Source: Candidatus Latescibacterota bacterium (GTDB taxonomy: Bacteria > Latescibacterota > UBA2968 > UBA8231). From it: a stretch of DNA of 64,000 nt. Where the stretch lies: positions 672,001-736,000 of the forward strand of contig CBDAOB010000004.1 in assembly GCA_965197905.1 (NCBI GenBank), written 5' to 3'. The first letter of the stretch is position 1, and the number at the start of each line of letters is the position of its first letter. Below the pieces are notes generated by a model that made no database searches, was not told the DNA's origin, and saw nothing but the letters and a program-made list of their open reading frames with translations. Below, one piece after another: positions 1 to 64,000 of this stretch. Made by a program: the position numbers and the translations under genes.

Positions 1-234
1 GAGAAGCGAACGGTGGGCGGCGAGACGGTATGGAAATCTCGGGTCGTGCCCATGGGCCAGGGATATGTGCACTGGGCAGAGGTCTTGCGCGGACTCGAAG
101 CGGCCAGCTTCGAGGGCCACGTCAGCTTCCACAGCGAATACTCCGGGCAGCCGACTAAGCGGGTGGTGGAGCTGGCCCGCACCGACGTCGAGTTTATCGA
201 CGTTACCTTGACCGGCGAGGAACCTGCGATCTAG
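1..234 (+). CDS. Sugar phosphate isomerase/epimerase (xylose-isomerase-like TIM barrel), C-terminal part only
   Basis: Frame open from the window edge; VPMGQGYVHW...FEGHVSFHSEY is a typical AP-endonuclease-2/TIM-barrel C-terminus. Confidence 0.7.
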   Translation, partial: EKRTVGGETVWKSRVVPMGQGYVHWAEVLRGLEAASFEGHVSFHSEYSGQPTKRVVELARTDVEFIDVTLTGEEPAI

Positions 235-399
235 CGGCCCGTGGCAAAAAGCCATTTGGGCTGCGGCCGGCTCTTGCAGCCGACCCCTTCGCTGTGCTCG
301 GTCACCGCATCTTTCTGATGCGTCTTACTCTCACGCCTTGATCTCGGCCGCAATACGTCGGCCTCGCTCTTCAAAGCGCCTTTCACCACCGGCTGCTAG
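231..399. mobile_element. MITE/REP-like non-coding element with imperfect terminal inverted repeats bounded by CTAG
   Basis: Left CTAGCGGCCCGTGGCAAAAAG vs reverse complement of right end CTAGCAGCCGGTGGTGAAAGG (16/21 identical); internal hairpins GGCTGC..GCAGCC and GCATC..GATGC; lies between convergent genes. Confidence 0.55.
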
Positions 400-1037
400 G
401 GCAGCTGCGCCGTCTCTACCTTGATGTAGTTCCCCGGAAACAACCTTCCTTCGACACTAACACCCTTGAAATGGGAACCCTGTCCCAGAAACAGGGCAAT
501 CCCCTGGGGATCGGGCAGATAGTGATAGAGACTCCCGTCCTCTGCCTCCAGGTGATGCAAGTGTCCAAGCTTGCAGCTGTGCGGCAGATCGGCCACGTCT
601 AGTCCACACTGACACTTGTTGGTACCAGCCAGGGTAATCTGCAACCCCGGGTCAGCGCGCAATCCCGCCAGATCGAGGTCCAGGGAAATCGTGTCCGATC
701 TCTTCAGCTCGGCAATGTGCAGCAAGGCCCCACGCTTGAGCAGCTTCCCGGTGACGTGGACGACCGAGCCGGCCTGTAAATCCCCCAGCTTTTCGTCGTT
801 TTCGGGAGTTTCGAGGAAGGAGTAGAGCCCACCAGCGGTGGCCAAGGCGCGGCCCGCGATGCCTTCCTTCTGGTCAGCGCCACCCTTGCTCGTGGCAGCG
901 TGGAAGAACATCTCCATGTCGACGATCACCCCACCCTCGGCGAAATCGGTACTGACAGCGTTTCCGGCATCTTTGGTTGCCGCGCTGGCGGCTGTGAGTG
1001 GCAACATCATTCCGAGCAGTATTCCCCGTGCATTCAT
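396..1037 (-). CDS. Secreted hypothetical protein with Cys/His cluster (possible metal-binding)
   Basis: ATG at 1037 preceded by GAGG; signal-peptide-like MNARGILLGMMLPLTAASA; CQC...HSCKLGHLHH motif. Confidence 0.65.
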   Translation of the reverse strand: MNARGILLGMMLPLTAASAATKDAGNAVSTDFAEGGVIVDMEMFFHAATSKGGADQKEGIAGRALATAGGLYSFLETPENDEKLGDLQAGSVVHVTGKLLKRGALLHIAELKRSDTISLDLDLAGLRADPGLQITLAGTNKCQCGLDVADLPHSCKLGHLHHLEAEDGSLYHYLPDPQGIALFLGQGSHFKGVSVEGRLFPGNYIKVETAQLP

Positions 1038-1217
1038 GACATCCTCTTGGTCGCGATAGTTCGTTCGGTAAAGGTGTGAGGTGAATATCACATGTTTGAT
1101 CCTTTTTGCCAACGACTCGTGAAGCACCTCGGATCAGAATCGCTGCATCGTCCGTCGACCCACCTCTGAGATCCTCGACCTATCTGGTTACAACGCCGGA
1201 AAGGTACGGTCTTTGCG

Positions 1218-2447
1218 ATGATTCTCTCCGGAGAAAACGCCAATCACACAGACAACAGACCTCAGGGCATAGTGATATCTAGAGAGGATCCGGATCAGCA
1301 CCAGATTGTTCTCAGCGGCAAGGGGTTTCGGTTTGTCCGCGGTTTTCTCGGACTGATCGTGCTTCTCGCGGTCGTACTCGTCATCTCCACTCTCGTCATG
1401 AGTTGGAAGTTCGGTATGAACGTCACTGTTGAAGGAAAAGGTGTGGTAGAACCGGTTGACCGCCTTTGGGTCAAGGCACCCCTCAACGGACTCGTTGAGC
1501 GGATCCTCGCCAGGCAGGGTCAGCTTGTTGCAGAGAACGATACCGTGGTCGTGTTGGATACCACGGAACAGCTCGCCGAGATCCGGAAGTTGCAGAATGA
1601 CTTGGAGATCAACCGGAGCCGCAGACTGGAGCTAAAGCTGGAAATCGATCAGGAGGGCAGGGTAGGTGCTGCCAATCTACGAGGCGCGCATACGGACCTG
1701 GCGCGGGCACGGATGGAACTAGCACATGTACTCGCCGAGCAAAGATTGAGCTCGAATGGCGCAGCGATGTTCGCCAGAAAACCGATGGAAGAGCTTATCC
1801 CGGTTCAGAAGAGCCAGGCTCGGCTCGATAAGGCGTTGGCTGACTTGGACCTAGCGAAGAAACGGGGTTTCGTCGATCGCCGAAATCAGGAACTCGAAAC
1901 TCTTTTCAAACTGGGCGAAAAGCTGCGTCACGAGCTCGAAACCATCGCTCGAAGGATCGAGCGGAGCACGGTAACCGCAGGAATTGCCGGAGTGGTGCTC
2001 ACCGGTGATTTGTACCGACGGGTAGGCGACCGCGTGGTGGCTGGAGAGACCATTCTGGAGATCGCCAAGCTCAACCACTGGCAGGCCGAACTTGGAATTG
2101 CCGAACACGACATTCCACGGGTTAAGCCCGGCCAACGAACGCTTCTATACGTAAACGCCTTTCCTCACCTGGAGTTCAAGATATTCGAAGGGACCGTCAG
2201 CCACGTTCCCTCGGCCCCTGGTCCGGCCGTCGCCGGAGTGTCAGAAGGGTATCCGGTGAAAATTGGCGTAAAGAACCCACACGTTACCGATGGAATTGCG
2301 AAATACCGATTAGTTCCGGGAATGCGGGTGGAAGGATCCATCGTCGTGGAGCGCGCCCGGATTCTGGGAATCTTGTGGAAGCGGCTCCTGAAAGCGAGCG
2401 GGAAGCTGGAGAAGAAGAATGAACTTCAACTGCTGGACCCAGTATGA
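1218..2447 (+). CDS. HlyD-family membrane fusion protein (type I secretion / peptide export adaptor)
   Basis: N-terminal TM helix, lipoyl half-motifs (VKAPLNGLVERI..GQLV; TAGIAGVV), long coiled coil, C-terminal LVPGMRVEGSI. Confidence 0.9.
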   Translation: MILSGENANHTDNRPQGIVISREDPDQHQIVLSGKGFRFVRGFLGLIVLLAVVLVISTLVMSWKFGMNVTVEGKGVVEPVDRLWVKAPLNGLVERILARQGQLVAENDTVVVLDTTEQLAEIRKLQNDLEINRSRRLELKLEIDQEGRVGAANLRGAHTDLARARMELAHVLAEQRLSSNGAAMFARKPMEELIPVQKSQARLDKALADLDLAKKRGFVDRRNQELETLFKLGEKLRHELETIARRIERSTVTAGIAGVVLTGDLYRRVGDRVVAGETILEIAKLNHWQAELGIAEHDIPRVKPGQRTLLYVNAFPHLEFKIFEGTVSHVPSAPGPAVAGVSEGYPVKIGVKNPHVTDGIAKYRLVPGMRVEGSIVVERARILGILWKRLLKASGKLEKKNELQLLDPV

Positions 2448-4159
2448 GCAACTTGCTTCGCATGGTGTCGTTGTTGAAGCCATACTGGCGCTACCTTGGT
2501 CAGTCACTTGTCGTCGGAATATTGATCATGATGCTGCAGCTGCCGGGACCGTACATGACCAAAATCCTCGTAGACGATGTCTATCCGCAAGGTGACGAAT
2601 CACTCCTCTGGTGTATCCTGATCCTGGGATCCGTCATGACGATGGGGCTCGGACTCACCAATCTTTTGAGCGGATACTTCGGACAGTTCGTAGGCGTTCA
2701 CATGGGACTCGATTTTCAATCACGGTTCTATCGACACATTCAGTCCCTCGATTTCGGATTCTTCGACCAGCGGGAGACCGGAGCTATCATCTCCAGATTC
2801 GACGACATGTACCAGTCGATCACAAGTGTTATTCAGATAGTCAACTCGTTCGTCATGAACCTGCTGCAGTGCCTCATTTTTCCCCCGATCCTCCTGTTGA
2901 TCAATTGGAAGTTGGCGCTGGTAAGCATTGCCGTCCTGCCTCTCGACACCATTCTCGTGGTAACCACGAGAAAATACTTCAAGAGTCTGTCGGAACGCTT
3001 GGCTCAACGGTCCGCTGAATTGAATGCGCGCCAGTATGAATCGCTCAATGGTATCCGAGCAGTACAAGCGTTGGGGTTGGAATCGAGCTTCTATGTGAAA
3101 ATGGTCCATCTATTGAGCGCGGTGACAGACCTGCAACTTCGATCGGCTCTCTTGCAGGGAGGCACGAACTTCGTTGCAACGAGCATAAGAGCAGGCGGCA
3201 CATTCGCATACGGAATCTACGGATGGACCCAGGTTCTGGAGGGCCATCTTTCGCTCGGTTCGTATCTCGCATTCTCCGGCTATGTAGGATTCTTGTACGG
3301 ACCCATCGGGAATCTCGTAGGGCTTCTCGGACGCGTCGAGGTAACCCTCGTCCACGTAAATCGGTTTCTCGAGTTGTACGACCTGCGCCCATCCATATAC
3401 GACGAGCCCAACCAGAAACGGCTGGGAAGAGTGCGTGGACAGATTTGCTTTGAGGGCGTGAGCTTCTCCTACGATGGCAGGACGATGATCTTGCAGGAGA
3501 TTGGGCTCACCGTGCCCTCCGGATCGACACTCGCCCTCGTTGGTAGAAGCGGAACGGGCAAGTCGACCCTGGCCAAACTGGTCCCACGATTCTACGATCC
3601 AACGTCCGGCACTGTTACCGTCGACGGCGAGGACGTTCGCAACGTCCGTCTGAAATATCTGAGGGAAAACGTCACCTACTCGCTGCAGGGTAACAACATT
3701 TTCCATGGAACGGTGTTGGAGAATCTGACCTTTGGGCGTCCACTGTCGGAAGCCACCGTAAAAGAGGCAGCCCGCAAAGCACACATCCACGATACCATTG
3801 CTGCGCTGCGCGATGGATACGAGAGCCACGTGGGTGAACAGGGTGTGCAGCTATCCGAGGGAGAGCGGCAGCGCCTGGTGTTGGCGAGAATCCTGTTGCT
3901 CGATTCGCCCATCGTTATCCTCGATGAACCGACCTCGGCGCTCGATATGGAATCCGAATACCTCGTTCACGAGGCGCTCGGCAATCTCAAGAGAGATCGC
4001 ACCCTGATCGTTATCGCCCACAAGATTTCGACGATTCGAAGTGCGGACGAGATCGCTGTTTTGGACGGAGGAAGAATCGTAGAGAGGGGGGATCACAGCC
4101 AGCTGGTGAAGGCAGATGGATTGTATTCTCGGATGAACCAACTATCGGCAACGTTGTAG
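2444..4159 (+). CDS. ABC exporter, fused permease + ATPase, no N-terminal C39 peptidase domain
   Basis: ABC membrane domain; Walker A GRSGTGKST, signature LSEGERQR, Walker B IVILDEPT, H-loop IAHK; ATGA overlap with adaptor gene. Confidence 0.93.
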   Translation: MSNLLRMVSLLKPYWRYLGQSLVVGILIMMLQLPGPYMTKILVDDVYPQGDESLLWCILILGSVMTMGLGLTNLLSGYFGQFVGVHMGLDFQSRFYRHIQSLDFGFFDQRETGAIISRFDDMYQSITSVIQIVNSFVMNLLQCLIFPPILLLINWKLALVSIAVLPLDTILVVTTRKYFKSLSERLAQRSAELNARQYESLNGIRAVQALGLESSFYVKMVHLLSAVTDLQLRSALLQGGTNFVATSIRAGGTFAYGIYGWTQVLEGHLSLGSYLAFSGYVGFLYGPIGNLVGLLGRVEVTLVHVNRFLELYDLRPSIYDEPNQKRLGRVRGQICFEGVSFSYDGRTMILQEIGLTVPSGSTLALVGRSGTGKSTLAKLVPRFYDPTSGTVTVDGEDVRNVRLKYLRENVTYSLQGNNIFHGTVLENLTFGRPLSEATVKEAARKAHIHDTIAALRDGYESHVGEQGVQLSEGERQRLVLARILLLDSPIVILDEPTSALDMESEYLVHEALGNLKRDRTLIVIAHKISTIRSADEIAVLDGGRIVERGDHSQLVKADGLYSRMNQLSATL

Positions 4160-4204
4160 AAAGACCTCGGGGAGCTGATCGACACCACATCAAAGGAGAG
4201 AGCA

Positions 4205-4564
4205 ATGAGAACGTTGATTAAACGAAGGCCGAAGTCTTATAGTGGAATGGACTGCAAGGTTAGTGCCTATGGATCTGAGGATGGAGGATTCTTGGGCTCG
4301 ATGAGAGCTCTGGCTGACAGCGTCTTCAGCGGTGGGACTGTGGCTACGGACACCTTCAGCGTAGGTGCCGTTAGCGCACACTACACGGTCACTTCTCCAA
4401 TCAAGATCACGCCCACGAGTGCTACCTTTTCGGGACCTCTTCCCGTAAGTGTCGGAGTAAGCATAGCTCCGTCCACGACAAGCCAAGGTCCAACTCCAGG
4501 ACCAGATAGCTCGATAAACGGGGTAGGGACCTATAGTGCAGTCGCCGACGAAACCCGGCGTTAA
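4205..4564 (+). CDS. Putative precursor peptide / secreted substrate (119 aa, Ser/Thr/Gly-rich)
   Basis: Strong SD AAAGGAG upstream; basic N-terminus MRTLIKRRPK ending in VSAY-G; 19 Ser, 14 Thr, 14 Gly; lies between exporter and proteases. Confidence 0.7.
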   Translation: MRTLIKRRPKSYSGMDCKVSAYGSEDGGFLGSMRALADSVFSGGTVATDTFSVGAVSAHYTVTSPIKITPTSATFSGPLPVSVGVSIAPSTTSQGPTPGPDSSINGVGTYSAVADETRR

Positions 4565-4702
4565 TCGAAGTAAATCTTGGCTTATTGAAGACTGATTGAA
4601 CGGTGTCGAAGCTCCTCGAGGTCGGTCTTAGGTTGTCGACAGTGACGTAAAGTGGGCGCGGCTAGACTTCTGAGAACACTCAACTGCAGCGAGAGACCGA
4701 GA

Positions 4703-5452
4703 ATGGCGAGAAGTGTGAGTTGGCCGAAAGATGTGGACATATCCTTCCTTCGTGGAATGGTACTGCTGGTGGTCTTGTTCTTCGTGCCGCACCTAGTTCT
4801 TGACGCCTCGTTCAGAATGGGATTTCCAAACAACGTGGCAACCGTCAAGCACAGTATCGAGATGGCCCTCATCTATACTGTAGTCCTCGCAGTTGTTCTA
4901 GTTACGCTGAAGCTAGTTGGCCAGATCTCCATCGTGCCCTTCTTGCAGGTGAAGACTCTACTGCCTTCGGAGTTACTCGTTTGCGTATCCTTTGCAGCCT
5001 TGTTCGGCTTCTTTCAATTTTATGCTAGCGTTCCGTACGGAAGGCTGCTTCCAGATGTAGACTACATTCTTTTCTTTTTGGCGGGGCTCCTGGTACACTC
5101 TGTGCTATGGCCTCTGATTGAAGAGGTTATTTTTCGAGGTGTCGCGTTCGTCGCGCTGTTCAACTATAGCAAGAGCCGCCTCACGGCGTACTTGGGATCG
5201 ACCTTCCTGTTTACGATCTTCCACGCGCCTTCTCTTCCGAATCTCTTCCTTCACGCAACTACGGGTCTATCGAACGCACACCTGATCCTCATCGTCTCCT
5301 TCTCGTTTTTTGCAGCCTTTATATATGAACGGACGGGGAAACTCATGCTGTGCGTGCTGGCCCACGGTGTCGTCAACGGCATGGAGTTCCTTGGTGTCAT
5401 TGTTGGTTACATAGTCGATTTTCCGCTTCCAGAGGACGGACCGGGCAACTAA
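4703..5452 (+). CDS. CPBP (CAAX protease/Abi) family intramembrane metalloprotease
   Basis: Motifs EEVIFRG, FTIFH, AHGVVN; multiple TM segments; start uncertain (GTG 4652 or ATG 4703). Confidence 0.88.
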   Translation: MARSVSWPKDVDISFLRGMVLLVVLFFVPHLVLDASFRMGFPNNVATVKHSIEMALIYTVVLAVVLVTLKLVGQISIVPFLQVKTLLPSELLVCVSFAALFGFFQFYASVPYGRLLPDVDYILFFLAGLLVHSVLWPLIEEVIFRGVAFVALFNYSKSRLTAYLGSTFLFTIFHAPSLPNLFLHATTGLSNAHLILIVSFSFFAAFIYERTGKLMLCVLAHGVVNGMEFLGVIVGYIVDFPLPEDGPGN

Positions 5453-5453
5453 G

Positions 5454-7397
5454 ATGTCGAACGCTTTTGCTGGTCTCACTGGCGCCGGCACCAGAGTCGC
5501 GGTAGTCGATAGCGGGGTCGACTTCTCCCATCCGAAAATCGATGGCGCTCCATCGGGAGTCGGACTCCGATACGACGGGGGAAGGGTCGTCGAATCCGGC
5601 AACTTCGACGACGTTGTGGGTCACGGCACCGCGTGCGCCGGAATCGTAAGGAAAAGAGCTCCCGAAACAGACCTGATATCAGTCCGAATATTCGACACTT
5701 CACTGCAAACCCACGGACACAACCTGGTTGCCGCGATACGGTGGTGTCTCGAACACCACATCGATGTCGTGAATCTAAGCCTTGGAACGACCGACCTAGA
5801 TTTCCGGGATGTCCTTTTCGATGCCTGTCAAGAGGCGTTGGACGGCAAGGTACTGATCGTCGCAGCTCACAACAATGAAGAACAGGAGAGTTTCCCAGCC
5901 GTGTTTTCGAATGTCATCGGCGTCACTGCAGGTCGATTTTCCGATTCCAAAGCATACCGCTATCGACCGTTGAACCGCGTTGAATGTGTAGCTCATGGTG
6001 ACCTGCAGCGGGTCTGCTGGTTGAACTCGCGGGAGCTGCTCGTACGGGGGACGAGCTATGCAGCCGCCCATGTTTCGGGGATCGTCGCTCTGCTTCGCCA
6101 GGCCCATCCCCACTGTGACCTGAGTCGGATTCGTGAAGTTCTGATGAGACACGCGGCTCGGAAAGACAGCACCGTTTCAGAACGGGAAGACACGTTACCC
6201 CTGCTCGACGCCAGAAGAATCGGAAAGCGGATCCATCCTGTTCGTGTAGAGCTTCAGCCCATAAAGGCTGCGCTTTACCCGTACAACAAGGAGATGCACG
6301 CTTTCGTGCGTTATCCCGAGCTGATCGATTTCGAGGTTACAGGAGTCGCCGATCCTGCCGGCAAGGGCCTCGTGGGAAAGGATGCGGGTGAGGCGATCGG
6401 TGTCGGCGCGACGGGTGTACGCATCGCATCGCGACTCATCGACGCTCTGACGGACGCAGACACCTTGATTCTGGGATATGTCGACGAGCTGGGACGCATC
6501 TCAGGACGCGACTTCCTGCGTGAATCAGTTCAGACCGCGCTAGACAACGGCCTGAACGTATTCAGCTTCGTCCCGCTCCCGTTTGAGGGTTATGAGGACC
6601 TGCACCATTCGGCGCGAATGAAAAACCTGAAAATCACCTATCCCTGGGTTGCCCCAGACGCGTTACAAACCGCCATCGAGGATCCCAACAGATATGATCG
6701 GGTCCAGATCCCTGTGCTGGCAGTATGCGGCACCGGTCCCCAACAGGGCAAATTTACAGTGCAATTGGCGCTGCGCAGATCCCTATTGAGTATGGGATTC
6801 CGGGTGGGTCAACTGGGAACCGAACATCACAGCGAGCTCTTCGGTTTTGATGCGGCGTTTCCCATGGGTTATGCCTCTCCCCTGGCGATGCCGGTACAAC
6901 TTTTTGTGCCCTTTCTCGATTTCACAATGCGGGAGATCGCGCACGTCGGTAAACCTGATATCCTCATTGCCGGCTCGCAATCCGGCACGATACCGTATGA
7001 TATCGGTCTTCCGGACACACATACCCTGGCATCCATCGCTTTTCTTTTCGGTGTCAAACCGGATGGCTGCGTGCTTGTTGTGAACTCCATCGACTCTTAC
7101 GCCTATATACGCGACACCATAGCCGCCATTAAGGCCTTGGCCAAGGTCCCAACCGTGCTGCTGGCCATGAGCGACAAGGAGAAGAATGTTCAGAGCGCGT
7201 ACGGTCGCACGTGGATAAAACCCCGACAGTTGAGTAGGACAGAGATTTCGGATCGCCTGCGAAATTTGGAGGATAGCTTCTCGCTACCTGCTTTTGAGAT
7301 ATCGGATGGACACAGCCAACGCAGCATGACAGATGCGATAGTAAAGTACTTCACAGAAAGCGGTCCTGAGGATCCATGTCTGACAGCAGCGGCCTAA
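5454..7397 (+). CDS. S8 (subtilisin-like) serine peptidase fused to DUF1611-like Rossmann + P-loop domain
   Basis: Triad motifs VAVVDSG, GHGTACAG, GTSYAAAHVSG; no signal peptide; C-terminal half has GKDAGE and P-loop-like CGTGPQQGKFT. Confidence 0.8.
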   Translation: MSNAFAGLTGAGTRVAVVDSGVDFSHPKIDGAPSGVGLRYDGGRVVESGNFDDVVGHGTACAGIVRKRAPETDLISVRIFDTSLQTHGHNLVAAIRWCLEHHIDVVNLSLGTTDLDFRDVLFDACQEALDGKVLIVAAHNNEEQESFPAVFSNVIGVTAGRFSDSKAYRYRPLNRVECVAHGDLQRVCWLNSRELLVRGTSYAAAHVSGIVALLRQAHPHCDLSRIREVLMRHAARKDSTVSEREDTLPLLDARRIGKRIHPVRVELQPIKAALYPYNKEMHAFVRYPELIDFEVTGVADPAGKGLVGKDAGEAIGVGATGVRIASRLIDALTDADTLILGYVDELGRISGRDFLRESVQTALDNGLNVFSFVPLPFEGYEDLHHSARMKNLKITYPWVAPDALQTAIEDPNRYDRVQIPVLAVCGTGPQQGKFTVQLALRRSLLSMGFRVGQLGTEHHSELFGFDAAFPMGYASPLAMPVQLFVPFLDFTMREIAHVGKPDILIAGSQSGTIPYDIGLPDTHTLASIAFLFGVKPDGCVLVVNSIDSYAYIRDTIAAIKALAKVPTVLLAMSDKEKNVQSAYGRTWIKPRQLSRTEISDRLRNLEDSFSLPAFEISDGHSQRSMTDAIVKYFTESGPEDPCLTAAA

Positions 7398-7690
7398 CAC
7401 TTCGAGTAAAGACGACCATTGTAGTAGCTCTAAAACTCGAAATCGAGCCGGATCAGATAGCGGACGACGAGATCCTTTTTGAAGCGGGATTGGGGGTGGA
7501 CTCCGTCGCCATGATGGAACTCATCGTCGCCCTTGAAAACGAATTCGAGGTAGAATTCAGTGATGAGCTGATACGTATCGAGAACTTCGAATCCGTAGAT
7601 TCGATCGTTAAGTTGCTTGTTCCACTTTTGGAAGATTCCAGGATGGAGAAGGAGCCATGTTCCGCTCAAACCCAAAACGAGAATTTCTAA
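7376..7690 (+). CDS. Stand-alone acyl carrier protein
   Basis: Acidic, GLGVDSVAMMELIVALENEF phosphopantetheine motif. Confidence 0.88.
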   Translation: MSDSSGLTLRVKTTIVVALKLEIEPDQIADDEILFEAGLGVDSVAMMELIVALENEFEVEFSDELIRIENFESVDSIVKLLVPLLEDSRMEKEPCSAQTQNENF

Positions 7691-10380
7691 ATATTGAGTT
7701 GATGACAGACCCGGCGGCCAGAGATTGCCTCGAAGACATCCTGGCGTCTGTGATTTCCTGGTGGGGGCGTCGGTACGAACTGATGTTTGCGTCATCCTGG
7801 AGTTTCGATTTCAAACCGGGCCCAGGCGAGTTGGTGGGCCCCCGCCTTGATGCGGAGATATCCCCTGCCCTGGATCTGTTGGAGACTCACCATGGTATAA
7901 GAGTATCATTTGGAACGAGGCCGGTCGGGACCGACCTGTTTGCACTCGTTTTGAAGGAGATCCGCGGCGGACGTCCTGTCCTTCTCAGCCGAAGCCACCG
8001 CTCCGTGGCTGATCCTGGCTCAATCCCGCAGTTCGTCCTAGTCCTTGGATTTGACTATCTCCGCCAGGTCCTGTTCTATCGAGCCGCGGATGTGCGGGGC
8101 GCAACTACCCGGCAGGAAGGTTCCGTGCATGCCTTGCCACACAAAGAGCTGGGAGATTGGTCCGGTCCACACGCCACCTTTTCTGTCGGTGGCAACGGTG
8201 CAGCCACCTTGGATTGGCGACAGATTCTGCGGGATGCTGCTTTGCGGTTTCACGATCGCGATGGATCCGAGCACCGCTTCGTGATGATGGCGTCGTTTGC
8301 TCGGGAGATCGGCAGCATGGACATCAAAGCCGAGATACATGGGCATCAGAATCGGTATTGGGTGCCGCTTTTCTATAACCTCCGTCGAATTTCCCAGGGC
8401 CGTATTCAATTTGCATCGCTACTAAGGTTTCTCGAAGCACGATTCGATCTGCGGGAGATATCGGAAATATTGAGCGACTTCCAGAATGCGGGTCGCTCAT
8501 GGCAACTGGTTCGCAGTCTGATGATTAAATACTCACTGACTGTCGACGATCGTGCCTTGCTGAATCGAATCTCCACGCGAATTCTCGATATTGCAACAAC
8601 CGAGCAACAGCTAGCCGAAAAACTCATCCTGCTTGTCGACCGCGATAGATCCCGCGTAAGGAGCGATACGGCAAAACCGCCCGCACGTGATGAGCAGGAG
8701 ATGCGCACTGTTTCATCCATTCCCCGCCAGGAGGAAGGTTATGTCGCACCTCGATCGGCAATCGAGATATGCCTCGTGAGGATTTGGGAGCACGTGCTGG
8801 GGATGGAGAAAGTGGGTATTCTGGATAACTTTTTTGAGCTTGGGGGCGACTCACTGCTCGGCTTGAAGATCCTTGCCCAAATGCACAGAGCTGGATTGGA
8901 GATTGACGCTGGACAGATATACCAGCGTCAAACCATCAAGGAATTGGCAGCCGTGACCGGGATGAATACCTGCAGTGATACCGCTCAAGACCCCGAGACC
9001 GGTTCGATGCCCTTTCTTCCTCTACAGTACAAAGGCATTTCGGAGGATGGTCCCAACTACGGACTTGAAGGCGCTGTCAAATTCTACGCTCCGACGGTTC
9101 ACCATCTGACATCCGATCAGCTTGATCAGGTTGCCAATCGGCTGATGGCTCATCACGACGCTCTTCGGCTTCGATTCCCCCGTAATTTCGAGGACCGGCG
9201 CCCGACATTCTGTGAAACCTCGAGCGACTCTAGATGTTGGCAGTGGATCGACCTATCCGACGACCATCATTTGGACAGATCGGACATCCTGGACAGCGCT
9301 CCGGAGAAGGCGCGTTCTGTCATCGATCTGCACACCGGTCCTCTATTCGTGCTGCTGTATTTAAAAACGCCGTCGCACATGAAAAATGTTCTATGCATGT
9401 GCATCCATCACGTCGTTTCCGACGCCATCTCCAATGGAATTCTGGAAGAAGACATTCTGTCCCTTGCAGGTCAGGCAGCGGGGCACAGGAAGTTTCGTTT
9501 ACCTCGCAAGACGACCTCGATTAAGCAATGGTCCCACATGTTGTCCAACTACGCGCGATCTCCCGATACAAGAGAGGTCGACTATTGGAAGTGCAGACCA
9601 TGGGGCAAGATTCGCCCGATCCTGCCGGATCGCTGCGATGAGTCGTCAGTCGATCTTGGGAAGCTAATCACGGCCGATTTGACCGTGGGCGAGCGGATGA
9701 CCCGATCGCTTTTCAGCACCTGCCGGACGCTGAGCATTACCATTCACGAACTCTTGATAACCGGCCTGGCCAGAACCCTCGCCGGCTGGAGCGGATCGGA
9801 TGTGGTTCTCATAGAGCACATACATCACGGCAGAGATCCCGTTTTCGAAGGCACGGATTTGTCGCGAACCGTCGGTTTCTTTTCGCTCGAGGTTCCCGTG
9901 GTCCTGGAGTTGCCCGCGGCCAGCGGTCCCGAGGCCTTGCTCCAGGCAGTTTCCTCACAGATCCGCAACCTGCCGGCAAAAGGCATTGGCTACAGCCTGC
10001 TTCGTTACCTTTCGAAAGAGGAAGATATCGTCCGGTTCCTTGAGTCTATTCCTACCTATCAGGCGCGGTACAACGCCGTGATCGAACCCCATCTGGGCGA
10101 TCAAACGGCGGCTTGCGAAACCGATGGAAGCTGGGACGTCGAGTACTACGAAACTTCGATCTCGCCAGCCCGAATCGGTGCGACGTCATTCACCCTGGAA
10201 AACAAGCCGAGAATGGAGAAGAGGTGTCTCGTTCTGCCTCTCAGATTCGGACAAAAAGGACTCTTCTACAAGGAGACCGTGGCAAGAGTGGTCGACTCCT
10301 ACACGGACTGTCTGGAAAGATTCGCGGGACTTGGCCATGGTTTTCAATCCATGAAACCACGACTCAGAGAATGTGCGTGA
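7657..10380 (+). CDS. NRPS-like protein: BtrH-like N-terminal region + PCP + epimerisation-type condensation domain (no A domain)
   Basis: N-terminal DCLED..W.F..GRPV..LVLGFD plus helical tail resembling BtrH; PCP FFELGGDSL (Ser 8851-8853); HHVVSDAIS, LPRKTTS, HHGRD, DLSRTVGFF, PAKGIGYSLLRY. Confidence 0.75.
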   Translation: MFRSNPKREFLNIELMTDPAARDCLEDILASVISWWGRRYELMFASSWSFDFKPGPGELVGPRLDAEISPALDLLETHHGIRVSFGTRPVGTDLFALVLKEIRGGRPVLLSRSHRSVADPGSIPQFVLVLGFDYLRQVLFYRAADVRGATTRQEGSVHALPHKELGDWSGPHATFSVGGNGAATLDWRQILRDAALRFHDRDGSEHRFVMMASFAREIGSMDIKAEIHGHQNRYWVPLFYNLRRISQGRIQFASLLRFLEARFDLREISEILSDFQNAGRSWQLVRSLMIKYSLTVDDRALLNRISTRILDIATTEQQLAEKLILLVDRDRSRVRSDTAKPPARDEQEMRTVSSIPRQEEGYVAPRSAIEICLVRIWEHVLGMEKVGILDNFFELGGDSLLGLKILAQMHRAGLEIDAGQIYQRQTIKELAAVTGMNTCSDTAQDPETGSMPFLPLQYKGISEDGPNYGLEGAVKFYAPTVHHLTSDQLDQVANRLMAHHDALRLRFPRNFEDRRPTFCETSSDSRCWQWIDLSDDHHLDRSDILDSAPEKARSVIDLHTGPLFVLLYLKTPSHMKNVLCMCIHHVVSDAISNGILEEDILSLAGQAAGHRKFRLPRKTTSIKQWSHMLSNYARSPDTREVDYWKCRPWGKIRPILPDRCDESSVDLGKLITADLTVGERMTRSLFSTCRTLSITIHELLITGLARTLAGWSGSDVVLIEHIHHGRDPVFEGTDLSRTVGFFSLEVPVVLELPAASGPEALLQAVSSQIRNLPAKGIGYSLLRYLSKEEDIVRFLESIPTYQARYNAVIEPHLGDQTAACETDGSWDVEYYETSISPARIGATSFTLENKPRMEKRCLVLPLRFGQKGLFYKETVARVVDSYTDCLERFAGLGHGFQSMKPRLRECA

Positions 10381-10392
10381 TCTTGCCGCCGC

Positions 10393-11247
10393 TCAGTCGA
10401 GGTTGGGGAGCGTCGGATTTATGGGTCTCACAGCCCTGTGATCAACCCGTACCGGGTCGGCCATCGCCTTGAACTCCTTGCAGAATGCCACCAGGTGTCC
10501 TGCGGCGGCATCCAGCATGGCCTTGCCTTTCTCGGCGGTAGCCAGGGTTGGCGCGCCGGATACCCCGTTCGGGGTACTGCTGCTGGTCCACTTGATCATT
10601 TTGATCGGACCCCAGCCTTTGGCCAGGTCCACATAGAGGTACTTGGACCCGTCTTCACCAGCAGCCCCACCGTAGTGATCCTCCGCTTTATCCATCTGCA
10701 CACGCTCCGGCGCAATGTGCAAGTATACCGAGGTCTCGAGTTCGCAAGCGTGCGCTGCGCCGCCCATCCCCGAATCGCGAACGGCTTCGAACTCCTCGGC
10801 AACCAGGTTGGTCCACATGGTGGAAGCGACCATCGCCTCGGTCTCCAGGGTGGCGCGGCGGGCGATGAACTCACACAGATGTTCGTTCGAGCCGTGGCCG
10901 TCGACGATCATGATCCGCCTGAAGCCGGCGTAAGCGACGCTCTTGCAGACATCGAGGCAGTATTCGATGAAATGCTCGTAGGTGACGTGTACGGTGCCGG
11001 GAAAGTCCTGGCCATGCTCGTTGTAGCCGTACGGAATATTCGGCATGACGAGAAGGTTCCTTGGGTCGCGGCGTGCAGCTTCGAGCGAAACCTCGGTCGC
11101 CAGCAGGTTGTCGGTGTCTAGAGGCAGATGATGGCCGTGTTGTTCGGTGCTGCCTATGGGCAGCAGGATCACCTTCTCGGCCTCAGTGGCTTCATTGATC
11201 TCGGGCCAGGTGAGATGTTCGTAGTGGATTTTGTTTAGTGCGCTCAT
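10393..11247 (-). CDS. Creatininase / creatinine amidohydrolase family protein
   Basis: LPIGSTEQHGHHLPLDTD, DGHGSN, HACELETS motifs; start taken at MSALN. Confidence 0.9.
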   Translation of the reverse strand: MSALNKIHYEHLTWPEINEATEAEKVILLPIGSTEQHGHHLPLDTDNLLATEVSLEAARRDPRNLLVMPNIPYGYNEHGQDFPGTVHVTYEHFIEYCLDVCKSVAYAGFRRIMIVDGHGSNEHLCEFIARRATLETEAMVASTMWTNLVAEEFEAVRDSGMGGAAHACELETSVYLHIAPERVQMDKAEDHYGGAAGEDGSKYLYVDLAKGWGPIKMIKWTSSSTPNGVSGAPTLATAEKGKAMLDAAAGHLVAFCKEFKAMADPVRVDHRAVRPINPTLPNLD

Positions 11248-11315
11248 AGTGAGACAACACCGTCGTCCAAGAATGTCGCAGTGATGTATTTCAAACAATC
11301 GGGGAAATCAGCAGG

Positions 11316-12287
11316 CTATTCCTCCCAGACACCCATCTTCGAATACTTCTCGACCCGCTGCCGCACAAGCTCGTTCGCGGAGATCGGACGCAGCTCGGCA
11401 AGCGCCTCCTGGATGAGACGCTTCACGTTGCCGGCAGCCTCGTCGTAGTTGCGGTGGGCGCCACCGAACGGCTCGGGCACGATCCGGTCTATGATGCCCT
11501 GGTCCTTCAGGTCGGGAGCAGTCAGTTTCAGCGCATCCGCCGCTTCTTCTTTGCGGTCCCGTGTCTTAAACAGGATCGTGGAGCAGCCCTCGGGGGCGAT
11601 GACACAGTACCAGGAATTCTCCATCATTAGGATGCGGTCACCGACGGCCATTCCCAATGCCCCGCCACTGGCCCCCTGACCGATGATCGCCACGATGATC
11701 GGCACCGGCAGGTGGGACATCTCGAAGAGGTTCCGCGCGATCGCTTCTGCCTGACCGCGTTCTTCCGCTTCGATCCCGGGGTAGGCACCCGAGGTATCTA
11801 TCAAGTTGATGAGGGGGCGTTTGAACTTCGCCGCCATCTGCATCAGACGTAACGCTTTGCGGTAGCCTTCGGGATGCGGCATGCCGAAATTTCGAAACTG
11901 CCGCTCCTCGGCGGTGCGACCGCCCTGCATGCCGATGACCATCACCGGTTCTCCCTCGAGGCGCGCCGGACCGCCTACCACGGCGTGGTCGTCGCCGAAC
12001 GCCCGGTCGCCGTGGAGCTCGGTGAAGTCGGTGAAGATTCGTTCCATATAGTCGAGGCTGTACGGCCGCTGCGGATGCCGCGAGATCTGCACCCGTTGCC
12101 AGGGGGAAAGATCGGTGTAGACCTCCTGGCGCATGTGCTCGACCTTCTCTTCCAGGCCCTTCATCTCCGCGCTCAGGTCGAGCCCGTCCACCTTTGACGT
12201 CTGCTTTTGGATGTCGGCGATCTTCTCTTCCAGCTCGACGATCGGCCGCTCGAAATCCAGGTAAAATGCGTCGTTGTTTTCGCTCAT
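11316..12287 (-). CDS. accA: Acetyl-CoA carboxylase carboxyltransferase alpha subunit
   Basis: LDFERPI, RHPQRP, ELHGDR, FGMPHPEGYRKA, EERGQAEAIA. Confidence 0.97.
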   Translation of the reverse strand: MSENNDAFYLDFERPIVELEEKIADIQKQTSKVDGLDLSAEMKGLEEKVEHMRQEVYTDLSPWQRVQISRHPQRPYSLDYMERIFTDFTELHGDRAFGDDHAVVGGPARLEGEPVMVIGMQGGRTAEERQFRNFGMPHPEGYRKALRLMQMAAKFKRPLINLIDTSGAYPGIEAEERGQAEAIARNLFEMSHLPVPIIVAIIGQGASGGALGMAVGDRILMMENSWYCVIAPEGCSTILFKTRDRKEEAADALKLTAPDLKDQGIIDRIVPEPFGGAHRNYDEAAGNVKRLIQEALAELRPISANELVRQRVEKYSKMGVWEE

Positions 12288-12352
12288 AACTCGGTCTCGG
12301 GTGTTTTACTGCCTGATCTTATATATAGACACCGGATCCTGAATCCTGTTCG

Positions 12353-13570
12353 CTAACTAAGGCGCCCCAGTGCCTCAGCCATGCGATCCATGCCTTCCGC
12401 CAAGATTTCCATGGAGGTAGCGTAGGAGATGCGGATATGTTCCCGAGTGCCGAAGCCGGCGCCGGGGACGCAGGCAATGCGCCCCTCCTCCAGCAGATAC
12501 TCGCACAGGCTCATGGAGTCACCCACCTTCCAATCACCGCAGGAGCGACCGAAATGACCGGAAAGATCGGGATACACGTAGAAAGCGCCCGCAGGCGTCG
12601 GGCAGTCGACGTCAGGCATATCATTCAAACGCCCCACGACGAACCTCCTGCGTTCGTCGAACGCCTGCAGCATTTCGGCGAGGAAGTCCTGCGGACCGTT
12701 GAGAGCTTCCACCGCGGCCCGTTGGGTGATAGATGAGATCTGCGTCAGCTCCTGACTTTGCACCTTGTTCATCCCGGCAATGATCGGCGCCGCCGCGGCT
12801 GCATACCCTACCCGCCAGCCGGTCATGGCGTGGGATTTGGACAACCCGTTCACCACGATGGTCAGATCTTTCATGTCGTTACTGATGGAGGCGATGGAGT
12901 GATGCTCGGCGCCGTCGTAGACCATCTTCTCGTAGATCTCGTCGCTGATAACGTAGATAACGTGTTCCACCAGTACCGCAGCCAGCGCGGCCAGCTCCTC
13001 TCGGGTATAGACCGCACCGGATGGATTGGATGGAGTACAAAGAAAAAGCAGCTTGGTATTGGGAGTGATCGCCTTGCGCAGTTCCTCGGGCGTCAGCTTC
13101 AGACCATTTTCCGCGTCGGTTTCCACCACCTTGGGAATCGCGCCCACGACTTTGGGCTGCTCGAGGTAACTCACCCAGTATGGAGTTGGAACGATGACCT
13201 CGTCGTCCGGGTTGAGCATGCTCAACAGCGCCACAAAGATCGTGTTCTTTGCCCCGTTGTTGACCGTGATCTGCTGTGGCGCGTAGTCCAGCTCGTTGTC
13301 CTCCTTGAGCTTGCGCGCGATCGCCTCTTTCAGGGGCAGGATCCCCGATCCGGGGGAATCGTATTTGGTGAACCCTTCCTCGATGGCCCGAATCCCCGCC
13401 GCTTTGATGTTGGCCGGCGTATCGAAATCCGGCTCCCCCGCCGCCAGCGCTATCAAATCGATTCCCTCCCGCTTCATCGCCGCCGCGCGAGCGGAGATCG
13501 ACATGGTGATCGATTCCTGCATCTGCTGCACGTTGCGAGACTGGGGAAGGCGGCTTGATCGAACAGTCAT
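12353..13570 (-). CDS. aspC: Aspartate aminotransferase (class I/II PLP)
   Basis: GEPDFDTP, PSNPSG, SDEIYE, SKSHAMTGWRVGY. Confidence 0.9.
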   Translation of the reverse strand: MTVRSSRLPQSRNVQQMQESITMSISARAAAMKREGIDLIALAAGEPDFDTPANIKAAGIRAIEEGFTKYDSPGSGILPLKEAIARKLKEDNELDYAPQQITVNNGAKNTIFVALLSMLNPDDEVIVPTPYWVSYLEQPKVVGAIPKVVETDAENGLKLTPEELRKAITPNTKLLFLCTPSNPSGAVYTREELAALAAVLVEHVIYVISDEIYEKMVYDGAEHHSIASISNDMKDLTIVVNGLSKSHAMTGWRVGYAAAAAPIIAGMNKVQSQELTQISSITQRAAVEALNGPQDFLAEMLQAFDERRRFVVGRLNDMPDVDCPTPAGAFYVYPDLSGHFGRSCGDWKVGDSMSLCEYLLEEGRIACVPGAGFGTREHIRISYATSMEILAEGMDRMAEALGRLS

Positions 13571-14772
13571 GTGGTGTACTCAGCGTTGATGCGCACGTAG
13601 TCGTAGCTGAAATCGCAGGTGTAGATCTCCGCTTCACTCGCGCCGCGACCCAACTCAATTTCGATCGGGATGTCCGATTCTCCCATCGCTTCGATCAGTG
13701 CCTCCTTGTCGAACTCGATGCCGGCGCCGGCGCCGTAGATCGGCACACCGCACAGGTCCACCCGCACCCGATCGGGGTCGATCTCCACCCCGGAGTACCC
13801 AACCGCACATAGAATGCGGCCCCAGTTTGGATCGCGACCGAATACTGCCGTTTTCACCAGGTTTGAATTGGCCACCGCCAGACCCACCTGACGCGCCTCT
13901 ATCTCACTTTTAGCCTGGCGCACTCCGATGGTGACCAATTTGGTGGCCCCCTCACCGTCGCGGGCGACAGCACGGGCAAGCTGCCGACAAACGGTCTCGA
14001 ACGCCCCGGTGAACTGCTCCAACTCGGAGGCATTGGCCGCGGCAACCTCGACCCGGCTGGCTCCGTTAGCCATGGCGATCAGCGTATCGTTGGTGCTCAT
14101 ATCTCCGTCCACGGTGATGCCGTTGAAGGAACGGTTCACCGCGCCCACCAGCAACTTCTGGAGAAGCCCGGAATCGATCGCCGCGTCGGTGTTCACCAGT
14201 GCAATCATGGTAGCCATGTTAGGAGCGATCATGCCGGCCCCTTTGGACATGCCCCCGATGCGCACCGGTTTGCCGCTAAGCTCCAGTTCGACGGCGCAGT
14301 GTTTGGGCACCGTGTCGGTAGTCATGATCGCTTCCGCCGCATCGACGCCGCCGGATTCCGAGAGTGTCTCGGCCACTTTGGGAATGCCCGTTGCAATCGC
14401 CGACATTGGCAGCGGCACTCCGATAACGCCGGTGGAGCAGACCAGAACCTGCTCGGGCTCGATACCGAGAGCTGACGCGGTGTCGGCGCACATCGCCTCG
14501 GCATCCTCGCGACCTCGATCGCCGGTACAGGCGTTGGCATTTCCGCTGTTCACGATCAACGCCTGGGCACGGCCGTCATTAAGGTGATGCCGGTCGACGG
14601 CGATCGGCGCCGCCTGCACCCGGTTGGTGGTATAGACCGCGGCGGCCTGGGTTTCGGACGGCGAATAGACCAGGGCCAGATCCTTCACGCCGTTGTCCTT
14701 TATGCCGGCGTGGATGCCCGCGGCTTTGTACCCGGCGGGTGAGGTCACGCTGCCATCTGTTAGCTCTTTCAT
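13567..14772 (-). CDS. argJ: Bifunctional ornithine acetyltransferase / N-acetylglutamate synthase
   Basis: NSGNANA, IMTTDT, KGAGMIAPNMATM, DGDMSTND, DGEGATK, DPNWGR. Confidence 0.97.
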   Translation of the reverse strand: MKELTDGSVTSPAGYKAAGIHAGIKDNGVKDLALVYSPSETQAAAVYTTNRVQAAPIAVDRHHLNDGRAQALIVNSGNANACTGDRGREDAEAMCADTASALGIEPEQVLVCSTGVIGVPLPMSAIATGIPKVAETLSESGGVDAAEAIMTTDTVPKHCAVELELSGKPVRIGGMSKGAGMIAPNMATMIALVNTDAAIDSGLLQKLLVGAVNRSFNGITVDGDMSTNDTLIAMANGASRVEVAAANASELEQFTGAFETVCRQLARAVARDGEGATKLVTIGVRQAKSEIEARQVGLAVANSNLVKTAVFGRDPNWGRILCAVGYSGVEIDPDRVRVDLCGVPIYGAGAGIEFDKEALIEAMGESDIPIEIELGRGASEAEIYTCDFSYDYVRINAEYTT

Positions 14773-14782
14773 CGTCTTTTCG

Positions 14783-16381
14783 TCAGGATACTTGCTTCTG
14801 GTGGAGCGCCTCCACCTGTGCCGCATCCCGCATCAGTTTGTAGTGCAGACTGTCTGTCAGGGCGATCCAGCTGGCTTCGATGATATTCTCGGACACCCCC
14901 ACGGTTCCCCAGACCTCGCGGCCGTCGGAAGATTCGATTAGCACCCGCACACGGGCAGCGGTTCCATCGGTGCCGGAAAGCACCCGTACCTTGTAGTCCT
15001 CCAGGTGCACTTGGCGAATGCTTGGAAACTCCTGTTCCAGTGCCTTGCGCAACGCCCGGTCGAGAGCGTTTACCGGCCCTTCCCCTTCGCCGACGGTGTG
15101 GTAGACCCGGTCGCCGACCGCCACCTTTACGATCGCCTCCGAAGCATCCTCGCCGGAGCCGTTCCGATTGATGGTGCGAAAGCTCACCAGCTCGAACAAG
15201 TTCTGGTAGCTTCCCATGGTTCTTCGGGCCAGAAGTTCGAAGGAACCCTCCGCCGCTTCGAACTGGTATCCTTGATTCTCCAGACGTTTCACCGCCCCCA
15301 GGATCTCTACTACCATCGGATCCTTCTTGTTCAACCCTGGGAAGACCCGGTCCAGCTTGGTAACCACAGTGCTGCTGCCCGACTGGTCCGACACGAGAAA
15401 GCGCCGTTCGTTGCCCACCAGCTCGGGGTCGCAATGCTCATAGCAGCGCGGATGTTTGGTCATCGCGTCTATGTGCACGCCTCCCTTGTGGGCGAACGCA
15501 CTTTCCCCGACAAACGGCTGCCGGTGATCGTGATAGACGTTGGCGATCTCGCTCAGGAAGCGGGAGAAGCCCATCAGCTCGGCCAGATGTTCGTCGCCGA
15601 TGGTGGTGCGATTCAGCTTCAACTCCAGGTTGGGGATCACTGTGCACAGATTGGCGTTGCCACATCGTTCTCCCAGTCCGTTGAAGGTCCCTTGGACCTG
15701 TAGCGCTCCCAGCTCCACTGCAGCTATGGTGTGTGCTACCGCCATGCCGGCATCGTTGTGGGTGTGAATGCCGAACGGAATTTCGATCTGCTCGATGGTA
15801 GCGGCGATGATGGCGGAGAGCTCCGAAGGCAGGGTTCCGCCGTTGGTTTCGCACAAAACGAGGATCCGGGCCCCGCCCCTTTGCGCCGCTTTGAGGGTCT
15901 CAATGGCGTACGCCGCGTCGTCTTTATAACCGTCGAAGAAGTGCTCGGCGTCGTACACCACCTCGCGACCGTTGCCGGTCAGAAATCCGACCGAATCCTC
16001 GATCAGATTGAGGTTCTCCTCCCGGGTAGTCCTGAGCGCAGCCTCCACGTGCAGCGTCCAGCTCTTGCCGAACAGGCAGACGGTATCGGTTTCGACCTGG
16101 AGCAGGGTGTTGAGGGTTGCATCCTCTTCGGGGGGCGTGATTGCTCTCCTGGTGCTGCCGAAAGCGGTTACCCGAGCACTCAATCCGAGCTTCTTAACAT
16201 CGCGAAAGAAAGCCAGATCCTTAGGATTGGTCGGATTGGGCCAACCCCCTTCGATGTAATGAACGCCCAGCGCGTCCAACCGGCGGGCGATCAGCAGCTT
16301 GTCCTCACCGGTGAATGCTATGCCTTCCGCCTGGGCACCATCGCGCAGGGTCGAGTCGTAAACTTCTACAAATCCATCCAT
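14783..16381 (-). CDS. cimA: Citramalate synthase
   Basis: DSTLRDGAQ, IEGGWP, YDAEHFFDG, AFAHKGGVH, YQFEAAEGSF, WGTVGVSENII. Confidence 0.93.
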   Translation of the reverse strand: MDGFVEVYDSTLRDGAQAEGIAFTGEDKLLIARRLDALGVHYIEGGWPNPTNPKDLAFFRDVKKLGLSARVTAFGSTRRAITPPEEDATLNTLLQVETDTVCLFGKSWTLHVEAALRTTREENLNLIEDSVGFLTGNGREVVYDAEHFFDGYKDDAAYAIETLKAAQRGGARILVLCETNGGTLPSELSAIIAATIEQIEIPFGIHTHNDAGMAVAHTIAAVELGALQVQGTFNGLGERCGNANLCTVIPNLELKLNRTTIGDEHLAELMGFSRFLSEIANVYHDHRQPFVGESAFAHKGGVHIDAMTKHPRCYEHCDPELVGNERRFLVSDQSGSSTVVTKLDRVFPGLNKKDPMVVEILGAVKRLENQGYQFEAAEGSFELLARRTMGSYQNLFELVSFRTINRNGSGEDASEAIVKVAVGDRVYHTVGEGEGPVNALDRALRKALEQEFPSIRQVHLEDYKVRVLSGTDGTAARVRVLIESSDGREVWGTVGVSENIIEASWIALTDSLHYKLMRDAAQVEALHQKQVS

Positions 16382-16396
16382 GATAACCCGCTGATC

Positions 16397-17455
16397 TCAG
16401 GCGTCTGCGACAGCTTGTGCCACCAGATCGCCCACTTCCGCGGTAGAGTATCCCATCCGTCCAGCGCCCATATCTTTCAGTTTCCCGAGCACCTGGACGA
16501 TCGCATTCTCCATTAAAACTGCCGCCTCGGTCTGGCCCAGGGTATCCAGCATCAGCTGGGCGGCCGCGATCGCCGCCATCGGATTTATCACGCTTTGCCC
16601 GGTGTATTTGGGCGCCGAACCGCCAATCGGCTCGAACATGGATACGCCTTCGGGATTGATATTGCCGCCGGCAGCGATGCCCATGCCGCCTTGAATCATG
16701 GCGCCGAGATCGGTGATGATGTCGCCGAAGATGTTATCGGTGACGATGACGTCGAACCACTCCGGGTTTTTCACCATCCACATACAGATCGCGTCCACGT
16801 GGGCGTAGTCCCGTTTGATATCGGCGTAGTCAGCCTCGCCCACCTCATTGAAGGTGCGCTCCCACAAATCGAAAGCGAAGGTGAGCACGTTGGTCTTGCC
16901 GCACAGGGTCAAAGTCTTGTCCCGATTGCGCCGACGGCAGAAGTCGTAGGCGTAGCGCACACAGCGCTCCACTCCTTTGCGGGTGTTGATCGACTCCTGA
17001 ACCGCGATCTCATCCGGCGTGCCCTTCTTGTGAAAACCGCCGGCACCGGTATAAATGCCTTCCGTGTTCTCGCGCACTACCACGAAATCGATCTCTTCCG
17101 GTCCCTTATCCGCCAGGGGCGTTGGAACGTTCGGGTAGAGTTTGACCGGACGCAGGTTGATGTACTGGTCGAGCTCGAAGCGCAAGTGCAGAAGAATGCC
17201 TTTTTCAAGGATGCCCGGCTTGACGTCGGGATGCCCGATCGCTCCCAGAAGAATGGTGTCGAACTGCCGCAGATCGCCGACGGCGGATTCGGGCAGCACC
17301 TCGTTGGTGCGCAGATACCGATCGCCACCGAAATCGAACTCCTCTGTCTCGTACTTGAATCCCGTCTTTTCCGCCGCGACAGCGAGAACCTTGAGTGCCT
17401 CGGCGATAACCTCGGGGCCGGTGCCGTCACCCGGCAATACCGCGATCTTAGTCAA
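16397..17455 (-). CDS. leuB: 3-isopropylmalate dehydrogenase
   Basis: [32 protein letters not shown]; leu operon context. Confidence 0.95.
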
Positions 17456-17493
17456 TCTTTCCTCCTCAATAATGTCGCGCCTGCAGGCGCTGT

Positions 17494-18090
17494 TTATTTA
17501 AAAGCTGTAACGTAGGGCAGTTTGGCGGCCGCATCGTCGATGGCGACACCGGCCTCGAGCAATTGACCCAGGGCATCCCAGGTTCCGCTCAGCAGCTGCT
17601 CCCGGGGCCCATCAGGAATCGTCCCTCGGACCTGGCCGCCTTTGAACGCGATGGTTTGACCGGCAAGGTCGATGGCGACCTCCTGCTGGGGATCCTCATC
17701 GATCGAATCCATGAGCGCCGACACGTCCGCGCCGCTGGCGGTCAAGCAGGGCAATCCAAGGGCGAGACAATTGCCGAAGAAGATCTCGGCGAACGATTCC
17801 GCCACGAATGCGTTTATGCCCCAGCGCATCAAGGCCTGCGGCGCATGCTCTCGCGAAGAGCCGCAACCGAAATTCTGATTGGCCACCAGAATCGATGACC
17901 CCTGGAAGCGCTCCTGGTCGAACGGGTGATCTCCCTGGGACCGTTCGTCCTCGAAGGCGTGGGGGCCGAGGTGTTCGAAGGTCACCGTGCGCAGAAAGCG
18001 CCCCGGGATGATCCGGTCGGTGTCGATGTCGGCGCCGCGTACGACTATCGCCTGTCCTTCTATCTGAGTTCTCTTGCTGTCTGTTGTCAT
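17494..18090 (-). CDS. leuD: 3-isopropylmalate dehydratase small subunit
   Basis: IDTDRIIP, NFGCGSSREHAP, FAEIFFGN. Confidence 0.96.
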   Translation of the reverse strand: MTTDSKRTQIEGQAIVVRGADIDTDRIIPGRFLRTVTFEHLGPHAFEDERSQGDHPFDQERFQGSSILVANQNFGCGSSREHAPQALMRWGINAFVAESFAEIFFGNCLALGLPCLTASGADVSALMDSIDEDPQQEVAIDLAGQTIAFKGGQVRGTIPDGPREQLLSGTWDALGQLLEAGVAIDDAAAKLPYVTAFK

Positions 18091-18118
18091 CGTTCCTCTA
18101 CAGTTAACGTTTCGTTGA

Positions 18119-19522
18119 TCAGTTGAGCATTCCGCGCACGTCCACCACTTCTCCGCTCACGGCGGCTGCCGCCACCATAGCCGGACTCATGAGCAGCGTG
18201 CGTCCAGTTGGAGATCCCTGCCGCCCCTTGAAGTTTCTGTTGCTCGATGAGGCGCACAGCTCGCGACCCTGAAGCTTGTCCTGGTTCATGGCCAGGCACA
18301 TGGAGCAACCGGCGCCCCGCCACTCGAAACCGGCCTCTTCGAACACCTCGTGCAAGCCTTCGGTTTCAGCCGCTTGACGCACCTTCTTGGAACCGGGCAC
18401 TACCAGCGCCCTGACGCCGGGGGCTACCTTGCGGCCCTTGGCGACCCGTGCCGCCTCGCGGATGTCGGACAGACGACCGTTGGTGCACGAACCGATGAAG
18501 GCCACGTTGATCGGCGTGCCCACCACCTTTTGGCCGGCATCGAACTCCATGAACCGCATCGCCTCCTCGACATTCGAGCGTTCCGCTTCGGGGAACTCCG
18601 TTACCTCTGGAATTGTGCCGTCGATCGGCACCGATTGGCCCGGGGTAATGCCCCACGTCACCGTCGGGGCGATCTCCTCACCCGCAATCTCGAGTTCGTC
18701 ATCGTACACAGCATCGCTGTCGGAGGCCTGCTGGCGCCACCAATCGACCGCACGATCGAATCCAGCCCCGTCAGGCGTGTAGGTCCGACCCCTGAGATAG
18801 TCAAAGGTCGTTTGGTCCGGATTGATATATCCTACCCGGGCACCCCCTTCGATAGACATGTTGCAGATCGACATACGCTCTTCCATGGTCATCTTTTCGA
18901 TGACCTCGCCGCCGTATTCGTAAGCGAATCCCACACCGCCTTTTACACCGAGTTCCCGAATGATCTCCAGGATAACGTCTTTGGCGTAGACTCCAGGCCG
19001 CAGGGTGCCGGTTACGTTGATTCGTCTCGCCTTGAGCCGCGACATGGCCAGGCACTGGGTGGCCAGCACATCGCGCACCTGACTCGTGCCAATGCCGAAC
19101 GCGATGGAGCCGAAGGCCCCGTGAGTGGAGGTGTGGCTGTCGCCACAGGCGATGGTCATGCCGGGTTGGGTCAAACCCAGTTCCGGTCCGATCACGTGCA
19201 CGATACCCTGGTTCTCGTGGTTGATGTCGAACAGCGGCACCTGGAACTCGCCGGTATTCGCCTCGATCGCCACCGTCATCTCCTCGGCGAGATCGTCCAC
19301 GAACGGCCGCTTCGCCAGGTCGGTGGGCACGATGTGATCTACTGTTGCGAAGGTGAGATCCGGGAACCTGACCTTCAGGTTGCGCTCGCGCAGCATCTCG
19401 AACGCCTGAGGGCTCGTTACTTCGTGCACCAGATGCAGACCGATAAACAATTGGGTCTGACCGGACGGCAATTCACGCACCGCGTGGGTCTCCCAAACCT
19501 TTTCCAGCAATGTCTTTCCCAT
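18119..19522 (-). CDS. leuC: 3-isopropylmalate dehydratase large subunit
   Basis: [46 protein letters not shown]; start at MGKTL. Confidence 0.97.
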
Positions 19523-19523
19523 T

Positions 19524-21071
19524 TTACACCGCCTGTTCCTGCAAACGACTGACACGCACCGCCATTCGGTTGAGTGCATCGATGTACGCCTTGGCGCTCG
19601 CCTCGATGACGTCGGTGGAAACGCCACGTCCTTTGGTGATTTCTCCGTTCTCGGTCACACGCACGGTCACTTCTCCCATCGCCTGGCTGCCGCTGGTCAC
19701 CGCGCGAATGTTGTATTCATCAACTTTGACCGAACGCCCCACTGCTTTTTCGATGGCGCGATAGGCAGCGTCCACGGGGCCATCGCCCCATGCCGACTTC
19801 TGCACGTGCTCGCCGTCGATGCCAAGCCGAACAGTAGCCGACGGCACCGTGCCGGTGCCACTGACTGAATGCAGATAATCGAGGCTGTACTTCTCCGGCG
19901 CGTGGCGCAGCTCATCTCCGACGATTACCATGAGATCCTCGTCGTACACCTCTTTCTTCTTGTCCGCCAACTCCAGAAAACGTTCGTAGGCTGACTCCAG
20001 TTCATCCGCAGCCAGCTCGTACCCCAGCTCTTCCAGACGGTGGCGGAGGGCATGACGTCCTGAACGAGCCGTCAAGACGATCTCGGTGTCGTCCAGGCCG
20101 ATGGCGCAGGGGTCGATGATCTCGTAGGTCTCGCGTCCTTTCAGCACTCCGTCCTGGTGGATGCCAGAGCTGTGCGCAAACGCATTGCTGCCGACGATGG
20201 CTTTGTTCGGAGCCACGACGATGCCCATGGAACGGCTCACCAGGCGGCTGGAAGCGATGATCTCCCGCCGCTCAACTCCAGTCCACAGATCGAAATAGTC
20301 GCGTCGCGTCGCGATCGCCATAACGATCTCCTCCAGGGAAGCGTTGCCCGCCCGTTCGCCCAGGCCGTTGACGGTGCACTCAGCTTGCCGGGCACCGGCC
20401 TTTAAGGCCGCGAGGGTGTTGGCTACCGCCATGCCCAGATCGTCGTGGCAGTGTACGCTGATGATCGCATTGGAGCTATTGGGCACTTCGTCGAGAATCG
20501 CGGCAATTAGGGCACCGAACTGTTCGGGCACCGCGTATCCGACGGTATCCGGCACGTTGATGGTTGTGGCGCCGGCGGCGATGGTTGCTTCGATCACCTC
20601 GTGCAGGTATCTCGGATCGGTGCGAGCCGCATCCATGGGCGAGAATTCCACGTCGCCGCCGTATGACTTGGCCAGCTCCACGGCGGCCACGGCCATCTTG
20701 AGCACTTCCGCCTCGCTCTTTCGCAGTTGTCCTTCGAGATGAATCTTCGAGGTGCCCACAAAGGTGTGAATGCGCGATCGCGGAGCGCCTTTGAGCGCCT
20801 CACCAGCACGATCGATGTCCTTCGCCAGGACGCGGGCCAGTCCGCATATCGTCGGGCCCTCCACTTCTTGGCCGATGCGCCGTACTGCCTCGAAGTCATC
20901 GTTGGAGGAGATGGGGAATCCCGCCTCGATAACGTCCACCTGAAGCTTTGCCAGCTGCTGTGCAACGGTAAACTTCTCTTCTACCGAGAGCGTAGCGCCG
21001 GGGGTCTGTTCGGCATCGCGCAGAGTGGTGTCGAAAATGATGATTCGGTTTTGATCCTTCTGGTCCGTCAT
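19524..21071 (-). CDS. leuA: 2-isopropylmalate synthase
   Basis: [35 protein letters not shown]-terminal regulatory domain. Confidence 0.97.
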
Positions 21072-21208
21072 TTTGGTTTTCTCTCTGGGAAAGGCCGGAC
21101 TTCCGAGATCACTTGCAGATGGAACGGTCCGGCATGCTGCTCCATCTGCCGGCTAAGTTCGAGTTCGATCGACTCGGACGCCTCGTTAAGGGCGGGTTCC
21201 ATCTGCAT
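21068..21208 (-). CDS. Unannotated 46-aa small ORF translationally coupled to leuA
   Basis: SD GGAAGGGGG then [46 protein letters not shown]; its TGA overlaps the leuA ATG (ATGA). Confidence 0.45.
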   Translation of the reverse strand: MQMEPALNEASESIELELSRQMEQHAGPFHLQVISEVRPFPERKPK

Positions 21209-21241
21209 CACCCCCTTCCGGGATTGGTATTTAGTGCCCTG

Positions 21242-22234
21242 CTACTTCGTGTCCAACCAGCTCATCATGCCGCGCAGCTTGGCGCCGACTTCTTCGATGA
21301 GGTGTTCTTGATCCTGCCGCTTGCGAGCATTGTACACCGGCCTGCCCACCTCGTTCTCCTGCAGCCACTCCTTGGCGAAGGTCCCGTTTTGCACCTCGCG
21401 GAGGATTTTTCTCATTTCGGTGCGGGTCTCTTCGGTGACAACGCGGGAACCGCGGGTCAGGTCGCCGAACTCGGCGGTGTCGGAGATCGACGAACGCATG
21501 TTGGCGATGCCGCCCTCGTAGATCAGGTCGACGATCAGCTTTACCTCGTGCAGACACTCGAAGTAGCAGATCTCCGGCTGATATCCGGCTTCCACGAGCG
21601 TATCGAATCCAGCGCGAATCAATTCCGTGATCCCACCGCAAAGCACCGATTGCTCGCCGAACAGATCCGTCTCCGTTTCCTCACGGAAGGTGGTGGTGAT
21701 GACACCGGCGCGGCCGGCGCCGATCCCTTTGGCGTACGCCAATCCGAGGTCGTGAGCACGGCCGGTGGCATCCTGATAGACCGCCAGAAGGCTCGGAACA
21801 CCGCCCCCCTGCTCGTACACCCGGCGCACCAGATGTCCCGGACCTTTGGGGGCCACCATGAAGACGTCAACGTCGTCGGGGGGAACCACCTGCTGGAAAT
21901 GGATGTTGAACCCATGGGCGAAAGCCAGAGCGTTTCCGGCTTGCAGATTCGGTTTGATGTCTGCCTCGTACACCCGGCGCTGTATCTCGTCGTTGATCAA
22001 GATCATGATAATGTCGCCGGCCTTGGCGGCGTCGGCGACGGTCATGACCACGAGGTCCTCTTTTTCGGCCGCAGCGCGACTAGCGCTGCCTTCGCGCAAG
22101 CCGACCACCACCTTGACACCGCTCTCTTTCAGGTTCAGGGAGTGGGCGTGACCCTGGCTGCCGTAACCGATTACCGCAACCGTCTTGTCGCTCAAGAGGT
22201 CGAGATTGGCGTCGCCATCGTAGAACATCTGCAT
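21242..22234 (-). CDS. ilvC: Ketol-acid reductoisomerase (class I)
   Basis: [39 protein letters not shown]. Confidence 0.97.
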
Positions 22235-22305
22235 CGTGGGGATCTCCTGTTTTTGTGTGCTAGTCAGCAGTGATTATGGACATAGTTTTATGACCGCCTG
22301 TGATT

Positions 22306-22380
22306 GCTTCTCAGAGGCTTCGTTCGATTCTCGATTGTTGGAAAAAAACTAAGAGGAAACGAAGCCCTAGCTGAGAAAGC
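22306..22380 (-). promoter_or_regulatory. RNA hairpin in the ilvC leader overlapping the end of the leader peptide (attenuator-like)
   Basis: mRNA GCUUUCUCAG-CUAG-GGCUUCGUU pairs with AACGAAGCC-U-CUGAGAAGC. Confidence 0.6.
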
Positions 22381-22492
22381 CGATAATAAGCAGAAGGGCT
22401 GGTCTAACTGGCAGGACGCGCAGAGAGCCGGTTCGTCGGCCGCGCGGAGCGACCGGCAAGGAGGAATCGATGTTGTTGGCCCGAGACTGCAT
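22367..22492 (-). CDS. Putative ilv-leu attenuation leader peptide (41 aa)
   Basis: MQSRANNIDSSLPVAPRGRRTGSLRVLPVRPALLLIIGFLS; LLLII run just before the stop; between promoter and ilvC. Confidence 0.65.
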   Translation of the reverse strand: MQSRANNIDSSLPVAPRGRRTGSLRVLPVRPALLLIIGFLS

Positions 22493-22542
22493 TTGCTTCA
22501 AATCTTTACGGTTCAATTAGTTATCCGGCTCAAGAATAGAGA

Positions 22543-22571
22543 AATATAGAACCGGATTTTGGACATGTCAA
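22543..22571 (-). promoter_or_regulatory. Sigma70-type promoter of the ilvC-leu operon
   Basis: TTGACA (22571-22566), 17-bp spacer, TATATT (22548-22543). Confidence 0.75.
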
Positions 22572-22762
22572 GAGTTGTGCGATCCTCCATCCTATCGGCA
22601 TTTCCGCTTCGATCTTCACCCAGTCCGACCGAGACTCCGGATGCCCAGATTGGCCCGATACCTGATCGGCTTTAGATTTGGTGCCGCAAAGATCGTGTTC
22701 AAGCCGTCATTCAGCCGCTTCCGACCTTCCCGTTTCGCACAGGTGCCGCCGGCCTCGACCGA

Positions 22763-23758
22763 ATGTCAGATTCCCTGGAAATCGCTGAAATCGCCGACGC
22801 CGAAGCCTGGGACGAGCTTGCGCGCAACGGTGTGGGAGGGTCGGTGTTCGCCACTCGCCCATGGCTGGAAAGTGCCCAACATGCGACAGGTGGAGCGTTG
22901 CGTTGTTTTGGATGTTTGAAGAGCGGTCGCCTGGTGGCGGGATTGTCGGGCATGGAGCGTAGCGGGGGTGGTCTGAAACAGCTGGCCACACCAGTGCTTA
23001 CGCCCCACGGCGGTTTGATCTACCAGCCGATCGAGGCGAAGAGCCCCGCCAAGCTGGAAGCGGACCGGAACCGCGCCACCGAGCTATTGCTGCACCACGT
23101 GTCGCAGCGGTACCATCACATCTCTCTGAGTCACGCTCCCGAGATCGAGGACCTCCGACCGTTCAGCTGGCTCGGCTTCGCGTCCCAGGTGCGATACACT
23201 TATCGCATAAATATCGCCAACCTGGAAGACACCTGGGAAAAGCTGGAGCGTCGCACCCGCGGAGTTATTCGCAAGGCGGAGGAGACCGGGTTCGAATTCA
23301 AAGAAACCGGTAACACAGAGTTGATACGGAGTCAGTACGAGCGGGTCTATGAGAGAAGCAACGAGCCGGCGCCGGTGGATCCGGCTGTGGTAGAACGTTT
23401 CGTGGGCAAGGTGCTGGATGACGGGCTCGCCCGGGCCTTCGTCATCGAAGCATCGGGCGAGGTTGCTTCGGTGGTCGTCTTCGTAAACGGCTTCGATACG
23501 GCCTACGCGTGGGTGGCAGGCCAGAATCCCGACTACGCCGCCAGCGGGGCCACCTCACTACTCTACTGGCGCTTCTTCGGACATACTGAGCTCGAGCAGT
23601 TCGACTTCGTTGGGGCGAACATGCCATCCATCGCCCTTTTCAAGCGCGGGTTCGGGGGCGATCTGACCTCCTACTACGCCGTCGAGCGATATCGCAGCAA
23701 GTGGGCCAGGGCGGCATTCGCCGCCCGCCGGTTCTCCCTTCGTTTGTTTGGCAGGTGA
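22763..23758 (+). CDS. GNAT-fold / FemAB-like acyltransferase
   Basis: TRGVIRKA, GATSLLYW, FDFVGANMPSIALFKRGFGG. Confidence 0.8.
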   Translation: MSDSLEIAEIADAEAWDELARNGVGGSVFATRPWLESAQHATGGALRCFGCLKSGRLVAGLSGMERSGGGLKQLATPVLTPHGGLIYQPIEAKSPAKLEADRNRATELLLHHVSQRYHHISLSHAPEIEDLRPFSWLGFASQVRYTYRINIANLEDTWEKLERRTRGVIRKAEETGFEFKETGNTELIRSQYERVYERSNEPAPVDPAVVERFVGKVLDDGLARAFVIEASGEVASVVVFVNGFDTAYAWVAGQNPDYAASGATSLLYWRFFGHTELEQFDFVGANMPSIALFKRGFGGDLTSYYAVERYRSKWARAAFAARRFSLRLFGR

Positions 23759-23802
23759 GTCAGGTCTACCAGGCCCTCAAGAAACCTCCGGTTCACGATA
23801 GG

Positions 23803-24577
23803 TTACATCGGCCACATAAGACCCGCCATAATTCCGCCGTCGACATAGAGTACTTGGCGCGTCATAAAATCGGAAGCGGGGGAGGAGAGAAATACGGCGG
23901 TTCCAACCATGTCCTTCGGGGGCACCCAATCGGCCCGCAGGTGTAAGCTGGTGCACCCAGTCCTTCATCTTGGGGTCGTCCCATAACTTTCGATTCATGT
24001 CGGTCACTATGAATCCCGGACCGATGGCGTTGACCTGAATGTTGTACGGCCCCCATTCCGCCGCCAACCCTTTGGTCATCTGGCCGATCGCTCCCTTGCT
24101 ACCTCCGTAGACGGATATCTTCGGCACCCCGATCCCCGTCGTCAGCGAACCAATATTGACCACCTTGCCTCGACGGCGTTCGATCATTCCCTTGCCCACT
24201 TCCCGGCAGAGGAAATACGCCCCCTTGTAGTTGGTATCGGTGATCTGGTCGAATTCCACCTCGGTGATCTCTTCGATCGGCTTGCGGATATTGGTGCCGG
24301 CGACATTGAACAGGATGTCTATGGGTCCTAGCTGTCCTTCGACCTCGCGTACGGCATTGGGAATCGCGTCGATCTGGCTGATGTCCAACTCTTGCGTAAT
24401 CGTTTTGCCACCAGCGCCGGCGATCTGCGTTGCCACCTTTGTCAATGCATCCACACTCCGCGAGGCCAGAGCAACCGCTGCGCCGGCGTCGGCCAGACCG
24501 CGGGCAATCGCGGCACCGATCCCCCGGCTGGCACCGCTAACGAGTGCTACCCTGCCCCCGAGATCGAAAAGTTTCAT
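23803..24577 (-). pseudogene. SDR oxidoreductase (gluconate 5-dehydrogenase/KduD-like) with a +1 frameshift near the 3' end (possibly a sequencing error)
   Basis: SGASRGIG, NVAG, YGGSK; canonical C-terminus DMVGTAVFLSSPASDFMTRQVLYVDGG continues in another frame after ~23915, stop at 23803. Confidence 0.8.
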
Positions 24578-24583
24578 TCGTCC

Positions 24584-25592
24584 CTACTCTCCTCTCAGTT
24601 CCTTCGCTTTTGCAAACGCCCGTTCGCTCTGCTCCACCAGGTTCAGATGCGCGCTGACGTGGCCCAGCCAGTACCAGCTGTCGGCATGGGACGGATCGTG
24701 CTGCACTGCCTCCTTTAATACGGGCAGTGCCTCCTCCAGTCGCTCCAGCTTGATGTAGGTGACCGCCAGATCATGCGCCGCGTCGGCGTCGGATGGGTCC
24801 GCCTCCAGCGCTTTCGCGTAATACCGTATCGCCTGCTTAAATTCCTCCCGCAACCAGTGAATGCGTCCGACGTTTGCGAGCACCGCTCCGTTCCCCGGGT
24901 CGACCTCGAGCACGCGCAGAAAAATCTCCAGCGCTTTCTGATCCTGCTGTGAAAGCGAATAGGCATTGGCCAGTGTGATCAGGGCGTCTTCGTTGTCGGG
25001 ATTGCCCGAGAAACCGCTGCAGGTGCTCAGCGGCCTCCCCGTACCGTTGTCCGTTGTAGTGGAGCTGCCCGATCAGTAAAGACAGCTCCAGATCTTCGGG
25101 ATCCAATGCACGAGCTTTTTCGTACGCCTGGATGGCCTCTTCAACTCGCCCTGCTCGCAAGTAGCTGACCCCCAGGTTTTTCATCGATGGCACCCGCTTG
25201 GGATCGATGATCGTGGCGTCTTCGAACTCCTCGATAGCTCTAGCGTAATCTTCGGTGTTGATCGAGCCGACCCCGCGGTTGTAGCTCTCGACCCAAAACT
25301 CCTCGCGCGAGAGTGCCACCTTCGGCTCCCACTCTGCGTCCAACGTGATCGCTGCACCATACTCGGTGTTCATGCGTCCGAACTCACCCGACTTTCCGTA
25401 GGCAGATCCCAGATAGAACCGCGCCTCGGCGTTTTCGGGTGTCGCCTCAACCGCCAGCTCCAGCTGCTTTAAGGCGTTGGTCCAGTCGTCCTGTTGAATA
25501 TAGATCTTGGCCGAACTCAGATTCTTCGTCTGGCAGCTCGAGAATAGGACCATGGCGACGAGAATCAGCGCAGCGACAGGCAAGCTGTTCAC
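24584..25592 (-). pseudogene. TPR-repeat lipoprotein with a single-base frameshift at ~25006 (possibly a sequencing error)
   Basis: GTG start, lipobox LFSSC, TPR repeats; frame switches from QRFL to GNPDNEDALITLANAY and joins ORF 24584-24913. Confidence 0.75.
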
Positions 25593-25597
25593 CTTGT

Positions 25598-27034
25598 TTA
25601 ATTCCACAGTTTCGGCAGTTGGTGTATCAGGGTGATCCAGGAGAAATAGCCGAAGAATCCGAGCGCCCAGAGCATGGTGAGAAAACGCACTGGACCCATC
25701 GCGATCTTGCCTTTGAGTACCCGCTTGTTGGTCCACAACAACAGCACCGAATAGAGCAACATCACACCGCCATTCATGCACGCACTGAGGACGAGGAGCA
25801 CCAGCGGCTGGTTGAGGTCGGAGAGCATGATCAGGCAGCCAAGCAGGATTTGCGCCCACAACAGGGCGAAGTAGAGCCGGCTGTCCGTCCACCGCTCGTT
25901 GTCGCGGAGCCAGTTGACCTTGATGATACCGGTCGAAATCCGCGCGCAGGCGTCCACCACGCCCAGCTCGGTGGTCAAGAGAATGGCGATCCCCATCCAG
26001 TTGAAGAGGCGCTGGAAACCGATGCCGAAATGCTCGCCGATATAGATGCCCTCGGCGCGAACGAAATCGAAGCCCGCACCCAGCTCGGTGGCGCCGCGTG
26101 AAGTGCTGTAGGAAATCAGCGACAGCAGGATCAAGGACAGCACCGCCAGCACGTAGAAGGAGACGATATGCTCCAGGTTGGCAGCCCTCCACCATGCCTT
26201 CCACCGTCCCATGTTTTCTTCTGTGTGCTCGAAATGGTACCCGATGTCGGCAACCACCTCGTCTTCACCGGTCAGCGGGCTTGTAATTCGGCCGATGAAC
26301 CGCCCCATGCCGTAACCCTTGTCGCGCACGAAATCGCTCTGGGCCAGGTTCATGGAACCGCCGGCACCGGCAAACGCGATAGCTCCCAACAGTAGCGGCA
26401 GTTCGATGTCGGGGGGGATGTAGCCGAAGTTTACGGTGCCCTTCAACATGGCCACCACGTGTTCGGCCTTGACGATGAGCGCGACCAGCACCACCAACAG
26501 CACCACGACTACCGCCACCAGAGCGCTCTGGATGATGAATACCGTCCGGTACACTACCGGACCCAAGGTCAGGGCAAGGCCGACGACGATAAGACCGGCG
26601 ATGGAATAGATGACACGGGCACCCTCGTCGCCGCCGATTTCCCACGACAGCATAGTCGCAGCCCCCGATGCCCACCCTGGCCAGACCCACGGCACGACGT
26701 TGCAGAGCAGGAAGATCCAAGCCCAGTGTTTCCAGAGCCGGCAAAACCCGGTCACCGCGGTTTCACCCGTTGCCAGCGTCCAGCGTTCGATCTCCATGTT
26801 GATGAAGAACTGAGTGGTGACGCCCAGCATGCAGGCCCAGAAAACAACGAAACCGAAGCGGTAGGTTATGTGCGGCCAGAGAATGAACTCGCCGCTCCCG
26901 ATGGAAAGCCCCAGCAGCAGAATGCTGGGCCCGATCAGCCGCACCCAGGAAGGCGCGTCGGGAAGATCGCGGTAGGTGGGCGCCGGAAGGTTGTGGCTGG
27001 GTATCAGTTCGTGAGGAACGGACCTATCTGTCAT
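25598..27034 (-). CDS. Nramp-like / APC-superfamily membrane transporter
   Basis: GPSILLLGLSIGSGEFILWP, EIERWTLATGE, many TM helices. Confidence 0.75.
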   Translation of the reverse strand: MTDRSVPHELIPSHNLPAPTYRDLPDAPSWVRLIGPSILLLGLSIGSGEFILWPHITYRFGFVVFWACMLGVTTQFFINMEIERWTLATGETAVTGFCRLWKHWAWIFLLCNVVPWVWPGWASGAATMLSWEIGGDEGARVIYSIAGLIVVGLALTLGPVVYRTVFIIQSALVAVVVVLLVVLVALIVKAEHVVAMLKGTVNFGYIPPDIELPLLLGAIAFAGAGGSMNLAQSDFVRDKGYGMGRFIGRITSPLTGEDEVVADIGYHFEHTEENMGRWKAWWRAANLEHIVSFYVLAVLSLILLSLISYSTSRGATELGAGFDFVRAEGIYIGEHFGIGFQRLFNWMGIAILLTTELGVVDACARISTGIIKVNWLRDNERWTDSRLYFALLWAQILLGCLIMLSDLNQPLVLLVLSACMNGGVMLLYSVLLLWTNKRVLKGKIAMGPVRFLTMLWALGFFGYFSWITLIHQLPKLWN

Positions 27035-28130
27035 ACGCTCCTTCTTTCCATGCCACCAACGGATGTTTTCGCTGGCGCATCGGAAACTCTACTCTGGCGC
27101 CGGTGATTTGCGATTCGTAGGCGCCCAATATCATTTCCAATGCCGCGATTGCATCGCGGGCCGAAGATAGCGGCTCGCCATCGTTTTCGATCACATCGAT
27201 GAGGTCGAGAACCGCCCGACGGTTACCGGCCTCTTGAAAATTCTGATCTTCGACGCCATCGAGCGGCTGCCATTTCTTGGCGGAATCCTCTGGAACCAGC
27301 GCAGGATACGGATAGATCGTGGCCACCGACCCGGCACTGGTCAACATGATTCGACCTTCGCTTCCAATGATCTCCCAGCCAAACAAGTGCGGCCGGCCCG
27401 GTTGGTCCTTTCTGGAATCGAAGAAACCGGCGGCGCCGCTTTTAAAAGCGTAGTAGCAGTTTATGCAGTCTCCGGCAATCAGCTCCAGCGGCTCGGTAGC
27501 TTCTCGGGCGTCGCCCTGTTCCAGCTCATGCCCTTCAAAGGTTACGTGAGCGCTCATCCAGTCGACATCGCCAGCGAGGAATCTCATGCCGTTCAACAGG
27601 TGCGTTCCCAACACAATCATATCTTCGCCGCCCCCGCGAGCATCCTGCTTTCCGTGGGCGTGGATGGCATTGAGGTTCCCGATTCTCCCTTCGTCGATGG
27701 CTCGTTTAGTACGTTGCAGCCCGTCCACGTGGACGGCTTGATGGGCTACGGCGATCTTCTTGCCGGCGGCATCCGCTGCGCGCACGATCTCGTCCCCTTC
27801 CTGGAGGTTTGAAGTCATTGGCTTCTCACAATAGATGTCCGCCCCAGCTTCGAGACAGGCCATCACCATCTCCAGGTGCCGGCCGGGCCAACGCGGGCAG
27901 ACAGAGGCCAGATCGGGTTTCTCTTCCTTGAGCATCTCTTTGTAGTCGGCGTATGCCCGCGGCACGCCGGCGCTCTCTTGTGCTTGCTTGCGCCCCTCCT
28001 CATCCTCATCCGCCAGGGCTACGAAATCGATGGTCTCCAGATCCTGAAAGGGCTTGTGAAGGCCATGTCCGAATCCACCGGCGCCCGTGCTGCCAATAGA
28101 AACTGCTCTGTAGACTTTGCTGGAAGGCAT
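27024..28130 (-). CDS. Gfo/Idh/MocA family oxidoreductase
   Basis: Rossmann N-terminus, YCEKPM, DMIVLGTH. Confidence 0.9.
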   Translation of the reverse strand: MPSSKVYRAVSIGSTGAGGFGHGLHKPFQDLETIDFVALADEDEEGRKQAQESAGVPRAYADYKEMLKEEKPDLASVCPRWPGRHLEMVMACLEAGADIYCEKPMTSNLQEGDEIVRAADAAGKKIAVAHQAVHVDGLQRTKRAIDEGRIGNLNAIHAHGKQDARGGGEDMIVLGTHLLNGMRFLAGDVDWMSAHVTFEGHELEQGDAREATEPLELIAGDCINCYYAFKSGAAGFFDSRKDQPGRPHLFGWEIIGSEGRIMLTSAGSVATIYPYPALVPEDSAKKWQPLDGVEDQNFQEAGNRRAVLDLIDVIENDGEPLSSARDAIAALEMILGAYESQITGARVEFPMRQRKHPLVAWKEGAYDR

Positions 28131-28270
28131 CTTGTCTCTCCGTGAAATTTTAGCCTGAAAACTGGGGCTTCAATCTAATAACTAGCGATTGGAGCAGCCA
28201 GTCTGCCCCGGCGGACGTCGCTGCTTGCTGCCCTAAGGACAAAGGGGCATCTTCTCCGACGGAGCACGGT

Positions 28271-29014
28271 TTGAAACAATCATTGTCCCTCCGTTCTATA
28301 TTCGACCAGCTGTTCGAAGCGTTTGGGCCTCAAGGGTGGTGGCCGACAACGCCAACCGGTGATGTTCGTCCGCACTACTATCCGGGGGAAGGGTCGCGGC
28401 ACCTGGAAGAGAATGAGCAATGGGAAATCGTGGTAGGGGCGATGCTTACCCAGAACACCTCGTGGCGCAATGTGGAGTCCGCCTTGACCGGTCTGTGGCG
28501 GCAAGGTTTGATGGATCTCCATGCCATGGGTAGTGCTCCCTTGGATCACCTTGCGGCGACAGTGCGCCCTTCGGGATACTTCAACCAGAAGGCCGCGCGG
28601 CTGCAGAACATCGCTGCTTACATCGAAAAACGGCACAATGGCAACATAGCCGATTTCCTTCGCCTTTCGACGCAAGACCTGCGCACAGAGCTTCTCTCGT
28701 TGAACGGGGTCGGCCCGGAGACCGCGGATTCGATACTGCTCTACGCGGCTCAGGTGCCCCGTTTTGTGATAGATGCGTATACGCGGCGAATACTCGGGCG
28801 CTTGGGCGTCGTGGAGCCAGAGGTCCAGTATGATGAACTCCAGACCGAACTTGAAAGCAAACTCCCCAGGGAACACGAGCTCTACAACGAATTCCACGCT
28901 CTGCTGGTGAAGCTGGCGACCACCTCGTGCACAACGAACCCAAAGTGCCAATCGTGTTGCTTAAATGACCAGTGCACCTATTTCAAGAGTGAGTACGTGG
29001 AGAAGGCTGGATGA
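28271..29014 (+). CDS. Endonuclease III-related HhH-GPD DNA glycosylase
   Basis: GPQGWWP, LTQNTSW, LNGVGPETADSILLY, C-terminal CxxxPKCxxC.L...C cluster. Confidence 0.88.
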   Translation: MKQSLSLRSIFDQLFEAFGPQGWWPTTPTGDVRPHYYPGEGSRHLEENEQWEIVVGAMLTQNTSWRNVESALTGLWRQGLMDLHAMGSAPLDHLAATVRPSGYFNQKAARLQNIAAYIEKRHNGNIADFLRLSTQDLRTELLSLNGVGPETADSILLYAAQVPRFVIDAYTRRILGRLGVVEPEVQYDELQTELESKLPREHELYNEFHALLVKLATTSCTTNPKCQSCCLNDQCTYFKSEYVEKAG

Positions 29015-29745
29015 GCCGGCGACGTCAGTATTTGATCGGTGAGGTTGTCGTTGTGTCCGCATTGTGCCTGGCGTTGACGCGAACATCGCTGGCCCAGACG
29101 CTTGAGTACGATCCGTATTACGTTCTGCCAGGAGCGGCAGGGGTGGGCGGAGTGGATGTGGTATTCGCGGGGCGTGATGTTGGTGATCTCGCGGCTGCGA
29201 GCTCGCTCGATCTCTCCGCAAAGTATTCTATCACTGATAAGGTGGAAGTGGGGGCGCTGGTTCGCTCTGGCGTGCTGGACAAGGGGTTCGATTCCATCTC
29301 GGCCGTGACACTGGGGGCGAAGTACGGTTTCTCGACTGAAGTTAACTCGGCGACCGTGAATCTTGCCCTTCCTGTGGGGGACATAGAGGAGCTTGGTGTC
29401 TCAACGGGATATATGTACACGAAAGCGGTGGGTGGTCTCAGCATCAACAGCATGTTGTTGCTGGGCTGGCTGAATGCTTACAACGGGGGGAGCGGCGTTG
29501 CCATAAAAGCGCTCGTCGAGCCCACGAGACAGGTGTCGCAGATAGTGATGGGTTATTGCGACCTGATCATCGCCACGCACTCGGATGATCTAGTGGATGA
29601 GTTAGCCATCGATCTCCTTCCCAACGTCGACATATTGAAAGGGGATCGGATGGCGGTGAACCTGGGCGTACGGTTCGGAATTGCCGGAAAGCGCAAGCAG
29701 GAAGAGGTGGGATTGCTACTGGCTTTCCTTGCCATCCTACAATAA
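29011..29745 (+). CDS. Secreted / outer-membrane beta-barrel-like hypothetical protein
   Basis: Signal peptide ending SLA-Q; alternating amphipathic beta-strand pattern. Confidence 0.55.
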   Translation: MSRRRQYLIGEVVVVSALCLALTRTSLAQTLEYDPYYVLPGAAGVGGVDVVFAGRDVGDLAAASSLDLSAKYSITDKVEVGALVRSGVLDKGFDSISAVTLGAKYGFSTEVNSATVNLALPVGDIEELGVSTGYMYTKAVGGLSINSMLLLGWLNAYNGGSGVAIKALVEPTRQVSQIVMGYCDLIIATHSDDLVDELAIDLLPNVDILKGDRMAVNLGVRFGIAGKRKQEEVGLLLAFLAILQ

Positions 29746-29780
29746 GAAAAGGGCATCAGAGCCAGCGCCCTGATGCCCTC
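29746..29780. terminator. Intrinsic terminator hairpin between convergent genes
   Basis: AGGGCATCAG...CTGATGCCCT stem with A-run on the left (U-run on the minus strand). Confidence 0.75.
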
Positions 29781-30179
29781 TGTCGCTCGCGGCGGTTTAC
29801 TTTCCGTTTTACTCTCCACCGAAGGAGTAATACACGTTGACTCCCATCCAATCACCGGCCAGGTCGTAGTCGATCTCGGCCGCTATGGCGCCTTTCTGCA
29901 CGCCCAGCCCCGGCGTCCCCTTGATTTTCGTTTCGTCATCGTCGATGGTACCGAAAGGCCCCAAGTCCAATTCCGTAGAAATGATGTAAAGGGTCGTATC
30001 GAATTTGCCGTATAGGCGAAACGCGCTGGTGCCAAACTGGTACTTGTATCCGGCGAACGCCCCTATTGCCGTGGCGCTGGCAATATCTTCTGGAAATGTG
30101 AGGAACACGAGACCTGCGCGGCCAGGTTTTCCTTTCACTTTCTTGTTGATGCTGACGGCGCCACCGAATCCGGTGCTCA

Positions 30180-30654
30180 GTGAACCTCCACCCGCATAGC
30201 GGGTGGCCTCAGGTTGCCCCCCAAAGGGGGGCGATCACATATCGGAAAGCCCCGATGGGGCTGTCTCTCGTTGCTACTCCATTCCCAGGTCGAGCTGGCG
30301 CTTCTCCTGCTCTTCCTGATGCCGGATATACGCTCGAACCGTGCGCTCATCCAACCCTACTGTGCTCACACAATAGCCCCGCAACCAAAAATGCATCCCC
30401 TTCACACGCCGCGCCTGCATCAACTCCCAGTGAATCCGAACCGCACTCTTACCCTTCAAGAAGCCGATCACAAACGCCAGGCTGAACTTAGGGACCACCT
30501 TCAGACACATATGCACATGGTCTGGCCGCAGGTTCCCTTCCAACAGTTCCACACCCCGTTGGCTTCCCGAGGAGGAAAGAGCCTATCGTATTTCTCACCG
30601 GGTCGGTAGAACCTCCCCGGGTCCACCGCCAGAGGCGGGGGGCTTAGACCAATA
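30180..30654 (-). mobile_element. IS200/IS605-family element, 475 bp, internally deleted
   Basis: Inserted 3' of TTAG, ends in TCAC, no target duplication; subterminal hairpins CCGCC-TCT-GGCGG and CCACCCGC-TAT-GCGGGTGG. Confidence 0.88.
30274..30561 (-). pseudogene. tnpA: Y1 (HUH) transposase TnpA, N-terminally truncated
   Basis: DHVHM (HUH), LKGKS, FWLRGYCVSTVG, YIRHQE; N-terminal YH..F.PKYR region and a start are missing. Confidence 0.88.
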
Positions 30655-30956
30655 CTAAATCGCCAAAGTCGCCGACCGGCAAGGCCATTCGCGGCGATAC
30701 AGAAATGACCAGACCATCGCTGTTGTTGGGCACCATCAGCCCACAGAAAGCAATGACCACGAACAACGTGGTGATTCTTTTCATGCTAATCCCTCCCTAG
30801 TGGATTTGAAAACTTTCGCAACCTTGCTCTGAACGAAAATTGCGGGACAGTTCGGGTTGACGCAAGGGAAATCTGCGACGCTTGAGCCCTTGCGAGTTCC
30901 GCATCCAGCGAGCTATGCTGAAATGCATAACTGTCGTGGAGGAAAATCCAGAAGCA

Positions 30957-32237
30957 CTACTCGTGTACGAAACGGGGATTTCCGAAGCCGTCGTTGGTCA
31001 CGTGGCTGCGGGCGGGAATCTCTCCCTTTTCGGGAATGACCAGGTCGAGCTCGGTGTAATTCTCGACGATGGTGCCGTCCCCGATGCTTACTTCGGGACC
31101 CAACCGCACCTTTCCAGGGATGCGATCGCCGCTCTTGACGGTGGCGATTACCACCGACGAGCCGATGTGGCATCGCGGTCCGACCTCAACAAATCCGCGC
31201 ATTTCGGCGTTGGGGCCGACGACGCTGTTGTCGCCGATCTCTACGGGTCCGAACAGACCGGCGTCGGTGCCTACGAAGACGTTGTTCCCAAGTATCGGAT
31301 GTCGGTGCTGAACCTTCGTACTCAATCCCCCCAGGGTGCAAGGCAGGAGGTGGCAGCCGCTGCCGATAATACCCGTCTGGCCTGTGGTCATTCCGCGGTG
31401 GGGGTGGTCTAGGAAGTTGGCATCACCGATCGAGGTCTCGGGATGTAGGTCGGCCTGATAGTATCTACCCCCCAGCTCCGAAATCGCGCGCGGCAGCAAA
31501 GGCACCGGTAAGCGATTGATCTGTGGTGCTCCATCGACCTCGCCCTCGCGGGTAAGGGCGTGGGCAATGTCGTGGTAGAGCAAGACCCGCCAACCCGGGT
31601 AGGTGCTCATTACCAGCTGCATTTGGTAGTCGAATACGAAACTGCAGCCGAGCTCTGAAAGATAGCGGCTGTAGTGCGACTGATCTCTTTGTTCGATGGC
31701 GCGTTCGAGTTCCTGGGACAGATCGAGGCGTGCGAGGTGATCCGCCGGCAAACTGCAAGCTTGAAGAAGATAGGCGTCCCACACCGAAGGATCGCGGAGC
31801 GAAGCAAAGCGGTTCCAACGTGCACGCTCTTTCAGGGAAGGCAGATCCCAGAGCAGCGCGAAGCCCGACATCAAGGCCCTCTCTTCAACCCCATTAGTAT
31901 CGTCCACGGCCAGCAATGACTGCGCGATCATGGCGTACAACTGATCCGCGATCTCTTCGACCACCTGCTCCAGACTGATTTTCTCCCTCAGGGAAAAGGC
32001 GTTGTGGGATCCGGGGGCGACGCATTCGAGCAGATTTCCGAGGACGGTTTCCAGGATGTCGCGGTTCACGAATCCCCGTCCGGACGGCTGCGAAAGGATC
32101 TGCGGGTCTATGGGGTCGATGCGCAGGGCGTCCAACTCTTCAGCGGTGAAGATCGGTTGCACGCGCGCCATTACATCCGCGAGAAGCTCCTTCTTGCTTC
32201 TCTCGTAGCTCGTGTCGAACAGCGTTGCCGTGCTCAT
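30957..32237 (-). CDS. Serine O-acetyltransferase-like left-handed beta-helix protein with long N-terminal extension
   Basis: DLHPETSIGDANFLDH, TLGG...RHPILGNNVFVG and additional hexapeptide repeats; start at MSTAT. Confidence 0.7.
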   Translation of the reverse strand: MSTATLFDTSYERSKKELLADVMARVQPIFTAEELDALRIDPIDPQILSQPSGRGFVNRDILETVLGNLLECVAPGSHNAFSLREKISLEQVVEEIADQLYAMIAQSLLAVDDTNGVEERALMSGFALLWDLPSLKERARWNRFASLRDPSVWDAYLLQACSLPADHLARLDLSQELERAIEQRDQSHYSRYLSELGCSFVFDYQMQLVMSTYPGWRVLLYHDIAHALTREGEVDGAPQINRLPVPLLPRAISELGGRYYQADLHPETSIGDANFLDHPHRGMTTGQTGIIGSGCHLLPCTLGGLSTKVQHRHPILGNNVFVGTDAGLFGPVEIGDNSVVGPNAEMRGFVEVGPRCHIGSSVVIATVKSGDRIPGKVRLGPEVSIGDGTIVENYTELDLVIPEKGEIPARSHVTNDGFGNPRFVHE

Positions 32238-32376
32238 TCTCTGTTGCCTTTGGTCCGATTTTGAGGGCGGGGTACCGGCGCCTATCTTGTCCCACAATAT
32301 ATGGGCTGGCAGTGCAGGCACAACAATCCGAAGCCCCTATGAAACGGACATTCACCCGAGCCTTGGGCCAACAGAT

Positions 32377-33891
32377 ATGAAGCAATTGACCGTACAAACG
32401 CATCCGGACGGTGAGGTCTTGCCGAAAGAGGAGCAATTGGCCTGGCACATAGCCGCCATGGCCGGCGCCAACTACGGGGCGGACGATGATGTGCTGGAGA
32501 TGATCGGCAATCGGGTCATCGACAATGCCGCCGTGGCCATGGCCGCGCTCAACCGGGACGCCGTCCGGCACGCGCGGCAGCTGGCCTTGGGTTATCCCCA
32601 TCTTGAGCGGCGAGGCGCCACTCTATTCGGATTGCCGCCCGAGCGCACCTTTCACTGCGAGTGGGCCGCCCTAGCCAACGGCGTGGCGGTTCGCGAGCTG
32701 GACATGCACGACTGTTATTTGGCCGCTGACTATTCTCACCCGGGGGATACGATTCCGGCGATTCTCGCGGTGGCCCAACAAACCGGATGCAGCGGCCGCG
32801 ACCTCGCGTTGGGTGTGTTGACGGCCTACGAAACCCAGATATCACTGGTGACTGGAATCTGTCTGCATCAGCACAAGATCGACCATGTCGCCCACCTGGC
32901 GCCGGCAGTGGCCGCCGGCATCGGCACCCTGTTGCGGCTTGAGGTCGACGAGATCTATCAGGCGATCAATCAGAGTGTTCACCTTGCCTGTTCCACGCGT
33001 CAGTCGCGCAAAGGGGACATCACTAGCTGGAAAGCGTATGCGCCGGCGCAGGCGGCAAAGACGGCGGTGGAGGCCGTTGCTCGAGCGCGTCTGGGAGAAC
33101 GCTCCCCGGCCCCTATCTACGAAGGACGGGATGCAGTGCTCGCCTGGCTCCTGGGGGGACCTGAGACTCAATATGAATTGCAAGTGCCCGATCCGGGGGA
33201 GTCGATGCGCGCCATCATGCGCTCCTATACCAAGGAGCATTCAGCGGAATATCAGGCGCAGGCACTGGTGGACATCGGCAAGCGGTTGAAGGCGCGGGGG
33301 ATCGACGTCGAAAATGTCGAGGAGGTTGTGATTCGCACCAGTCACCATACCCACAACGTGATCGGAACGGGAGCCAACGATCCGCAGAAATTCGACCCCG
33401 ACGCCTCCCGCGAAACCCTTGATCACAGCGCCATGTACATCCTTGCGGTCGCCTGGGAAGACGGCAGCTGGCATCACCTACACAGCTATGCACCCGAGCG
33501 AGCCAAGCGGGCAGCCACCGTTCGTCTGTGGCGCAAGATCCGCACCGAAGAGGATGAACGATGGACCCGGGCGTACCACGATCCGGATCCGGCGAGGAAG
33601 ATGTTCGGAGCGGAGGTTGAGGTGCGTTTCAGAGATGGCAGCTCGATGCGGGAATCCCTGGAAAACCCCGATGCCCACTATCTCGGGTCCAGGCCGTTTG
33701 AGCGCCACGACTATGTCGGAAAATTGCGAACACTGTGCGAGGGAACGGTTGAACCCGGGGAACAGAGGCGTTTCGTCGAGCTTGTTGAGGCGTTACCCGA
33801 GCTCGAGCCGCGCCGGGTTGCCGCCCTCAATCTCGAGGCCATGCCCGAAAAGCTGCTCGAGTCGACCAGCGATCGGGTGGGACTGTTCTAA
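32377..33891 (+). CDS. prpD: MmgE/PrpD family protein (2-methylcitrate dehydratase)
   Basis: VRELDMHD, SHPGD, KEHSAEYQ, SRETLDHS; start at MKQLT. Confidence 0.85.
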   Translation: MKQLTVQTHPDGEVLPKEEQLAWHIAAMAGANYGADDDVLEMIGNRVIDNAAVAMAALNRDAVRHARQLALGYPHLERRGATLFGLPPERTFHCEWAALANGVAVRELDMHDCYLAADYSHPGDTIPAILAVAQQTGCSGRDLALGVLTAYETQISLVTGICLHQHKIDHVAHLAPAVAAGIGTLLRLEVDEIYQAINQSVHLACSTRQSRKGDITSWKAYAPAQAAKTAVEAVARARLGERSPAPIYEGRDAVLAWLLGGPETQYELQVPDPGESMRAIMRSYTKEHSAEYQAQALVDIGKRLKARGIDVENVEEVVIRTSHHTHNVIGTGANDPQKFDPDASRETLDHSAMYILAVAWEDGSWHHLHSYAPERAKRAATVRLWRKIRTEEDERWTRAYHDPDPARKMFGAEVEVRFRDGSSMRESLENPDAHYLGSRPFERHDYVGKLRTLCEGTVEPGEQRRFVELVEALPELEPRRVAALNLEAMPEKLLESTSDRVGLF

Positions 33892-33897
33892 GGTGAC

Positions 33898-34686
33898 CTA
33901 CCAGGATAGCTTCGACGAAAGATTGTGGAAGAAGTAGTTGTCTTCGAAGTAGATCAAGTTGGCGGTCCGCGCGGCTTGATTGATGTGTATCTCTTGCCCG
34001 GGCTCCAAGCTACAGATCTGGGATCCGTCGATGATCAGATAAACGTCGGGCGCTTTGGTCTCCTCGCTGATCTGCAGGCGAATGCGAGATTCCGGAGTGA
34101 GGATCAGCGCCCGCGAAGTGAAGTTGTGCTCGTTGATGCCGTCCAGGATCATACAGCGCACATCCGGCATGACGATCGGTGCCCCGGTCGACAGCAGGAA
34201 AGCGGTGCTTCCCGTCGGTGTACCGACGACGACACCATCGCCCCTGATGGTGCGAATCTCGGTGTCGTTTACATATACGTCTATGAAAACGAGCCGGCTC
34301 AGAGCTCGGAGCTCTATCTCGTTTATGGCCTGGTCGCGGGTACCGGCGTACTCGCAATTCAATACGAGCCGCTCGCTGGTGAGATACTCGCCGGCCATCA
34401 CCCGCTCGACGATCCGCTTGAGATCGCTGCGGTCACCTGCCGTGAGAAAACCGACGGTTCCGAAGTTTATGGCAAGTACGGGACAGTCCGGAAAGCGGTC
34501 CAGGGCGCGGAGCACGGTTCCGTCTCCCCCCATCGCCATAACCAGATCCAAACCGGGTACGTCGGTGCGCTGATCCAGAAGAACCGCCTCGACGTCGTGT
34601 CGGGCGAATTCGCCTTTTAGCTCGTCGCTAGGAAAGGGCTGCTCTTCGTCCCGGACGAGAATTCCGACTTTGTTGAACCTGGCCAT
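33898..34686 (-). CDS. nadK: NAD kinase
   Basis: GGDGT, INFGTVGFL, NE, GDGVVVGTPTGSTA. Confidence 0.92.
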   Translation of the reverse strand: MARFNKVGILVRDEEQPFPSDELKGEFARHDVEAVLLDQRTDVPGLDLVMAMGGDGTVLRALDRFPDCPVLAINFGTVGFLTAGDRSDLKRIVERVMAGEYLTSERLVLNCEYAGTRDQAINEIELRALSRLVFIDVYVNDTEIRTIRGDGVVVGTPTGSTAFLLSTGAPIVMPDVRCMILDGINEHNFTSRALILTPESRIRLQISEETKAPDVYLIIDGSQICSLEPGQEIHINQAARTANLIYFEDNYFFHNLSSKLSW

Positions 34687-34731
34687 AGACTTGGTACGAC
34701 AATCCGCCAGCGATCGATGCGCCGGACGCGA

Positions 34732-35640
34732 TTAGTTGCGGGCCTCTTTGTCGGCCTGTCTCTCGTACGCTTTGATCAGCGCTTGCGTACCTTCATCGCC
34801 GCAACCGGCACGCTGGACGATGTTGAACAGCTGATGAGCAATACTGACACCGGGCAAAGCCAGCTGAACGTCGTTTGCTGCTCCCAGCACCAGCTTCAGA
34901 TCTTTCTGTTGCAATCTGACCATGAACCCCGGCGCAAAGTCGTTGTCCAAAATCCGCGAGCCGAGATTCGTCAGCTGCCAGGAACCAGCAGCGCCGCCGC
35001 TGATGGCCTCGACTACCTTGCCCACATCCAGATCGGAAGCGGCGGCCAGCATCAGGGCTTCAGCCATTCCCATATTGTTCACCGCAACGGAGATCTGGTT
35101 GCACAATTTGGTCGTCTGTCCGGCGCCGTTGCCGCCGATGAGGTTGATGTTTTTGCCCATCGCCTCGAAAACCGGCAGACATTCGTCGAAGGTCGCCTGG
35201 TCACCGCCAACCATTATGGAGAGGGTGCCGTTTATGGCGCCCACGTCGCCACCGCTAACCGGCGCGTCCAGCATCGACACGCCCCGTTCGCCTAAGGCTG
35301 CGGCGATTTCCTGAGTCACGCGAGGCGAGATGGTGCTCATGTCGATGACCGTCGCCCCTTTGCGAACGCCGTGAATTACTCCGTCGTCACCCATAATCAC
35401 CGCCTGCACGTCGGGCGAGTCTGTGACCATGGTTATCACCACGTCGGCCCCCTCTGCGGCTTTCTTCGGGGTTGCCACGCGTGTGGCGCCAGCGGTGACG
35501 ACTTCGTCAACTTCCGGTTTGTCGCTGCGGTTGTAAGCAACTAGGTCGAAACCTGCTTTCATCAAATTTTTGGACATGGGCACGCCCATGATGCCCAGTC
35601 CTACAAAAGCTACCTTTGTGTCTCCCGGTTTTGCCGGCAT
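34732..35640 (-). CDS. NAD(P)-dependent beta-hydroxyacid dehydrogenase (2-hydroxy-3-oxopropionate reductase-like)
   Basis: GLGIMG, DMSTISP, DAPVSGG, KLCNQ, KDL. Confidence 0.9.
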   Translation of the reverse strand: MPAKPGDTKVAFVGLGIMGVPMSKNLMKAGFDLVAYNRSDKPEVDEVVTAGATRVATPKKAAEGADVVITMVTDSPDVQAVIMGDDGVIHGVRKGATVIDMSTISPRVTQEIAAALGERGVSMLDAPVSGGDVGAINGTLSIMVGGDQATFDECLPVFEAMGKNINLIGGNGAGQTTKLCNQISVAVNNMGMAEALMLAAASDLDVGKVVEAISGGAAGSWQLTNLGSRILDNDFAPGFMVRLQQKDLKLVLGAANDVQLALPGVSIAHQLFNIVQRAGCGDEGTQALIKAYERQADKEARN

Positions 35641-35678
35641 GTCCGTTTCTCCTGTAGAATGTCGGGTGTCTGCGACGA

Positions 35679-37490
35679 TCAAAAAGCAAAGAAGAAGTGG
35701 CGATTGTCTTCGATGTTCGCCGTTGCGTACATCTGTGCGTACCACGTCTGTAACGCTTCGGTCTGACGCTGCTGCAACAGTTGCTGTGCCAACTGCTCAC
35801 GATTTTCATCGAAGGCGGCTTCGTCCACCGAGGTCTTTTCCACCACGCGAATCAGATACGCCCCCCGCGGCATCACTACGACTTCGCTGACATCCCCCTT
35901 TTTCAAGCGGAAAGCGGCGCCGACGAAAGCGTTGCCCTGACCGATTCCAGGTACGGATTCGGTCCGCGAAAACGGGTCTGTAGTGCGAACCTCGAGATCG
36001 GCGGCCTGGGCGGCAGCTTCGAAGGTAGCTCCCTGCTCGATCTGTGTGCGAATAGCCTCGAGCCGCTGTCCCGCCAGTTCCGACTTCTTCTCATTGCTCA
36101 ATTTGCGGGAGATCGCCTCGCGGACCTCTTCCAGCGGTATCACCCCCTTGGCTCGCCGATCCGTCAGATGGGCGATCCAGAAATACTCATCTTGTTCCAG
36201 CACGTTGCTCACGGTGCCAATCTCGGAATCGAGAAAGAGATTGACGATCCATGACGTGCCGACGCCGAGGCGGGGGACGGGGCTGTCTTTGGCGATAAAT
36301 CCGCTGTCGTTGGGCTGCATGCCCGCCGCGCCCACGGCGGACTCGAAACTTTCCCGCTGGGCGCGATCGCGAAATTCCTCGGCCCAGGAGAAGATCTCCT
36401 CCTGCGTTTGCCTGGAGGCTTTCAATCGCAGCAGGATATGCCGAGCCCTGACTTCCTCCTTGCCATCCTCGTTCAGACGCTCCTCCACCTTGATGAGGTG
36501 CCAGCCAAAGGGCGTGTTCACCGGCTCCGAAACTTGACCGGGCTCTAGCGCGAACGCTACGTCTTCGAACGGGGCCACCATGCGGCCGCGTCCAAAGGTG
36601 CCCAAGTCACCTCCGTTTTCTGCGGTGCCTTGGTCCTCCGAAACCGCGCGGGCCAACTCCTCGAAATCGGCACCCGATTCGATCTCGGACCGAAGATTGG
36701 TGATCTCCTCGTAGACGCCGAGGGAGTCCTTGGTATTTGGAACCTTTTGGAAAACCACGAATGACATGCGAACTTGATCGGGGTGGCGGTACTCTTCCCG
36801 GGTTTCCTCGTAGCGAGCCTGCACCTCGCCGTCGTTTACCTGAACCTCGTTGTCGCTTACCGTGGCATTGGGGACAAACAGGTATTCGGCGTCGATTTTT
36901 TGGTTTTGAGTTTCAAAATAGTGGCGAATCTCGGGCGGACTCACCTGCACCGTCTCGGTCAATAACCGCTGCAGCTTATAGCTTAGCCACTGTTGCCTCA
37001 CCTGTTCCTCCAGCTGCATCACGAAGCTCTTGTTGCGAGCGTTGGTGAAGGTCGTCGGGTCGTTGAGAAAGTGGCTGTATTTCGCCGGATCGAAATCGCC
37101 GTCGGTTTGGAAAACTTCGAGGCCCTGCACCACCGGAGGTGGTTGACTGCGCGTGATGAGCGCGATCTCTTTGTCCGAAACGGCTATTCCAAGCTTTTCG
37201 ATCTGCTGACTCAGCAGAACGCTGCTGACGGTTTCTCCCCAGATTTCCCGCACCAGCGCTCCTTGATCGACCGGCTGATCGTCGGGTTGTTGTCGAGCCG
37301 TGTTGCGCAGGACCTGCTGGAACAGCTTCAGGCCGATCTTCTCCCCATTGATGACCCCGACCGCGTCACCGCTGCGGCTGCCGCCGCTGCCCGAGAAATC
37401 CGCTCCCCACTCGACGATGATGAGGCCGACAAAGGCGAAGATTACTATGCAAATTACGATTCCGGTTCTCTCCCGGAGTTTTGTCATCAT
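35679..37490 (-). CDS. PpiD/SurA-type periplasmic peptidyl-prolyl isomerase chaperone
   Basis: N-terminal TM anchor, SurA-N-like region, parvulin motif [21 protein letters not shown]. Confidence 0.85.
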
Positions 37491-38530
37491 GGGGTTGTGT
37501 TCTCCTGTTCGTCTTCATTGCCTGCCGTCGAGATTCCCATCGCCGCCTTGCGTTCGGCTGGATAGCGCATGAGGCACGCCACCCTGTGACCCTCCTCGAT
37601 CTCCAACAGCTCTGGAACAATCCGACTGCACACGTCCTGGCGTTCTGGGCAGCGCGTGTGGAATGGACAACCGGAGGGCGCATCGGCAGGGTTGGGCACG
37701 TCCCCCTCTAGAACCACACGTTGCTTCTTGCCTCCGGGGTCTGGCACGGGGACGGCGGAGAGCAGAGCTTGGGTGTACGGGTGAGAAGGATTGGTGTAGA
37801 GGGTGCTGCGCTCGGTCAACTCCACGATCTTGCCCAGGTACATAACTGCAACCCGGTCGCATATGTGCCGTACGACACTGAGATCGTGGGCGATAAACAG
37901 GTATGACAGACCCAGCTCTTTTTGCAGATCCTGCAGCAGATTGATGATCTGGGCTTGGATGGAGACATCCAACGCCGACACCGGTTCGTCCGCGACGATA
38001 AACTGCGGCTCCACCGCGAGCGCGCGCGCGATGCCGATGCGCTGGCGCTGGCCGCCGCTGAATTCGTGCGGATAGCGGCGCGCGTAGTTGGCGGGCAGAC
38101 CGACCATCCCGAGCAGCTCGCCTACACGTTCGGTCAACGCGCGTCCCTTGGCGAGACGGTGTATCTTCAGTGCTTCGCCGATAATGGCGCCCACCGTCAT
38201 ACGCGGGTTCAGCGAGCTGTACGGGTCCTGGAAGATGATCTGCATTTGACGACGACGCGCCCGCATCGCTTTGGCGTCCAAGCGCAGAATGTCCTGGCCT
38301 TCGTACAGGACCTCGCCGTCGGTTGCTTGGACAAGGCGAAGCAGTAGACGACCTAGCGTCGTCTTGCCGCAGCCACTCTCCCCCACCACACCGAGAGTCT
38401 CGCCCGAGTGGAGCTCGAAAGAGACCCCGTCGACCGCCTTCACGTGCCCCTGCACCCGACTCCACAGGCCAGTGCGGATGGGGAAGTACTTCTTCAGGTT
38501 CCTGGTTTGCAGCAAAGGTTGTTCGCTCAT
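37487..38530 (-). CDS. oppF: Oligopeptide/dipeptide ABC transporter ATPase
   Basis: [34 protein letters not shown], Cys-rich tail. Confidence 0.9.
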
Positions 38531-39522
38531 TTCACTACCGGTGCGGATTCAGCCTTCCAGCAACTCGCCAGATGGCCGGGGGTAACGGACTCCAGCGACG
38601 GCTCCTCGACGCGACATTTGTCGTCGGCCAGGGGGCAGCGCGGACTGAAACGGCACCCTTGAGGGAAGGATGTTGCATCGGGGACCATGCCGGGGATGAT
38701 CTCCAGGCGATCGGTCTGGGTATCGAGCCGTGGAATCGAAGCCATGAGCCCGCGGGTGTACGGATGGGCTGGAGCTTTGAACAGGGCTGCGGTCTCTGCG
38801 TGTTCGACAATCTTGCCCGCGTACATGACGGCGACCCGAGCGGCTGTTTCGGCGATAACCCCCAGATCGTGGGTGATCAAGAGAATCGCCATCTGCAGCT
38901 CCTCCTGCAATCGCTTCAGAAGTTCGAGGATCTGGGCTTGGATCGTCACGTCCAGCGCGGTGGTGGGCTCGTCAGCTATCAGCAGGTCGGGGTTGCACGA
39001 CAGCGCCATGGCGATCATTACCCGTTGGCGCATCCCACCGCTCAACTGATGAGGATAATCGTCGATGCGCTGCTCCGGTGCCGGGATGCCTACGAGACGG
39101 AGCATATCGATAGCCCGCAGGCGCGCCTCTTTTTTGCCGACACCCTGGTGCAGTACCACGGCTTCCATGATCTGATATCCGCAGGTCAGTACGGGGTTGA
39201 GGCTGGTCATCGGCTCCTGGAATATCATCGCGATATCGTCGCCGCGAATATCGCACATCTGGCGTTCGGAAAGATCGAGCAGATTCTGGCCGTTCATCAC
39301 GATGCGCCCGGACTCGATACGCCCCGGGGGCTCGGCCACCAATCGCATGATGGAAAGAGCGCTGACGCTCTTGCCGCAACCGCTTTCGCCGACCAGGCCC
39401 AGGGTTTCACCCCGCCGCAGATCGAAAGAAACGCCGTCGACGGCGCGCCCGACCCCTTCATCGGTATAGAAGTAGGTCTTTAGGTCGCTGACCTCTAGCA
39501 GGGTATCCGCAGTCTCAGGCAT
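38527..39522 (-). CDS. oppD: Oligopeptide/dipeptide ABC transporter ATPase
   Basis: [38 protein letters not shown]. Confidence 0.9.
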
Positions 39523-40387
39523 GGGTGAGTTCTTCGGAGAATGATGCTGCGGAGCGGTTCCATTTACCTTCGAAAGTCCAGGTGGGGTTATCGTACTTGG
39601 AGTGTAGAAGAAGAGAAACTCGCTCCGACTGGTCGGCGCTGAGATCGGCCTCGTCGATCTCGACGGAGAGTACCTCGCGGAACCCCTCCAGTATTCGGGT
39701 CTTCAGGTCAGCGGGTGACCAGGATTCGAGACAGGCGCTCAAATGTGTGCTTCCCAGCTGCAATTCCGAAAGATACGCTTCGCGCACCGCCACATCTCCT
39801 TCGGGCATGAGCTCCAACAGCCTTTCGTGACGCGGATCGAGGAGCAGGGAGCCGTGCTGCAGCACCGCGCTCTTGAGGCGTCGTTGCGCGCTGCCTATCA
39901 GCTTGCGTCCCCTGCACTTTACCTCCCACCGTGAGATGCTCGAAAAACACGGCCGGCTGGTATCTGTCGCCTGCCGGTCGGTACGGCGCGCGGCGGCCCG
40001 TTCCAACACGGCCTCCACCCCAAGGATGCGAAGTCCTCGCACCAGGCAACAACCGATAGCATGGTAGACCTCCCCTACATCCTCTCCCACCTCGCCGGCG
40101 GCCGTGGCGCAGACGACACTGTAGGTGAGTTCTCCCCAGTGCAAGACGGCGCGTCCTCCCGTGGGGCGGCGCACGATGTCAACGCCCATCTGCCGGCATT
40201 TTTCGACGTCCAGCTCGCGTTCTAATTTCTGGCCGAAACCGAGGGTTACGGTGGGCGGATTCCAACCGAAAAGCCGCAAGTATGGTCCGCCGCCGCGGTT
40301 GGCACATTCGTCCAGCAACACCTCGTCCACAGCCATATTGTACGCACCCCGGGCGACACCCGTATCAATGAACGACCAGGTCGTCAT
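39515..40387 (-). CDS. Lipoate-protein ligase A / LipM-type octanoyltransferase
   Basis: [29 protein letters not shown]; next to the fab cluster. Confidence 0.88.
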
Positions 40388-41154
40388 CAGAGCGCTCCGA
40401 GCCGCTTGAGAGCGTCACGGGCGGCCATCTGCTGTGCTTCTTTCTTGCTGCGCCCCCGACCGCTACCCAGTTTTTCGCTGGTTATGCTGACTTCGACGCT
40501 AAAAATCTTGTCGTGGTCGGGCCCTTCTTCGGCATGCACGAAGTACCTTGGATGCCCCGCTCCCTCCCGCTGAGTATGCTCCAGGAGCTTGCTTTTGAAG
40601 TTCACGTAATCGTCGCGGCTGATCAGCTCCTGGAAGTCGTCCAGGACCCGTTCTTCCGCGAACCGGCGAACCACGTGTAGCCCGCCATCGAGATACATCG
40701 CTCCCACGACCGCTTCGAACGTGTCACAGAGGATCGAAGGCTGCTCGTGTCCGCCGGCATTCCGTTCCTCGGCGCTCAATAGAACAAACCGTCCGAGATC
40801 CATGCGCCTGGCTTTGGCCGCCAGGGTTCCCCGGCTGACGATTAGTGATTTCAGCTGTGTCAGGTGGCCTTCCCGCTTGTCCTCGAACTCCCGAAACAGG
40901 AATTCCGCGATTATCAGGTCGAGCACGGCGTCACCGAGATATTCGAGGCGCTCGTTGGAATCGATGCCGTGCCCCTGCCGAGCGTAGACGTAGGATCGAT
41001 GTTTGAGGGCGTGTACCAGCAGTTGGGTATTCTTGAATCGATAGCCGATTCGCTGCTGGAGTTGGCGCAGGTCACTCTGGGGGAGTTCGTCCTCCCACGA
41101 ACTGCGCCATCGGCGTGTCAGGGCTGCGATCCATCCCATTCGGAGCGATCTCAA
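40387..41154 (-). CDS. rnc: Ribonuclease III
   Basis: NERLEYLGDAVL, DTFEAVVGAMYLD, dsRBD GPDHDK..SKKEAQQ; start uncertain. Confidence 0.96.
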   Translation of the reverse strand: MRSLRMGWIAALTRRWRSSWEDELPQSDLRQLQQRIGYRFKNTQLLVHALKHRSYVYARQGHGIDSNERLEYLGDAVLDLIIAEFLFREFEDKREGHLTQLKSLIVSRGTLAAKARRMDLGRFVLLSAEERNAGGHEQPSILCDTFEAVVGAMYLDGGLHVVRRFAEERVLDDFQELISRDDYVNFKSKLLEHTQREGAGHPRYFVHAEEGPDHDKIFSVEVSITSEKLGSGRGRSKKEAQQMAARDALKRLGAL

Positions 41155-42395
41155 TCTTCGAAACGAGCAAAGGCAAGAGCGGCATTGTGCCCCCCGAAGC
41201 CGAAGGAGTTGTTCAACGCGTACTTGATCTTTTTCTCACGCGCTTGATTGGGAACGTAATCCAGATCGCAGGCAGGGTCAGCCTTTTCCAGGTTTATCGT
41301 TGGGGGCAGCACCCCGCGCTTTAGTGCAAATATGCAGGCAACGCTCTCGATCGCGCCGGCGGCGCCGAGAAGATGGCCGGTGCAGGACTTCGTGGAGCTG
41401 ATCGCCAGTTCCCGTGCCGAACTCCCAAAGGAGGTTTTGATCGCCGTCGTTTCCTCAGGATCACCCAGTGGCGTGGAGGTCCCATGAGCATTGACGTAGT
41501 CAATGTCAAGGTGATCGAGTCCGGCGTCCTTTATCGCCAGATTCATCGCCCGCACGCCGCCCTCTCCCCCCGGAGACATGGCGGTCTGATGGTATGCGTC
41601 GGCGGTAAAACCGAGGCCTAGAAATTCGCCCCAGATTTCGGCGCCGCGAGACCGGGCATGTTCCAACTCCTCTAAAATCAATCCCCCCGCTCCCTCACCC
41701 AGCACGAATCCGTCGCGGTCCGTATCAAACGGCCGGCTGGCGGTCAGCGGATTCTCGTTGTTCTTCGACAGCGCCTGGGCGGAGGTGAAGCCAGCCATCG
41801 AAACTGGTGTCACCGCTGCCTCGGCCCCGCCGGCGACCATAATATCCGCTTCGTCGTACTGGATCTTTCGCGCCGCTTCCCCGATCGCGTGGGCCCCGGA
41901 GGCGCATGCGGAGACGGTGGAGTAGTTGGGTCCTCTCGCGCCCAGCTTCATGGAGACCATGCCCGAGGACATGTCGCTGATCATCATCGGGACCAGGAAG
42001 GGACTGACGCGGTTCGGGCCCTTTTCCATAAGGATGGTATGTTGATCTTCGAGCGCTTTTATGCCACCGATGCCGGAGCCGAATATTACCCCGAAGCGGT
42101 CGGCGTCGATTTTCTGAGCGTCTAACCCGGAATCGTCGAAGGCTTGCCGGGCGACGAAGACGGCGTAGTGGACGAACGGATCGTTGCGCCTGGCTTCCTT
42201 CCGGTCCAGGGCCGGAGTGGGGTCGAAATTCTTTACCTCGCCGGCAATCTTGACGTCGTGGTTGGACGCGTCAAAATGAGTTATTGGACCTATCCCGGAG
42301 CGGCCGTTTGTCAGGGCCTCCCAGAATGCTTCTGGATCGTTGCCGTTGGGTGCAAGCGCCCCAAGGCCGGTAACTACAACTCTCCTCCGCGACAC
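41151..42395 (-). CDS. fabF: 3-oxoacyl-ACP synthase II
   Basis: SACASG, SRPFD, NAHGTST, GHLLGAAG, NSFGFGGHN. Confidence 0.97.
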   Translation of the reverse strand: MSRRRVVVTGLGALAPNGNDPEAFWEALTNGRSGIGPITHFDASNHDVKIAGEVKNFDPTPALDRKEARRNDPFVHYAVFVARQAFDDSGLDAQKIDADRFGVIFGSGIGGIKALEDQHTILMEKGPNRVSPFLVPMMISDMSSGMVSMKLGARGPNYSTVSACASGAHAIGEAARKIQYDEADIMVAGGAEAAVTPVSMAGFTSAQALSKNNENPLTASRPFDTDRDGFVLGEGAGGLILEELEHARSRGAEIWGEFLGLGFTADAYHQTAMSPGGEGGVRAMNLAIKDAGLDHLDIDYVNAHGTSTPLGDPEETTAIKTSFGSSARELAISSTKSCTGHLLGAAGAIESVACIFALKRGVLPPTINLEKADPACDLDYVPNQAREKKIKYALNNSFGFGGHNAALAFARFED

Positions 42396-42415
42396 GATAT
42401 GGCCTCCCCGACCTC

Positions 42416-42655
42416 CTAGGCCTTGCTGTGTTCTTCGAGGTATTTTACGGCGTCGGTGACGTTGGTCATCTTTTCCGCATCCTCGTCCGGAATATCGATG
42501 CCGAACTCCTCTTCAAACGCCATTACCAGTTCGACGGTGTCGAGAGAGTCGGCGCCCAGGTCATCTATAAAAGACGCGGCGTCGGTCACCTGCTCCTGGC
42601 TAACACCGAGTTGCTCGACGATCAGATCTCGGACACGCTGGTCAATCGCTGACAT
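42416..42655 (-). CDS. acpP: Acyl carrier protein
   Basis: [20 protein letters not shown]; start MSAID with SD AAGGGGG. Confidence 0.97.
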
Positions 42656-42731
42656 AACAACCCCCTTTTCAGTGGATTTGATATGGGATAGAATGTGGTG
42701 GATGAATTCAGTTTCACGCTCTGTTTGATGG

Positions 42732-43196
42732 CTAGCTGGCGGTGGTTGAGCCGTCCCCCAGGACCGCCAATATCTCGGCCTGCGCCGCCACCTCCTCGCC
42801 GACGAATGCTTTGCCATCCAACTTGCACGAGACTCCCCTCCGCCGCAAGACGTTTAGCTCGAGACGCAGCTGATCGCCGGGTACCACCGGCCGACGAAAC
42901 TTGGCATGGTCAATTCCCGCAAGGAAAGGAACTTTTCCGCTCGAATCCTCCATCGACTTCAGCATCATGGCTGCCCCGGCTTGCGCCATCGCTTCCACAA
43001 TCAAAACCCCAGGCATTACGGCAAAGTCGGGAAAGTGGCCTTGAAAGAAAGGCTCATTGACCGTCACGTTTTTGATACCGACAATCCTCTCCCCAGGAAC
43101 CAGTTCAACGATCCGGTCGAGCAAGAGAAACGGATACCGGTGGGGCAGAACCTTTTTGATCGCCTCTATGTCCAACTCCACCTTGACCGCGCCCAT
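42732..43196 (-). CDS. fabZ: 3-hydroxyacyl-ACP dehydratase
   Basis: [29 protein letters not shown]. Confidence 0.96.
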
Positions 43197-43933
43197 CAGG
43201 TCGCCATCCCCCCATCTACCTGCAGTACCTGCCCGGTTATGTAAGACGCCCGATCGGACGCGAGAAACGACACGGCCTGGGCTACTTCCTCCACCAATCC
43301 AGGTCTCCCCATGGGAACCTGGCTCAGCATGGCACTTCGAGCCGCATCGGTGAGGGAAGCGGTCATCTCCGTCTCAATAAGGCCGGGTGCCACCGCGTTG
43401 ACCGTTATGTTCCTCGTTGCCAGTTCCCGGGCCATCGATTTGGTAAATCCGATCAGCCCTGCCTTCGAAGCGGCGTAGTTGGCCTGTCCCGCGTTGCCGC
43501 CGATGCCGACGACCGAGGAGATGGCGATGATGCGCCCGGACTTCGCTTTCATCATGGGTCGGACCGCTGCTTTAGTGCAATTGAAAGCACCTTTCAGATT
43601 GGTTGCGAGCACCGCATCCCAGTCCTCTTCTGACATGCGCAAGAGCAGATTGTCCCGCGCAATGCCGGCGTTGCTCACCAGAATATCGAGCCTGCCGAAG
43701 CGCTCGAGAGTCTGATCGACAGCCCCTTTAACCGCATCGAAATCTTCCACGTCCGCCGCTAGCGGGAGCGTCTCTCCCGGCATCTCCTTCGCCGCAGACT
43801 GGGCTCCCTCCATTCTGGTGCTGAGGACGGCAACGCGCGCCTCGTGGCGCGAGAATTCCGTGCATATTGCGCGCCCGATTCCGCGGCTGCCGCCGGTGAC
43901 CAGAGCTACCTTGTCAGCTAATATTCCCGTCAT
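43196..43933 (-). CDS. fabG: 3-oxoacyl-ACP reductase
   Basis: [29 protein letters not shown]. Confidence 0.96.
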
Positions 43934-43968
43934 CTGCGCTCACGGGTTGAGTCGGCTCATCAACGGAG

Positions 43969-44904
43969 CTAACCGGACGTAGCGGCGGTTTCTGCCGCCT
44001 GTTCAATCTCTTCCAGGGTTGCCGCGCTGGCGAACTGCATCCTGCGGTCGATCCTCCGGTGCAGACTCTTCAGCACGCTCCCCGGACCCACTTCCACGGC
44101 GCGGTCGACGCCCAAATCGTTCAAACAACCCATCGACGCGGTCCAGCGCACCGGGCTGGTCATCTGGGCGCCGAGCTGAGCACGCAGCTCAGCGACCTCC
44201 TGCACCGGAGATGCGCCGACGTTCGTCACTACCGGAATCTTCGGCGCGACCAGCGGCGCCTCGGCAAGCAGCTCCTTCAATTCGATCGCCGCCGACTCCA
44301 TGAGCGGTGAGTGAAACGCAGCGCTCACCGGGAGCGGCACGACCTTCTTCGCACCGGATTCACCGGCGGCAACGGACACCTCCTCCACCGCCCGTTTCTC
44401 TCCGGAAATCACGAGCTGCGCAGGTGCGTTGAAGTTGGCGGCCGCGACGGTGCCGGCACAACGCTGGCAAAGATCCACGACCGTGTCATCGTCCAAACCC
44501 ATGATGGCTGCCATCGCCCCCGGCTGTTTGTCTCCCGCTTCCTGCATCAGGTCGCCTCTGCGCTTGACCAGGCGCAGGCCAGATTCGAAGTCGAGAGCCT
44601 CCGCAGCCACCAGAGCGGAATATTCGCCCAGGCTGTGACCGGCGACGCAGTCGGGACGCAGTCCCCGTTCAAGCAGCAGCCGCAACGCCGCAATGCTGTG
44701 CACAAAGACCGCCGGCTGGGTAATGGCGGTTTGGCGCAGCGCCTCTTCGGGTCCGCCGAAACAGAGTTGGCTCAGCCCCGTGCCCATCTCCCGGTCGGCC
44801 ATCTCGAACAGCTCGCGGGCAACCGGGGAATTGTCGTACAGATCCTTGCCCATACCGACGTACTGGGACGCTTGTCCTGGAAAGAGAAAAGCCAGATTGC
44901 CCAT
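43969..44904 (-). CDS. fabD: Malonyl-CoA:ACP transacylase
   Basis: FPGQ, TQPA, GHSLGEY, AFHS. Confidence 0.96.
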   Translation of the reverse strand: MGNLAFLFPGQASQYVGMGKDLYDNSPVARELFEMADREMGTGLSQLCFGGPEEALRQTAITQPAVFVHSIAALRLLLERGLRPDCVAGHSLGEYSALVAAEALDFESGLRLVKRRGDLMQEAGDKQPGAMAAIMGLDDDTVVDLCQRCAGTVAAANFNAPAQLVISGEKRAVEEVSVAAGESGAKKVVPLPVSAAFHSPLMESAAIELKELLAEAPLVAPKIPVVTNVGASPVQEVAELRAQLGAQMTSPVRWTASMGCLNDLGVDRAVEVGPGSVLKSLHRRIDRRMQFASAATLEEIEQAAETAATSG

Positions 44905-44905
44905 C

Positions 44906-45910
44906 TCAGTAACACCACCGGATCAAGGCAGCTCCCCAGGTCAACCCGCCACCTACCGCAGCGAGCAGGGTCAGGTCGCCGGTCTCCAACCGACTTTGTT
45001 GTTTGGCTTCAGAGATGGCAATAGGGATCGTCGCGGCGGTGGTGTTGGCGTACCGTTCGATATTGGAGAACACCTTCTCGGCAGGAAGGTTCATGCGTTC
45101 AGCGGTGGCGTCGATAATGCGCTGATTGGCCTGATGGGGAATGAACAGCTTCAGATCTTCGGCGGTGAGGTTGTTGCGGTTCATGAGACTAAGAGACACC
45201 TCGGACATCTTCGTGACCGCGAATTTGAAGACCGTCCGACCCTCCTGGTGAACGTAGTGCAGACGATCGTCCAGTGTCTCCCGGGTCGCCGGATGCAGGC
45301 TGCCGCCTGCCTTGATGTGTAGACATTCGGTGCCAGAGCCGTCCGCGTGCAACTCGAAGTCCAGCAGTCCGGTATCGGCTTCTTCAGAGCGCTCCAGCAG
45401 AACCCCCCCAGCTCCGTCGCCAAAGAGGACGGAGGTGTTGCGATCCTCCATGTCCAGAATCGCACTCATTTTGTCTGCTCCGATAACCAAAACCTTATCG
45501 TGGGCCCCGCTCCGAATACACTGCGATCCGGCAACGACAGCGTAGACGAACCCGGAACAGGCGGCAGACAAATCATACGCCCAGGCCTTGCTGGCGCCGA
45601 TTTCATGTTGAACGAGGCAAGCTGTGGAAGGGAAAAACATGTCGGGAGTGACGGTCGCAACGATGATAAGATCGATGTCGGTTGGATCCAGCTGTTTCTG
45701 GTCCAGAATCTGCCGGGCGACCTCGATCGCCATGAAGGAAGTCGGCCTGCCTTCTAGGAAGCGTCGTTCTCCGATCCCGGTGCGACTCCGTATCCACTCA
45801 TCCGACGTCTCCACAAACTGGGACAGATCGGCATTGGTAACCACTTTCTCGGGCAGATAATGTGCCGCCGCGGTAATAACGGCACTGCATGTTCCACCGT
45901 CCGCTGTCAA
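44906..45910 (-). CDS. fabH: 3-oxoacyl-ACP synthase III
   Basis: AACSGF, LFGDGAG, PHQANQRI, YANT. Confidence 0.96.
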   Translation of the reverse strand: MTADGGTCSAVITAAAHYLPEKVVTNADLSQFVETSDEWIRSRTGIGERRFLEGRPTSFMAIEVARQILDQKQLDPTDIDLIIVATVTPDMFFPSTACLVQHEIGASKAWAYDLSAACSGFVYAVVAGSQCIRSGAHDKVLVIGADKMSAILDMEDRNTSVLFGDGAGGVLLERSEEADTGLLDFELHADGSGTECLHIKAGGSLHPATRETLDDRLHYVHQEGRTVFKFAVTKMSEVSLSLMNRNNLTAEDLKLFIPHQANQRIIDATAERMNLPAEKVFSNIERYANTTAATIPIAISEAKQQSRLETGDLTLLAAVGGGLTWGAALIRWCY

Positions 45911-45955
45911 TCAAATCCTCAAACCGAATTCGCCGCACGCAGTCATCGTCAGTTA

Positions 45956-46138
45956 TCAGTCTGCCGGCTCTATGTATTCTCTGCCTTTGTAGAACCCGCA
46001 ACTGCTGCAGACGTGGTGGGGGACGGCCGGTTGCCCACAGTGGGAACAGTTCGTCATGGGAGAACTCTTCAACTTCCAGTGCGTGCGGCGCTTGTCGCGT
46101 CGCGTTCGCGATATCCGTCTCTTCGGTACTGCTACCAC
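45956..46138 (-). CDS. rpmF: 50S ribosomal protein L32
   Basis: MAVPKRRIS..RRDKRRTH, two CxxC motifs. Confidence 0.97.
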   Translation of the reverse strand: MVAVPKRRISRTRRDKRRTHWKLKSSPMTNCSHCGQPAVPHHVCSSCGFYKGREYIEPAD

Positions 46139-46180
46139 GTTACACCCTCCTGTTGTTGAACAAAGTCCTGGTAAGCAAAC

Positions 46181-46726
46181 TCACTTAAATTTCAGCTCCT
46201 TCAGTGCTGCCCAGCGAGTATCGTCTCGTTTATCGGAACAGCCGCAGTCACTCTTGTTCAGATTCGTGCCGCATTGAGTGCATAAGCCCTTGCAGTCGGG
46301 CGTGCAAAAAACGCGTAGCGGGAGCGCCAAAACGAGCGCTTCGCGAATCTCCTTCTTCAGATCCACCGATTTCGCCCCCGGGTCGAGGATCATGACTTCC
46401 TCTTCCTCGTCTACGGCCTCCAACTCCTCCTCGCTGGCCCGCTTGCGCTGCACCAGGAGTCGGAAATCGGTCTCCAGCGATTCTTCGATTCCTCCGAGGC
46501 AACGACAGCACTCGCCTCCAACCGCGCAGGCGACCGAACCCTTGAACGAATAAGTTTCTATGCTTCTGCCGATATTCAGTTGCACCCGGACCAGGTCTGG
46601 CAGCGAGAAGTAGTCGTCTTCGAACTCCAACCCTGCCGCGTCCACCTCTAGCAACCGTTCTACCAGACCTTCTTCCAGGTCGTCGAGGAGTATTTCGGTG
46701 ACGGGAGGATCGACCTGGGGCGACAT
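46181..46726 (-). CDS. yceD: YceD / DUF177 family protein
   Basis: CCRCL, C.PDCKGLC..CG.NLN, RWAALKEL; upstream of rpmF. Confidence 0.9.
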   Translation of the reverse strand: MSPQVDPPVTEILLDDLEEGLVERLLEVDAAGLEFEDDYFSLPDLVRVQLNIGRSIETYSFKGSVACAVGGECCRCLGGIEESLETDFRLLVQRKRASEEELEAVDEEEEVMILDPGAKSVDLKKEIREALVLALPLRVFCTPDCKGLCTQCGTNLNKSDCGCSDKRDDTRWAALKELKFK

Positions 46727-47127
46727 CAGGAACCGAAGATAAGTCCGATTTCGCGGGCGGCGTTGTCGACCGAATCGGAGGCATGCACGGCGTTGCTCTG
46801 GATATTCGTGCCGAAGTCAGCTCGAATCGTGCCGGCCGCCGCCTTGGTGCTGTCCGTTTCACCGATGAACCGTCGCAACCTGGCAACCGCGTCATCTCTC
46901 TCCAGCACCATGGGCACTACCGAACCCGAGCAGATCCATTGGATGAGCTCGGGGAAAAACGGCTTGTCACTATGCACACCGTAAAACTCTCGCGCCGCCT
47001 CCTTGGCGAATCTCGTCATGTGCAGCTCCCTGACCACGAAGCCTTCCGATTCCACGCGTCGAATGATCTCCCCGACGGCGTTTTTGGCCACCGCATCGGG
47101 TTTGATAATCATCAAGGTCCGTTCCAT
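46726..47127 (-). CDS. ndk: Nucleoside diphosphate kinase
   Basis: ERTLMIIKPDAV, GTIRADF, NAVHASDS; real start 47127 inside a longer shadow ORF. Confidence 0.96.
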   Translation of the reverse strand: MERTLMIIKPDAVAKNAVGEIIRRVESEGFVVRELHMTRFAKEAAREFYGVHSDKPFFPELIQWICSGSVVPMVLERDDAVARLRRFIGETDSTKAAAGTIRADFGTNIQSNAVHASDSVDNAAREIGLIFGS

Positions 47128-47402
47128 GCCATTCCTTCTCGCTGCCGAGCTCATACGGCCGCGTACGAGCGGCAAAAAAAGATTCCAATCGAGCTTGAAA
47201 TAATAGAAGTTAACCCTTTTCGTGTCAACCAGATGGGAGCTTTGGGCGGCGCTGTCGAGAGCACCTGTTTTTGGGCATCTCCGGGACCCGAAAATGAAGG
47301 CGGACAGGGGCGCCCGAATCCGGCTTGCGCCGGCATCCGAACCGCGATTCGGCTTGGGTTTTAACCCTTTCCTGGCCCCATTTTCCACCCGCTGGTGATT
47401 TC

Positions 47403-47431
47403 TTGACAGGGTAATTTCCCAAGGATAGATT
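47403..47431 (+). promoter_or_regulatory. Sigma70-type promoter giving a (near-)leaderless transcript for the HD gene
   Basis: TTGACA, 17 bp, TAGATT ending 8 nt before ATG 47440; no SD. Confidence 0.6.
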
Positions 47432-47439
47432 CGCCAAAC

Positions 47440-48783
47440 ATGGATCACCCGCTGCTCGGAGACCACGGTAAGGCGATTCGCGACCCCGTGTGGGGTTACA
47501 TTCACGTCCCCGATCCAGTCCTCGCCCTTGTAGACACCGAAGACTTCCAACGACTTCGGAACATAACCCAGCTGGGATTTGTCAGCCTGGTTTACCCCGG
47601 GGCGCGTCATTCCCGCTTCGAACATTCGCTGGGCGTTTTTCACCTTGCCAAACAGTTCCTCCTGCGCCTGCTGAACTCCGATCCACCCCTGGAGTTGGAG
47701 GAGGAAGACATAAAAACCTTCGTCGCCGCAACCTTGTTGCACGACATCGGACATTACCCCTTTTCCCACACCCTGGAGGAGCTCGCTCCTTTTTTCGTTC
47801 ACCACGAGGAACGGGCGCGGCAGATCATTCTCGATCCCACCCGGGGCATCAATCGGGTTCTGCGGAACGAATTCGATATAGACCCGGTGAGTGTGGCCAA
47901 CGTGATCGATTACCGCAACAAGAGCGTCGATATACCCCGACGGCACCTGCTGTTGGCCAATATCCTCAGCGGCACTCTCGACCCGGATAAGATCGATTAC
48001 CTGCTGCGAGATTCTCTGTTTTGCGGCGTGCCGTTCGGAGAAAGCGTCAATCGGGATCGCCTCATCACCTCCATCAAATACGATCCGTCCCGCACACGCC
48101 TGGCCATCACTAGTAAGGGAGTGTCGGCGGTGGAGGCTTTGGTGTTCACCAACTATCAGATGTATCGCAATGTCTATTGGCACCACACCGTTCGGTCGGC
48201 CACGGCGATGTTCAAGCGCGCGGTGCAGGATGTGCTCAATCACTCCAGCTGCCAATTGCGCCTGGACGACTTCCACGGAATATCGGAGAGTGAGTTGATT
48301 CTGATGTTGCGGGAGGAGCAGCGACGCCTGGGGTTGGAGGGGGCAGCGCTTCTCTTGGAAGGCACGGTTTCAAGGCGGTTGCACAAGCTGGGCAGTTTCA
48401 TTTCTCCCGGTGAGCGCAAACGGGAGTTGCTGCATTTCTTCTATGACCTCTATCGCCATCCCGAGAAGCGTCGGGCCAAGGAATTGGAGTTGTGTCGCAT
48501 CTTCGGCGAACATCTCGAACGCGAGATGATGGGACACGAGATTCTCATAGACATTCCCAGCTTCAACAAGAGTCCGGAAGTCGACTTGAAGGTCTTTTTC
48601 GGGGCCGATGTACCGAGTGAAAAGCTCGATCCTCTCGCCTTCGACGACCCGGAAGTTTCGCGGTTGCGCGACTCCTTGTTGCTAAATTTTGAGGACCAGG
48701 CGAAGATTTTTCGGATCTTTTGTATTGACGATGCAGACCTGCGCAAGCTCGTGCGCAACGAGGTGAAACAACATCTCAACTGA
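47440..48783 (+). CDS. HD-domain phosphohydrolase (dNTPase/YwfO-like)
   Basis: RDPVWG, FQRLRNITQLG, HSRFEHSLG, LLHDIGHYPFSH, DKIDYL. Confidence 0.9.
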   Translation: MDHPLLGDHGKAIRDPVWGYIHVPDPVLALVDTEDFQRLRNITQLGFVSLVYPGARHSRFEHSLGVFHLAKQFLLRLLNSDPPLELEEEDIKTFVAATLLHDIGHYPFSHTLEELAPFFVHHEERARQIILDPTRGINRVLRNEFDIDPVSVANVIDYRNKSVDIPRRHLLLANILSGTLDPDKIDYLLRDSLFCGVPFGESVNRDRLITSIKYDPSRTRLAITSKGVSAVEALVFTNYQMYRNVYWHHTVRSATAMFKRAVQDVLNHSSCQLRLDDFHGISESELILMLREEQRRLGLEGAALLLEGTVSRRLHKLGSFISPGERKRELLHFFYDLYRHPEKRRAKELELCRIFGEHLEREMMGHEILIDIPSFNKSPEVDLKVFFGADVPSEKLDPLAFDDPEVSRLRDSLLLNFEDQAKIFRIFCIDDADLRKLVRNEVKQHLN

Positions 48784-48836
48784 GGCGTCTCGAACGACGT
48801 ACACCTACAAACCGAACTTTACCAAGGGGTGAATCT

Positions 48837-49961
48837 ATGAACCTGCGATCGACTTCTTATTGGACAGCTATAGCCGTTTTCCTCCTTTTGCGAACCGCAG
48901 GCGGAACCGAGAAAATCAACCTCGCCGTCGTCGGCGTTGGCGGCGGAGCCGGCACCAAGGAAGTTTCAGCTTTTGTGCAGTCGGCGGTCGAGGACGAGCT
49001 GAGCAATAGCGGAAAATTCAACGTGGTCGAGCGGGGCCGCCTCAAGCAGGTGTTGGAAGAGATATCCTTCCAGCAATCTGGAGTCACCAACGAAGAATCT
49101 ACCGCGAAGCTAGGACAGCAGCTGAACGTCGAAAAGCTGGTTTTCCTGCGAGTTCACCGCCTGCGCCAGAAGTACCAGCTGAGCCTCAAGGTCGTCGACG
49201 TCTCCACGAACCGCATCCTGCGTGTAGTAGAGAAGAGTCTCGGCAAGAAGGCGGACGCGGTGGGCGCTCCCGCGCGGTACGCGGCGCGCAAGTTGATTCA
49301 GGCCGCATCGCAGCTTATAAAGACCGAAATGGTTCTCATACGCGGGAGGCGTTTCGAGGTCGGCGACGTCAAGGACATAAATGTGAATCCCCAAAAAGTC
49401 ACCGTCGATTCTTTTTACATAGATCCGTACGAAGTAAGCCAGATAGCCTTCGTGCAGTTCAAGGGAGGTGCAGACGACAAGCTATTAGAGCGTCCCGATG
49501 CTCCCGCGACCCAGGTGAGCTGGAACGACGCCGACGCCTACTGCCGGTCGCTCGGCAAACGCTTGCCCACCGAGTCCGAGTGGGAACTCGCAGGCAAGGG
49601 AATGGCAGAGCGCCTGTACCCTTGGGGCTCTCAGGGCCCAAGGTTGGGACGTGCGATCTTCGGTGGTTTCGAAACGGAACCGGTAAGCGTCTATACCGTG
49701 CTCGACGGCGCCACGCCGGATGGAGTTCATCACCTGGCCGGTAATGCCGCCGAGTGGGTTAGCGATTGGTGGGGGTTGTCCCTCGACCTGAAAGGCCAGA
49801 ATCCGACGGGTCCGGAACATGGAGACTACAAGGTCGTGCGCGGTGGTTCGTGGGAGGATGGCGCCTTCGACATCAGAACCACAGCGCGCTCCTACCATAC
49901 ACCCGAAAAGGGATCCCCGACCATCGGCTTTCGCTGCGCCAAAGACCTGGAACGGCCCTAG
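48837..49961 (+). CDS. Secreted protein: CsgG/FlgO-like N-terminal domain + FGE-sulfatase (SUMF1) domain
   Basis: Signal peptide; FNVVER...LEE..FQQSG..A.KLG; RLPTESEWE, GNAAEW, RGGSW, GFRC. Confidence 0.8.
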   Translation: MNLRSTSYWTAIAVFLLLRTAGGTEKINLAVVGVGGGAGTKEVSAFVQSAVEDELSNSGKFNVVERGRLKQVLEEISFQQSGVTNEESTAKLGQQLNVEKLVFLRVHRLRQKYQLSLKVVDVSTNRILRVVEKSLGKKADAVGAPARYAARKLIQAASQLIKTEMVLIRGRRFEVGDVKDINVNPQKVTVDSFYIDPYEVSQIAFVQFKGGADDKLLERPDAPATQVSWNDADAYCRSLGKRLPTESEWELAGKGMAERLYPWGSQGPRLGRAIFGGFETEPVSVYTVLDGATPDGVHHLAGNAAEWVSDWWGLSLDLKGQNPTGPEHGDYKVVRGGSWEDGAFDIRTTARSYHTPEKGSPTIGFRCAKDLERP

Positions 49962-50005
49962 CTGGGTTACGCGAGCAAAAGCTGCCCTCGCCGATTGTCC
50001 TTGCC

Positions 50006-51205
50006 GTGAACCTTCCCGAGTTGGTATTGCGGCGGGGAGCGGAGCGCTCGCCCCGCAACGGTCATCCTTGGATCTTCAGTGGTGCGGTCGAGCGTCCGCC
50101 AAGTAGCGCGGCACCCGGTGACCTCGTCGAAGTGGTGGACCATCGCAAACGCTTCGTAGGGCGAGGTTTCTTCAATCCACGGTCGCAGATCCGCGTTCGA
50201 TTGCTGACGTGGAACCCCGACCAATCCGTAGATGCGGCCTTCTTTCAGCAACGGGTTGCCCGCGCGTTGGCGCTCAGACAGCAATGCGGCATCGCCGAAC
50301 AGTCCAATGCCCGGCGTGTAATACACGGAGAGAATGACGGGCTCCCTGGTCTGATCGTCGACGATTTTGCGGGACACGTCGTCATTCAGATACACACCCA
50401 AGGGATGGAGAATGTTCGCGATCTCCTCCTCGACACCCTCGAGGAACAGCTGCAGCCGTTCGGCATTTTTGAGCGCAGCGATGTGGGCACCAGACGCGCC
50501 GAAGGCATGGTGGACAGGCCGACGGGCGTGTGCCGGGGCAAGGAACCGCCCCAGTTTGTGGAGATTGAGGAAGGTGATGCCCGGTTGTTCGTGGACATCT
50601 ATGGTGGACAGAAAACCGGATTCTTTCTCGATCAGCGCGACAATCGGCTGATGTTACAACGTCTCAGTGAAGGGAAGGAGGTTCTGGACTGTTTCTCCTA
50701 CAGCTGCGGATACTCCGCCCACGCCCTCAGAGGCGGCGCCAGGCGCGCGGTGAACATCGACGTCTCATCGACAGCGTTTTGCTCCGGACGGCGCAACCTG
50801 GAGTACAATTGCCCTGAGGGATCGAGCTATCAGATGGTGCGCGCCAATGTCTTTGCGTATCTGGAGATGTTGGCCGAACGCGGCCCCTTGTTCGACGTGT
50901 TGGTATTGGACCCTCCCTCCCTGCTGCGCAAGCGCGGCCAGCTCAAGAAAACAATGGGTGTCTACACCAAACTGAATCGCAATGCGCTGCGAATCTTGCG
51001 CGACGGCGGTCTACTGGTGTCCTGCTCCTGCTCGACTCACGTTACTCCAGAGGATTTCTTTCAGATCGTGCGACGGGCAGCCACCGGAGCGGAGGTCGAG
51101 GCACGCATCACAGCGTTCAATCTACAGCCAGCGGATCACCCGGTGAATCCCGCCTTTCCCGAAGGCCGGTACCTGAAGGCGATCTTCGCCCGCATCGAAC
51201 GCTAG
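50006..51205 (+). CDS. rlmI: RlmI-family SAM-dependent rRNA methyltransferase
   Basis: GHPWIF (PUA), DGLPGLIVD, GQKTGFFLDQRDNR, LDPP, PEGRYLK; start approximate (GTG). Confidence 0.85.
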   Translation: MNLPELVLRRGAERSPRNGHPWIFSGAVERPPSSAAPGDLVEVVDHRKRFVGRGFFNPRSQIRVRLLTWNPDQSVDAAFFQQRVARALALRQQCGIAEQSNARRVIHGENDGLPGLIVDDFAGHVVIQIHTQGMENVRDLLLDTLEEQLQPFGIFERSDVGTRRAEGMVDRPTGVCRGKEPPQFVEIEEGDARLFVDIYGGQKTGFFLDQRDNRLMLQRLSEGKEVLDCFSYSCGYSAHALRGGARRAVNIDVSSTAFCSGRRNLEYNCPEGSSYQMVRANVFAYLEMLAERGPLFDVLVLDPPSLLRKRGQLKKTMGVYTKLNRNALRILRDGGLLVSCSCSTHVTPEDFFQIVRRAATGAEVEARITAFNLQPADHPVNPAFPEGRYLKAIFARIER

Positions 51206-51242
51206 TACTCGCCAAAGCTTTGGCAATGCAATGCGACGGGCT

Positions 51243-52067
51243 CTAGCTCGCTTCCTTGCGCTTGCCACTCTCGATGTCCAGCTCAACGAGAATAGCCCGC
51301 ATTTCCGCGCGCGAGATCTCGCCCCTATTCGCCGTGCGTTCGATGTACTTACGGGTTTTGCCGTTCAAGACGCCGTAGAATCCTCGGACCTCGGGATCCT
51401 GATGGTCGCGCCAGAGTTGGCTGGGTATGAGGGAATCTTCGCTCAGATGGGGCCGATCGCGGTGCCCATAGTAGATCTGCACCGATTTTCGCACGCTCTC
51501 GGTGGGGCGCACGGTGGCGGTGTGGATGACCGAAACGTTGAAGAGAATCCCAGTGCCGGCTGGACCGTGCAGATCGTGTATGCCGCCGCGCGCGACATGT
51601 TCCTGGGTTTCCAGAATCTCCTGGTCCACCGCCTCCGGAGAGATGGAGAAACAGTGAGTCGTTTCGTCCACATCGGTCAGGTAGACCATCAGCTGCGCGT
51701 AATCCATGCGATACGGATGCTCGGGCCAATGGGGGCGATCCCGGTGCCAGGCGCGGGATAATTCGCCGTCGTGCGGTGCCATGTGGCGGATACAGAGCTC
51801 CGAGAAGCAAACCTCCCCACTCATCAATTCCCGCAGCGGTGGCAGCACCCGAGGATGCCGAATGATGTCGTCGAATTCGGGCGAGGTCACGAGGGCGTCG
51901 CAGTTCATGGTCTGATCGCCTCCGCCGTACCAGTGGCCAGACATCTCTTCCCTATCGCGATCGTAGATCTCCTCAAACCGCTGCAGCTGGTCATCATCAA
52001 GTATCGTGCCCAGGGTCAGGTATCCGTGGGAGCTGAAGAAGCTGATCTGTCGGGGGTCGAGTGCCAT
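51243..52067 (-). CDS. Phytanoyl-CoA dioxygenase (PhyH) family Fe(II)/2OG oxygenase
   Basis: WHRD, YLTD, GPAG...F...IH motifs. Confidence 0.85.
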   Translation of the reverse strand: MALDPRQISFFSSHGYLTLGTILDDDQLQRFEEIYDRDREEMSGHWYGGGDQTMNCDALVTSPEFDDIIRHPRVLPPLRELMSGEVCFSELCIRHMAPHDGELSRAWHRDRPHWPEHPYRMDYAQLMVYLTDVDETTHCFSISPEAVDQEILETQEHVARGGIHDLHGPAGTGILFNVSVIHTATVRPTESVRKSVQIYYGHRDRPHLSEDSLIPSQLWRDHQDPEVRGFYGVLNGKTRKYIERTANRGEISRAEMRAILVELDIESGKRKEAS

Positions 52068-52094
52068 GGTTTCAGTGGTCGAGCGCGCCGCGTC

Positions 52095-52775
52095 CTACCT
52101 CGCCAGCTCCGCCCTCCAGGCTTTCCATTTCTCAAAGGTGAAGTCGGGTGCTTCGGTAAACTCGAAGACCCCGGTTTCGAATTCTCTCACCTCGTGTGCG
52201 AGCTTGAGAATCTCTTCGGCGTGCTCTACCGGTATGCGCACGAATCCGTCGCCATCACCAAAAAGCAAGTCGCGTGGTTGAACGCGCAGCTGGCCCACCG
52301 TGATCGGCGCATCGATTCGGGTGACATTGAAGACCCCGTGCCCGGGAACCGTGCCCCACCCGAACATGGGCAACCCGACCTGGCGAATCCCCTCTAGATC
52401 GCGCACCGTGCCGTCGACGAGGGCGCCTACGACCCCAAGCCGCCTGTGCAGGCGCGCCATTCCGTCCCCGAAACTGGCGCCCCGTCCCGGGTTTGAATCC
52501 ACGTCCTTCATGACAGCCACGATCGGTCCTTCAGTGTCGTTGAGAGCCTGGTAATAGTCGTCCCACGGCGCCGCTGGTGAATCGGCATCGTTGGTGGTCA
52601 CTTCCGCCGTTACAGCGTAACCGATGATCGATCCGAACTCGGGTGTGAGGTATCGGATCGTATGGTCGGTGTAATCGTAGTTGGGCAATCCGAGTTTTTT
52701 GACCACCGCGTTGAAAATGGTTGGGGAATCGAACTCCTTGATTCCCTCCAGCACTTCAGGTTTAACAGGGGGCAT
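52095..52775 (-). CDS. RraA / HMG-aldolase family protein
   Basis: GYAVT, FGDGM, DGTVRD, PRDLLFGDGDG. Confidence 0.85.
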   Translation of the reverse strand: MPPVKPEVLEGIKEFDSPTIFNAVVKKLGLPNYDYTDHTIRYLTPEFGSIIGYAVTAEVTTNDADSPAAPWDDYYQALNDTEGPIVAVMKDVDSNPGRGASFGDGMARLHRRLGVVGALVDGTVRDLEGIRQVGLPMFGWGTVPGHGVFNVTRIDAPITVGQLRVQPRDLLFGDGDGFVRIPVEHAEEILKLAHEVREFETGVFEFTEAPDFTFEKWKAWRAELAR

Positions 52776-52802
52776 GACTTCTCCTTACTGTGATGTGGTG
52801 CC

Positions 52803-53597
52803 TCATGGAACGGATGCGCGCTCGAACGCCATCATGTTCACCGGTTCTGGATCGGTAAAAACCGTTTGTGGAAGGGCGTCGTAAACTGCAATTTCGGAAT
52901 GATCTCTCTCGCCTCGATCGGCGGACAGCCAGATGCGGCCGTGGGGTTGCCAGTTCGCCCAGGGAATCTGAAACCGCGATTCCGTGTCGGTGGCGGCGGA
53001 AAAAAAGTCCCATTGCACGACCTGCTTGGAATTTCGGTCTACGTAGACGTCATATTTGTTTTGTGGAGTAACACCCACGCCGTCAAAAGTGAGAGTCAGG
53101 ATGTCCGCCGGTGCGCCGTCGATCGTCGTCCCCACACCCTTGTGTTTCAGCGTCACGCCGCTGTCCTTGAGCTTGTACGGCATAAACATCCAGTAAGAGT
53201 CGTTGATCCACGCCCGGTATCCTTTCTGCAGCAAGATGTCCAGCGAATCCGCCTCGGTCACCTCCACCCTCGACTGCCAGGCTCTGCCGTTTTTGTCGAC
53301 CACGTTCATGAGCACGGTCAAGTCCCCCTGCTCGAAGCGGATCCTGCCCGTCCACTTGTCCCATACGTGCCGGCGTTGGCCGAAGAAACGCCAGGTAACG
53401 TAGCGCGTCTCGTCCCAGTTCCCGCGTCCGCCTAGGTGTGACATTACCTGATCCGCCAGCTCGATGGCCTGGGGATCCGAGCCGTCGTGATCGAATCCCG
53501 CGGCAGCCGGATTGTCATCGGCCGAGGCGACGGAGCAGCACATTGCGGCCACCACAAGAGCCGCACACCAAGATGGGGAGTGTCGATAGTGCCCCAA
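52803..53597 (-). CDS. Secreted conserved hypothetical protein (LolA-like/DUF6503-like)
   Basis: TTG start with SD AGGAG, signal peptide; WINDSYWMFMPYKLKDSG, GVTPQNKY. Confidence 0.6.
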   Translation of the reverse strand: MGHYRHSPSWCAALVVAAMCCSVASADDNPAAAGFDHDGSDPQAIELADQVMSHLGGRGNWDETRYVTWRFFGQRRHVWDKWTGRIRFEQGDLTVLMNVVDKNGRAWQSRVEVTEADSLDILLQKGYRAWINDSYWMFMPYKLKDSGVTLKHKGVGTTIDGAPADILTLTFDGVGVTPQNKYDVYVDRNSKQVVQWDFFSAATDTESRFQIPWANWQPHGRIWLSADRGERDHSEIAVYDALPQTVFTDPEPVNMMAFERASVP

Positions 53598-53619
53598 GCT
53601 TGTCTCCTGCAAGAAACCG

Positions 53620-54306
53620 TCAAACACTGAAACGAATTTCGATGACTTCATTCGGTTGCACGATGTAATCGCGATCGACCAGCTTTGCGACTCCTTTTGA
53701 CTTGCAGTCGTTGAAGTTGTGACAGCTCATGTAGTCCTCGAAAGGAACCACGTCCCCTTTGATAAAACCACGGGCAAGGTCGGAGTGGATCTTACCCGCA
53801 CAACTAAGGATATCCGTTTCCTGAGGCACCAGCCAGGCGTGCGACTCCTGCGGTGCGGAGGTGTAGAAAAACATCTGCTTGGCTTTCGCCAGGGTTATTT
53901 GGATTACCGCGTTGACGTCTGTACCTGGATCGATCTGCGCCACCGGTTTCATGCTGTCCGGATTTACCGGGGTTAGAACCTCGATTTCCTCGTCCGTGAA
54001 TGTTACGTCGCACAACGGGATCTCTTCTTCCAGCTGAGAAAGACATTTCTCCAACACCGGTTTTTCCACCTCGGTCGCCCGGGCAAGGCGGCTCTCGAGG
54101 CTGTCGATGTCGTCGATCAAAACGTCCAGCACGGCGTCAACCGCAACGGCGATTGCGTCGCACTGCGAATATTCGTCGCGGACGAACTCCGCGAAAAAGG
54201 GGGAGACTTTCTTGGGATTGTCCTTGGCCGCGAGGGCTTCCAGCCTTTCATCCTTGTACTTGGTTTTGCCTTCTGGAAGATCGATACCCGTAAATCCGAT
54301 CTTCAT
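53620..54306 (-). CDS. YchF-like protein (DUF933/TGS C-terminus) lacking the nucleotide-binding motifs
   Basis: DERL..L....PKK, FFYT, AGKIHSDLARGFIKGDV, DYIVQPNEVIEIRF; no GxxxxGKS. Confidence 0.75.
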   Translation of the reverse strand: MKIGFTGIDLPEGKTKYKDERLEALAAKDNPKKVSPFFAEFVRDEYSQCDAIAVAVDAVLDVLIDDIDSLESRLARATEVEKPVLEKCLSQLEEEIPLCDVTFTDEEIEVLTPVNPDSMKPVAQIDPGTDVNAVIQITLAKAKQMFFYTSAPQESHAWLVPQETDILSCAGKIHSDLARGFIKGDVVPFEDYMSCHNFNDCKSKGVAKLVDRDYIVQPNEVIEIRFSV

Positions 54307-55124
54307 GGTGCTAGGTATTTCGAGAACAGCACCACGTCAGCGTTGAGCATCTGCGGATCGTCCTTGGTGAACACGCCGATGCAGACCGCGTCGTGGGCGC
54401 GCATCTGTGAGGTTGTGTAGGCGAAAGCCTGCTCCGGGTCGTTGCGTCCGGCAGCAAAGATTTTGTAGTGGATTACGGGTTTAGAGAGCTGCTTGATGGT
54501 GGATACGCGAGCTTCCCGATCGCTTTCGAGATAGGCCTCGGCTGCCTTTTCGTCATGGTGCGGAGACTGTTTTCGCGGCGAGGGATCGTAATAACAGACC
54601 ATATAGAAATCGAGGGCAAGATTTTTTTCGGCCCAGATAAAGTCTTGCGGCAGATGCCCCGCGATCCCCACCGGCAGCTCGAGGTCCCGCACCGCCGCCG
54701 CGAAAGAAGAGATCTGGTCTTCGGCACCGTTGAGAATACAGTTGTCGACGATACCTCCGTGCATGAAGCAGGCGGCAGCACCGTGGTCGGCAGCTTGGCG
54801 GGCGGAAACGATGCTGTCTTCCTGGGAGTCGGTCTGCGCGATCCAGTTCATGCGGCCGCCCGCCGCCCAGTATTTCGTCAAAACCCGTCGGATATGATCG
54901 TCGCATCTAGCCAGACAGGTCGTGATACCCAACCCCTCGGCCTTCAGCAAGGTTTCGACGATACGCTCGTCGGTGTACCAATCGCGCATCTCCTGAGACC
55001 GCTCGGGGGATTGGTGCGAAAACCCGCTGAACGGATTCCCGCCTAGGATCAAACGGCAGACGTCGATACCCGCAATGGAGATCGTGGGTAATGTGGCTTG
55101 CGCGATCGACGCGCTCGACGACAT
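54303..55124 (-). CDS. Aldo/keto-reductase-like TIM-barrel hypothetical protein
   Basis: RLILGGNPFSGFSH, KPVIHYKIFAAGR. Confidence 0.65.
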   Translation of the reverse strand: MSSSASIAQATLPTISIAGIDVCRLILGGNPFSGFSHQSPERSQEMRDWYTDERIVETLLKAEGLGITTCLARCDDHIRRVLTKYWAAGGRMNWIAQTDSQEDSIVSARQAADHGAAACFMHGGIVDNCILNGAEDQISSFAAAVRDLELPVGIAGHLPQDFIWAEKNLALDFYMVCYYDPSPRKQSPHHDEKAAEAYLESDREARVSTIKQLSKPVIHYKIFAAGRNDPEQAFAYTTSQMRAHDAVCIGVFTKDDPQMLNADVVLFSKYLAP

Positions 55125-55217
55125 TCGACACTCCTAAGAATAGATTCGAATAACGGTTCCGAACCCCAGAATAAACTACACTTGGCCTGTTTGTGCGAAC
55201 CACTCTCCAGGGCCCCA

Positions 55218-55245
55218 TTGAGAGCAAAACCGTAGATATTATGAT
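55218..55245 (+). promoter_or_regulatory. Possible sigma70-type promoter of the glycoside hydrolase gene
   Basis: TTGAGA, 16 bp, TATGAT in an AT-richer divergent intergenic region. Confidence 0.4.
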
Positions 55246-55326
55246 TAGGCGGTAACATTTCGCCAGTTGAAATTGCGGTAATGGCGGCAACAGTTTCATG
55301 GCGCAGAGAATGGGAGGTTTAGCTAT

Positions 55327-57714
55327 ATGACCAGACAACAGAGTGGCGCCCACGACTTCGTTGGAGACGGTCCGTTGGTTTCGTTTTTCGAGGGCATGGT
55401 GCTCGGCAACGGGGATCTCGGGGCGATCATGTACGGAAACCAGTTCGAACTGAAGTTCAATCTGGGAAAGAACGATGTCTGGGATGCGCGCTTCGACAGC
55501 GATGCCGAGGCGGATATCCTCAAGCACGATGATCTCATAAAACTGATCGAAGAATACGGGGTCCAAGCGTTTCGATCCGGACAAACAGGCAACCTGGGAC
55601 CCGGACAACCCTCCTGGATGCTGAATCCGGTCGGCGAGAAGGCGATCCCCTTGGATGTACGCACGGTGTACGCGACCCCGGCATTCTACGAGAACGGCCG
55701 CTACTCCAGGCCCTGCCCCAAGCGAGTTGGTGAGGTTGTTTTTGTGGGACCAGGTTTGAACACCACGCCCATGAGGAGTTGCCTCTCCATTGAAGAGGGC
55801 GTGATCAGCGTCGAGTTTCGTTACAACGACCAGGCGTCCATTCGCGTGGAGGGTTTTGTCTGGGCCGAGTCGAACATTCTCTGCTTGCGCGTGGAGGTGA
55901 AGGGCGATCTGCAGTGGGGTGGATGGGCGAAGCTCATCATGCGCAAATGGCCCGACGCGGTGGACGCCTCGATTCCAGATCCGGTGCTGGAGACGCCGTT
56001 GGAGCGAGTCGTCACCCTCACCCAGGAGATCCCCGGGGACGATGCCATCGAGCCGTTTTCCTGGACGCTGGCGGCCGTCGCGCCGGGCGGCCGCCTGGAT
56101 CAGCGTTACGAATCGATCATCTCACTACCCAAGGAGGGCGCCGTCGCCGACCATTTCTTTGCGGTGGCCACGTCTCGCGATTCGCACGATTCGAAGAGAG
56201 CTATTGAACTGGCGATCCAGGCCCATACCCAGGGGTACGACCTGTTGCGGGCATCCCAAAAAGATTGGTGGTCTTCCTTCTGGCAACGTTCCTCGGTGGA
56301 ACTGGAGGACAAGGAGCTGGAGTCGGCCTGGTATCGCGATCTGTATCTGCTGGCCTGCAATCTGAAGGAAGGCAAACAGGCGCCCGGGCTCTTCGGCAAC
56401 ATGACGACCTGGGACGCGAGCATGTGGCACAGCGACTACCACATGGACAAGAACTTCCAGAAGAACTTCTACCCGGTTCTGGTCACAAATCACTGCGAGA
56501 TGTCCGAACCGTACTTCTCGGCGATCGGAGACCACTTGCCCTCCGCCCAATGGCGCGCCGAAAAAGATTACGGCATCGAGGGAGCACACTTCGACGTTTC
56601 CGTGCTGCCGTTCCTGCCTCCGGAAAAGATGTATGTCAACAATACCAACGGACGCCAGCTAGGTCTCTCAGGATGGACCCTGGGACAGTACTGGCAATAC
56701 TACCTCTACACCAAAGACGCCGTATGGCTCGGCCAAACCGGCTATCCGGTCATCAAGAAGGTAGCGCAGTTTTATTGGAACTACCTGGAAAAGTTTCAGG
56801 AGCGCTGCGGGGGCGACATATATCCCAGCGCGTGCCTAGAAAGCCTGCCGTCCTACCGCAACGTCTTCCAGGATCTGCTGTTCTTCAAATACGCCTTCCG
56901 CGCCGCCCTGCGTAGCGCCGAGATACTCGGGATCGACGAAGATTGGCAGAGCCGGTGGCGGGAGGGACTCGACCGCGTGCCAGCCTATAACATCGTGGAG
57001 TACGACGGCAAGAAGCGGTTGGCGGAACACAAGGAGATCGAGGGCGCCGAGCTCTACTCTGCAAACAGCTTCTTCTACGCCGGGTACATAGCCGGCCCGT
57101 TGATTTTTCCAGGTGAAGATGTGGACCCTGAATCGGATTCGGAGCTGGCTCAGGTTATTCGAGAAAGCATGGAGGAGTTTCGCACCGAGGACGCGTTCTC
57201 CCATAACTTCCTCGCGTTCAGCCTTGACGTACCGGCTGCCCGCTTAAAGATGGAGAAGGCGTACCACATGGTGCGCCATTCCGCTCTCGCCTGCCGATAT
57301 CCGTCCGGGAATCCGTCCATGTTCAACATCGGGGAGACCGACATCAACGGTTTGCAGATGTACCCCTATAGCGTCCAGGTAGAGGACTACACCATGCCGT
57401 TTGTCATCTCGGAGTTACTGTTCCAGAGCTATGGGGGCGTCCTGCGCCTCTTTCCCGCATGGCCACGGGAAAAAGCCGCTCGCTTCGAATCGTTGCGCGG
57501 TGAGGGCGGGTTCCTGGTAAGCTCCAGCTGGGAAGCAGGGAAGATCGGCGCCACAAAAGTTCGCAGTACCGTGGGCGGCCAGTGCAATCTACAGTGGACG
57601 GGGGTACCGATCGAGATCGCCGACCTGGACGACGCGTCGTCGGTGTCCCCGTCGCGAGAAGGAAACGTGGTCAGTTTCGCTACCGTCGCCGGTCACACCT
57701 ATTCAATCGGCTAG
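55327..57714 (+). CDS. GH95-like glycoside hydrolase (alpha-L-fucosidase-like)
   Basis: LGNGDLGA, W..DYH...N, LFQS.....RLFPAWP, LRGEGGFLVS; no signal peptide. Confidence 0.75.
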   Translation: MTRQQSGAHDFVGDGPLVSFFEGMVLGNGDLGAIMYGNQFELKFNLGKNDVWDARFDSDAEADILKHDDLIKLIEEYGVQAFRSGQTGNLGPGQPSWMLNPVGEKAIPLDVRTVYATPAFYENGRYSRPCPKRVGEVVFVGPGLNTTPMRSCLSIEEGVISVEFRYNDQASIRVEGFVWAESNILCLRVEVKGDLQWGGWAKLIMRKWPDAVDASIPDPVLETPLERVVTLTQEIPGDDAIEPFSWTLAAVAPGGRLDQRYESIISLPKEGAVADHFFAVATSRDSHDSKRAIELAIQAHTQGYDLLRASQKDWWSSFWQRSSVELEDKELESAWYRDLYLLACNLKEGKQAPGLFGNMTTWDASMWHSDYHMDKNFQKNFYPVLVTNHCEMSEPYFSAIGDHLPSAQWRAEKDYGIEGAHFDVSVLPFLPPEKMYVNNTNGRQLGLSGWTLGQYWQYYLYTKDAVWLGQTGYPVIKKVAQFYWNYLEKFQERCGGDIYPSACLESLPSYRNVFQDLLFFKYAFRAALRSAEILGIDEDWQSRWREGLDRVPAYNIVEYDGKKRLAEHKEIEGAELYSANSFFYAGYIAGPLIFPGEDVDPESDSELAQVIRESMEEFRTEDAFSHNFLAFSLDVPAARLKMEKAYHMVRHSALACRYPSGNPSMFNIGETDINGLQMYPYSVQVEDYTMPFVISELLFQSYGGVLRLFPAWPREKAARFESLRGEGGFLVSSSWEAGKIGATKVRSTVGGQCNLQWTGVPIEIADLDDASSVSPSREGNVVSFATVAGHTYSIG

Positions 57715-57823
57715 TACCGATTCAATAGTCAGTACCTGAATTGTGGCTCGAGCCGCGACTGGGTTGGCGCGAACCGCGGCGACAGCATCTTGCGCATCAT
57801 TTCGTGGGCACCGAAACGCCGTT

Positions 57824-59257
57824 TCAGATCGCTGGATCGGTAAGCCAGCCGCACTCCATGCCCATGATCTCGGCGCTCTTTTCCAGCTCAGCGTCGATGC
57901 GGGCATGGATCAGACCGAAGTGATGGCAGACGCCCATATCGGAAATCCTGCGGAAGTAGCTGTTCAACGGGATGTTGGGCTGGAAGACGGTATGCTCGTA
58001 ATGCACATCCAGTGGGTCGATGTCGACCGACTCGCCGCATGCCAACCGCATCTCGTACGCGTGCGGGCCGCGAAAGAAAGTAAGCAGGGTGCAGACTCCC
58101 GGCGCGGTTATGAACTCCGGCACGACACCGAAATGGGGCGCATCTGGAATGCCGTCCCAGTTGATGTACTGGTTGTTGCGCAGCTTGGGCTTGGTTCCCG
58201 ACTTGGCCATGTTAAACCCGGCTGAACCCCCTTCGTGTCCGCCGAGGACCCAGTTCTTCTCTTCGTCGAACGCCAGGTGCTCCCAGAAGTGTACCGGCTT
58301 TTCTTCGATATCCCGCATCAGCAAACCACCGACACTCACCGCCAGGTCTCCTTCGCTGCTGACGACGACCCCCTTGTCTATAAGGCGCGACATACCGACG
58401 CAAGGCATAGCCCCGGACAACGGTATCATTCCTCCTGAAAAGTCGATCGCCAGCGCATCGATCTCCTTTTCTGCCACCAGCCGCTCAAGGGCGAGCGCCA
58501 GGCGAGCACTCAACTCGACCTCCTCCCTTGGGGGTTCCACCACCTCGCAGTCGTTGAACAACTGGCGGACGAGCTCCTCACAGTCGTTGTCGCTGACGCT
58601 CTCCATCTCGCGTACCAGCTGGATGATGTAGAGGAAATCGATCTCGATCCCGGTCTGACCCATCATCTTGGCTTCATCCGGATACGTATCGTACATAGGT
58701 ACGCCGATGCAGCGGTGCGGCAGCACACCCACCCGTTTCCCCTTCAGATTCTTCACTGCGCGCGCCGCCCGTGCGTATTGGCGAATCTGATTTAATGGAG
58801 CGGAGTCGCCTATCCCTCCAAAAACAAATCCGAACTTCCAGTCCGGCTTGACCCGTTTTAGCGATCCTGAAATCTGAACCGCGCTGTTGTTGCCCCAGGA
58901 GCGGCCGGCGTCCACCAGGTTTTCGATATCGAGGAAGCTGCGGAACCCCTGGGAGTGAAACAGTACGGAAAAGATATCGCCGATCTCCTCCATCATGGCG
59001 ATGGTCATGGCATCATCCACATAGGTGGCATGGTACATCAACACCATGTCAACGTTTTCTCGTCGGAAGATCTGGCCGACGCTGCGGGACGCCTCGACAT
59101 TGCCGACGAGATCGAGGTACACCACATCGAACTCGTCGCCCAGATCCGCTGCGAGTTTTTTCGCATCGGCGTCGAGAACACTGGGAAGTTCCTGCATCCC
59201 AGCTTCTGTCCAGTACTGCTCGATGCCACCGGCGAAGAGCCCGATTTTGGGTTTCAC
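57824..59257 (-). CDS. L-arabinose / L-fucose isomerase family protein
   Basis: SEGDL, HFWE..GGHEG, CHHFGL; GTG start with SD GGAG. Confidence 0.75.
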   Translation of the reverse strand: MKPKIGLFAGGIEQYWTEAGMQELPSVLDADAKKLAADLGDEFDVVYLDLVGNVEASRSVGQIFRRENVDMVLMYHATYVDDAMTIAMMEEIGDIFSVLFHSQGFRSFLDIENLVDAGRSWGNNSAVQISGSLKRVKPDWKFGFVFGGIGDSAPLNQIRQYARAARAVKNLKGKRVGVLPHRCIGVPMYDTYPDEAKMMGQTGIEIDFLYIIQLVREMESVSDNDCEELVRQLFNDCEVVEPPREEVELSARLALALERLVAEKEIDALAIDFSGGMIPLSGAMPCVGMSRLIDKGVVVSSEGDLAVSVGGLLMRDIEEKPVHFWEHLAFDEEKNWVLGGHEGGSAGFNMAKSGTKPKLRNNQYINWDGIPDAPHFGVVPEFITAPGVCTLLTFFRGPHAYEMRLACGESVDIDPLDVHYEHTVFQPNIPLNSYFRRISDMGVCHHFGLIHARIDAELEKSAEIMGMECGWLTDPAI

Positions 59258-59288
59258 GGCAGATCTCCAGACTCGGGATATATCATTG

Positions 59289-60260
59289 CTAACCACCCGG
59301 TGTGAAGCGCTCGACCGAGTTCTCGACCGGTGCAACGGTATGCAGGTAGGCGTAGATCGCCTGGAGGTCCCGGTCGCGCATCCCTGCCAACATCGTCCAC
59401 GGCATAACCGTTTGGAACCCTACCTCGGATACGGGGATATGTTGGCCGCTGGAATCGGCATAGCTCTTGAAACGCTCGACAAACGCCTTCTTGGTCCAGG
59501 ATCCGATCCCGGTCTTCTTGTCAGGCGTAATGTTGGAGGAACGCACGACCCCCATGCCGGGCAGCACGAACTCGTGGCCGCCGGCCAGGTTCTTTCCCGC
59601 AACCGGAACACCCTGTTCCATCGGCGTGTGGCAGAACAAACAACCGGCAATGCGCGCAAGGTATTTGCCGCTTGCCGCCTTGTCCTTCGGGTTGGGAAGT
59701 CGCTGAGGTTCGGCATCCCGCGGCAAGGTACGAAAGATCAGATTCAACGGAAAGTCGATGGTCGTTTCGGGGACCTCGTTGGCAATCGGCTTCAACCCGC
59801 GCGTGTAGAACACGATGGCCATTGCGTCTTCCTTATCGAGATAGCGGTATTCGCTATATGGCATCATCGGCGCCAGCGGTTCGCCCTCCTTGTCTACTCC
59901 GACGGTAATAGCGCGCAGAACGTGCTCATCCCGCCACCCGCTCAACCCCCATCTTGTGATGTTGGAAGCGTAGACCTCGCCGGGCACACCGGGAATCTGC
60001 TGCCCGCCCTTGCCTTCGGTTCCCTTTACGATGGGACCACTGAAATACTCCTGCTGCTTGTCCGCATGGCAATCCATGCACAAGGTGACATGATTAACTA
60101 AATACTTGCCGCGCTCGTACATCTCCGTCCCACCGGCCAGTGACAGTTTCTTCGCGGACGACACGCGGGGGTGTAGACCGTAGAAATAGACCAGGCCTCC
60201 GCCTACGATCAGGATCAGCAGACCGGCTATGCCCTTCAAAACGAGGTATCGTTTGTTCAT
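59289..60260 (-). CDS. Membrane-anchored diheme cytochrome c
   Basis: N-terminal TM helix; CMDCH and CLFCH; NIT..G..W, MP motifs. Confidence 0.9.
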   Translation of the reverse strand: MNKRYLVLKGIAGLLILIVGGGLVYFYGLHPRVSSAKKLSLAGGTEMYERGKYLVNHVTLCMDCHADKQQEYFSGPIVKGTEGKGGQQIPGVPGEVYASNITRWGLSGWRDEHVLRAITVGVDKEGEPLAPMMPYSEYRYLDKEDAMAIVFYTRGLKPIANEVPETTIDFPLNLIFRTLPRDAEPQRLPNPKDKAASGKYLARIAGCLFCHTPMEQGVPVAGKNLAGGHEFVLPGMGVVRSSNITPDKKTGIGSWTKKAFVERFKSYADSSGQHIPVSEVGFQTVMPWTMLAGMRDRDLQAIYAYLHTVAPVENSVERFTPGG

Positions 60261-60324
60261 TTTCTATTTCCCTGCTAGTGACGGCTACCGCGCGCCGCGA
60301 ATGGACAGACCTCCAATCTCGACT

Positions 60325-61092
60325 TCAATCCTTTTCGGGTTTGAACGCCGGCTCTCTCTTGTCGATGAAGTCCTGGAGATTCTGCTGGTATACTTCCGAA
60401 GACTCGTAGCGTGCGGCGATCTTTTTCGATTGTGCGAGCGCTTCGTTCAACGGCAGTTGGCGACCCGCCTCGATCGATTCTTTGAGCGTGCGGATGGAGT
60501 CCGGTGAGCTTTCGCACAGAACCTCGGCCACCCTGGTTGCCTCTGACAACAGCAACTCCGGCGGCACCACCTTCAGACAGAGTCCAAGGCGATACGCCTC
60601 GTACGCTTCAATGAACTCGCCAGAGAAAAGATACCACTGTGCCAACCCGGGGATGAGCCGCGGCAGACGCTGGGGACCTCCTATAGAAATGATGCCGATC
60701 TTCGCCTGTGGATATCCGAGCTTGGCATTCTCCGACAGAACCACCATATCGCAAGCCAGCGCCTGGCTGCATCCACCTCCCAGAGCATAGCCGCCAACAG
60801 CGGCAATGGTCGGCTTGAGCAGCTTCACGTCGCCGTAATGTATGGCAGGGGGTTCCGAGGCAAGAGACTCGGTCGCTTTGAGATTGTGCCCGCCGCAAAA
60901 ATTTTTGCCCTCGCCGTAGAGAATGGCAGCCCGAAGATTGTCGTCCTCGTTGTAGTCCATCCAGACGGTGTGGAGCTCGTTCAGTGTGGTGTTGGTATAG
61001 GTATTCAGGGGGTCGCCGGTATCAAGACTCACGTAGGCGATCATACCCTTCTTTTCATATCTGATCTGGGTCAGATTGAGATCTTTGGCCAT
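60325..61092 (-). CDS. Enoyl-CoA hydratase/isomerase family protein
   Basis: FCGGHNL, KPTIAAVGGYALGGG, ACD; the usual catalytic Glu positions read GGCSQ and YPQ. Confidence 0.85.
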   Translation of the reverse strand: MAKDLNLTQIRYEKKGMIAYVSLDTGDPLNTYTNTTLNELHTVWMDYNEDDNLRAAILYGEGKNFCGGHNLKATESLASEPPAIHYGDVKLLKPTIAAVGGYALGGGCSQALACDMVVLSENAKLGYPQAKIGIISIGGPQRLPRLIPGLAQWYLFSGEFIEAYEAYRLGLCLKVVPPELLLSEATRVAEVLCESSPDSIRTLKESIEAGRQLPLNEALAQSKKIAARYESSEVYQQNLQDFIDKREPAFKPEKD

Positions 61093-61257
61093 CTATTGCC
61101 TTCTGCCGGTCGGAGGGGGTTGATGGCAACGCAACTCCTGAACCGGCAACGGATTGGGAGATGAATTCAGTTTTTCGTGAATTCCCCGCTGCCTGGATGG
61201 CTGCGGGGAGCAGAAGATACTGAGCGCTGGAGAAACCCTCAATAGGTGGGTTGGGGG

Positions 61258-61503
61258 TCAGGAAATTGAACCGGTCGCCGGAGGCGCGATTTCAAGCCCG
61301 ATTACTCGCCCTTGCTGATCGAGCTCCAGCCGGACCGATTCGAAGGTAATCTTCACCGATCCCCGTCTTTTTTGTAGATAGACGGTGTAAGGGGAACCTG
61401 GCAGGATGTCGGCAAACTTGGCAAAAGGCAGCCACCCGGACATCTGATTCATCAGAACCTCTTTATTTTCAAATACAAAGTCGCCCCACTCCGCGGCTTC
61501 CAT
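61258..61503 (-). CDS. Small hypothetical protein with DUF2283-like C-terminus
   Basis: SD GGGAGG; ELDQQGRVIGLEI. Confidence 0.5.
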   Translation of the reverse strand: MEAAEWGDFVFENKEVLMNQMSGWLPFAKFADILPGSPYTVYLQKRRGSVKITFESVRLELDQQGRVIGLEIAPPATGSIS

Positions 61504-61648
61504 GCATCCTCCCTGCAGTGCCGGTGTGCTGCCCGTTATGAAAGTGGGTGAAACAAACTTTTACTAACGTGATCCGAATCACAGTAGTTTTCAGTTTGTT
61601 ACCGATATTTAGGACGCACCCTATTGTCAACCGAGGGGATGGTATGCC

Positions 61649-62500
61649 ATGAATTCGCCAAAGCACGAAGCGAGCATCGAGCAGTATTTCAAGGATATCG
61701 AAGATTCGTCGGGACTTTCGCAGCAGGTGGAGAAGGAACTGTCCCAGCGAATCCGCTCGGGCGACGAAGGCGCGCTCTCCACGCTGATCGAGGCGAATCT
61801 GCGCTTCGTGGTTTCGGTAGCCAGACAGTTTCAGGGCAAAGGATTGCCCCTTTCCGACCTGATCGGGGCCGGTAATCTAGGCTTGATCATCGCCGCCACC
61901 CGTTTCGACGGCGAGCGCGGCTTCAAGTTTATCTCTTACGCCGTCTGGTGGATTCGGCAGTCGATCATGCAGTCGTTGAAAGACCAGTCGAGTCTGGTGC
62001 GGCTGCCGTTCAATCAGATCAACGAGATCGGCCGCGTTAACGGCGCCATTAGGAACCTGGAACAGCTCCTGCATCGGCGCCCTTCGCTGGTGGAAATCGC
62101 TGAAGAGCTGGGCATCGAAAGGAAGCAGGTCGAGCGACTGCTCCAGATCATGCAGACCCCGGTCTCGTTGGAGACGCCGGATGTCAACGATACGCCAGAC
62201 TATCGCCTGGAGAAGCTGATCCAAGAGGATCCGACGGTAGACCTAGAAGAGGAACAGGTTCAGAAGGAGCTAAAACGGGAACTGTCCAATGCGCTGAATT
62301 CCCTCACGAATATGGAAAACAGTGTCGTGTGTATGTACTACGGCCTCGATCGGATCAAGGCCATGACCTTGGAAGAGATCGGCGAGCACTTCGGCAAGTC
62401 GCGGGAGCGGATCCGCCAGATAAAGGAACGTGCGCTATGCCGTCTCAAACATCCGGCGCGAAGCGAGGTTCTCAGAGAGTTTGCTTTGGTGGGAGAGTGA
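61649..62500 (+). CDS. RpoD/SigA-family sigma factor lacking region 1.1
   Basis: ANLRFVVSVA, DLIGAGNLGL, GFKFISYAVWWIRQ, TLEEIG..SRERIRQI. Confidence 0.92.
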   Translation: MNSPKHEASIEQYFKDIEDSSGLSQQVEKELSQRIRSGDEGALSTLIEANLRFVVSVARQFQGKGLPLSDLIGAGNLGLIIAATRFDGERGFKFISYAVWWIRQSIMQSLKDQSSLVRLPFNQINEIGRVNGAIRNLEQLLHRRPSLVEIAEELGIERKQVERLLQIMQTPVSLETPDVNDTPDYRLEKLIQEDPTVDLEEEQVQKELKRELSNALNSLTNMENSVVCMYYGLDRIKAMTLEEIGEHFGKSRERIRQIKERALCRLKHPARSEVLREFALVGE

Positions 62501-62510
62501 CTCTGCTACA

Positions 62511-62975
62511 TCAGTCGAACAATCCGACACAACATTTCTTGTATTTCTTGCCACTGCCGCACGGACACGGATCGTTTCTGCCAACCGGAGAAAAGCGTTT
62601 CCTAACGGTTTCGCCGCGCACCGAGCCGTCCGCTCTGAACCCTTCCTGAAATTCGACCTCACTTTCGTCGAGAGCACTCGACCAGTCGCCGGCTCCGGGC
62701 ATCTTGCCGCTGGTGTCCAGATACGTGAAGAAGGCGCGTAGGAGATCGGGGATCGAGCGCCGTACCTCCAGCGGAAGATCGAGGCGGGCGACGGCGCGCA
62801 GGGACTCGCGCATATCCTCCGCCACCGATTCCTCGATCTGTTCGCCCCAGAATGACAGCAGAGATTCAGCGTGGGGCTTCAACGCATCGTCGACGAAGCG
62901 GAAATGCTCCGAGGTGCAGTACTCCTGTACCGCTTGGCTAATACCGTTCAAAGTTTCCCGCTCGGAACGGGGCAC
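62511..62975 (-). CDS. SEC-C metal-binding motif protein
   Basis: C-terminal [19 protein letters not shown]. Confidence 0.85.
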
Positions 62976-62977
62976 GA

Positions 62978-63529
62978 TCAGTCGACGATCTTGGTGGCGC
63001 GCAGGATATCCTCGTCGGTAAAAACATCTGCCTCGTCCGTGCTGCTGGTGGAGAACTCCGATACCACCGCCCCTTCATCGCCCGATTGGAACCAATGCCA
63101 CGTATCGGGAGAAAGGGTGTACTGATCGCCCGGCTTTAACACGATCTCGTGAAAGATGTTATAGGTGTGTTCGCGGCCGGCGGGCGGTTTGGCCTGCGGG
63201 TCTGCAGCGGGATCGCCTGGAACGTAGAGATAAACGGTGCCCCAGCGGCAGCGAAACGTCTCCTCTTTCCCGGGTTTGCCGGCGATGGTGGGGTGCAGGT
63301 GTTGCGGGCAGGTCTGACGTGGCCACATTGCCAGCTCCTTCGCGCAGCAGCGCTCTGTATTGACGTAGATAAGAACCCCGAGTCCGGTCTGTTCGAACTG
63401 ATTCAGATTGAAATCGGCGATCTCGATCTGCGACCTCTCAGGTGACTGAACAAAGATACCGGCGTTTAGGAACATCTCCGCCGCCTTTCCCTGGTAGGCA
63501 TGCACCTGGTCTTTGGTCAGCATGTTCAT
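62978..63529 (-). CDS. D-lyxose/D-mannose family sugar isomerase (cupin)
   Basis: [39 protein letters not shown]. Confidence 0.88.
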
Positions 63530-63542
63530 CCACTCCTTTCTC

Positions 63543-64000
63543 CTAATCGTAATTCACGAGTTGGCGCACGGCATTGACGATTCGCTCGGTGTCCGGCCGG
63601 TATGCGTTCTCGAGGACCGGCGCAAACGGCACCGGCACATCTGGAGAAGCGACCCTAGTGATCGGTGCCATGAGACTCTCGCCGCATTCCTCCATGAGGC
63701 CGGCGGCCAGTTCGGCGCTGACACCACCGGTCTTCGGCCCTTCTTCCACGATTACCACATGCCCGGTCTTGCGCACCGATTCACCTATGGTGTCGTAGTC
63801 GAACGGCGACAGGGAGCGGACGTCGATCACTTCGGCTTCGATGCCTTCGGCGGCGAGAATATCGGCGGCGGCGGCGGCGAAATGGGCCATCAGCAACCAG
63901 GCGAGAATGGTCACCTGGCCCCCTTCTCGCCGCACCGCCGCCTCGTGCAGTGGCACCACATAGTCCTCTTCGGGCACTTCGCTGCTTCCGTCGACGGTTC
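63543..64000 (-). CDS. 2-oxoacid dehydrogenase E1 beta subunit, C-terminal part
   Basis: EVIDVRSLSPFD, SVRKTG, RVASPDVPVPF; truncated by the window edge. Confidence 0.88.
   Translation of the reverse strand, partial: TVDGSSEVPEEDYVVPLHEAAVRREGGQVTILAWLLMAHFAAAAADILAAEGIEAEVIDVRSLSPFDYDTIGESVRKTGHVVIVEEGPKTGGVSAELAAGLMEECGESLMAPITRVASPDVPVPFAPVLENAYRPDTERIVNAVRQLVNYD

What the first reader, a model, noticed from the sequence alone, without database searches (positions are those of the whole stretch)
1218..10380. Candidate new hybrid RiPP / carrier-protein acylation cluster without an adenylation domain
Seen: seven co-oriented genes, most of them overlapping or abutting: HlyD adaptor, ABC exporter without C39, 119-aa peptide, CPBP protease, S8-DUF1611 fusion, ACP, and BtrH-like/PCP/E-type protein. 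There is no A domain, AMP-ligase, KS, TE, radical SAM, YcaO or lanthipeptide enzyme. Known: BtrH transfers an ACP-bound acyl group to an amine in butirosin biosynthesis; S8 peptidases remove RiPP leaders; CPBP proteins accompany bacteriocin loci. Inference: a ribosomal peptide is trimmed, acylated or aminoacylated from a carrier protein, and exported by a type I route. From memory the parts resemble clostridial CLI_3235-type peptide-maturation loci (TIGR04065/04066/04069), but here in a diderm, without the radical SAM and with a Cys-poor substrate.
Basis: partly seen in the sequence, partly recalled or inferred. Interest (0 to 1): 0.9.

Follow-up and report, generated by a model that had tools for sequence, protein, structure and literature searches.

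The report
Carrier-protein peptide-maturation operon, rare variant
This is an intact seven-gene operon that appears to process, chemically modify and export a small ribosomal protein using a protease fused to an unstudied enzyme, carrier proteins and a borrowed antibiotic-synthetase module; it is a rare form of a very common but never-studied bacterial system.

Summary
The locus is not a one-off. Its core is a cytoplasmic S8 protease fused to a DgcN-like DUF1611 domain, plus an adjacent ACP and an ABC exporter. That fusion occurs in 88 of 168 genomes of the phylum. In 60 sampled loci, 56 hold an ACP and 40 hold a BtrH/CtaG/CcbD-like transacylase.

The 119-aa ORF belongs to a previously unnamed precursor family with a conserved roughly 29-residue N-terminal leader and hypervariable cores. 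It is under purifying selection (dN/dS 0.10).

Special here, and in only three other genomes found, the BtrH-like domain has lost its catalytic His and is fused to an NRPS PCP-epimerisation didomain. None of the seven operon proteins, and no recurrent neighbour family in the 60 loci, has an A domain.

Best reading: leader cleavage plus carrier-protein-dependent (amino)acyl transfer to the peptide, then ABC/HlyD export. The chemistry is inferred, not shown. This scan noted the S8-DUF1611 family before on other DNA. Novelty: new variant of a bioinformatically known but uncharacterised kind. Interest 0.68.

The parts
1218..2447 (+). HlyD-family periplasmic adaptor (409 aa)
   Evidence: Pfam HlyD_D23 E 6e-13 and HlyD_3 E 3.8e-12. 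Also found in 23 of 60 sampled S8-DUF1611 loci.
2444..4159 (+). ABC exporter, TMD+NBD half transporter without a C39 peptidase domain (571 aa)
   Evidence: ABC_membrane E 8e-36 and ABC_tran E 5.8e-30. Alignments to C39-bearing families start at profile positions 137-171. A related ABC gene is in 51 of 60 sampled loci.
4205..4564 (+). Precursor protein (119 aa). The conserved leader-like region is residues 1-29 (4205-4291). The rest is a Ser/Thr/Gly/Pro/Val-rich core without conserved Cys.
   Evidence: AGGAG box 6 nt upstream. The leader HMM hits the 6.69-Mb genome once (E 3.5e-9, next best 1.2). Alignment A2 of 24 precursors has Tyr22 invariant and Leu4 and Lys6 in at least 90%. dN/dS is 0.10 against G002.
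4652..5452 (+). CPBP/Rce1-like intramembrane protease family protein (266 aa)
   Evidence: Pfam Rce1-like E 2e-14. Found in 16 of 60 sampled loci.
5454..7397 (+). Cytoplasmic S8 protease (about 5481-6176) fused to a DUF1611/DgcN-like two-domain module (about 6264-7355)
   Evidence: Pfam S8, DUF1611_N and DUF1611. QhpE-like E 9.3e-43 and TIGR04066 E 4.9e-38. Asp19, His57 and Ser201, and the P-loop Gly-Lys (432-433), are invariant in 40 sequences. Fold matches are 2g0t Z 29.9, 2obn Z 28.4 and DgcN 7xrj Z 24.2.
7376..7690 (+). Free-standing acyl carrier protein (104 aa) with a Asp-Ser phosphopantetheine site
   Evidence: PP-binding E 1.9e-10. Sequence. An ACP gene is in 56 of 60 sampled loci and directly downstream of the fusion in 43.
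7657..10380 (+). Three-part protein (907 aa). It holds a BtrH/CtaG/CcbD-like papain-fold domain with Cys24 but no catalytic His (about 7693-8649), a PCP (8773-8952) and an epimerisation-type condensation-family domain (9103-10329).
   Evidence: HMMER relatives carry BtrH_N. Fold matches for the N-terminal domain are AziU3 Z 19.4, CtaG Z 18.0 and CcbD Z 16.8; for the C-terminal domain TycB3(E) Z 33.4. The top 9 Foldseek hits are PCP-E or E structures. Cys/His analysis. It is the only Condensation-family domain in the genome.

Best explanation
The operon is an intact, rare variant of a widespread and uncharacterised maturation and export system for ribosomal peptides and small proteins. The 119-aa product is the substrate. 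Its conserved N-terminal region of about 29 residues acts as a leader that docks on the cytoplasmic S8-DUF1611 enzyme and is cut off by the S8 domain. An acyl or aminoacyl unit is held as a thioester on the phosphopantetheine arm of the ACP. The most likely loader is the DgcN-like DUF1611 domain, because no adenylation enzyme belongs to the system. The unit is then passed to an amine of the peptide, most likely the newly exposed N-terminus. In most relatives this transfer would fall to a stand-alone BtrH/CtaG/CcbD-type Cys-His transacylase. In this variant that domain keeps the Cys but has lost the His and is fused to a PCP-epimerisation didomain. This suggests a relay from ACP to Cys24 to PCP, inversion of an alpha-chiral (amino)acyl unit, and final transfer by the E-type domain or the DUF1611 domain. 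The product leaves through the ABC/HlyD exporter. The CPBP protein gives immunity or a further cut. Shown here: gene content, family membership, folds, conservation of catalytic residues, the precursor family, and synteny. Inferred: every chemical step, the identity of the unit, and the site of attachment.
For: 1. The operon is real and intact. 2. It is conserved gene for gene in G002. In G004 and G020 it is conserved as precursor-CPBP-ABC-S8/DUF1611-ACP-BtrH/T/E. 3. The S8-DUF1611 fusion gave 1037 database hits at E<=1e-3 among 8000 scored candidates and occurs in 88 of 168 genomes of the phylum. 4. In 60 sampled loci, an ACP is present in 56 (directly downstream in 43), a BtrH-like protein in 40 and an ABC gene in 51. 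5. Precursors share a leader and have hypervariable cores. The HMM at E<=1e-3 finds them in 19 of 60 loci. Counting weaker hits judged by eye, the figure is 38 of 60, with up to 5 tandem copies. The same HMM hits the window's own genome only once. 6. pep119 has dN/dS 0.10. 7. The S8 triad and the DUF1611 P-loop are invariant in 40 sequences. The S8 domain starts at residue 10 with no signal peptide or pro-domain. Its best NCBIfam match is the leader protease QhpE. 8. The DUF1611 half has the fold of the N-acetyltransferase DgcN (7xrj: Z 24.2, rmsd 4.0, 305 residues aligned). 9. The N-terminal domain of the 907-aa protein has the fold of CtaG (Z 18.0, rmsd 4.1, 272 aligned) and CcbD (Z 16.8, rmsd 3.9, 282 aligned). 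Both are carrier-protein-dependent amide-forming enzymes (passages read in PMC7183216, and PMC12945683). Its HMMER relatives also sit after the last T domain of NRPS/PKS lines. 10. The C-terminal half is closest to PCP-E didomains, and its second His of the HHxxxD motif is invariant in 14 sequences. 11. Among same-strand gene families present in 3 or more of the 60 loci, those submitted to Pfam showed no AMP-binding or ATP-grasp domain. 12. Complex prediction of S8-DUF1611 with leader residues 1-45 gave weak support. The score was 0.60 and the best of 3 controls was 0.00. The mark was reached by 116 of 157 solved complexes and by 2 of 215 mismatched pairs. A score of 0.60 or under was seen in only 18 of those 157 solved complexes and in both mismatches that passed. 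The runs agree in at least 73% of contacts and partner pLDDT is at least 53.
Against: No product, mass shift or loaded carrier has been observed, so all the chemistry is inferred. The BtrH-like domain here lacks the His (Gln125/Phe126 at that position), and the H128A mutant of CtaG is inactive, so this domain may not catalyse amide formation. No enzyme in the operon is demonstrated to load a carrier protein. DgcN is known as an acetyl-CoA-dependent N-acetyltransferase (PDB title; its mechanism is recalled, not read here), not as a carrier loader. 20 of 60 sampled loci show no BtrH-like gene within about 9 kb on either side of the S8-DUF1611 gene, and 4 show no ACP. The 90-residue beta-strand-like core is long for a RiPP. 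The complex pass is only weak, and the tool gave no interface. The 60 loci were picked from the best-scoring hits on long contigs and all come from one phylum, so the counts are not a random sample, and related genomes are not independent.
Confidence: 0.55

Rival explanations
1. The carrier proteins, the DUF1611 domain and the BtrH-like/T-E protein build a separate small thiotemplated molecule, as the closthioamide or butirosin side-chain enzymes do. The small ORF would then be an unmodified leader-bearing bacteriocin or secreted protein that shares only the protease and exporter.
For: CtaG, BtrH and CcbD all act in small-molecule pathways. Relatives of the BtrH-like domain sit in NRPS/PKS lines. 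Two carrier proteins, as in the CtaH/CtaE pair. No residue of the variable cores is conserved as an obvious attachment site.
Against: The S8 protease is physically fused to DUF1611 in all 120 listed hits (1037 hits in all), and the ACP gene lies directly behind the fusion in 43 of 60 loci. This ties peptide cleavage to the carrier chemistry. No building-block enzymes (A domain, ATP-grasp, KS) recur in the loci. The Firmicute cassette likewise pairs TIGR04066 and TIGR04069 with a precursor and a peptide maturase (passages of PMC10731318).
Confidence: 0.15
2. No acyl transfer to the peptide takes place. The His-less, C39-related BtrH-like domain is a leader- or carrier-binding scaffold, comparable to the inactive C39-like domains of some exporters (comparison recalled). 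The ACP and T-E parts would be structural or regulatory, and the only maturation step would be leader removal before export.
For: The catalytic His is missing in the 7 T-E-fused members shown. No His is invariant in the N-terminal domain of 14 sequences. Profile A5 aligns the family's Cys and His motifs with those of the ComA C39 peptidase domain (E 0.0018).
Against: Cys24 and the neighbouring Glu26 and Asp27 are invariant in 14 sequences. The Ppant serine motifs of both carriers are intact. The E-domain His is invariant. The DUF1611 P-loop is invariant. Such conservation is not expected of idle parts.
Confidence: 0.15
3. The 907-aa protein and the ACP are the decayed remnant of a larger NRPS cluster that lost its adenylation modules.
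For: The T-E part aligns at 28-36% identity with T-E regions of ordinary NRPS in the 77 loci kept from the genome-contig scan. No A domain is present in the operon.
Against: This is the only Condensation-family domain in a genome that is 91% complete. The same architecture without an A domain recurs in four genomes (G000, G002, G004 and G020) of two genera and in 14 aligned proteins with intact motifs. No frameshift was seen. The genes overlap as in a translationally coupled operon.
Confidence: 0.03

Closest known systems
Firmicute CLI_3235 / CcpM-type peptide maturation cassette (TIGR04065 precursor, TIGR04068 radical SAM, TIGR04066, TIGR04069 ACP-related protein, subtilase, ABC), e.g. the SacP23 cluster of Paenibacillus polymyxa (PMC10731318, passages read)
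   Same: It has a DUF1611-type TIGR04066 protein, a small ACP-type protein, a subtilisin-type protease, an ABC transporter and a small precursor. The window's DUF1611 half aligns over positions 2-360 of the 361-position TIGR04066 model.
   Different: Here the protease and DUF1611 are one polypeptide. There is no radical SAM maturase. The precursor does not match TIGR04065 and is long and Cys-free. HlyD and CPBP are present. A BtrH-like-PCP-E protein is added. All scores fall below the curated cut-offs. The roles of TIGR04066 and TIGR04069 are unknown in that system too.
Thiotemplated papain-fold transacylases BtrH (butirosin), CtaG (closthioamide; PMC7183216) and CcbD/LmbD (lincosamides; PMC12945683)
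   Same: The fold matches CtaG (Z 18.0) and CcbD (Z 16.8). The N-terminal catalytic Cys motif is present. The domain is associated with carrier proteins. Like CtaG, the system has two carrier proteins.
   Different: The catalytic His is absent in this variant. The domain is fused to PCP-E. The presumed acceptor is a ribosomal peptide rather than an aminoglycoside, amino sugar or beta-alanyl chain.
NRPS PCP-epimerisation didomains (GrsA, TycA, PvdL module 2)
   Same: These are the best structural matches (Foldseek E 1.6e-32 to 1.5e-29; VIA Z 31-33). The HHxxxD His and the PCP serine motif are present.
   Different: There is no adenylation or condensation partner anywhere in the genome. The didomain sits behind a BtrH-like domain in a peptide-maturation operon.
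DgcN (DUF1611) D-glutamate N-acetyltransferase, PDB 7xrj, and DUF1611 structures 2g0t and 2obn
   Same: The two-domain fold matches over model residues 260-632 (Z 24-30). Pfam DUF1611_N and DUF1611 score above their cut-offs.
   Different: It is fused to a protease and always next to an ACP. Identity is only 16-18%. The substrate is unknown.
ACP-dependent N-acylated RiPPs (goadvionins, lipolanthines); recalled from memory, no paper read here
   Same: The concept is the same: a ribosomal peptide is acylated from a carrier protein after or during leader processing.
   Different: Those systems use a PKS/FAS to build the acyl chain and a GNAT to transfer it. Here there is no KS or A domain, and the candidate transferases are of the BtrH-like and DgcN-like kinds.
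QhpE, the subtilisin-like leader protease of the quinohemoprotein amine dehydrogenase gamma subunit
   Same: It is the best NCBIfam match of the S8 domain (E 9.3e-43). It is cytoplasmic and has no pro-domain.
   Different: The score is 146 bits against a cut-off of 165. There is no QhpC/QhpD context.

Membership tests
CLI_3235/CcpM-type peptide maturation system (TIGR04065-04069) | TIGR04066 family protein above the curated cut-off | tested here: not met
   E 4.9e-38, 131 bits against a cut-off of 200. The alignment is full length (2-360 of 361), so the protein is homologous but outside the family as curated.
CLI_3235/CcpM-type peptide maturation system (TIGR04065-04069) | TIGR04069 ACP-related protein | tested here: not met
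   E 0.0028, 18.1 bits against a cut-off of 70. General ACP models score better.
CLI_3235/CcpM-type peptide maturation system (TIGR04065-04069) | TIGR04068 radical SAM maturase and TIGR04065 Cys-rich precursor | tested here: not met
   No Radical_SAM hit among the seven ORFs and five flanking ORFs. The 119-aa ORF has no NCBIfam hit at E<=0.01. A radical SAM gene family is present in 7 of 60 related loci.
BtrH/CtaG/CcbD thiotemplated transacylases (Pfam BtrH_N, clan CA) | Papain-like fold plus a helical C-terminal half | tested here: met
   VIA-align gives AziU3 Z 19.4 (rmsd 4.2, 278 aligned), CtaG Z 18.0 (rmsd 4.1, 272 aligned) and CcbD Z 16.8 (rmsd 3.9, 282 aligned) over model residues 13-331. 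There are 554 HMMER relatives, of which 13 of the 20 scanned carry BtrH_N. Pfam does not hit the window protein itself.
BtrH/CtaG/CcbD thiotemplated transacylases (Pfam BtrH_N, clan CA) | Catalytic Cys | tested here: met
   Cys24 is invariant in 14 sequences. It aligns with the family's Cys motif, which in turn aligns with the ComA C39 catalytic Cys motif.
BtrH/CtaG/CcbD thiotemplated transacylases (Pfam BtrH_N, clan CA) | Catalytic His (CtaG H128; CcbD Cys-His-Glu triad) | tested here: not met
   The position is Gln125/Phe126 here and is not His in any of the 7 T-E-fused members shown. Most stand-alone relatives have His (profile alignment). CtaG H128A is inactive (PMC7183216).
NRPS PCP-E didomain | PCP with a Ser attachment motif, an E-type fold and the HHxxxD His | tested here: met
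   PP-binding E 1e-10. The top 9 Foldseek hits are E or PCP-E structures. TycB3(E) scores Z 33.4. His585 is invariant. The finer E-motif comparison is recalled from the literature, not tested.
NRPS PCP-E didomain | Partner adenylation domain that loads the PCP | tested here: not met
   No AMP-binding hit in the operon. This is the only Condensation-family domain in the genome. A genome-wide AMP-binding search was not run.
DUF1611 / DgcN-like | DUF1611_N plus DUF1611 P-loop domains, and the fold of 2g0t, 2obn and 7xrj | tested here: met
   Both Pfam domains score above cut-off. Z is 29.9, 28.4 and 24.2. The P-loop Gly-Lys is invariant.
DUF1611 / DgcN-like | Acyl-CoA-dependent N-acyltransferase activity | not testable with these tools
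   Only the PDB title 'N-acetyltransferase DgcN' and a mention of the DgcN-DgcA pathway (PMC10845958) were seen.
RiPP-type system (leader-core precursor, leader protease, exporter) | Conserved leader with hypervariable core, and precursor genes beside the enzymes, sometimes in tandem | tested here: met
   Alignment A2 of 24 precursors. The HMM hit is unique in the window's own genome. 3-5 tandem copies occur in L135, L167 and L179.
RiPP-type system (leader-core precursor, leader protease, exporter) | Leader cleavage and post-translational modification of the core | not testable with these tools
   Needs mass spectrometry. The complex prediction gave only weak support for docking.
Peptide-cleaving bacteriocin ABC exporters (TIGR01193 type) | N-terminal C39 peptidase domain | tested here: not met
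   The protein starts with the membrane domain. Alignment to TIGR01193 begins at profile position 144.

The most novel reading that the evidence does not exclude
This is a new class of ribosomal-peptide natural product made by an adenylation-free thiotemplate. The DgcN-like domain fused to the leader protease charges a dedicated ACP. A papain-fold transacylase moves the unit onward. In this variant, a recruited PCP-epimerisation didomain inverts the unit, so that the exported roughly 90-residue protein carries a D-aminoacyl (or other alpha-chiral acyl) cap on the N-terminus created by leader cleavage.
Probability: 0.2. Interest if true: 0.85.

Novelty: new variant of a known kind. Interest (0 to 1): 0.68.

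Why it matters
The S8-DUF1611/ACP cassette is one of the commonest unexplained peptide-maturation gene sets. Here it is found in 88 of 168 genomes of one phylum, often in several copies, and the database search returned hits annotated as from other phyla. Nobody knows what its carrier protein carries. This window adds three handles. First, a defined precursor family with a recognisable leader, which makes substrates predictable. Second, the finding that a BtrH/CtaG/CcbD-type transacylase is a frequent third partner. Third, a natural variant in which that transacylase has lost its His and gained a PCP-E didomain, which points to an alpha-chiral, probably aminoacyl, cargo. If confirmed, it would be a route for joining non-ribosomal units to ribosomal peptides without any adenylation domain. 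That would interest both RiPP and NRPS enzymology and genome mining, whose rule sets key on A domains, radical SAM or YcaO enzymes.

Tried and rejected
1. The genome-contig scan with the whole 907-aa alignment picked the generic PCP motif. The 77 loci kept all matched only within residues 339-890 (the T-E part).
2. The metagenome scan with the N-terminal domain alignment gave 3 loci. My HMMs found BtrH-like, ACP and ABC genes there but no S8-DUF1611, so no further T-E-fused loci were obtained.
3. 'In-frame TGA' rows suggested selenocysteine. One search showed they are the genes' own stop codons, and the idea was dropped.
4. phmmer of the DUF1611 half and of the N-terminal domain against PDB sequences found nothing. 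Only fold comparison found relatives.
5. The protein atlas gave no usable hit for the 119-aa protein.
6. Foldseek on whole models was swamped by subtilisins and by E/C domains.
7. An attempt to find an empty site in G001 through the creatininase neighbour failed because that gene has many paralogues.
The organism names and contexts of P0005-P0010 and the other T-E-fused proteins therefore stayed unchecked, and the taxon was not determined.
9. Literature searches: 'DUF1611' returned 2 irrelevant papers. 'BtrH'+'RiPP' returned 2 irrelevant taxonomic papers. 'PF14399/BtrH_N/BtrH-like/PF07755/DUF4872' matched 5 papers (4 listed), none on this system. 'TIGR04066/04065/CLI_3235/04069' returned 5 papers, none with a function for these proteins. 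'CcpM' gave nothing relevant. On these searches, no description of this system is in the held library. Subscription papers are not covered.
10. Sequencing runs: no RNA holder listed.
11. The promoter/terminator scan found no more sites than shuffles gave.

Full report
OBSERVATION. One search finds seven + strand ORFs exactly at the reported coordinates: 1218-2447, 2444-4159, 4205-4564, 4652-5452, 5454-7397, 7376-7690 and 7657-10380. Three pairs overlap (4, 22 and 34 nt), one pair abuts, and the two gaps are 45 and 87 nt. The genes downstream (creatininase family, accA, an aminotransferase, argJ) and an unassigned 243-aa ORF upstream lie on the other strand, so the unit is bounded. Its G+C is 52-57% against 59-62% in the flanks.

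Pfam and NCBIfam give these assignments:
- ORF 1 is a HlyD adaptor.
- ORF 2 is an ABC exporter that starts directly with its membrane domain. Alignments to C39-bearing exporter families begin at profile positions 137-171.
- The 119-aa ORF has no family.
- ORF 4 is a CPBP/Rce1-like protein.
- ORF 5 is Peptidase_S8 (residues 10-241) fused to DUF1611_N and DUF1611 (306-617).
- ORF 6 is an ACP.
- ORF 7 is a 907-aa protein with PP-binding (373-432) and Condensation (483-891).

No adenylation, KS, TE, radical SAM, YcaO or lanthipeptide enzyme is among them.

THE SMALL ORF IS A GENE AND BELONGS TO A FAMILY. It has an AGGAG box 6 nt before its ATG. Against the same-genus genome G002 it shows 23 synonymous and 8 non-synonymous differences, dN/dS 0.10. 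In the core alone the counts are 18 and 4.

In G004 and G020, which belong to another genus of the family, tblastn missed it. Reading the ORFs upstream of their CPBP genes showed 124-126-aa proteins with the same N-terminal pattern. The pattern then turned up next to S8-DUF1611 genes of many other genomes. It consists of a hydrophobic residue, Lys, often Pro, a Tyr, then a Val/Ile-x-Ala-Tyr-x-x-Glu stretch, often followed by Trp or Phe.

An HMM of the first roughly 30 columns, built from 18 such peptides, hits the six-frame translation of the window's own 6.69-Mb genome once (E 3.5e-9, the 119-aa ORF). The next best hit is at E 1.2. It also found peptides that were not in the seed, in L124, L125 (two), L127, L130 (a second copy) and L134.

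In the alignment of 24 precursors, Tyr22 is invariant and Leu4 and Lys6 are present in at least 90%. Nothing behind the leader is conserved. The cores are of three kinds: Cys-containing, Gly/Ala-rich hydrophobic, or long and Ser/Thr/Asp/Pro-rich like this one. L135, L167 and L179 carry 3-5 tandem copies. Ten of these peptides and the window's own have no NCBIfam hit. The Cys17 in the window's leader is Gly in G002, so this precursor has no conserved Cys.

THE CORE OF THE SYSTEM IS WIDESPREAD. The 647-aa S8-DUF1611 fusion has 1037 database hits at E<=1e-3 among 8000 scored candidates. The 120 listed hits all cover at least 95% of the query at 47-97% identity and carry both Pfam domains. In the window's phylum, 88 of 168 genomes have a match at E<=1e-30, with up to 7 per genome.

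I fetched 20-kb regions around 60 of these genes. They were taken in score order from long contigs, so they are not a random sample and all come from one phylum. I scored them with HMMs built from the first 20 loci. The results for the 60 loci were:

| Feature | Loci |
|---|---|
| ACP present | 56 |
| ACP directly downstream of the fusion | 43 |
| ABC exporter | 51 |
| BtrH-like protein (E<1e-10) | 40 |
| HlyD | 23 |
| CPBP | 16 |
| PCP-E module | 0 |
| Leader, HMM at E<=1e-3 | 19 |
| Leader, including weaker hits judged by eye | 38 (16 of the first 20, 22 of the next 40) |

Same-strand gene families present in 3 or more loci were also sampled with Pfam. They include a six-bladed beta-propeller (14 loci), an AraC-type response regulator (13), redoxin (11), rhodanese (9), RND pump (9), GNAT (8), TPR (8), GT28 (7), radical SAM (7) and MauE/DoxX (6). 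None of those submitted to Pfam is an AMP-binding or ATP-grasp enzyme. The lack of an adenylation enzyme is thus a property of the family, not an accident of this locus.

This scan had noted the S8-DUF1611 family on other DNA three times (e1-1430769, e1-6865376, e1-2131188). My counts agree with those notes.

THE ENZYMES. S8 half: Asp19, His57 and Ser201 are invariant in 40 sequences. The domain starts at residue 10 without a signal peptide or pro-domain. Its best NCBIfam match is the cytoplasmic leader protease QhpE (E 9.3e-43, 146 bits against a cut-off of 165).

DUF1611 half: it aligns over positions 2-360 of the 361-position TIGR04066 model (E 4.9e-38, 131 bits against a cut-off of 200). 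Its P-loop Gly-Lys is invariant. In an AlphaFold model (mean pLDDT 80.7), residues 260-632 superpose on three structures:
- DUF1611 structure 2g0t: Z 29.9, rmsd 3.1, 319 residues aligned.
- DUF1611 structure 2obn: Z 28.4, rmsd 3.0, 314 aligned.
- 7xrj, titled 'N-acetyltransferase DgcN': Z 24.2, rmsd 4.0, 305 aligned.

The ACP and the PCP both have their Asp-Ser attachment motifs.

THE 907-aa PROTEIN. Full-length relatives are few. Six appeared (40-92% identity), plus the G004 and G020 copies. Within 61 related genomes, the N-terminal 350 residues match in 5, one of them weakly.

A HMMER search of those 350 residues against 1.84 billion representatives gave 554 proteins at E<=1e-3. Of 20 scanned with Pfam, 13 carry BtrH_N. 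They occur in several forms:
- stand-alone proteins of about 320 aa;
- proteins of about 525 aa;
- N-terminal to PCP-C, as here;
- N-terminal to A-T;
- C-terminal to the last T domain of NRPS or PKS proteins (A-T-BtrH, C-A-T-BtrH, KR-T-BtrH).

In the AlphaFold model (mean pLDDT 76.9), residues 13-331 superpose on AziU3 (Z 19.4, rmsd 4.2, 278 aligned), CtaG (Z 18.0, rmsd 4.1, 272 aligned) and CcbD (Z 16.8, rmsd 3.9, 282 aligned).

CtaG is a thiotemplated transacylase of the BtrH/C39 kind. It moves an acyl group from one PCP to the amine of a chain on a second PCP, through Cys11. Its C11A, H128A and D144A mutants are all inactive (PMC7183216, passages read). CcbD and LmbD form an amide between a carrier-bound amino acid and an amino sugar with a Cys-His-Glu triad in a ping-pong mechanism (PMC12945683, passages read).

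A profile of the family aligns its Cys motif and its His motif with those of the ComA C39 peptidase domain (E 0.0018). In the window protein Cys24 is present and invariant in 14 sequences, together with Glu26 and Asp27. The His position, however, is Gln125/Phe126. It is not His in any of the 7 T-E-fused members displayed, whereas most stand-alone and NRPS-embedded relatives have it. No His is invariant anywhere in the N-terminal domain.

The C-terminal half is an epimerisation-type domain. The top nine Foldseek hits are PCP-E or E structures (PvdL PCP2-E2 E 1.6e-32, then TycA and GrsA PCP-E). VIA-align ranks TycB3(E) at Z 33.4, PvdL PCP2-E2 at 33.1, the bacitracin synthetase E domain at 32.1 and TycA at 31.0, ahead of the best non-E entry at 29.4. 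Sequence identity is 22-26% to E domains against 10-18% for the other entries listed. The second His of the HHxxxD motif (His585) is invariant. My reading that further E-specific core motifs are present rests on recalled literature motifs, not on a call.

This is the only Condensation-family domain in the genome, which is 91% complete. One PPTase gene is present.

HOW IT MOST LIKELY WORKS. Several things are shown. A precursor family sits beside a protease that is always fused to a DgcN-like domain and nearly always followed by an ACP. A carrier-dependent amide-forming transacylase family is the next most frequent partner. An exporter is present.

The rest is inferred:
- The S8 domain removes the leader. 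A Val/Ile-x-Ala-Tyr stretch would suit a subtilisin's P4-P1 preference (recalled), but the cut site is unknown.
- The ACP carries an acyl or aminoacyl thioester.
- The DUF1611 domain is the only conserved candidate for charging the ACP, or for using it as an acyl donor in place of acyl-CoA.
- The BtrH-like enzyme passes the unit to an amine of the peptide. This is most simply the new N-terminus, because the modifying enzymes are conserved while the cores are not.

In this variant the transacylase domain lacks the His that activates the amine, but keeps the Cys and has gained a PCP-E didomain. The simplest reading is a thiol-to-thiol relay from ACP to Cys24 to PCP, then epimerisation of an alpha-chiral unit, with the last transfer done by the E-type domain or the DUF1611 domain.

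Complex prediction of S8-DUF1611 with leader residues 1-45 gave weak support. The score was 0.60 and the best of 3 controls was 0.00. The mark was reached by 116 of 157 solved complexes and 2 of 215 mismatches, but at 0.60 or under by only 18 of the 157 and by both mismatches that passed. The runs agree in at least 73% of contacts and partner pLDDT is at least 53. No interface was given.

I put 0.8 on 'peptide-maturation system with this ORF as substrate'. I put about 0.5 on carrier-dependent acyl transfer to the peptide.

RIVALS.
- The carrier enzymes make a separate small molecule (0.15). The obligatory S8-DUF1611 fusion and the absence of building-block enzymes argue against this.
- The His-less domain and the carriers are non-catalytic scaffolds, and only leader removal happens (0.15). 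The invariance of Cys24, both Ser motifs, His585 and the P-loop argues against this.
- The locus is a decayed NRPS remnant (0.03). It is the sole C-family domain in the genome, the architecture recurs, and the motifs are intact, all of which argue against this.

COMPARISON AND NOVELTY. The closest described thing is the Firmicute CLI_3235/CcpM cassette: precursor, ABC transporter, radical SAM TIGR04068, TIGR04066, TIGR04069 and a subtilase (PMC10731318, passages read). Its TIGR04066 and TIGR04069 parts have no known role. The window's proteins are homologous but fall below every curated cut-off. The locus lacks the radical SAM enzyme and the Cys-rich precursor. It also adds the fusion, HlyD, CPBP and the BtrH-like-PCP-E protein.

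In concept it resembles the ACP-dependent N-acylated RiPPs (recalled), but it uses other enzyme families. My searches of the held library found no paper on this system. Subscription journals are not covered.

I class it as a new variant of a known, bioinformatically named but uncharacterised kind. The T-E-fused, His-less form is the rare and informative part.

LIMITS. The contexts of the other T-E-fused proteins could not be fetched. The N-terminal domain was not folded alone. The 60-locus census is a convenience sample from one phylum.

Noticed in passing
L135:2410-3410, and L167 and L179 (related loci): There are three to five tandem precursor genes with the same leader and Gly/Ala-rich hydrophobic cores. 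The S8-DUF1611 gene in L135 has an extra N-terminal region of about 440 aa with no Pfam hit.
   Followed up: partly
Proteins P0260, P0298, P0319 and P0345: Relatives of the BtrH-like domain sit directly after the last carrier domain of NRPS and PKS megasynthases. They look like a chain-release domain that hands the product to an amine.
   Followed up: partly
rows flagged 'stops_inside 1 TGA' (e.g. L169-L172, L175, L176): The flagged in-frame stops of the 30-40%-identity S8-DUF1611 paralogues are the genes' own stop codons, read through at about residue 634. They are not selenocysteine.
   Followed up: yes
L085:5770-6540 (G020); L117:6362-7681: A 256-aa ORF (not scanned against Pfam; read as transposase-like by eye) lies between the CPBP and ABC genes of the G020 T-E-type locus. 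An ISL3 transposase lies inside the L117 locus.
   Followed up: no
window 396-1127 (- strand): A 243-aa ORF without any Pfam or NCBIfam family lies divergent from the operon. It is 85% identical and in the same place in G002. It could be a regulator or a further part of the system.
   Followed up: partly
window 1218-10380 against its flanks: G+C is 52-57% inside the operon and 59-62% in the housekeeping flanks. The N-terminal domain is found in only 5 of 61 related genomes. Together these are consistent with horizontal acquisition.
   Followed up: no
L083:6413-7079 (G002): The creatininase-family neighbour matches in two tblastn pieces in G002 (query residues 7-57 and 129-301). It may be disrupted there.
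   Followed up: no
60 S8-DUF1611 loci: Redoxin, rhodanese, MauE/DoxX and six-bladed beta-propeller genes recur in sub-types whose precursors contain Cys. This hints at disulfide or sulfur chemistry in those sub-types.
   Followed up: no

Follow-up and report, generated by a model that had tools for sequence, protein, structure and literature searches.

Described systems and organization of the locus

The closest described system is the CLI_3235/CcpM cassette, which includes PapA/PapB and SacP23. According to the accessible parts of PMC10731318 and PMC4573289, it combines a TIGR04065 precursor with a TIGR04068 radical SAM enzyme, TIGR04066 and TIGR04069 proteins, a subtilase and an ABC exporter. 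The literature found lists TIGR04066 and the ACP-like TIGR04069 alongside peptide precursors; it gives their names but contains no test of them. Other systems share single parts with the locus analysed here. QhpE, a signal-less S8 protease, removes the leader from a polypeptide of about 100 residues before export (QhpC, the quinohemoprotein amine dehydrogenase gamma subunit). DgcN is a DUF1611 N-acetyltransferase acting on D-glutamate, and the activation of HlyA by HlyC is linked to acyl-ACP. BtrH, CtaG and AsbE are papain-like carrier-protein acyltransferases; CtaG and BtrH require a Cys-His-Asp triad (PMC12865890, accessible part). No description of BtrH, CtaG or AsbE acting on a ribosomal substrate was found in the literature. 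Selidamides are fatty-acylated RiPPs (PMC10849128, accessible part) which, unlike the system presented here, use NHLP leaders and GNATs. The accessible part of PMC13381572 concerns another RiPP family.

The window, by which we mean the whole stretch of 64,000 nucleotides analysed, stems from a Candidatus Latescibacterota bacterium (contig CBDAOB010000004.1). It contains a plus-strand operon in the order HlyD, ABC (without C39), P0001, CPBP, S8/DUF1611, ACP and BtrH-fold/PCP/E-type protein, with the following features.

1218..2447, plus strand: HlyD-family membrane fusion protein (family match)
2444..4159, plus strand: ABC exporter, permease and ATPase without C39 peptidase domain, long-cargo ABC clade
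4193..4198, plus strand: Shine-Dalgarno sequence AAGGAG, ATG 6 nt further on
4205..4564, plus strand: P0001, precursor/cargo of 119 aa (ATG at 4205, TAA at 4562-4564)
4205..4270, plus strand: leader of 22 aa, basic, pI 10.2, with L4-x-K6 anchor and V19-x-A21-Y22 as putative P4-P1
4271..4561, plus strand: predicted mature protein, 97 aa, 9.5 kDa, pI 4.6
4277..4279, plus strand: Glu25, the +3 residue of the Y-x-x-E motif, kept in 34 of 55 locus-derived precursors
4526..4561, plus strand: C-terminal motif of the G-T-Y-S-A-x-x-D-x-T-R type, found in some relatives
4652..5452, plus strand: CPBP (Rce1-like/Abi) intramembrane protease, PF02517, candidate immunity or processing partner
5454..7397, plus strand: signal-less S8 protease (D19, H57, N141, S201) fused to a DUF1611/TIGR04066-like, DgcN-related domain
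7376..7690, plus strand: acyl carrier protein (ACP), D-S motif, Ser43
7657..10380, plus strand: 907-aa protein with BtrH/CtaG fold, PCP (Ser399) and epimerisation-type C-family domain; the start codon at 7657 is GTG in sequencing runs X3 and X5

With the CLI_3235/CcpM cassette the locus shares a leader ending in I/V-x-A-Y and, in kind, a TIGR04066-like domain, an ACP, an S8 protease and an ABC exporter, although TIGR04066 (131–132 bits, cut-off 200) and TIGR04069 (18 bits, cut-off 70) score under their cut-offs. Unlike that cassette it has no radical SAM enzyme, its S8 protease is fused to the TIGR04066-like domain, and HlyD, CPBP, the BtrH-fold-PCP-E fusion and a Glu+3 motif are added. The cargo of 119 aa, with a Cys-free core of 97 aa, contrasts with the Cys-rich precursors of 45–60 aa in CLI_3235/CcpM. 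The best NCBIfam model for the S8 domain is QhpE (146 bits, under the cut-off of 165), but QhpC is a thioether-crosslinked enzyme cargo and its system contains neither ACP nor DUF1611. The N-domain of the 907-aa protein has the BtrH/CtaG/AsbE fold and likewise occurs beside carrier proteins, but lacks the triad His and Asp. To DgcN there is very distant, profile-level homology of DUF1611 domains (best E 9e-8); unlike DgcN, the domain in the window is fused to a protease. Export of a protein of about 10 kDa by ABC and HlyD would be analogous to microcin V-type and RTX type I secretion, though the window system has no C39, double-glycine leader, RTX repeats or HlyC. A description of a radical-SAM-free long-cargo variant was not found in the literature; subscription papers and bioRxiv supplements were outside the search and could bear on novelty.

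By tblastn, the operon's parts are single-copy in the genome, the S8 domain and the ABC excepted. Outside the operon the genome has a PPTase, TolC-type proteins and 12 AMP-binding matches; the operon itself has no adenylation domain, acyl-ligase or other loading enzyme. No C39 domain was found in the ABC protein or in the genome (91% complete). Radical SAM proteins are absent from operon and window, with 24 matches elsewhere in the genome. Upstream of HlyD, a minus-strand ORF of 243 aa (396-1127) without family match is present in the same-genus locus too. Downstream, a housekeeping run on the minus strand (10393-22234; creatininase-like, AccA, aminotransferase, ArgJ and Leu/Ilv genes, named from translations only) has GC3 values, where measured, of 0.72–0.80 versus 0.52–0.66 in the cluster, a contrast consistent with an acquired island.

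The gene for P0001

ORF 4205-4564 has the properties on which the original prediction was built. Its Shine-Dalgarno sequence is strong, and past the upstream stop the earliest start is ATG 4205. The 119 residues include 33 Ser and Thr (19 and 14), 14 Gly, a single Cys (C17) and GG at positions 27–28 and 43–44. A Sec h-region is indeed missing, as Kyte-Doolittle means over 19 residues stay below zero across the first ~30 residues. Comparison with Pfam and NCBIfam gave no family match for P0001; the match to an ordinary structural protein family, named in advance as evidence to the contrary, did not appear. A Pfam scan of 32 members of the P0001 family yielded none with E <0.016, and the ESM Atlas returned no usable match for P0001.

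Four full-length homologues with 71–98% identity were found (among 16 candidates). The same-genus copy differs by 23 synonymous and 8 non-synonymous substitutions (pN/pS 0.12; neighbouring ABC 0.13, CPBP 0.17), and the pN/pS of 0.07 for the core represents strong purifying selection. A core-plus-leader profile matches in 12 of the 168 genomes of the phylum. Cys17 varies even in close homologues, Gly23 is Thr in the close homologue P0005, and GG27–28 is seen solely in the nearest homologues. As judged from sequence, ORF 4205-4564 is a real gene.

Contigs from sequencing runs agree with the window DNA. One contig each from runs X1 and X3 departs from it at 4503, inside the Pro-rich tail of the cargo, possibly representing a relative with a different C-terminus. 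Promoter and terminator scans stayed at chance level, and the spacer 4560-4700 folds no better than shuffles (z +1.2). In a metagenome scan with a close P0001 alignment, none of 83 pattern matches was confirmed.

A common leader at S8-DUF1611 loci

S8-DUF1611 proteins occur in 87 of the 168 Latescibacterota genomes, with at most 7 matches per genome. For the main counts, 59 of 138 S8-DUF1611 matches were fetched together with their loci, the choice favouring large contigs and, for the most part, high scores; the locus of one distant precursor homologue was added. A search for leader pattern plus Shine-Dalgarno sequence gave 60 matches. Five were dropped (two on the minus strand, one overlapping frame, one duplicate start and one duplicate from overlapping loci), and the 55 kept include P0001. 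The pattern was composed with P0001 in view and limits the letters at P4, P2 and P1; residues after the Tyr are unrestricted. Leader ORFs were thus found in 42 of 59 loci, and a position-specific matrix adds 5 loci. A recognisable precursor within 20 kb is absent from 12 loci of the 59 (the L044 copy being counted under L042), and eight further flanking stretches (L143-L150) contained no convincing precursor. The leader is 19–22 aa long in 54 of the 55 precursors, with the consensus M..L-x-K..(5-14)..V/I-x-A-Y/Q/C. The conserved basic leader ending in V/I-x-A-Y that had been expected among small ORFs beside S8-DUF1611 homologues is therefore present.

With a first profile HMM from 16 leader seeds, P0001 scored 7.8 bits, within noise. 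The training set of the two-anchor matrix comprised 48 leaders, none from the window or from its genus. This matrix places P0001 (25.4) first of 84,763 candidate ATG ORFs in the genome; the runners-up reach 12.6 (best other of 8,752 ORFs with Shine-Dalgarno sequence) and 14.2 (best of 76,011 other ATG ORFs). Applied to two Bacillus plasmid clusters, the same matrix finds both precursors of each (20.4 and 18.9); elsewhere it finds a 137-aa Bacteroidetes precursor (18.5) and, ranked top in its locus, the CLI_3235 precursor that NCBI annotates on a Clostridium plasmid (13.8). A leader HMM matches in 43 of the 168 phylum genomes, 41 of them among the 87 S8-DUF1611-positive ones; this tally is partly circular, the HMM having been built from S8-positive genomes with the window included, and kin are not independent. 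Of the two S8-DUF1611-negative genomes with a match, G145 has ACP and BtrH-fold genes beside the precursors, and in G003 the match lies near a contig end. P0001 very probably is a cargo whose leader identifies it as a substrate of an S8-DUF1611/ACP cluster.

The original prediction had likened the leader to those of CLI_3235-type precursors. The relation holds for the leader, which in the fetched CLI_3235 precursor ends in IEAY; it does not extend to family membership, given the Cys-free core and the missing radical SAM enzyme. The proposed scoring with the TIGR04065 HMM (cut-off 26 bits) gave no match on P0001 and none in the genome at E 10, at 31 bits for the positive control L134 and 13.2 bits for the best of 55 Latescibacterota N-termini. 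The leader of P0001 is thus related to the CLI_3235/PapA type, yet P0001 lies outside the CLI_3235 family.

Several clusters outside the phylum were noted in passing. On a Clostridium plasmid (L135:10220-11487), three identical precursor genes of 67 aa alternate with ACP-like genes; this leader has a different ending and scores weakly with TIGR04065 (7 bits). The Bacillus plasmid clusters (L133:3813-9061 and L136:8527-13780) encode an ABC, an ACP, two near-identical 44-aa precursors and S8-DUF1611, followed by a DUF692 (MNIO-type) enzyme with its partner and a c3-type BtrH-fold protein. They are candidates for a new RiPP whose leader is of the P0001 type. A Bacteroidetes locus (L117:2507-11210) has ABC, HlyD, a Cys-rich leader-bearing cargo of 137 aa, a radical SAM match, S8-DUF1611 and ACP, and by its predicted gene content bridges the long-cargo and radical-SAM types.

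The predicted cleavage site

The S8 enzyme probably cuts P0001 after Tyr22. Its triad is intact (D19/H57/S201, with N141), and the N-terminus begins directly in the catalytic domain. The series hydrophobic-x-small-aromatic suits the P4-P1 preference of subtilisin. A predicted complex of S8-DUF1611 with P0001 residues 1–42 scored 0.52 versus 0.01 for the best control, which is weak support: 116 of 157 solved complexes pass the mark, as do 2 of 215 mismatches, and at scores up to 0.60 there are just 18 solved complexes plus both mismatches. The runs share at least 75% of contacts with a partner pLDDT of at least 52, and no interface is given; solved subtilisin–peptide complexes may account for the pass.

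An N-terminal Gly suited to N-acylation, as first proposed, is not a feature of the family: Gly follows the Tyr in just 4 of 55 precursors and in 8 of 31 core-family members. Among the 55, Ser (17), Glu (10) and His (8) are found there more often, and Asp equally (4). A required N-terminal Gly was rejected on this variability of position +1. Conservation lies at Glu+3 instead, which is the majority residue in 16 of 24 core clusters versus a background of 5%, in a tally whose profile-search members are biased towards Glu+3; it is absent from the other 8 clusters. The Bacillus and Bacteroidetes precursors have this Glu too, whereas that of CLI_3235 lacks it. On these alignments the recognition motif is better given as V-x-A-Y-x-x-E.

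Other candidates were discarded. Cleavage at the GG sites is ruled against by the absence of C39 from ABC and genome, and of the hallmarks of double-glycine-leader bacteriocins (a C39 peptidase-ABC and a conserved GG leader) the P0001 locus has neither. A role for Cys17 disagrees with its lack of conservation among homologues, and export by Sec, Tat or as a lipoprotein with the missing hydrophobic h-region and the unconserved RR and Cys17.

Cargo classes and exporters

Predicted mature P0001 consists of an amphipathic helix, a beta-rich segment with conserved SGG..TDT..SP and a Pro/Ser-rich linker. The beta-strand character claimed at the outset is compatible with two AlphaFold2 models but not proven by them: both are of low confidence (mean pLDDT 51 and 50), with a helix at about 28–41 and strands from 45 to 75, in one model also at 81–87. 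A loose pattern for the C-terminal motif matches 12 of 79 precursors, and this motif might serve in export or as a follower signal.

Searching 1.84 billion representatives with a profile gave 33 proteins at E ≤0.001. With these included, the P0001 core family has about 31 members of 108–141 aa, which have in common a helix, SGG..TDT..SP and further strands. Clustering of 79 precursors resulted in nine unrelated long-core clusters, of which the P0001 family is one; of the 32 proteins that the profile search gave besides P0002, ten were left out (fragments, long repeats, wrong starts), as was P0139, a pattern miss. For the distant relatives P0126-P0157, gene context was seen where they coincide with fetched loci. 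Neither the ESM Atlas nor Pfam, run on 32 family members, revealed a homologue linking the P0001 core to toxins.

Cargo length and exporter type go together. All 21 precursors in HlyD loci have 110–158 aa and 0–4 Cys, whereas outside HlyD loci 30 of 34 are short (43–84 aa) and mostly Cys-rich. In all 24 loci with an ABC at least 41% identical the cargo is long, and in all 15 with one at 27–31% it is short; ten loci without a full-length ABC match were unscored. This split may reflect one evolutionary event. The gene 3' of the cargo differs by core type. Of 31 long cargoes, 14 are followed by CPBP and the others by TPR+CPBP, TPR-C39 or small Zn-ribbon membrane proteins. Genomes G032 and G144 contain HlyD/ABC–cargo–CPBP cassettes alone, with S8 and ACP encoded elsewhere in the genome, which suggests maturation in trans.

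Some long cargoes (L018:6113-6493, oriented; P0142; L154:9340-9747; P0151) have a CxxCH, haem-binding-like motif soon after the leader. In L025, L029, L030, L034, L038, L045, L046, L050 and L052-L056, short Cys-rich cargoes are interleaved with genes for 6-bladed beta-propellers; these loci adjoin redoxin, MauE, rhodanese or glycosyltransferase (GT2, GT28) genes, and some of their leaders end in Q, not Y.

DUF1611, carrier and BtrH-fold proteins

The DUF1611 domain is related to PDB 2g0t (E 1e-7). The DgcN N-acetyltransferase model is matched by 11 of 23 DUF1611 domains, the window's own domain giving no match at E 0.1. All 36 clustered ACPs keep the Ser. BtrH-fold proteins were found in 42 of 61 loci and fall into three subtypes: c11 (10), with Cys and His; c3 (28), without Cys and also present in the Bacillus clusters; and the fusion (4). 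The ACPs of L004-L063 have the motif N-S in 17 of 17 c3 loci and D-S in 6 of 6 c11 loci, a covariation in which kin are not independent; in fusion loci D-S occurs twice and H-S once.

All four fusions keep Cys24 and lack the triad His and Asp, with Gln or Pro at the His site (Gln125 in the window, from the alignment). The window's domain was accordingly rejected as a canonical ping-pong acyltransferase, in which the full Cys-His-Asp triad would be expected. In the C-family domain HHxxxD is kept, and the best PDB matches are E domains. The Glu of the EGHGRE motif, which has a role in epimerisation domains, is replaced by Ile or Met in all four fusions (Ile in the window), a departure from NRPS epimerisation domains; the domain could therefore be a condensation catalyst, or inactive. 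In genome G097 (L163:13215-15950) a fusion of 911 aa stands alone, without leader ORF or S8 within 20 kb, and this weakens the tie of the fusion to the cargo. A family-less protein of ~207 aa (cluster c17; L051:10876-11511 and relatives) lies between ACP and triad-intact BtrH-fold gene in 8 loci.

A model for the cluster and its alternatives

The best overall explanation, which we hold with some reserve, is that P0001 is a leader-bearing cargo which is cut, possibly capped, and exported as a bacteriocin-like protein. Ribosomally made P0001 would very likely enter the pathway by the family leader of S8-DUF1611/ACP substrates. The cytoplasmic subtilisin domain would probably take V-x-A-Y as P4-P1 and, cutting after Tyr22, expose G-S-E. 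Tentatively, and with chances slightly short of even, the DgcN-like DUF1611 domain, the dedicated ACP and the PCP/E-type module would then acylate or aminoacylate the new N-terminus or Glu+3, the first residue being almost unrestricted. The 97-aa beta-rich product would quite probably leave through the C39-less ABC, HlyD and a TolC-type channel encoded elsewhere. It might finally act as an effector of the bacteriocin-like or contact type. P0001 would then be one among several unrelated, 'polymorphic' cores behind a single leader, and the CPBP next to it would be the cognate enzyme for protection or finishing; this step is about as open to doubt as to belief, with doubt slightly ahead.

The alternatives concern different parts of this model. 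That P0001 is spurious, or an ordinary structural protein unconnected to the adjacent enzymes, is extremely improbable: the missing family match, a low Atlas recognition value and a GC3 of 0.52, lower than in the neighbouring genes, point that way, but homologues under purifying selection, the first rank of the leader score and the constant position after the ABC do not fit. The cut might also lie elsewhere, after Glu25 with the whole V-x-A-Y-x-x-E recognised or after Gly44 in double-glycine fashion, possibly made by CPBP. The conservation of Glu+3 equals that of parts of the leader, and SGG 42–44, which follows the amphipathic helix, is kept in the closest core family; SGG is, however, absent from other cargo families with the same leader, C39 is lacking from the ABC and from the 91% complete genome, and the subtilisin P4-P1 preference agrees with Tyr22. 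The PapA leader/core junction, at Y17-G18 in the accessible part of PMC12373016, also argues against a different site, which we consider improbable.

More weight attaches to export of the cut cargo without any acyl cap, DUF1611, ACP and BtrH-fold protein serving as scaffold, leader reader, protease regulator or for another substrate. This is a plausible minority view, in keeping with the free +1 residue, with broken triads in c3 (28 loci, Cys absent) and the four fusions (no His/Asp), and with the N-S motif in place of D-S in every c3 locus scored. Against it speak the invariant ACP Ser, the D-S motif in the ACPs of all 6 scored loci with triad-intact c11, the relation of DUF1611 to an N-acetyltransferase and the second carrier of the window, its Ser intact. 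The exported protein may instead be a signal, a host-interaction factor or a self-assembling (adhesin/amyloid-like) protein, not an antagonist, which seems rather unlikely. A Ser/Thr/Gly-rich, acidic, beta-prone core under strong purifying selection (pN/pS 0.07), for which toxin homology was not found in the ESM Atlas or by Pfam on 32 family members, would suit such a role. Against it, a single leader precedes interchangeable, unrelated cores, several of them hydrophobic and rich in Gly/Ala; every core has a small membrane or TPR gene of its own on the downstream side, and one genome has up to 7 S8-DUF1611 matches. Such an arrangement is typical of toxin-immunity loci.

The preferred model, of a cargo that is cut, possibly capped and exported, can be extended to a RiPP-type machine repurposed as a polymorphic protein-secretion system, though we doubt this more than we believe it. 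The leader with Y-x-x-E would steer unrelated proteins of 90–140 aa to S8-DUF1611 for cleavage and ACP-dependent capping at the new N-terminus or Glu+3; an NRPS-derived PCP/E-type module would replace the dead BtrH in the window's cluster, a C39-less type I system would do the exporting, and the orphan cargo/CPBP cassettes would be served in trans. If true, it would mean a new protein-modification chemistry and the action of NRPS domains on a ribosomal protein.

The radical-SAM-free locus reduces the system to protease/DUF1611, ACP and exporter, with a defined substrate and a predicted cut site, and makes the function of TIGR04066- and TIGR04069-type proteins directly testable. The leader, which apparently can carry unrelated, protein-sized cargoes, may be useful as a portable tag for processing and secretion. 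S8-DUF1611 was matched in 87 of 168 genomes, an indication that this uncultured phylum has a large set of secreted proteins not yet annotated.
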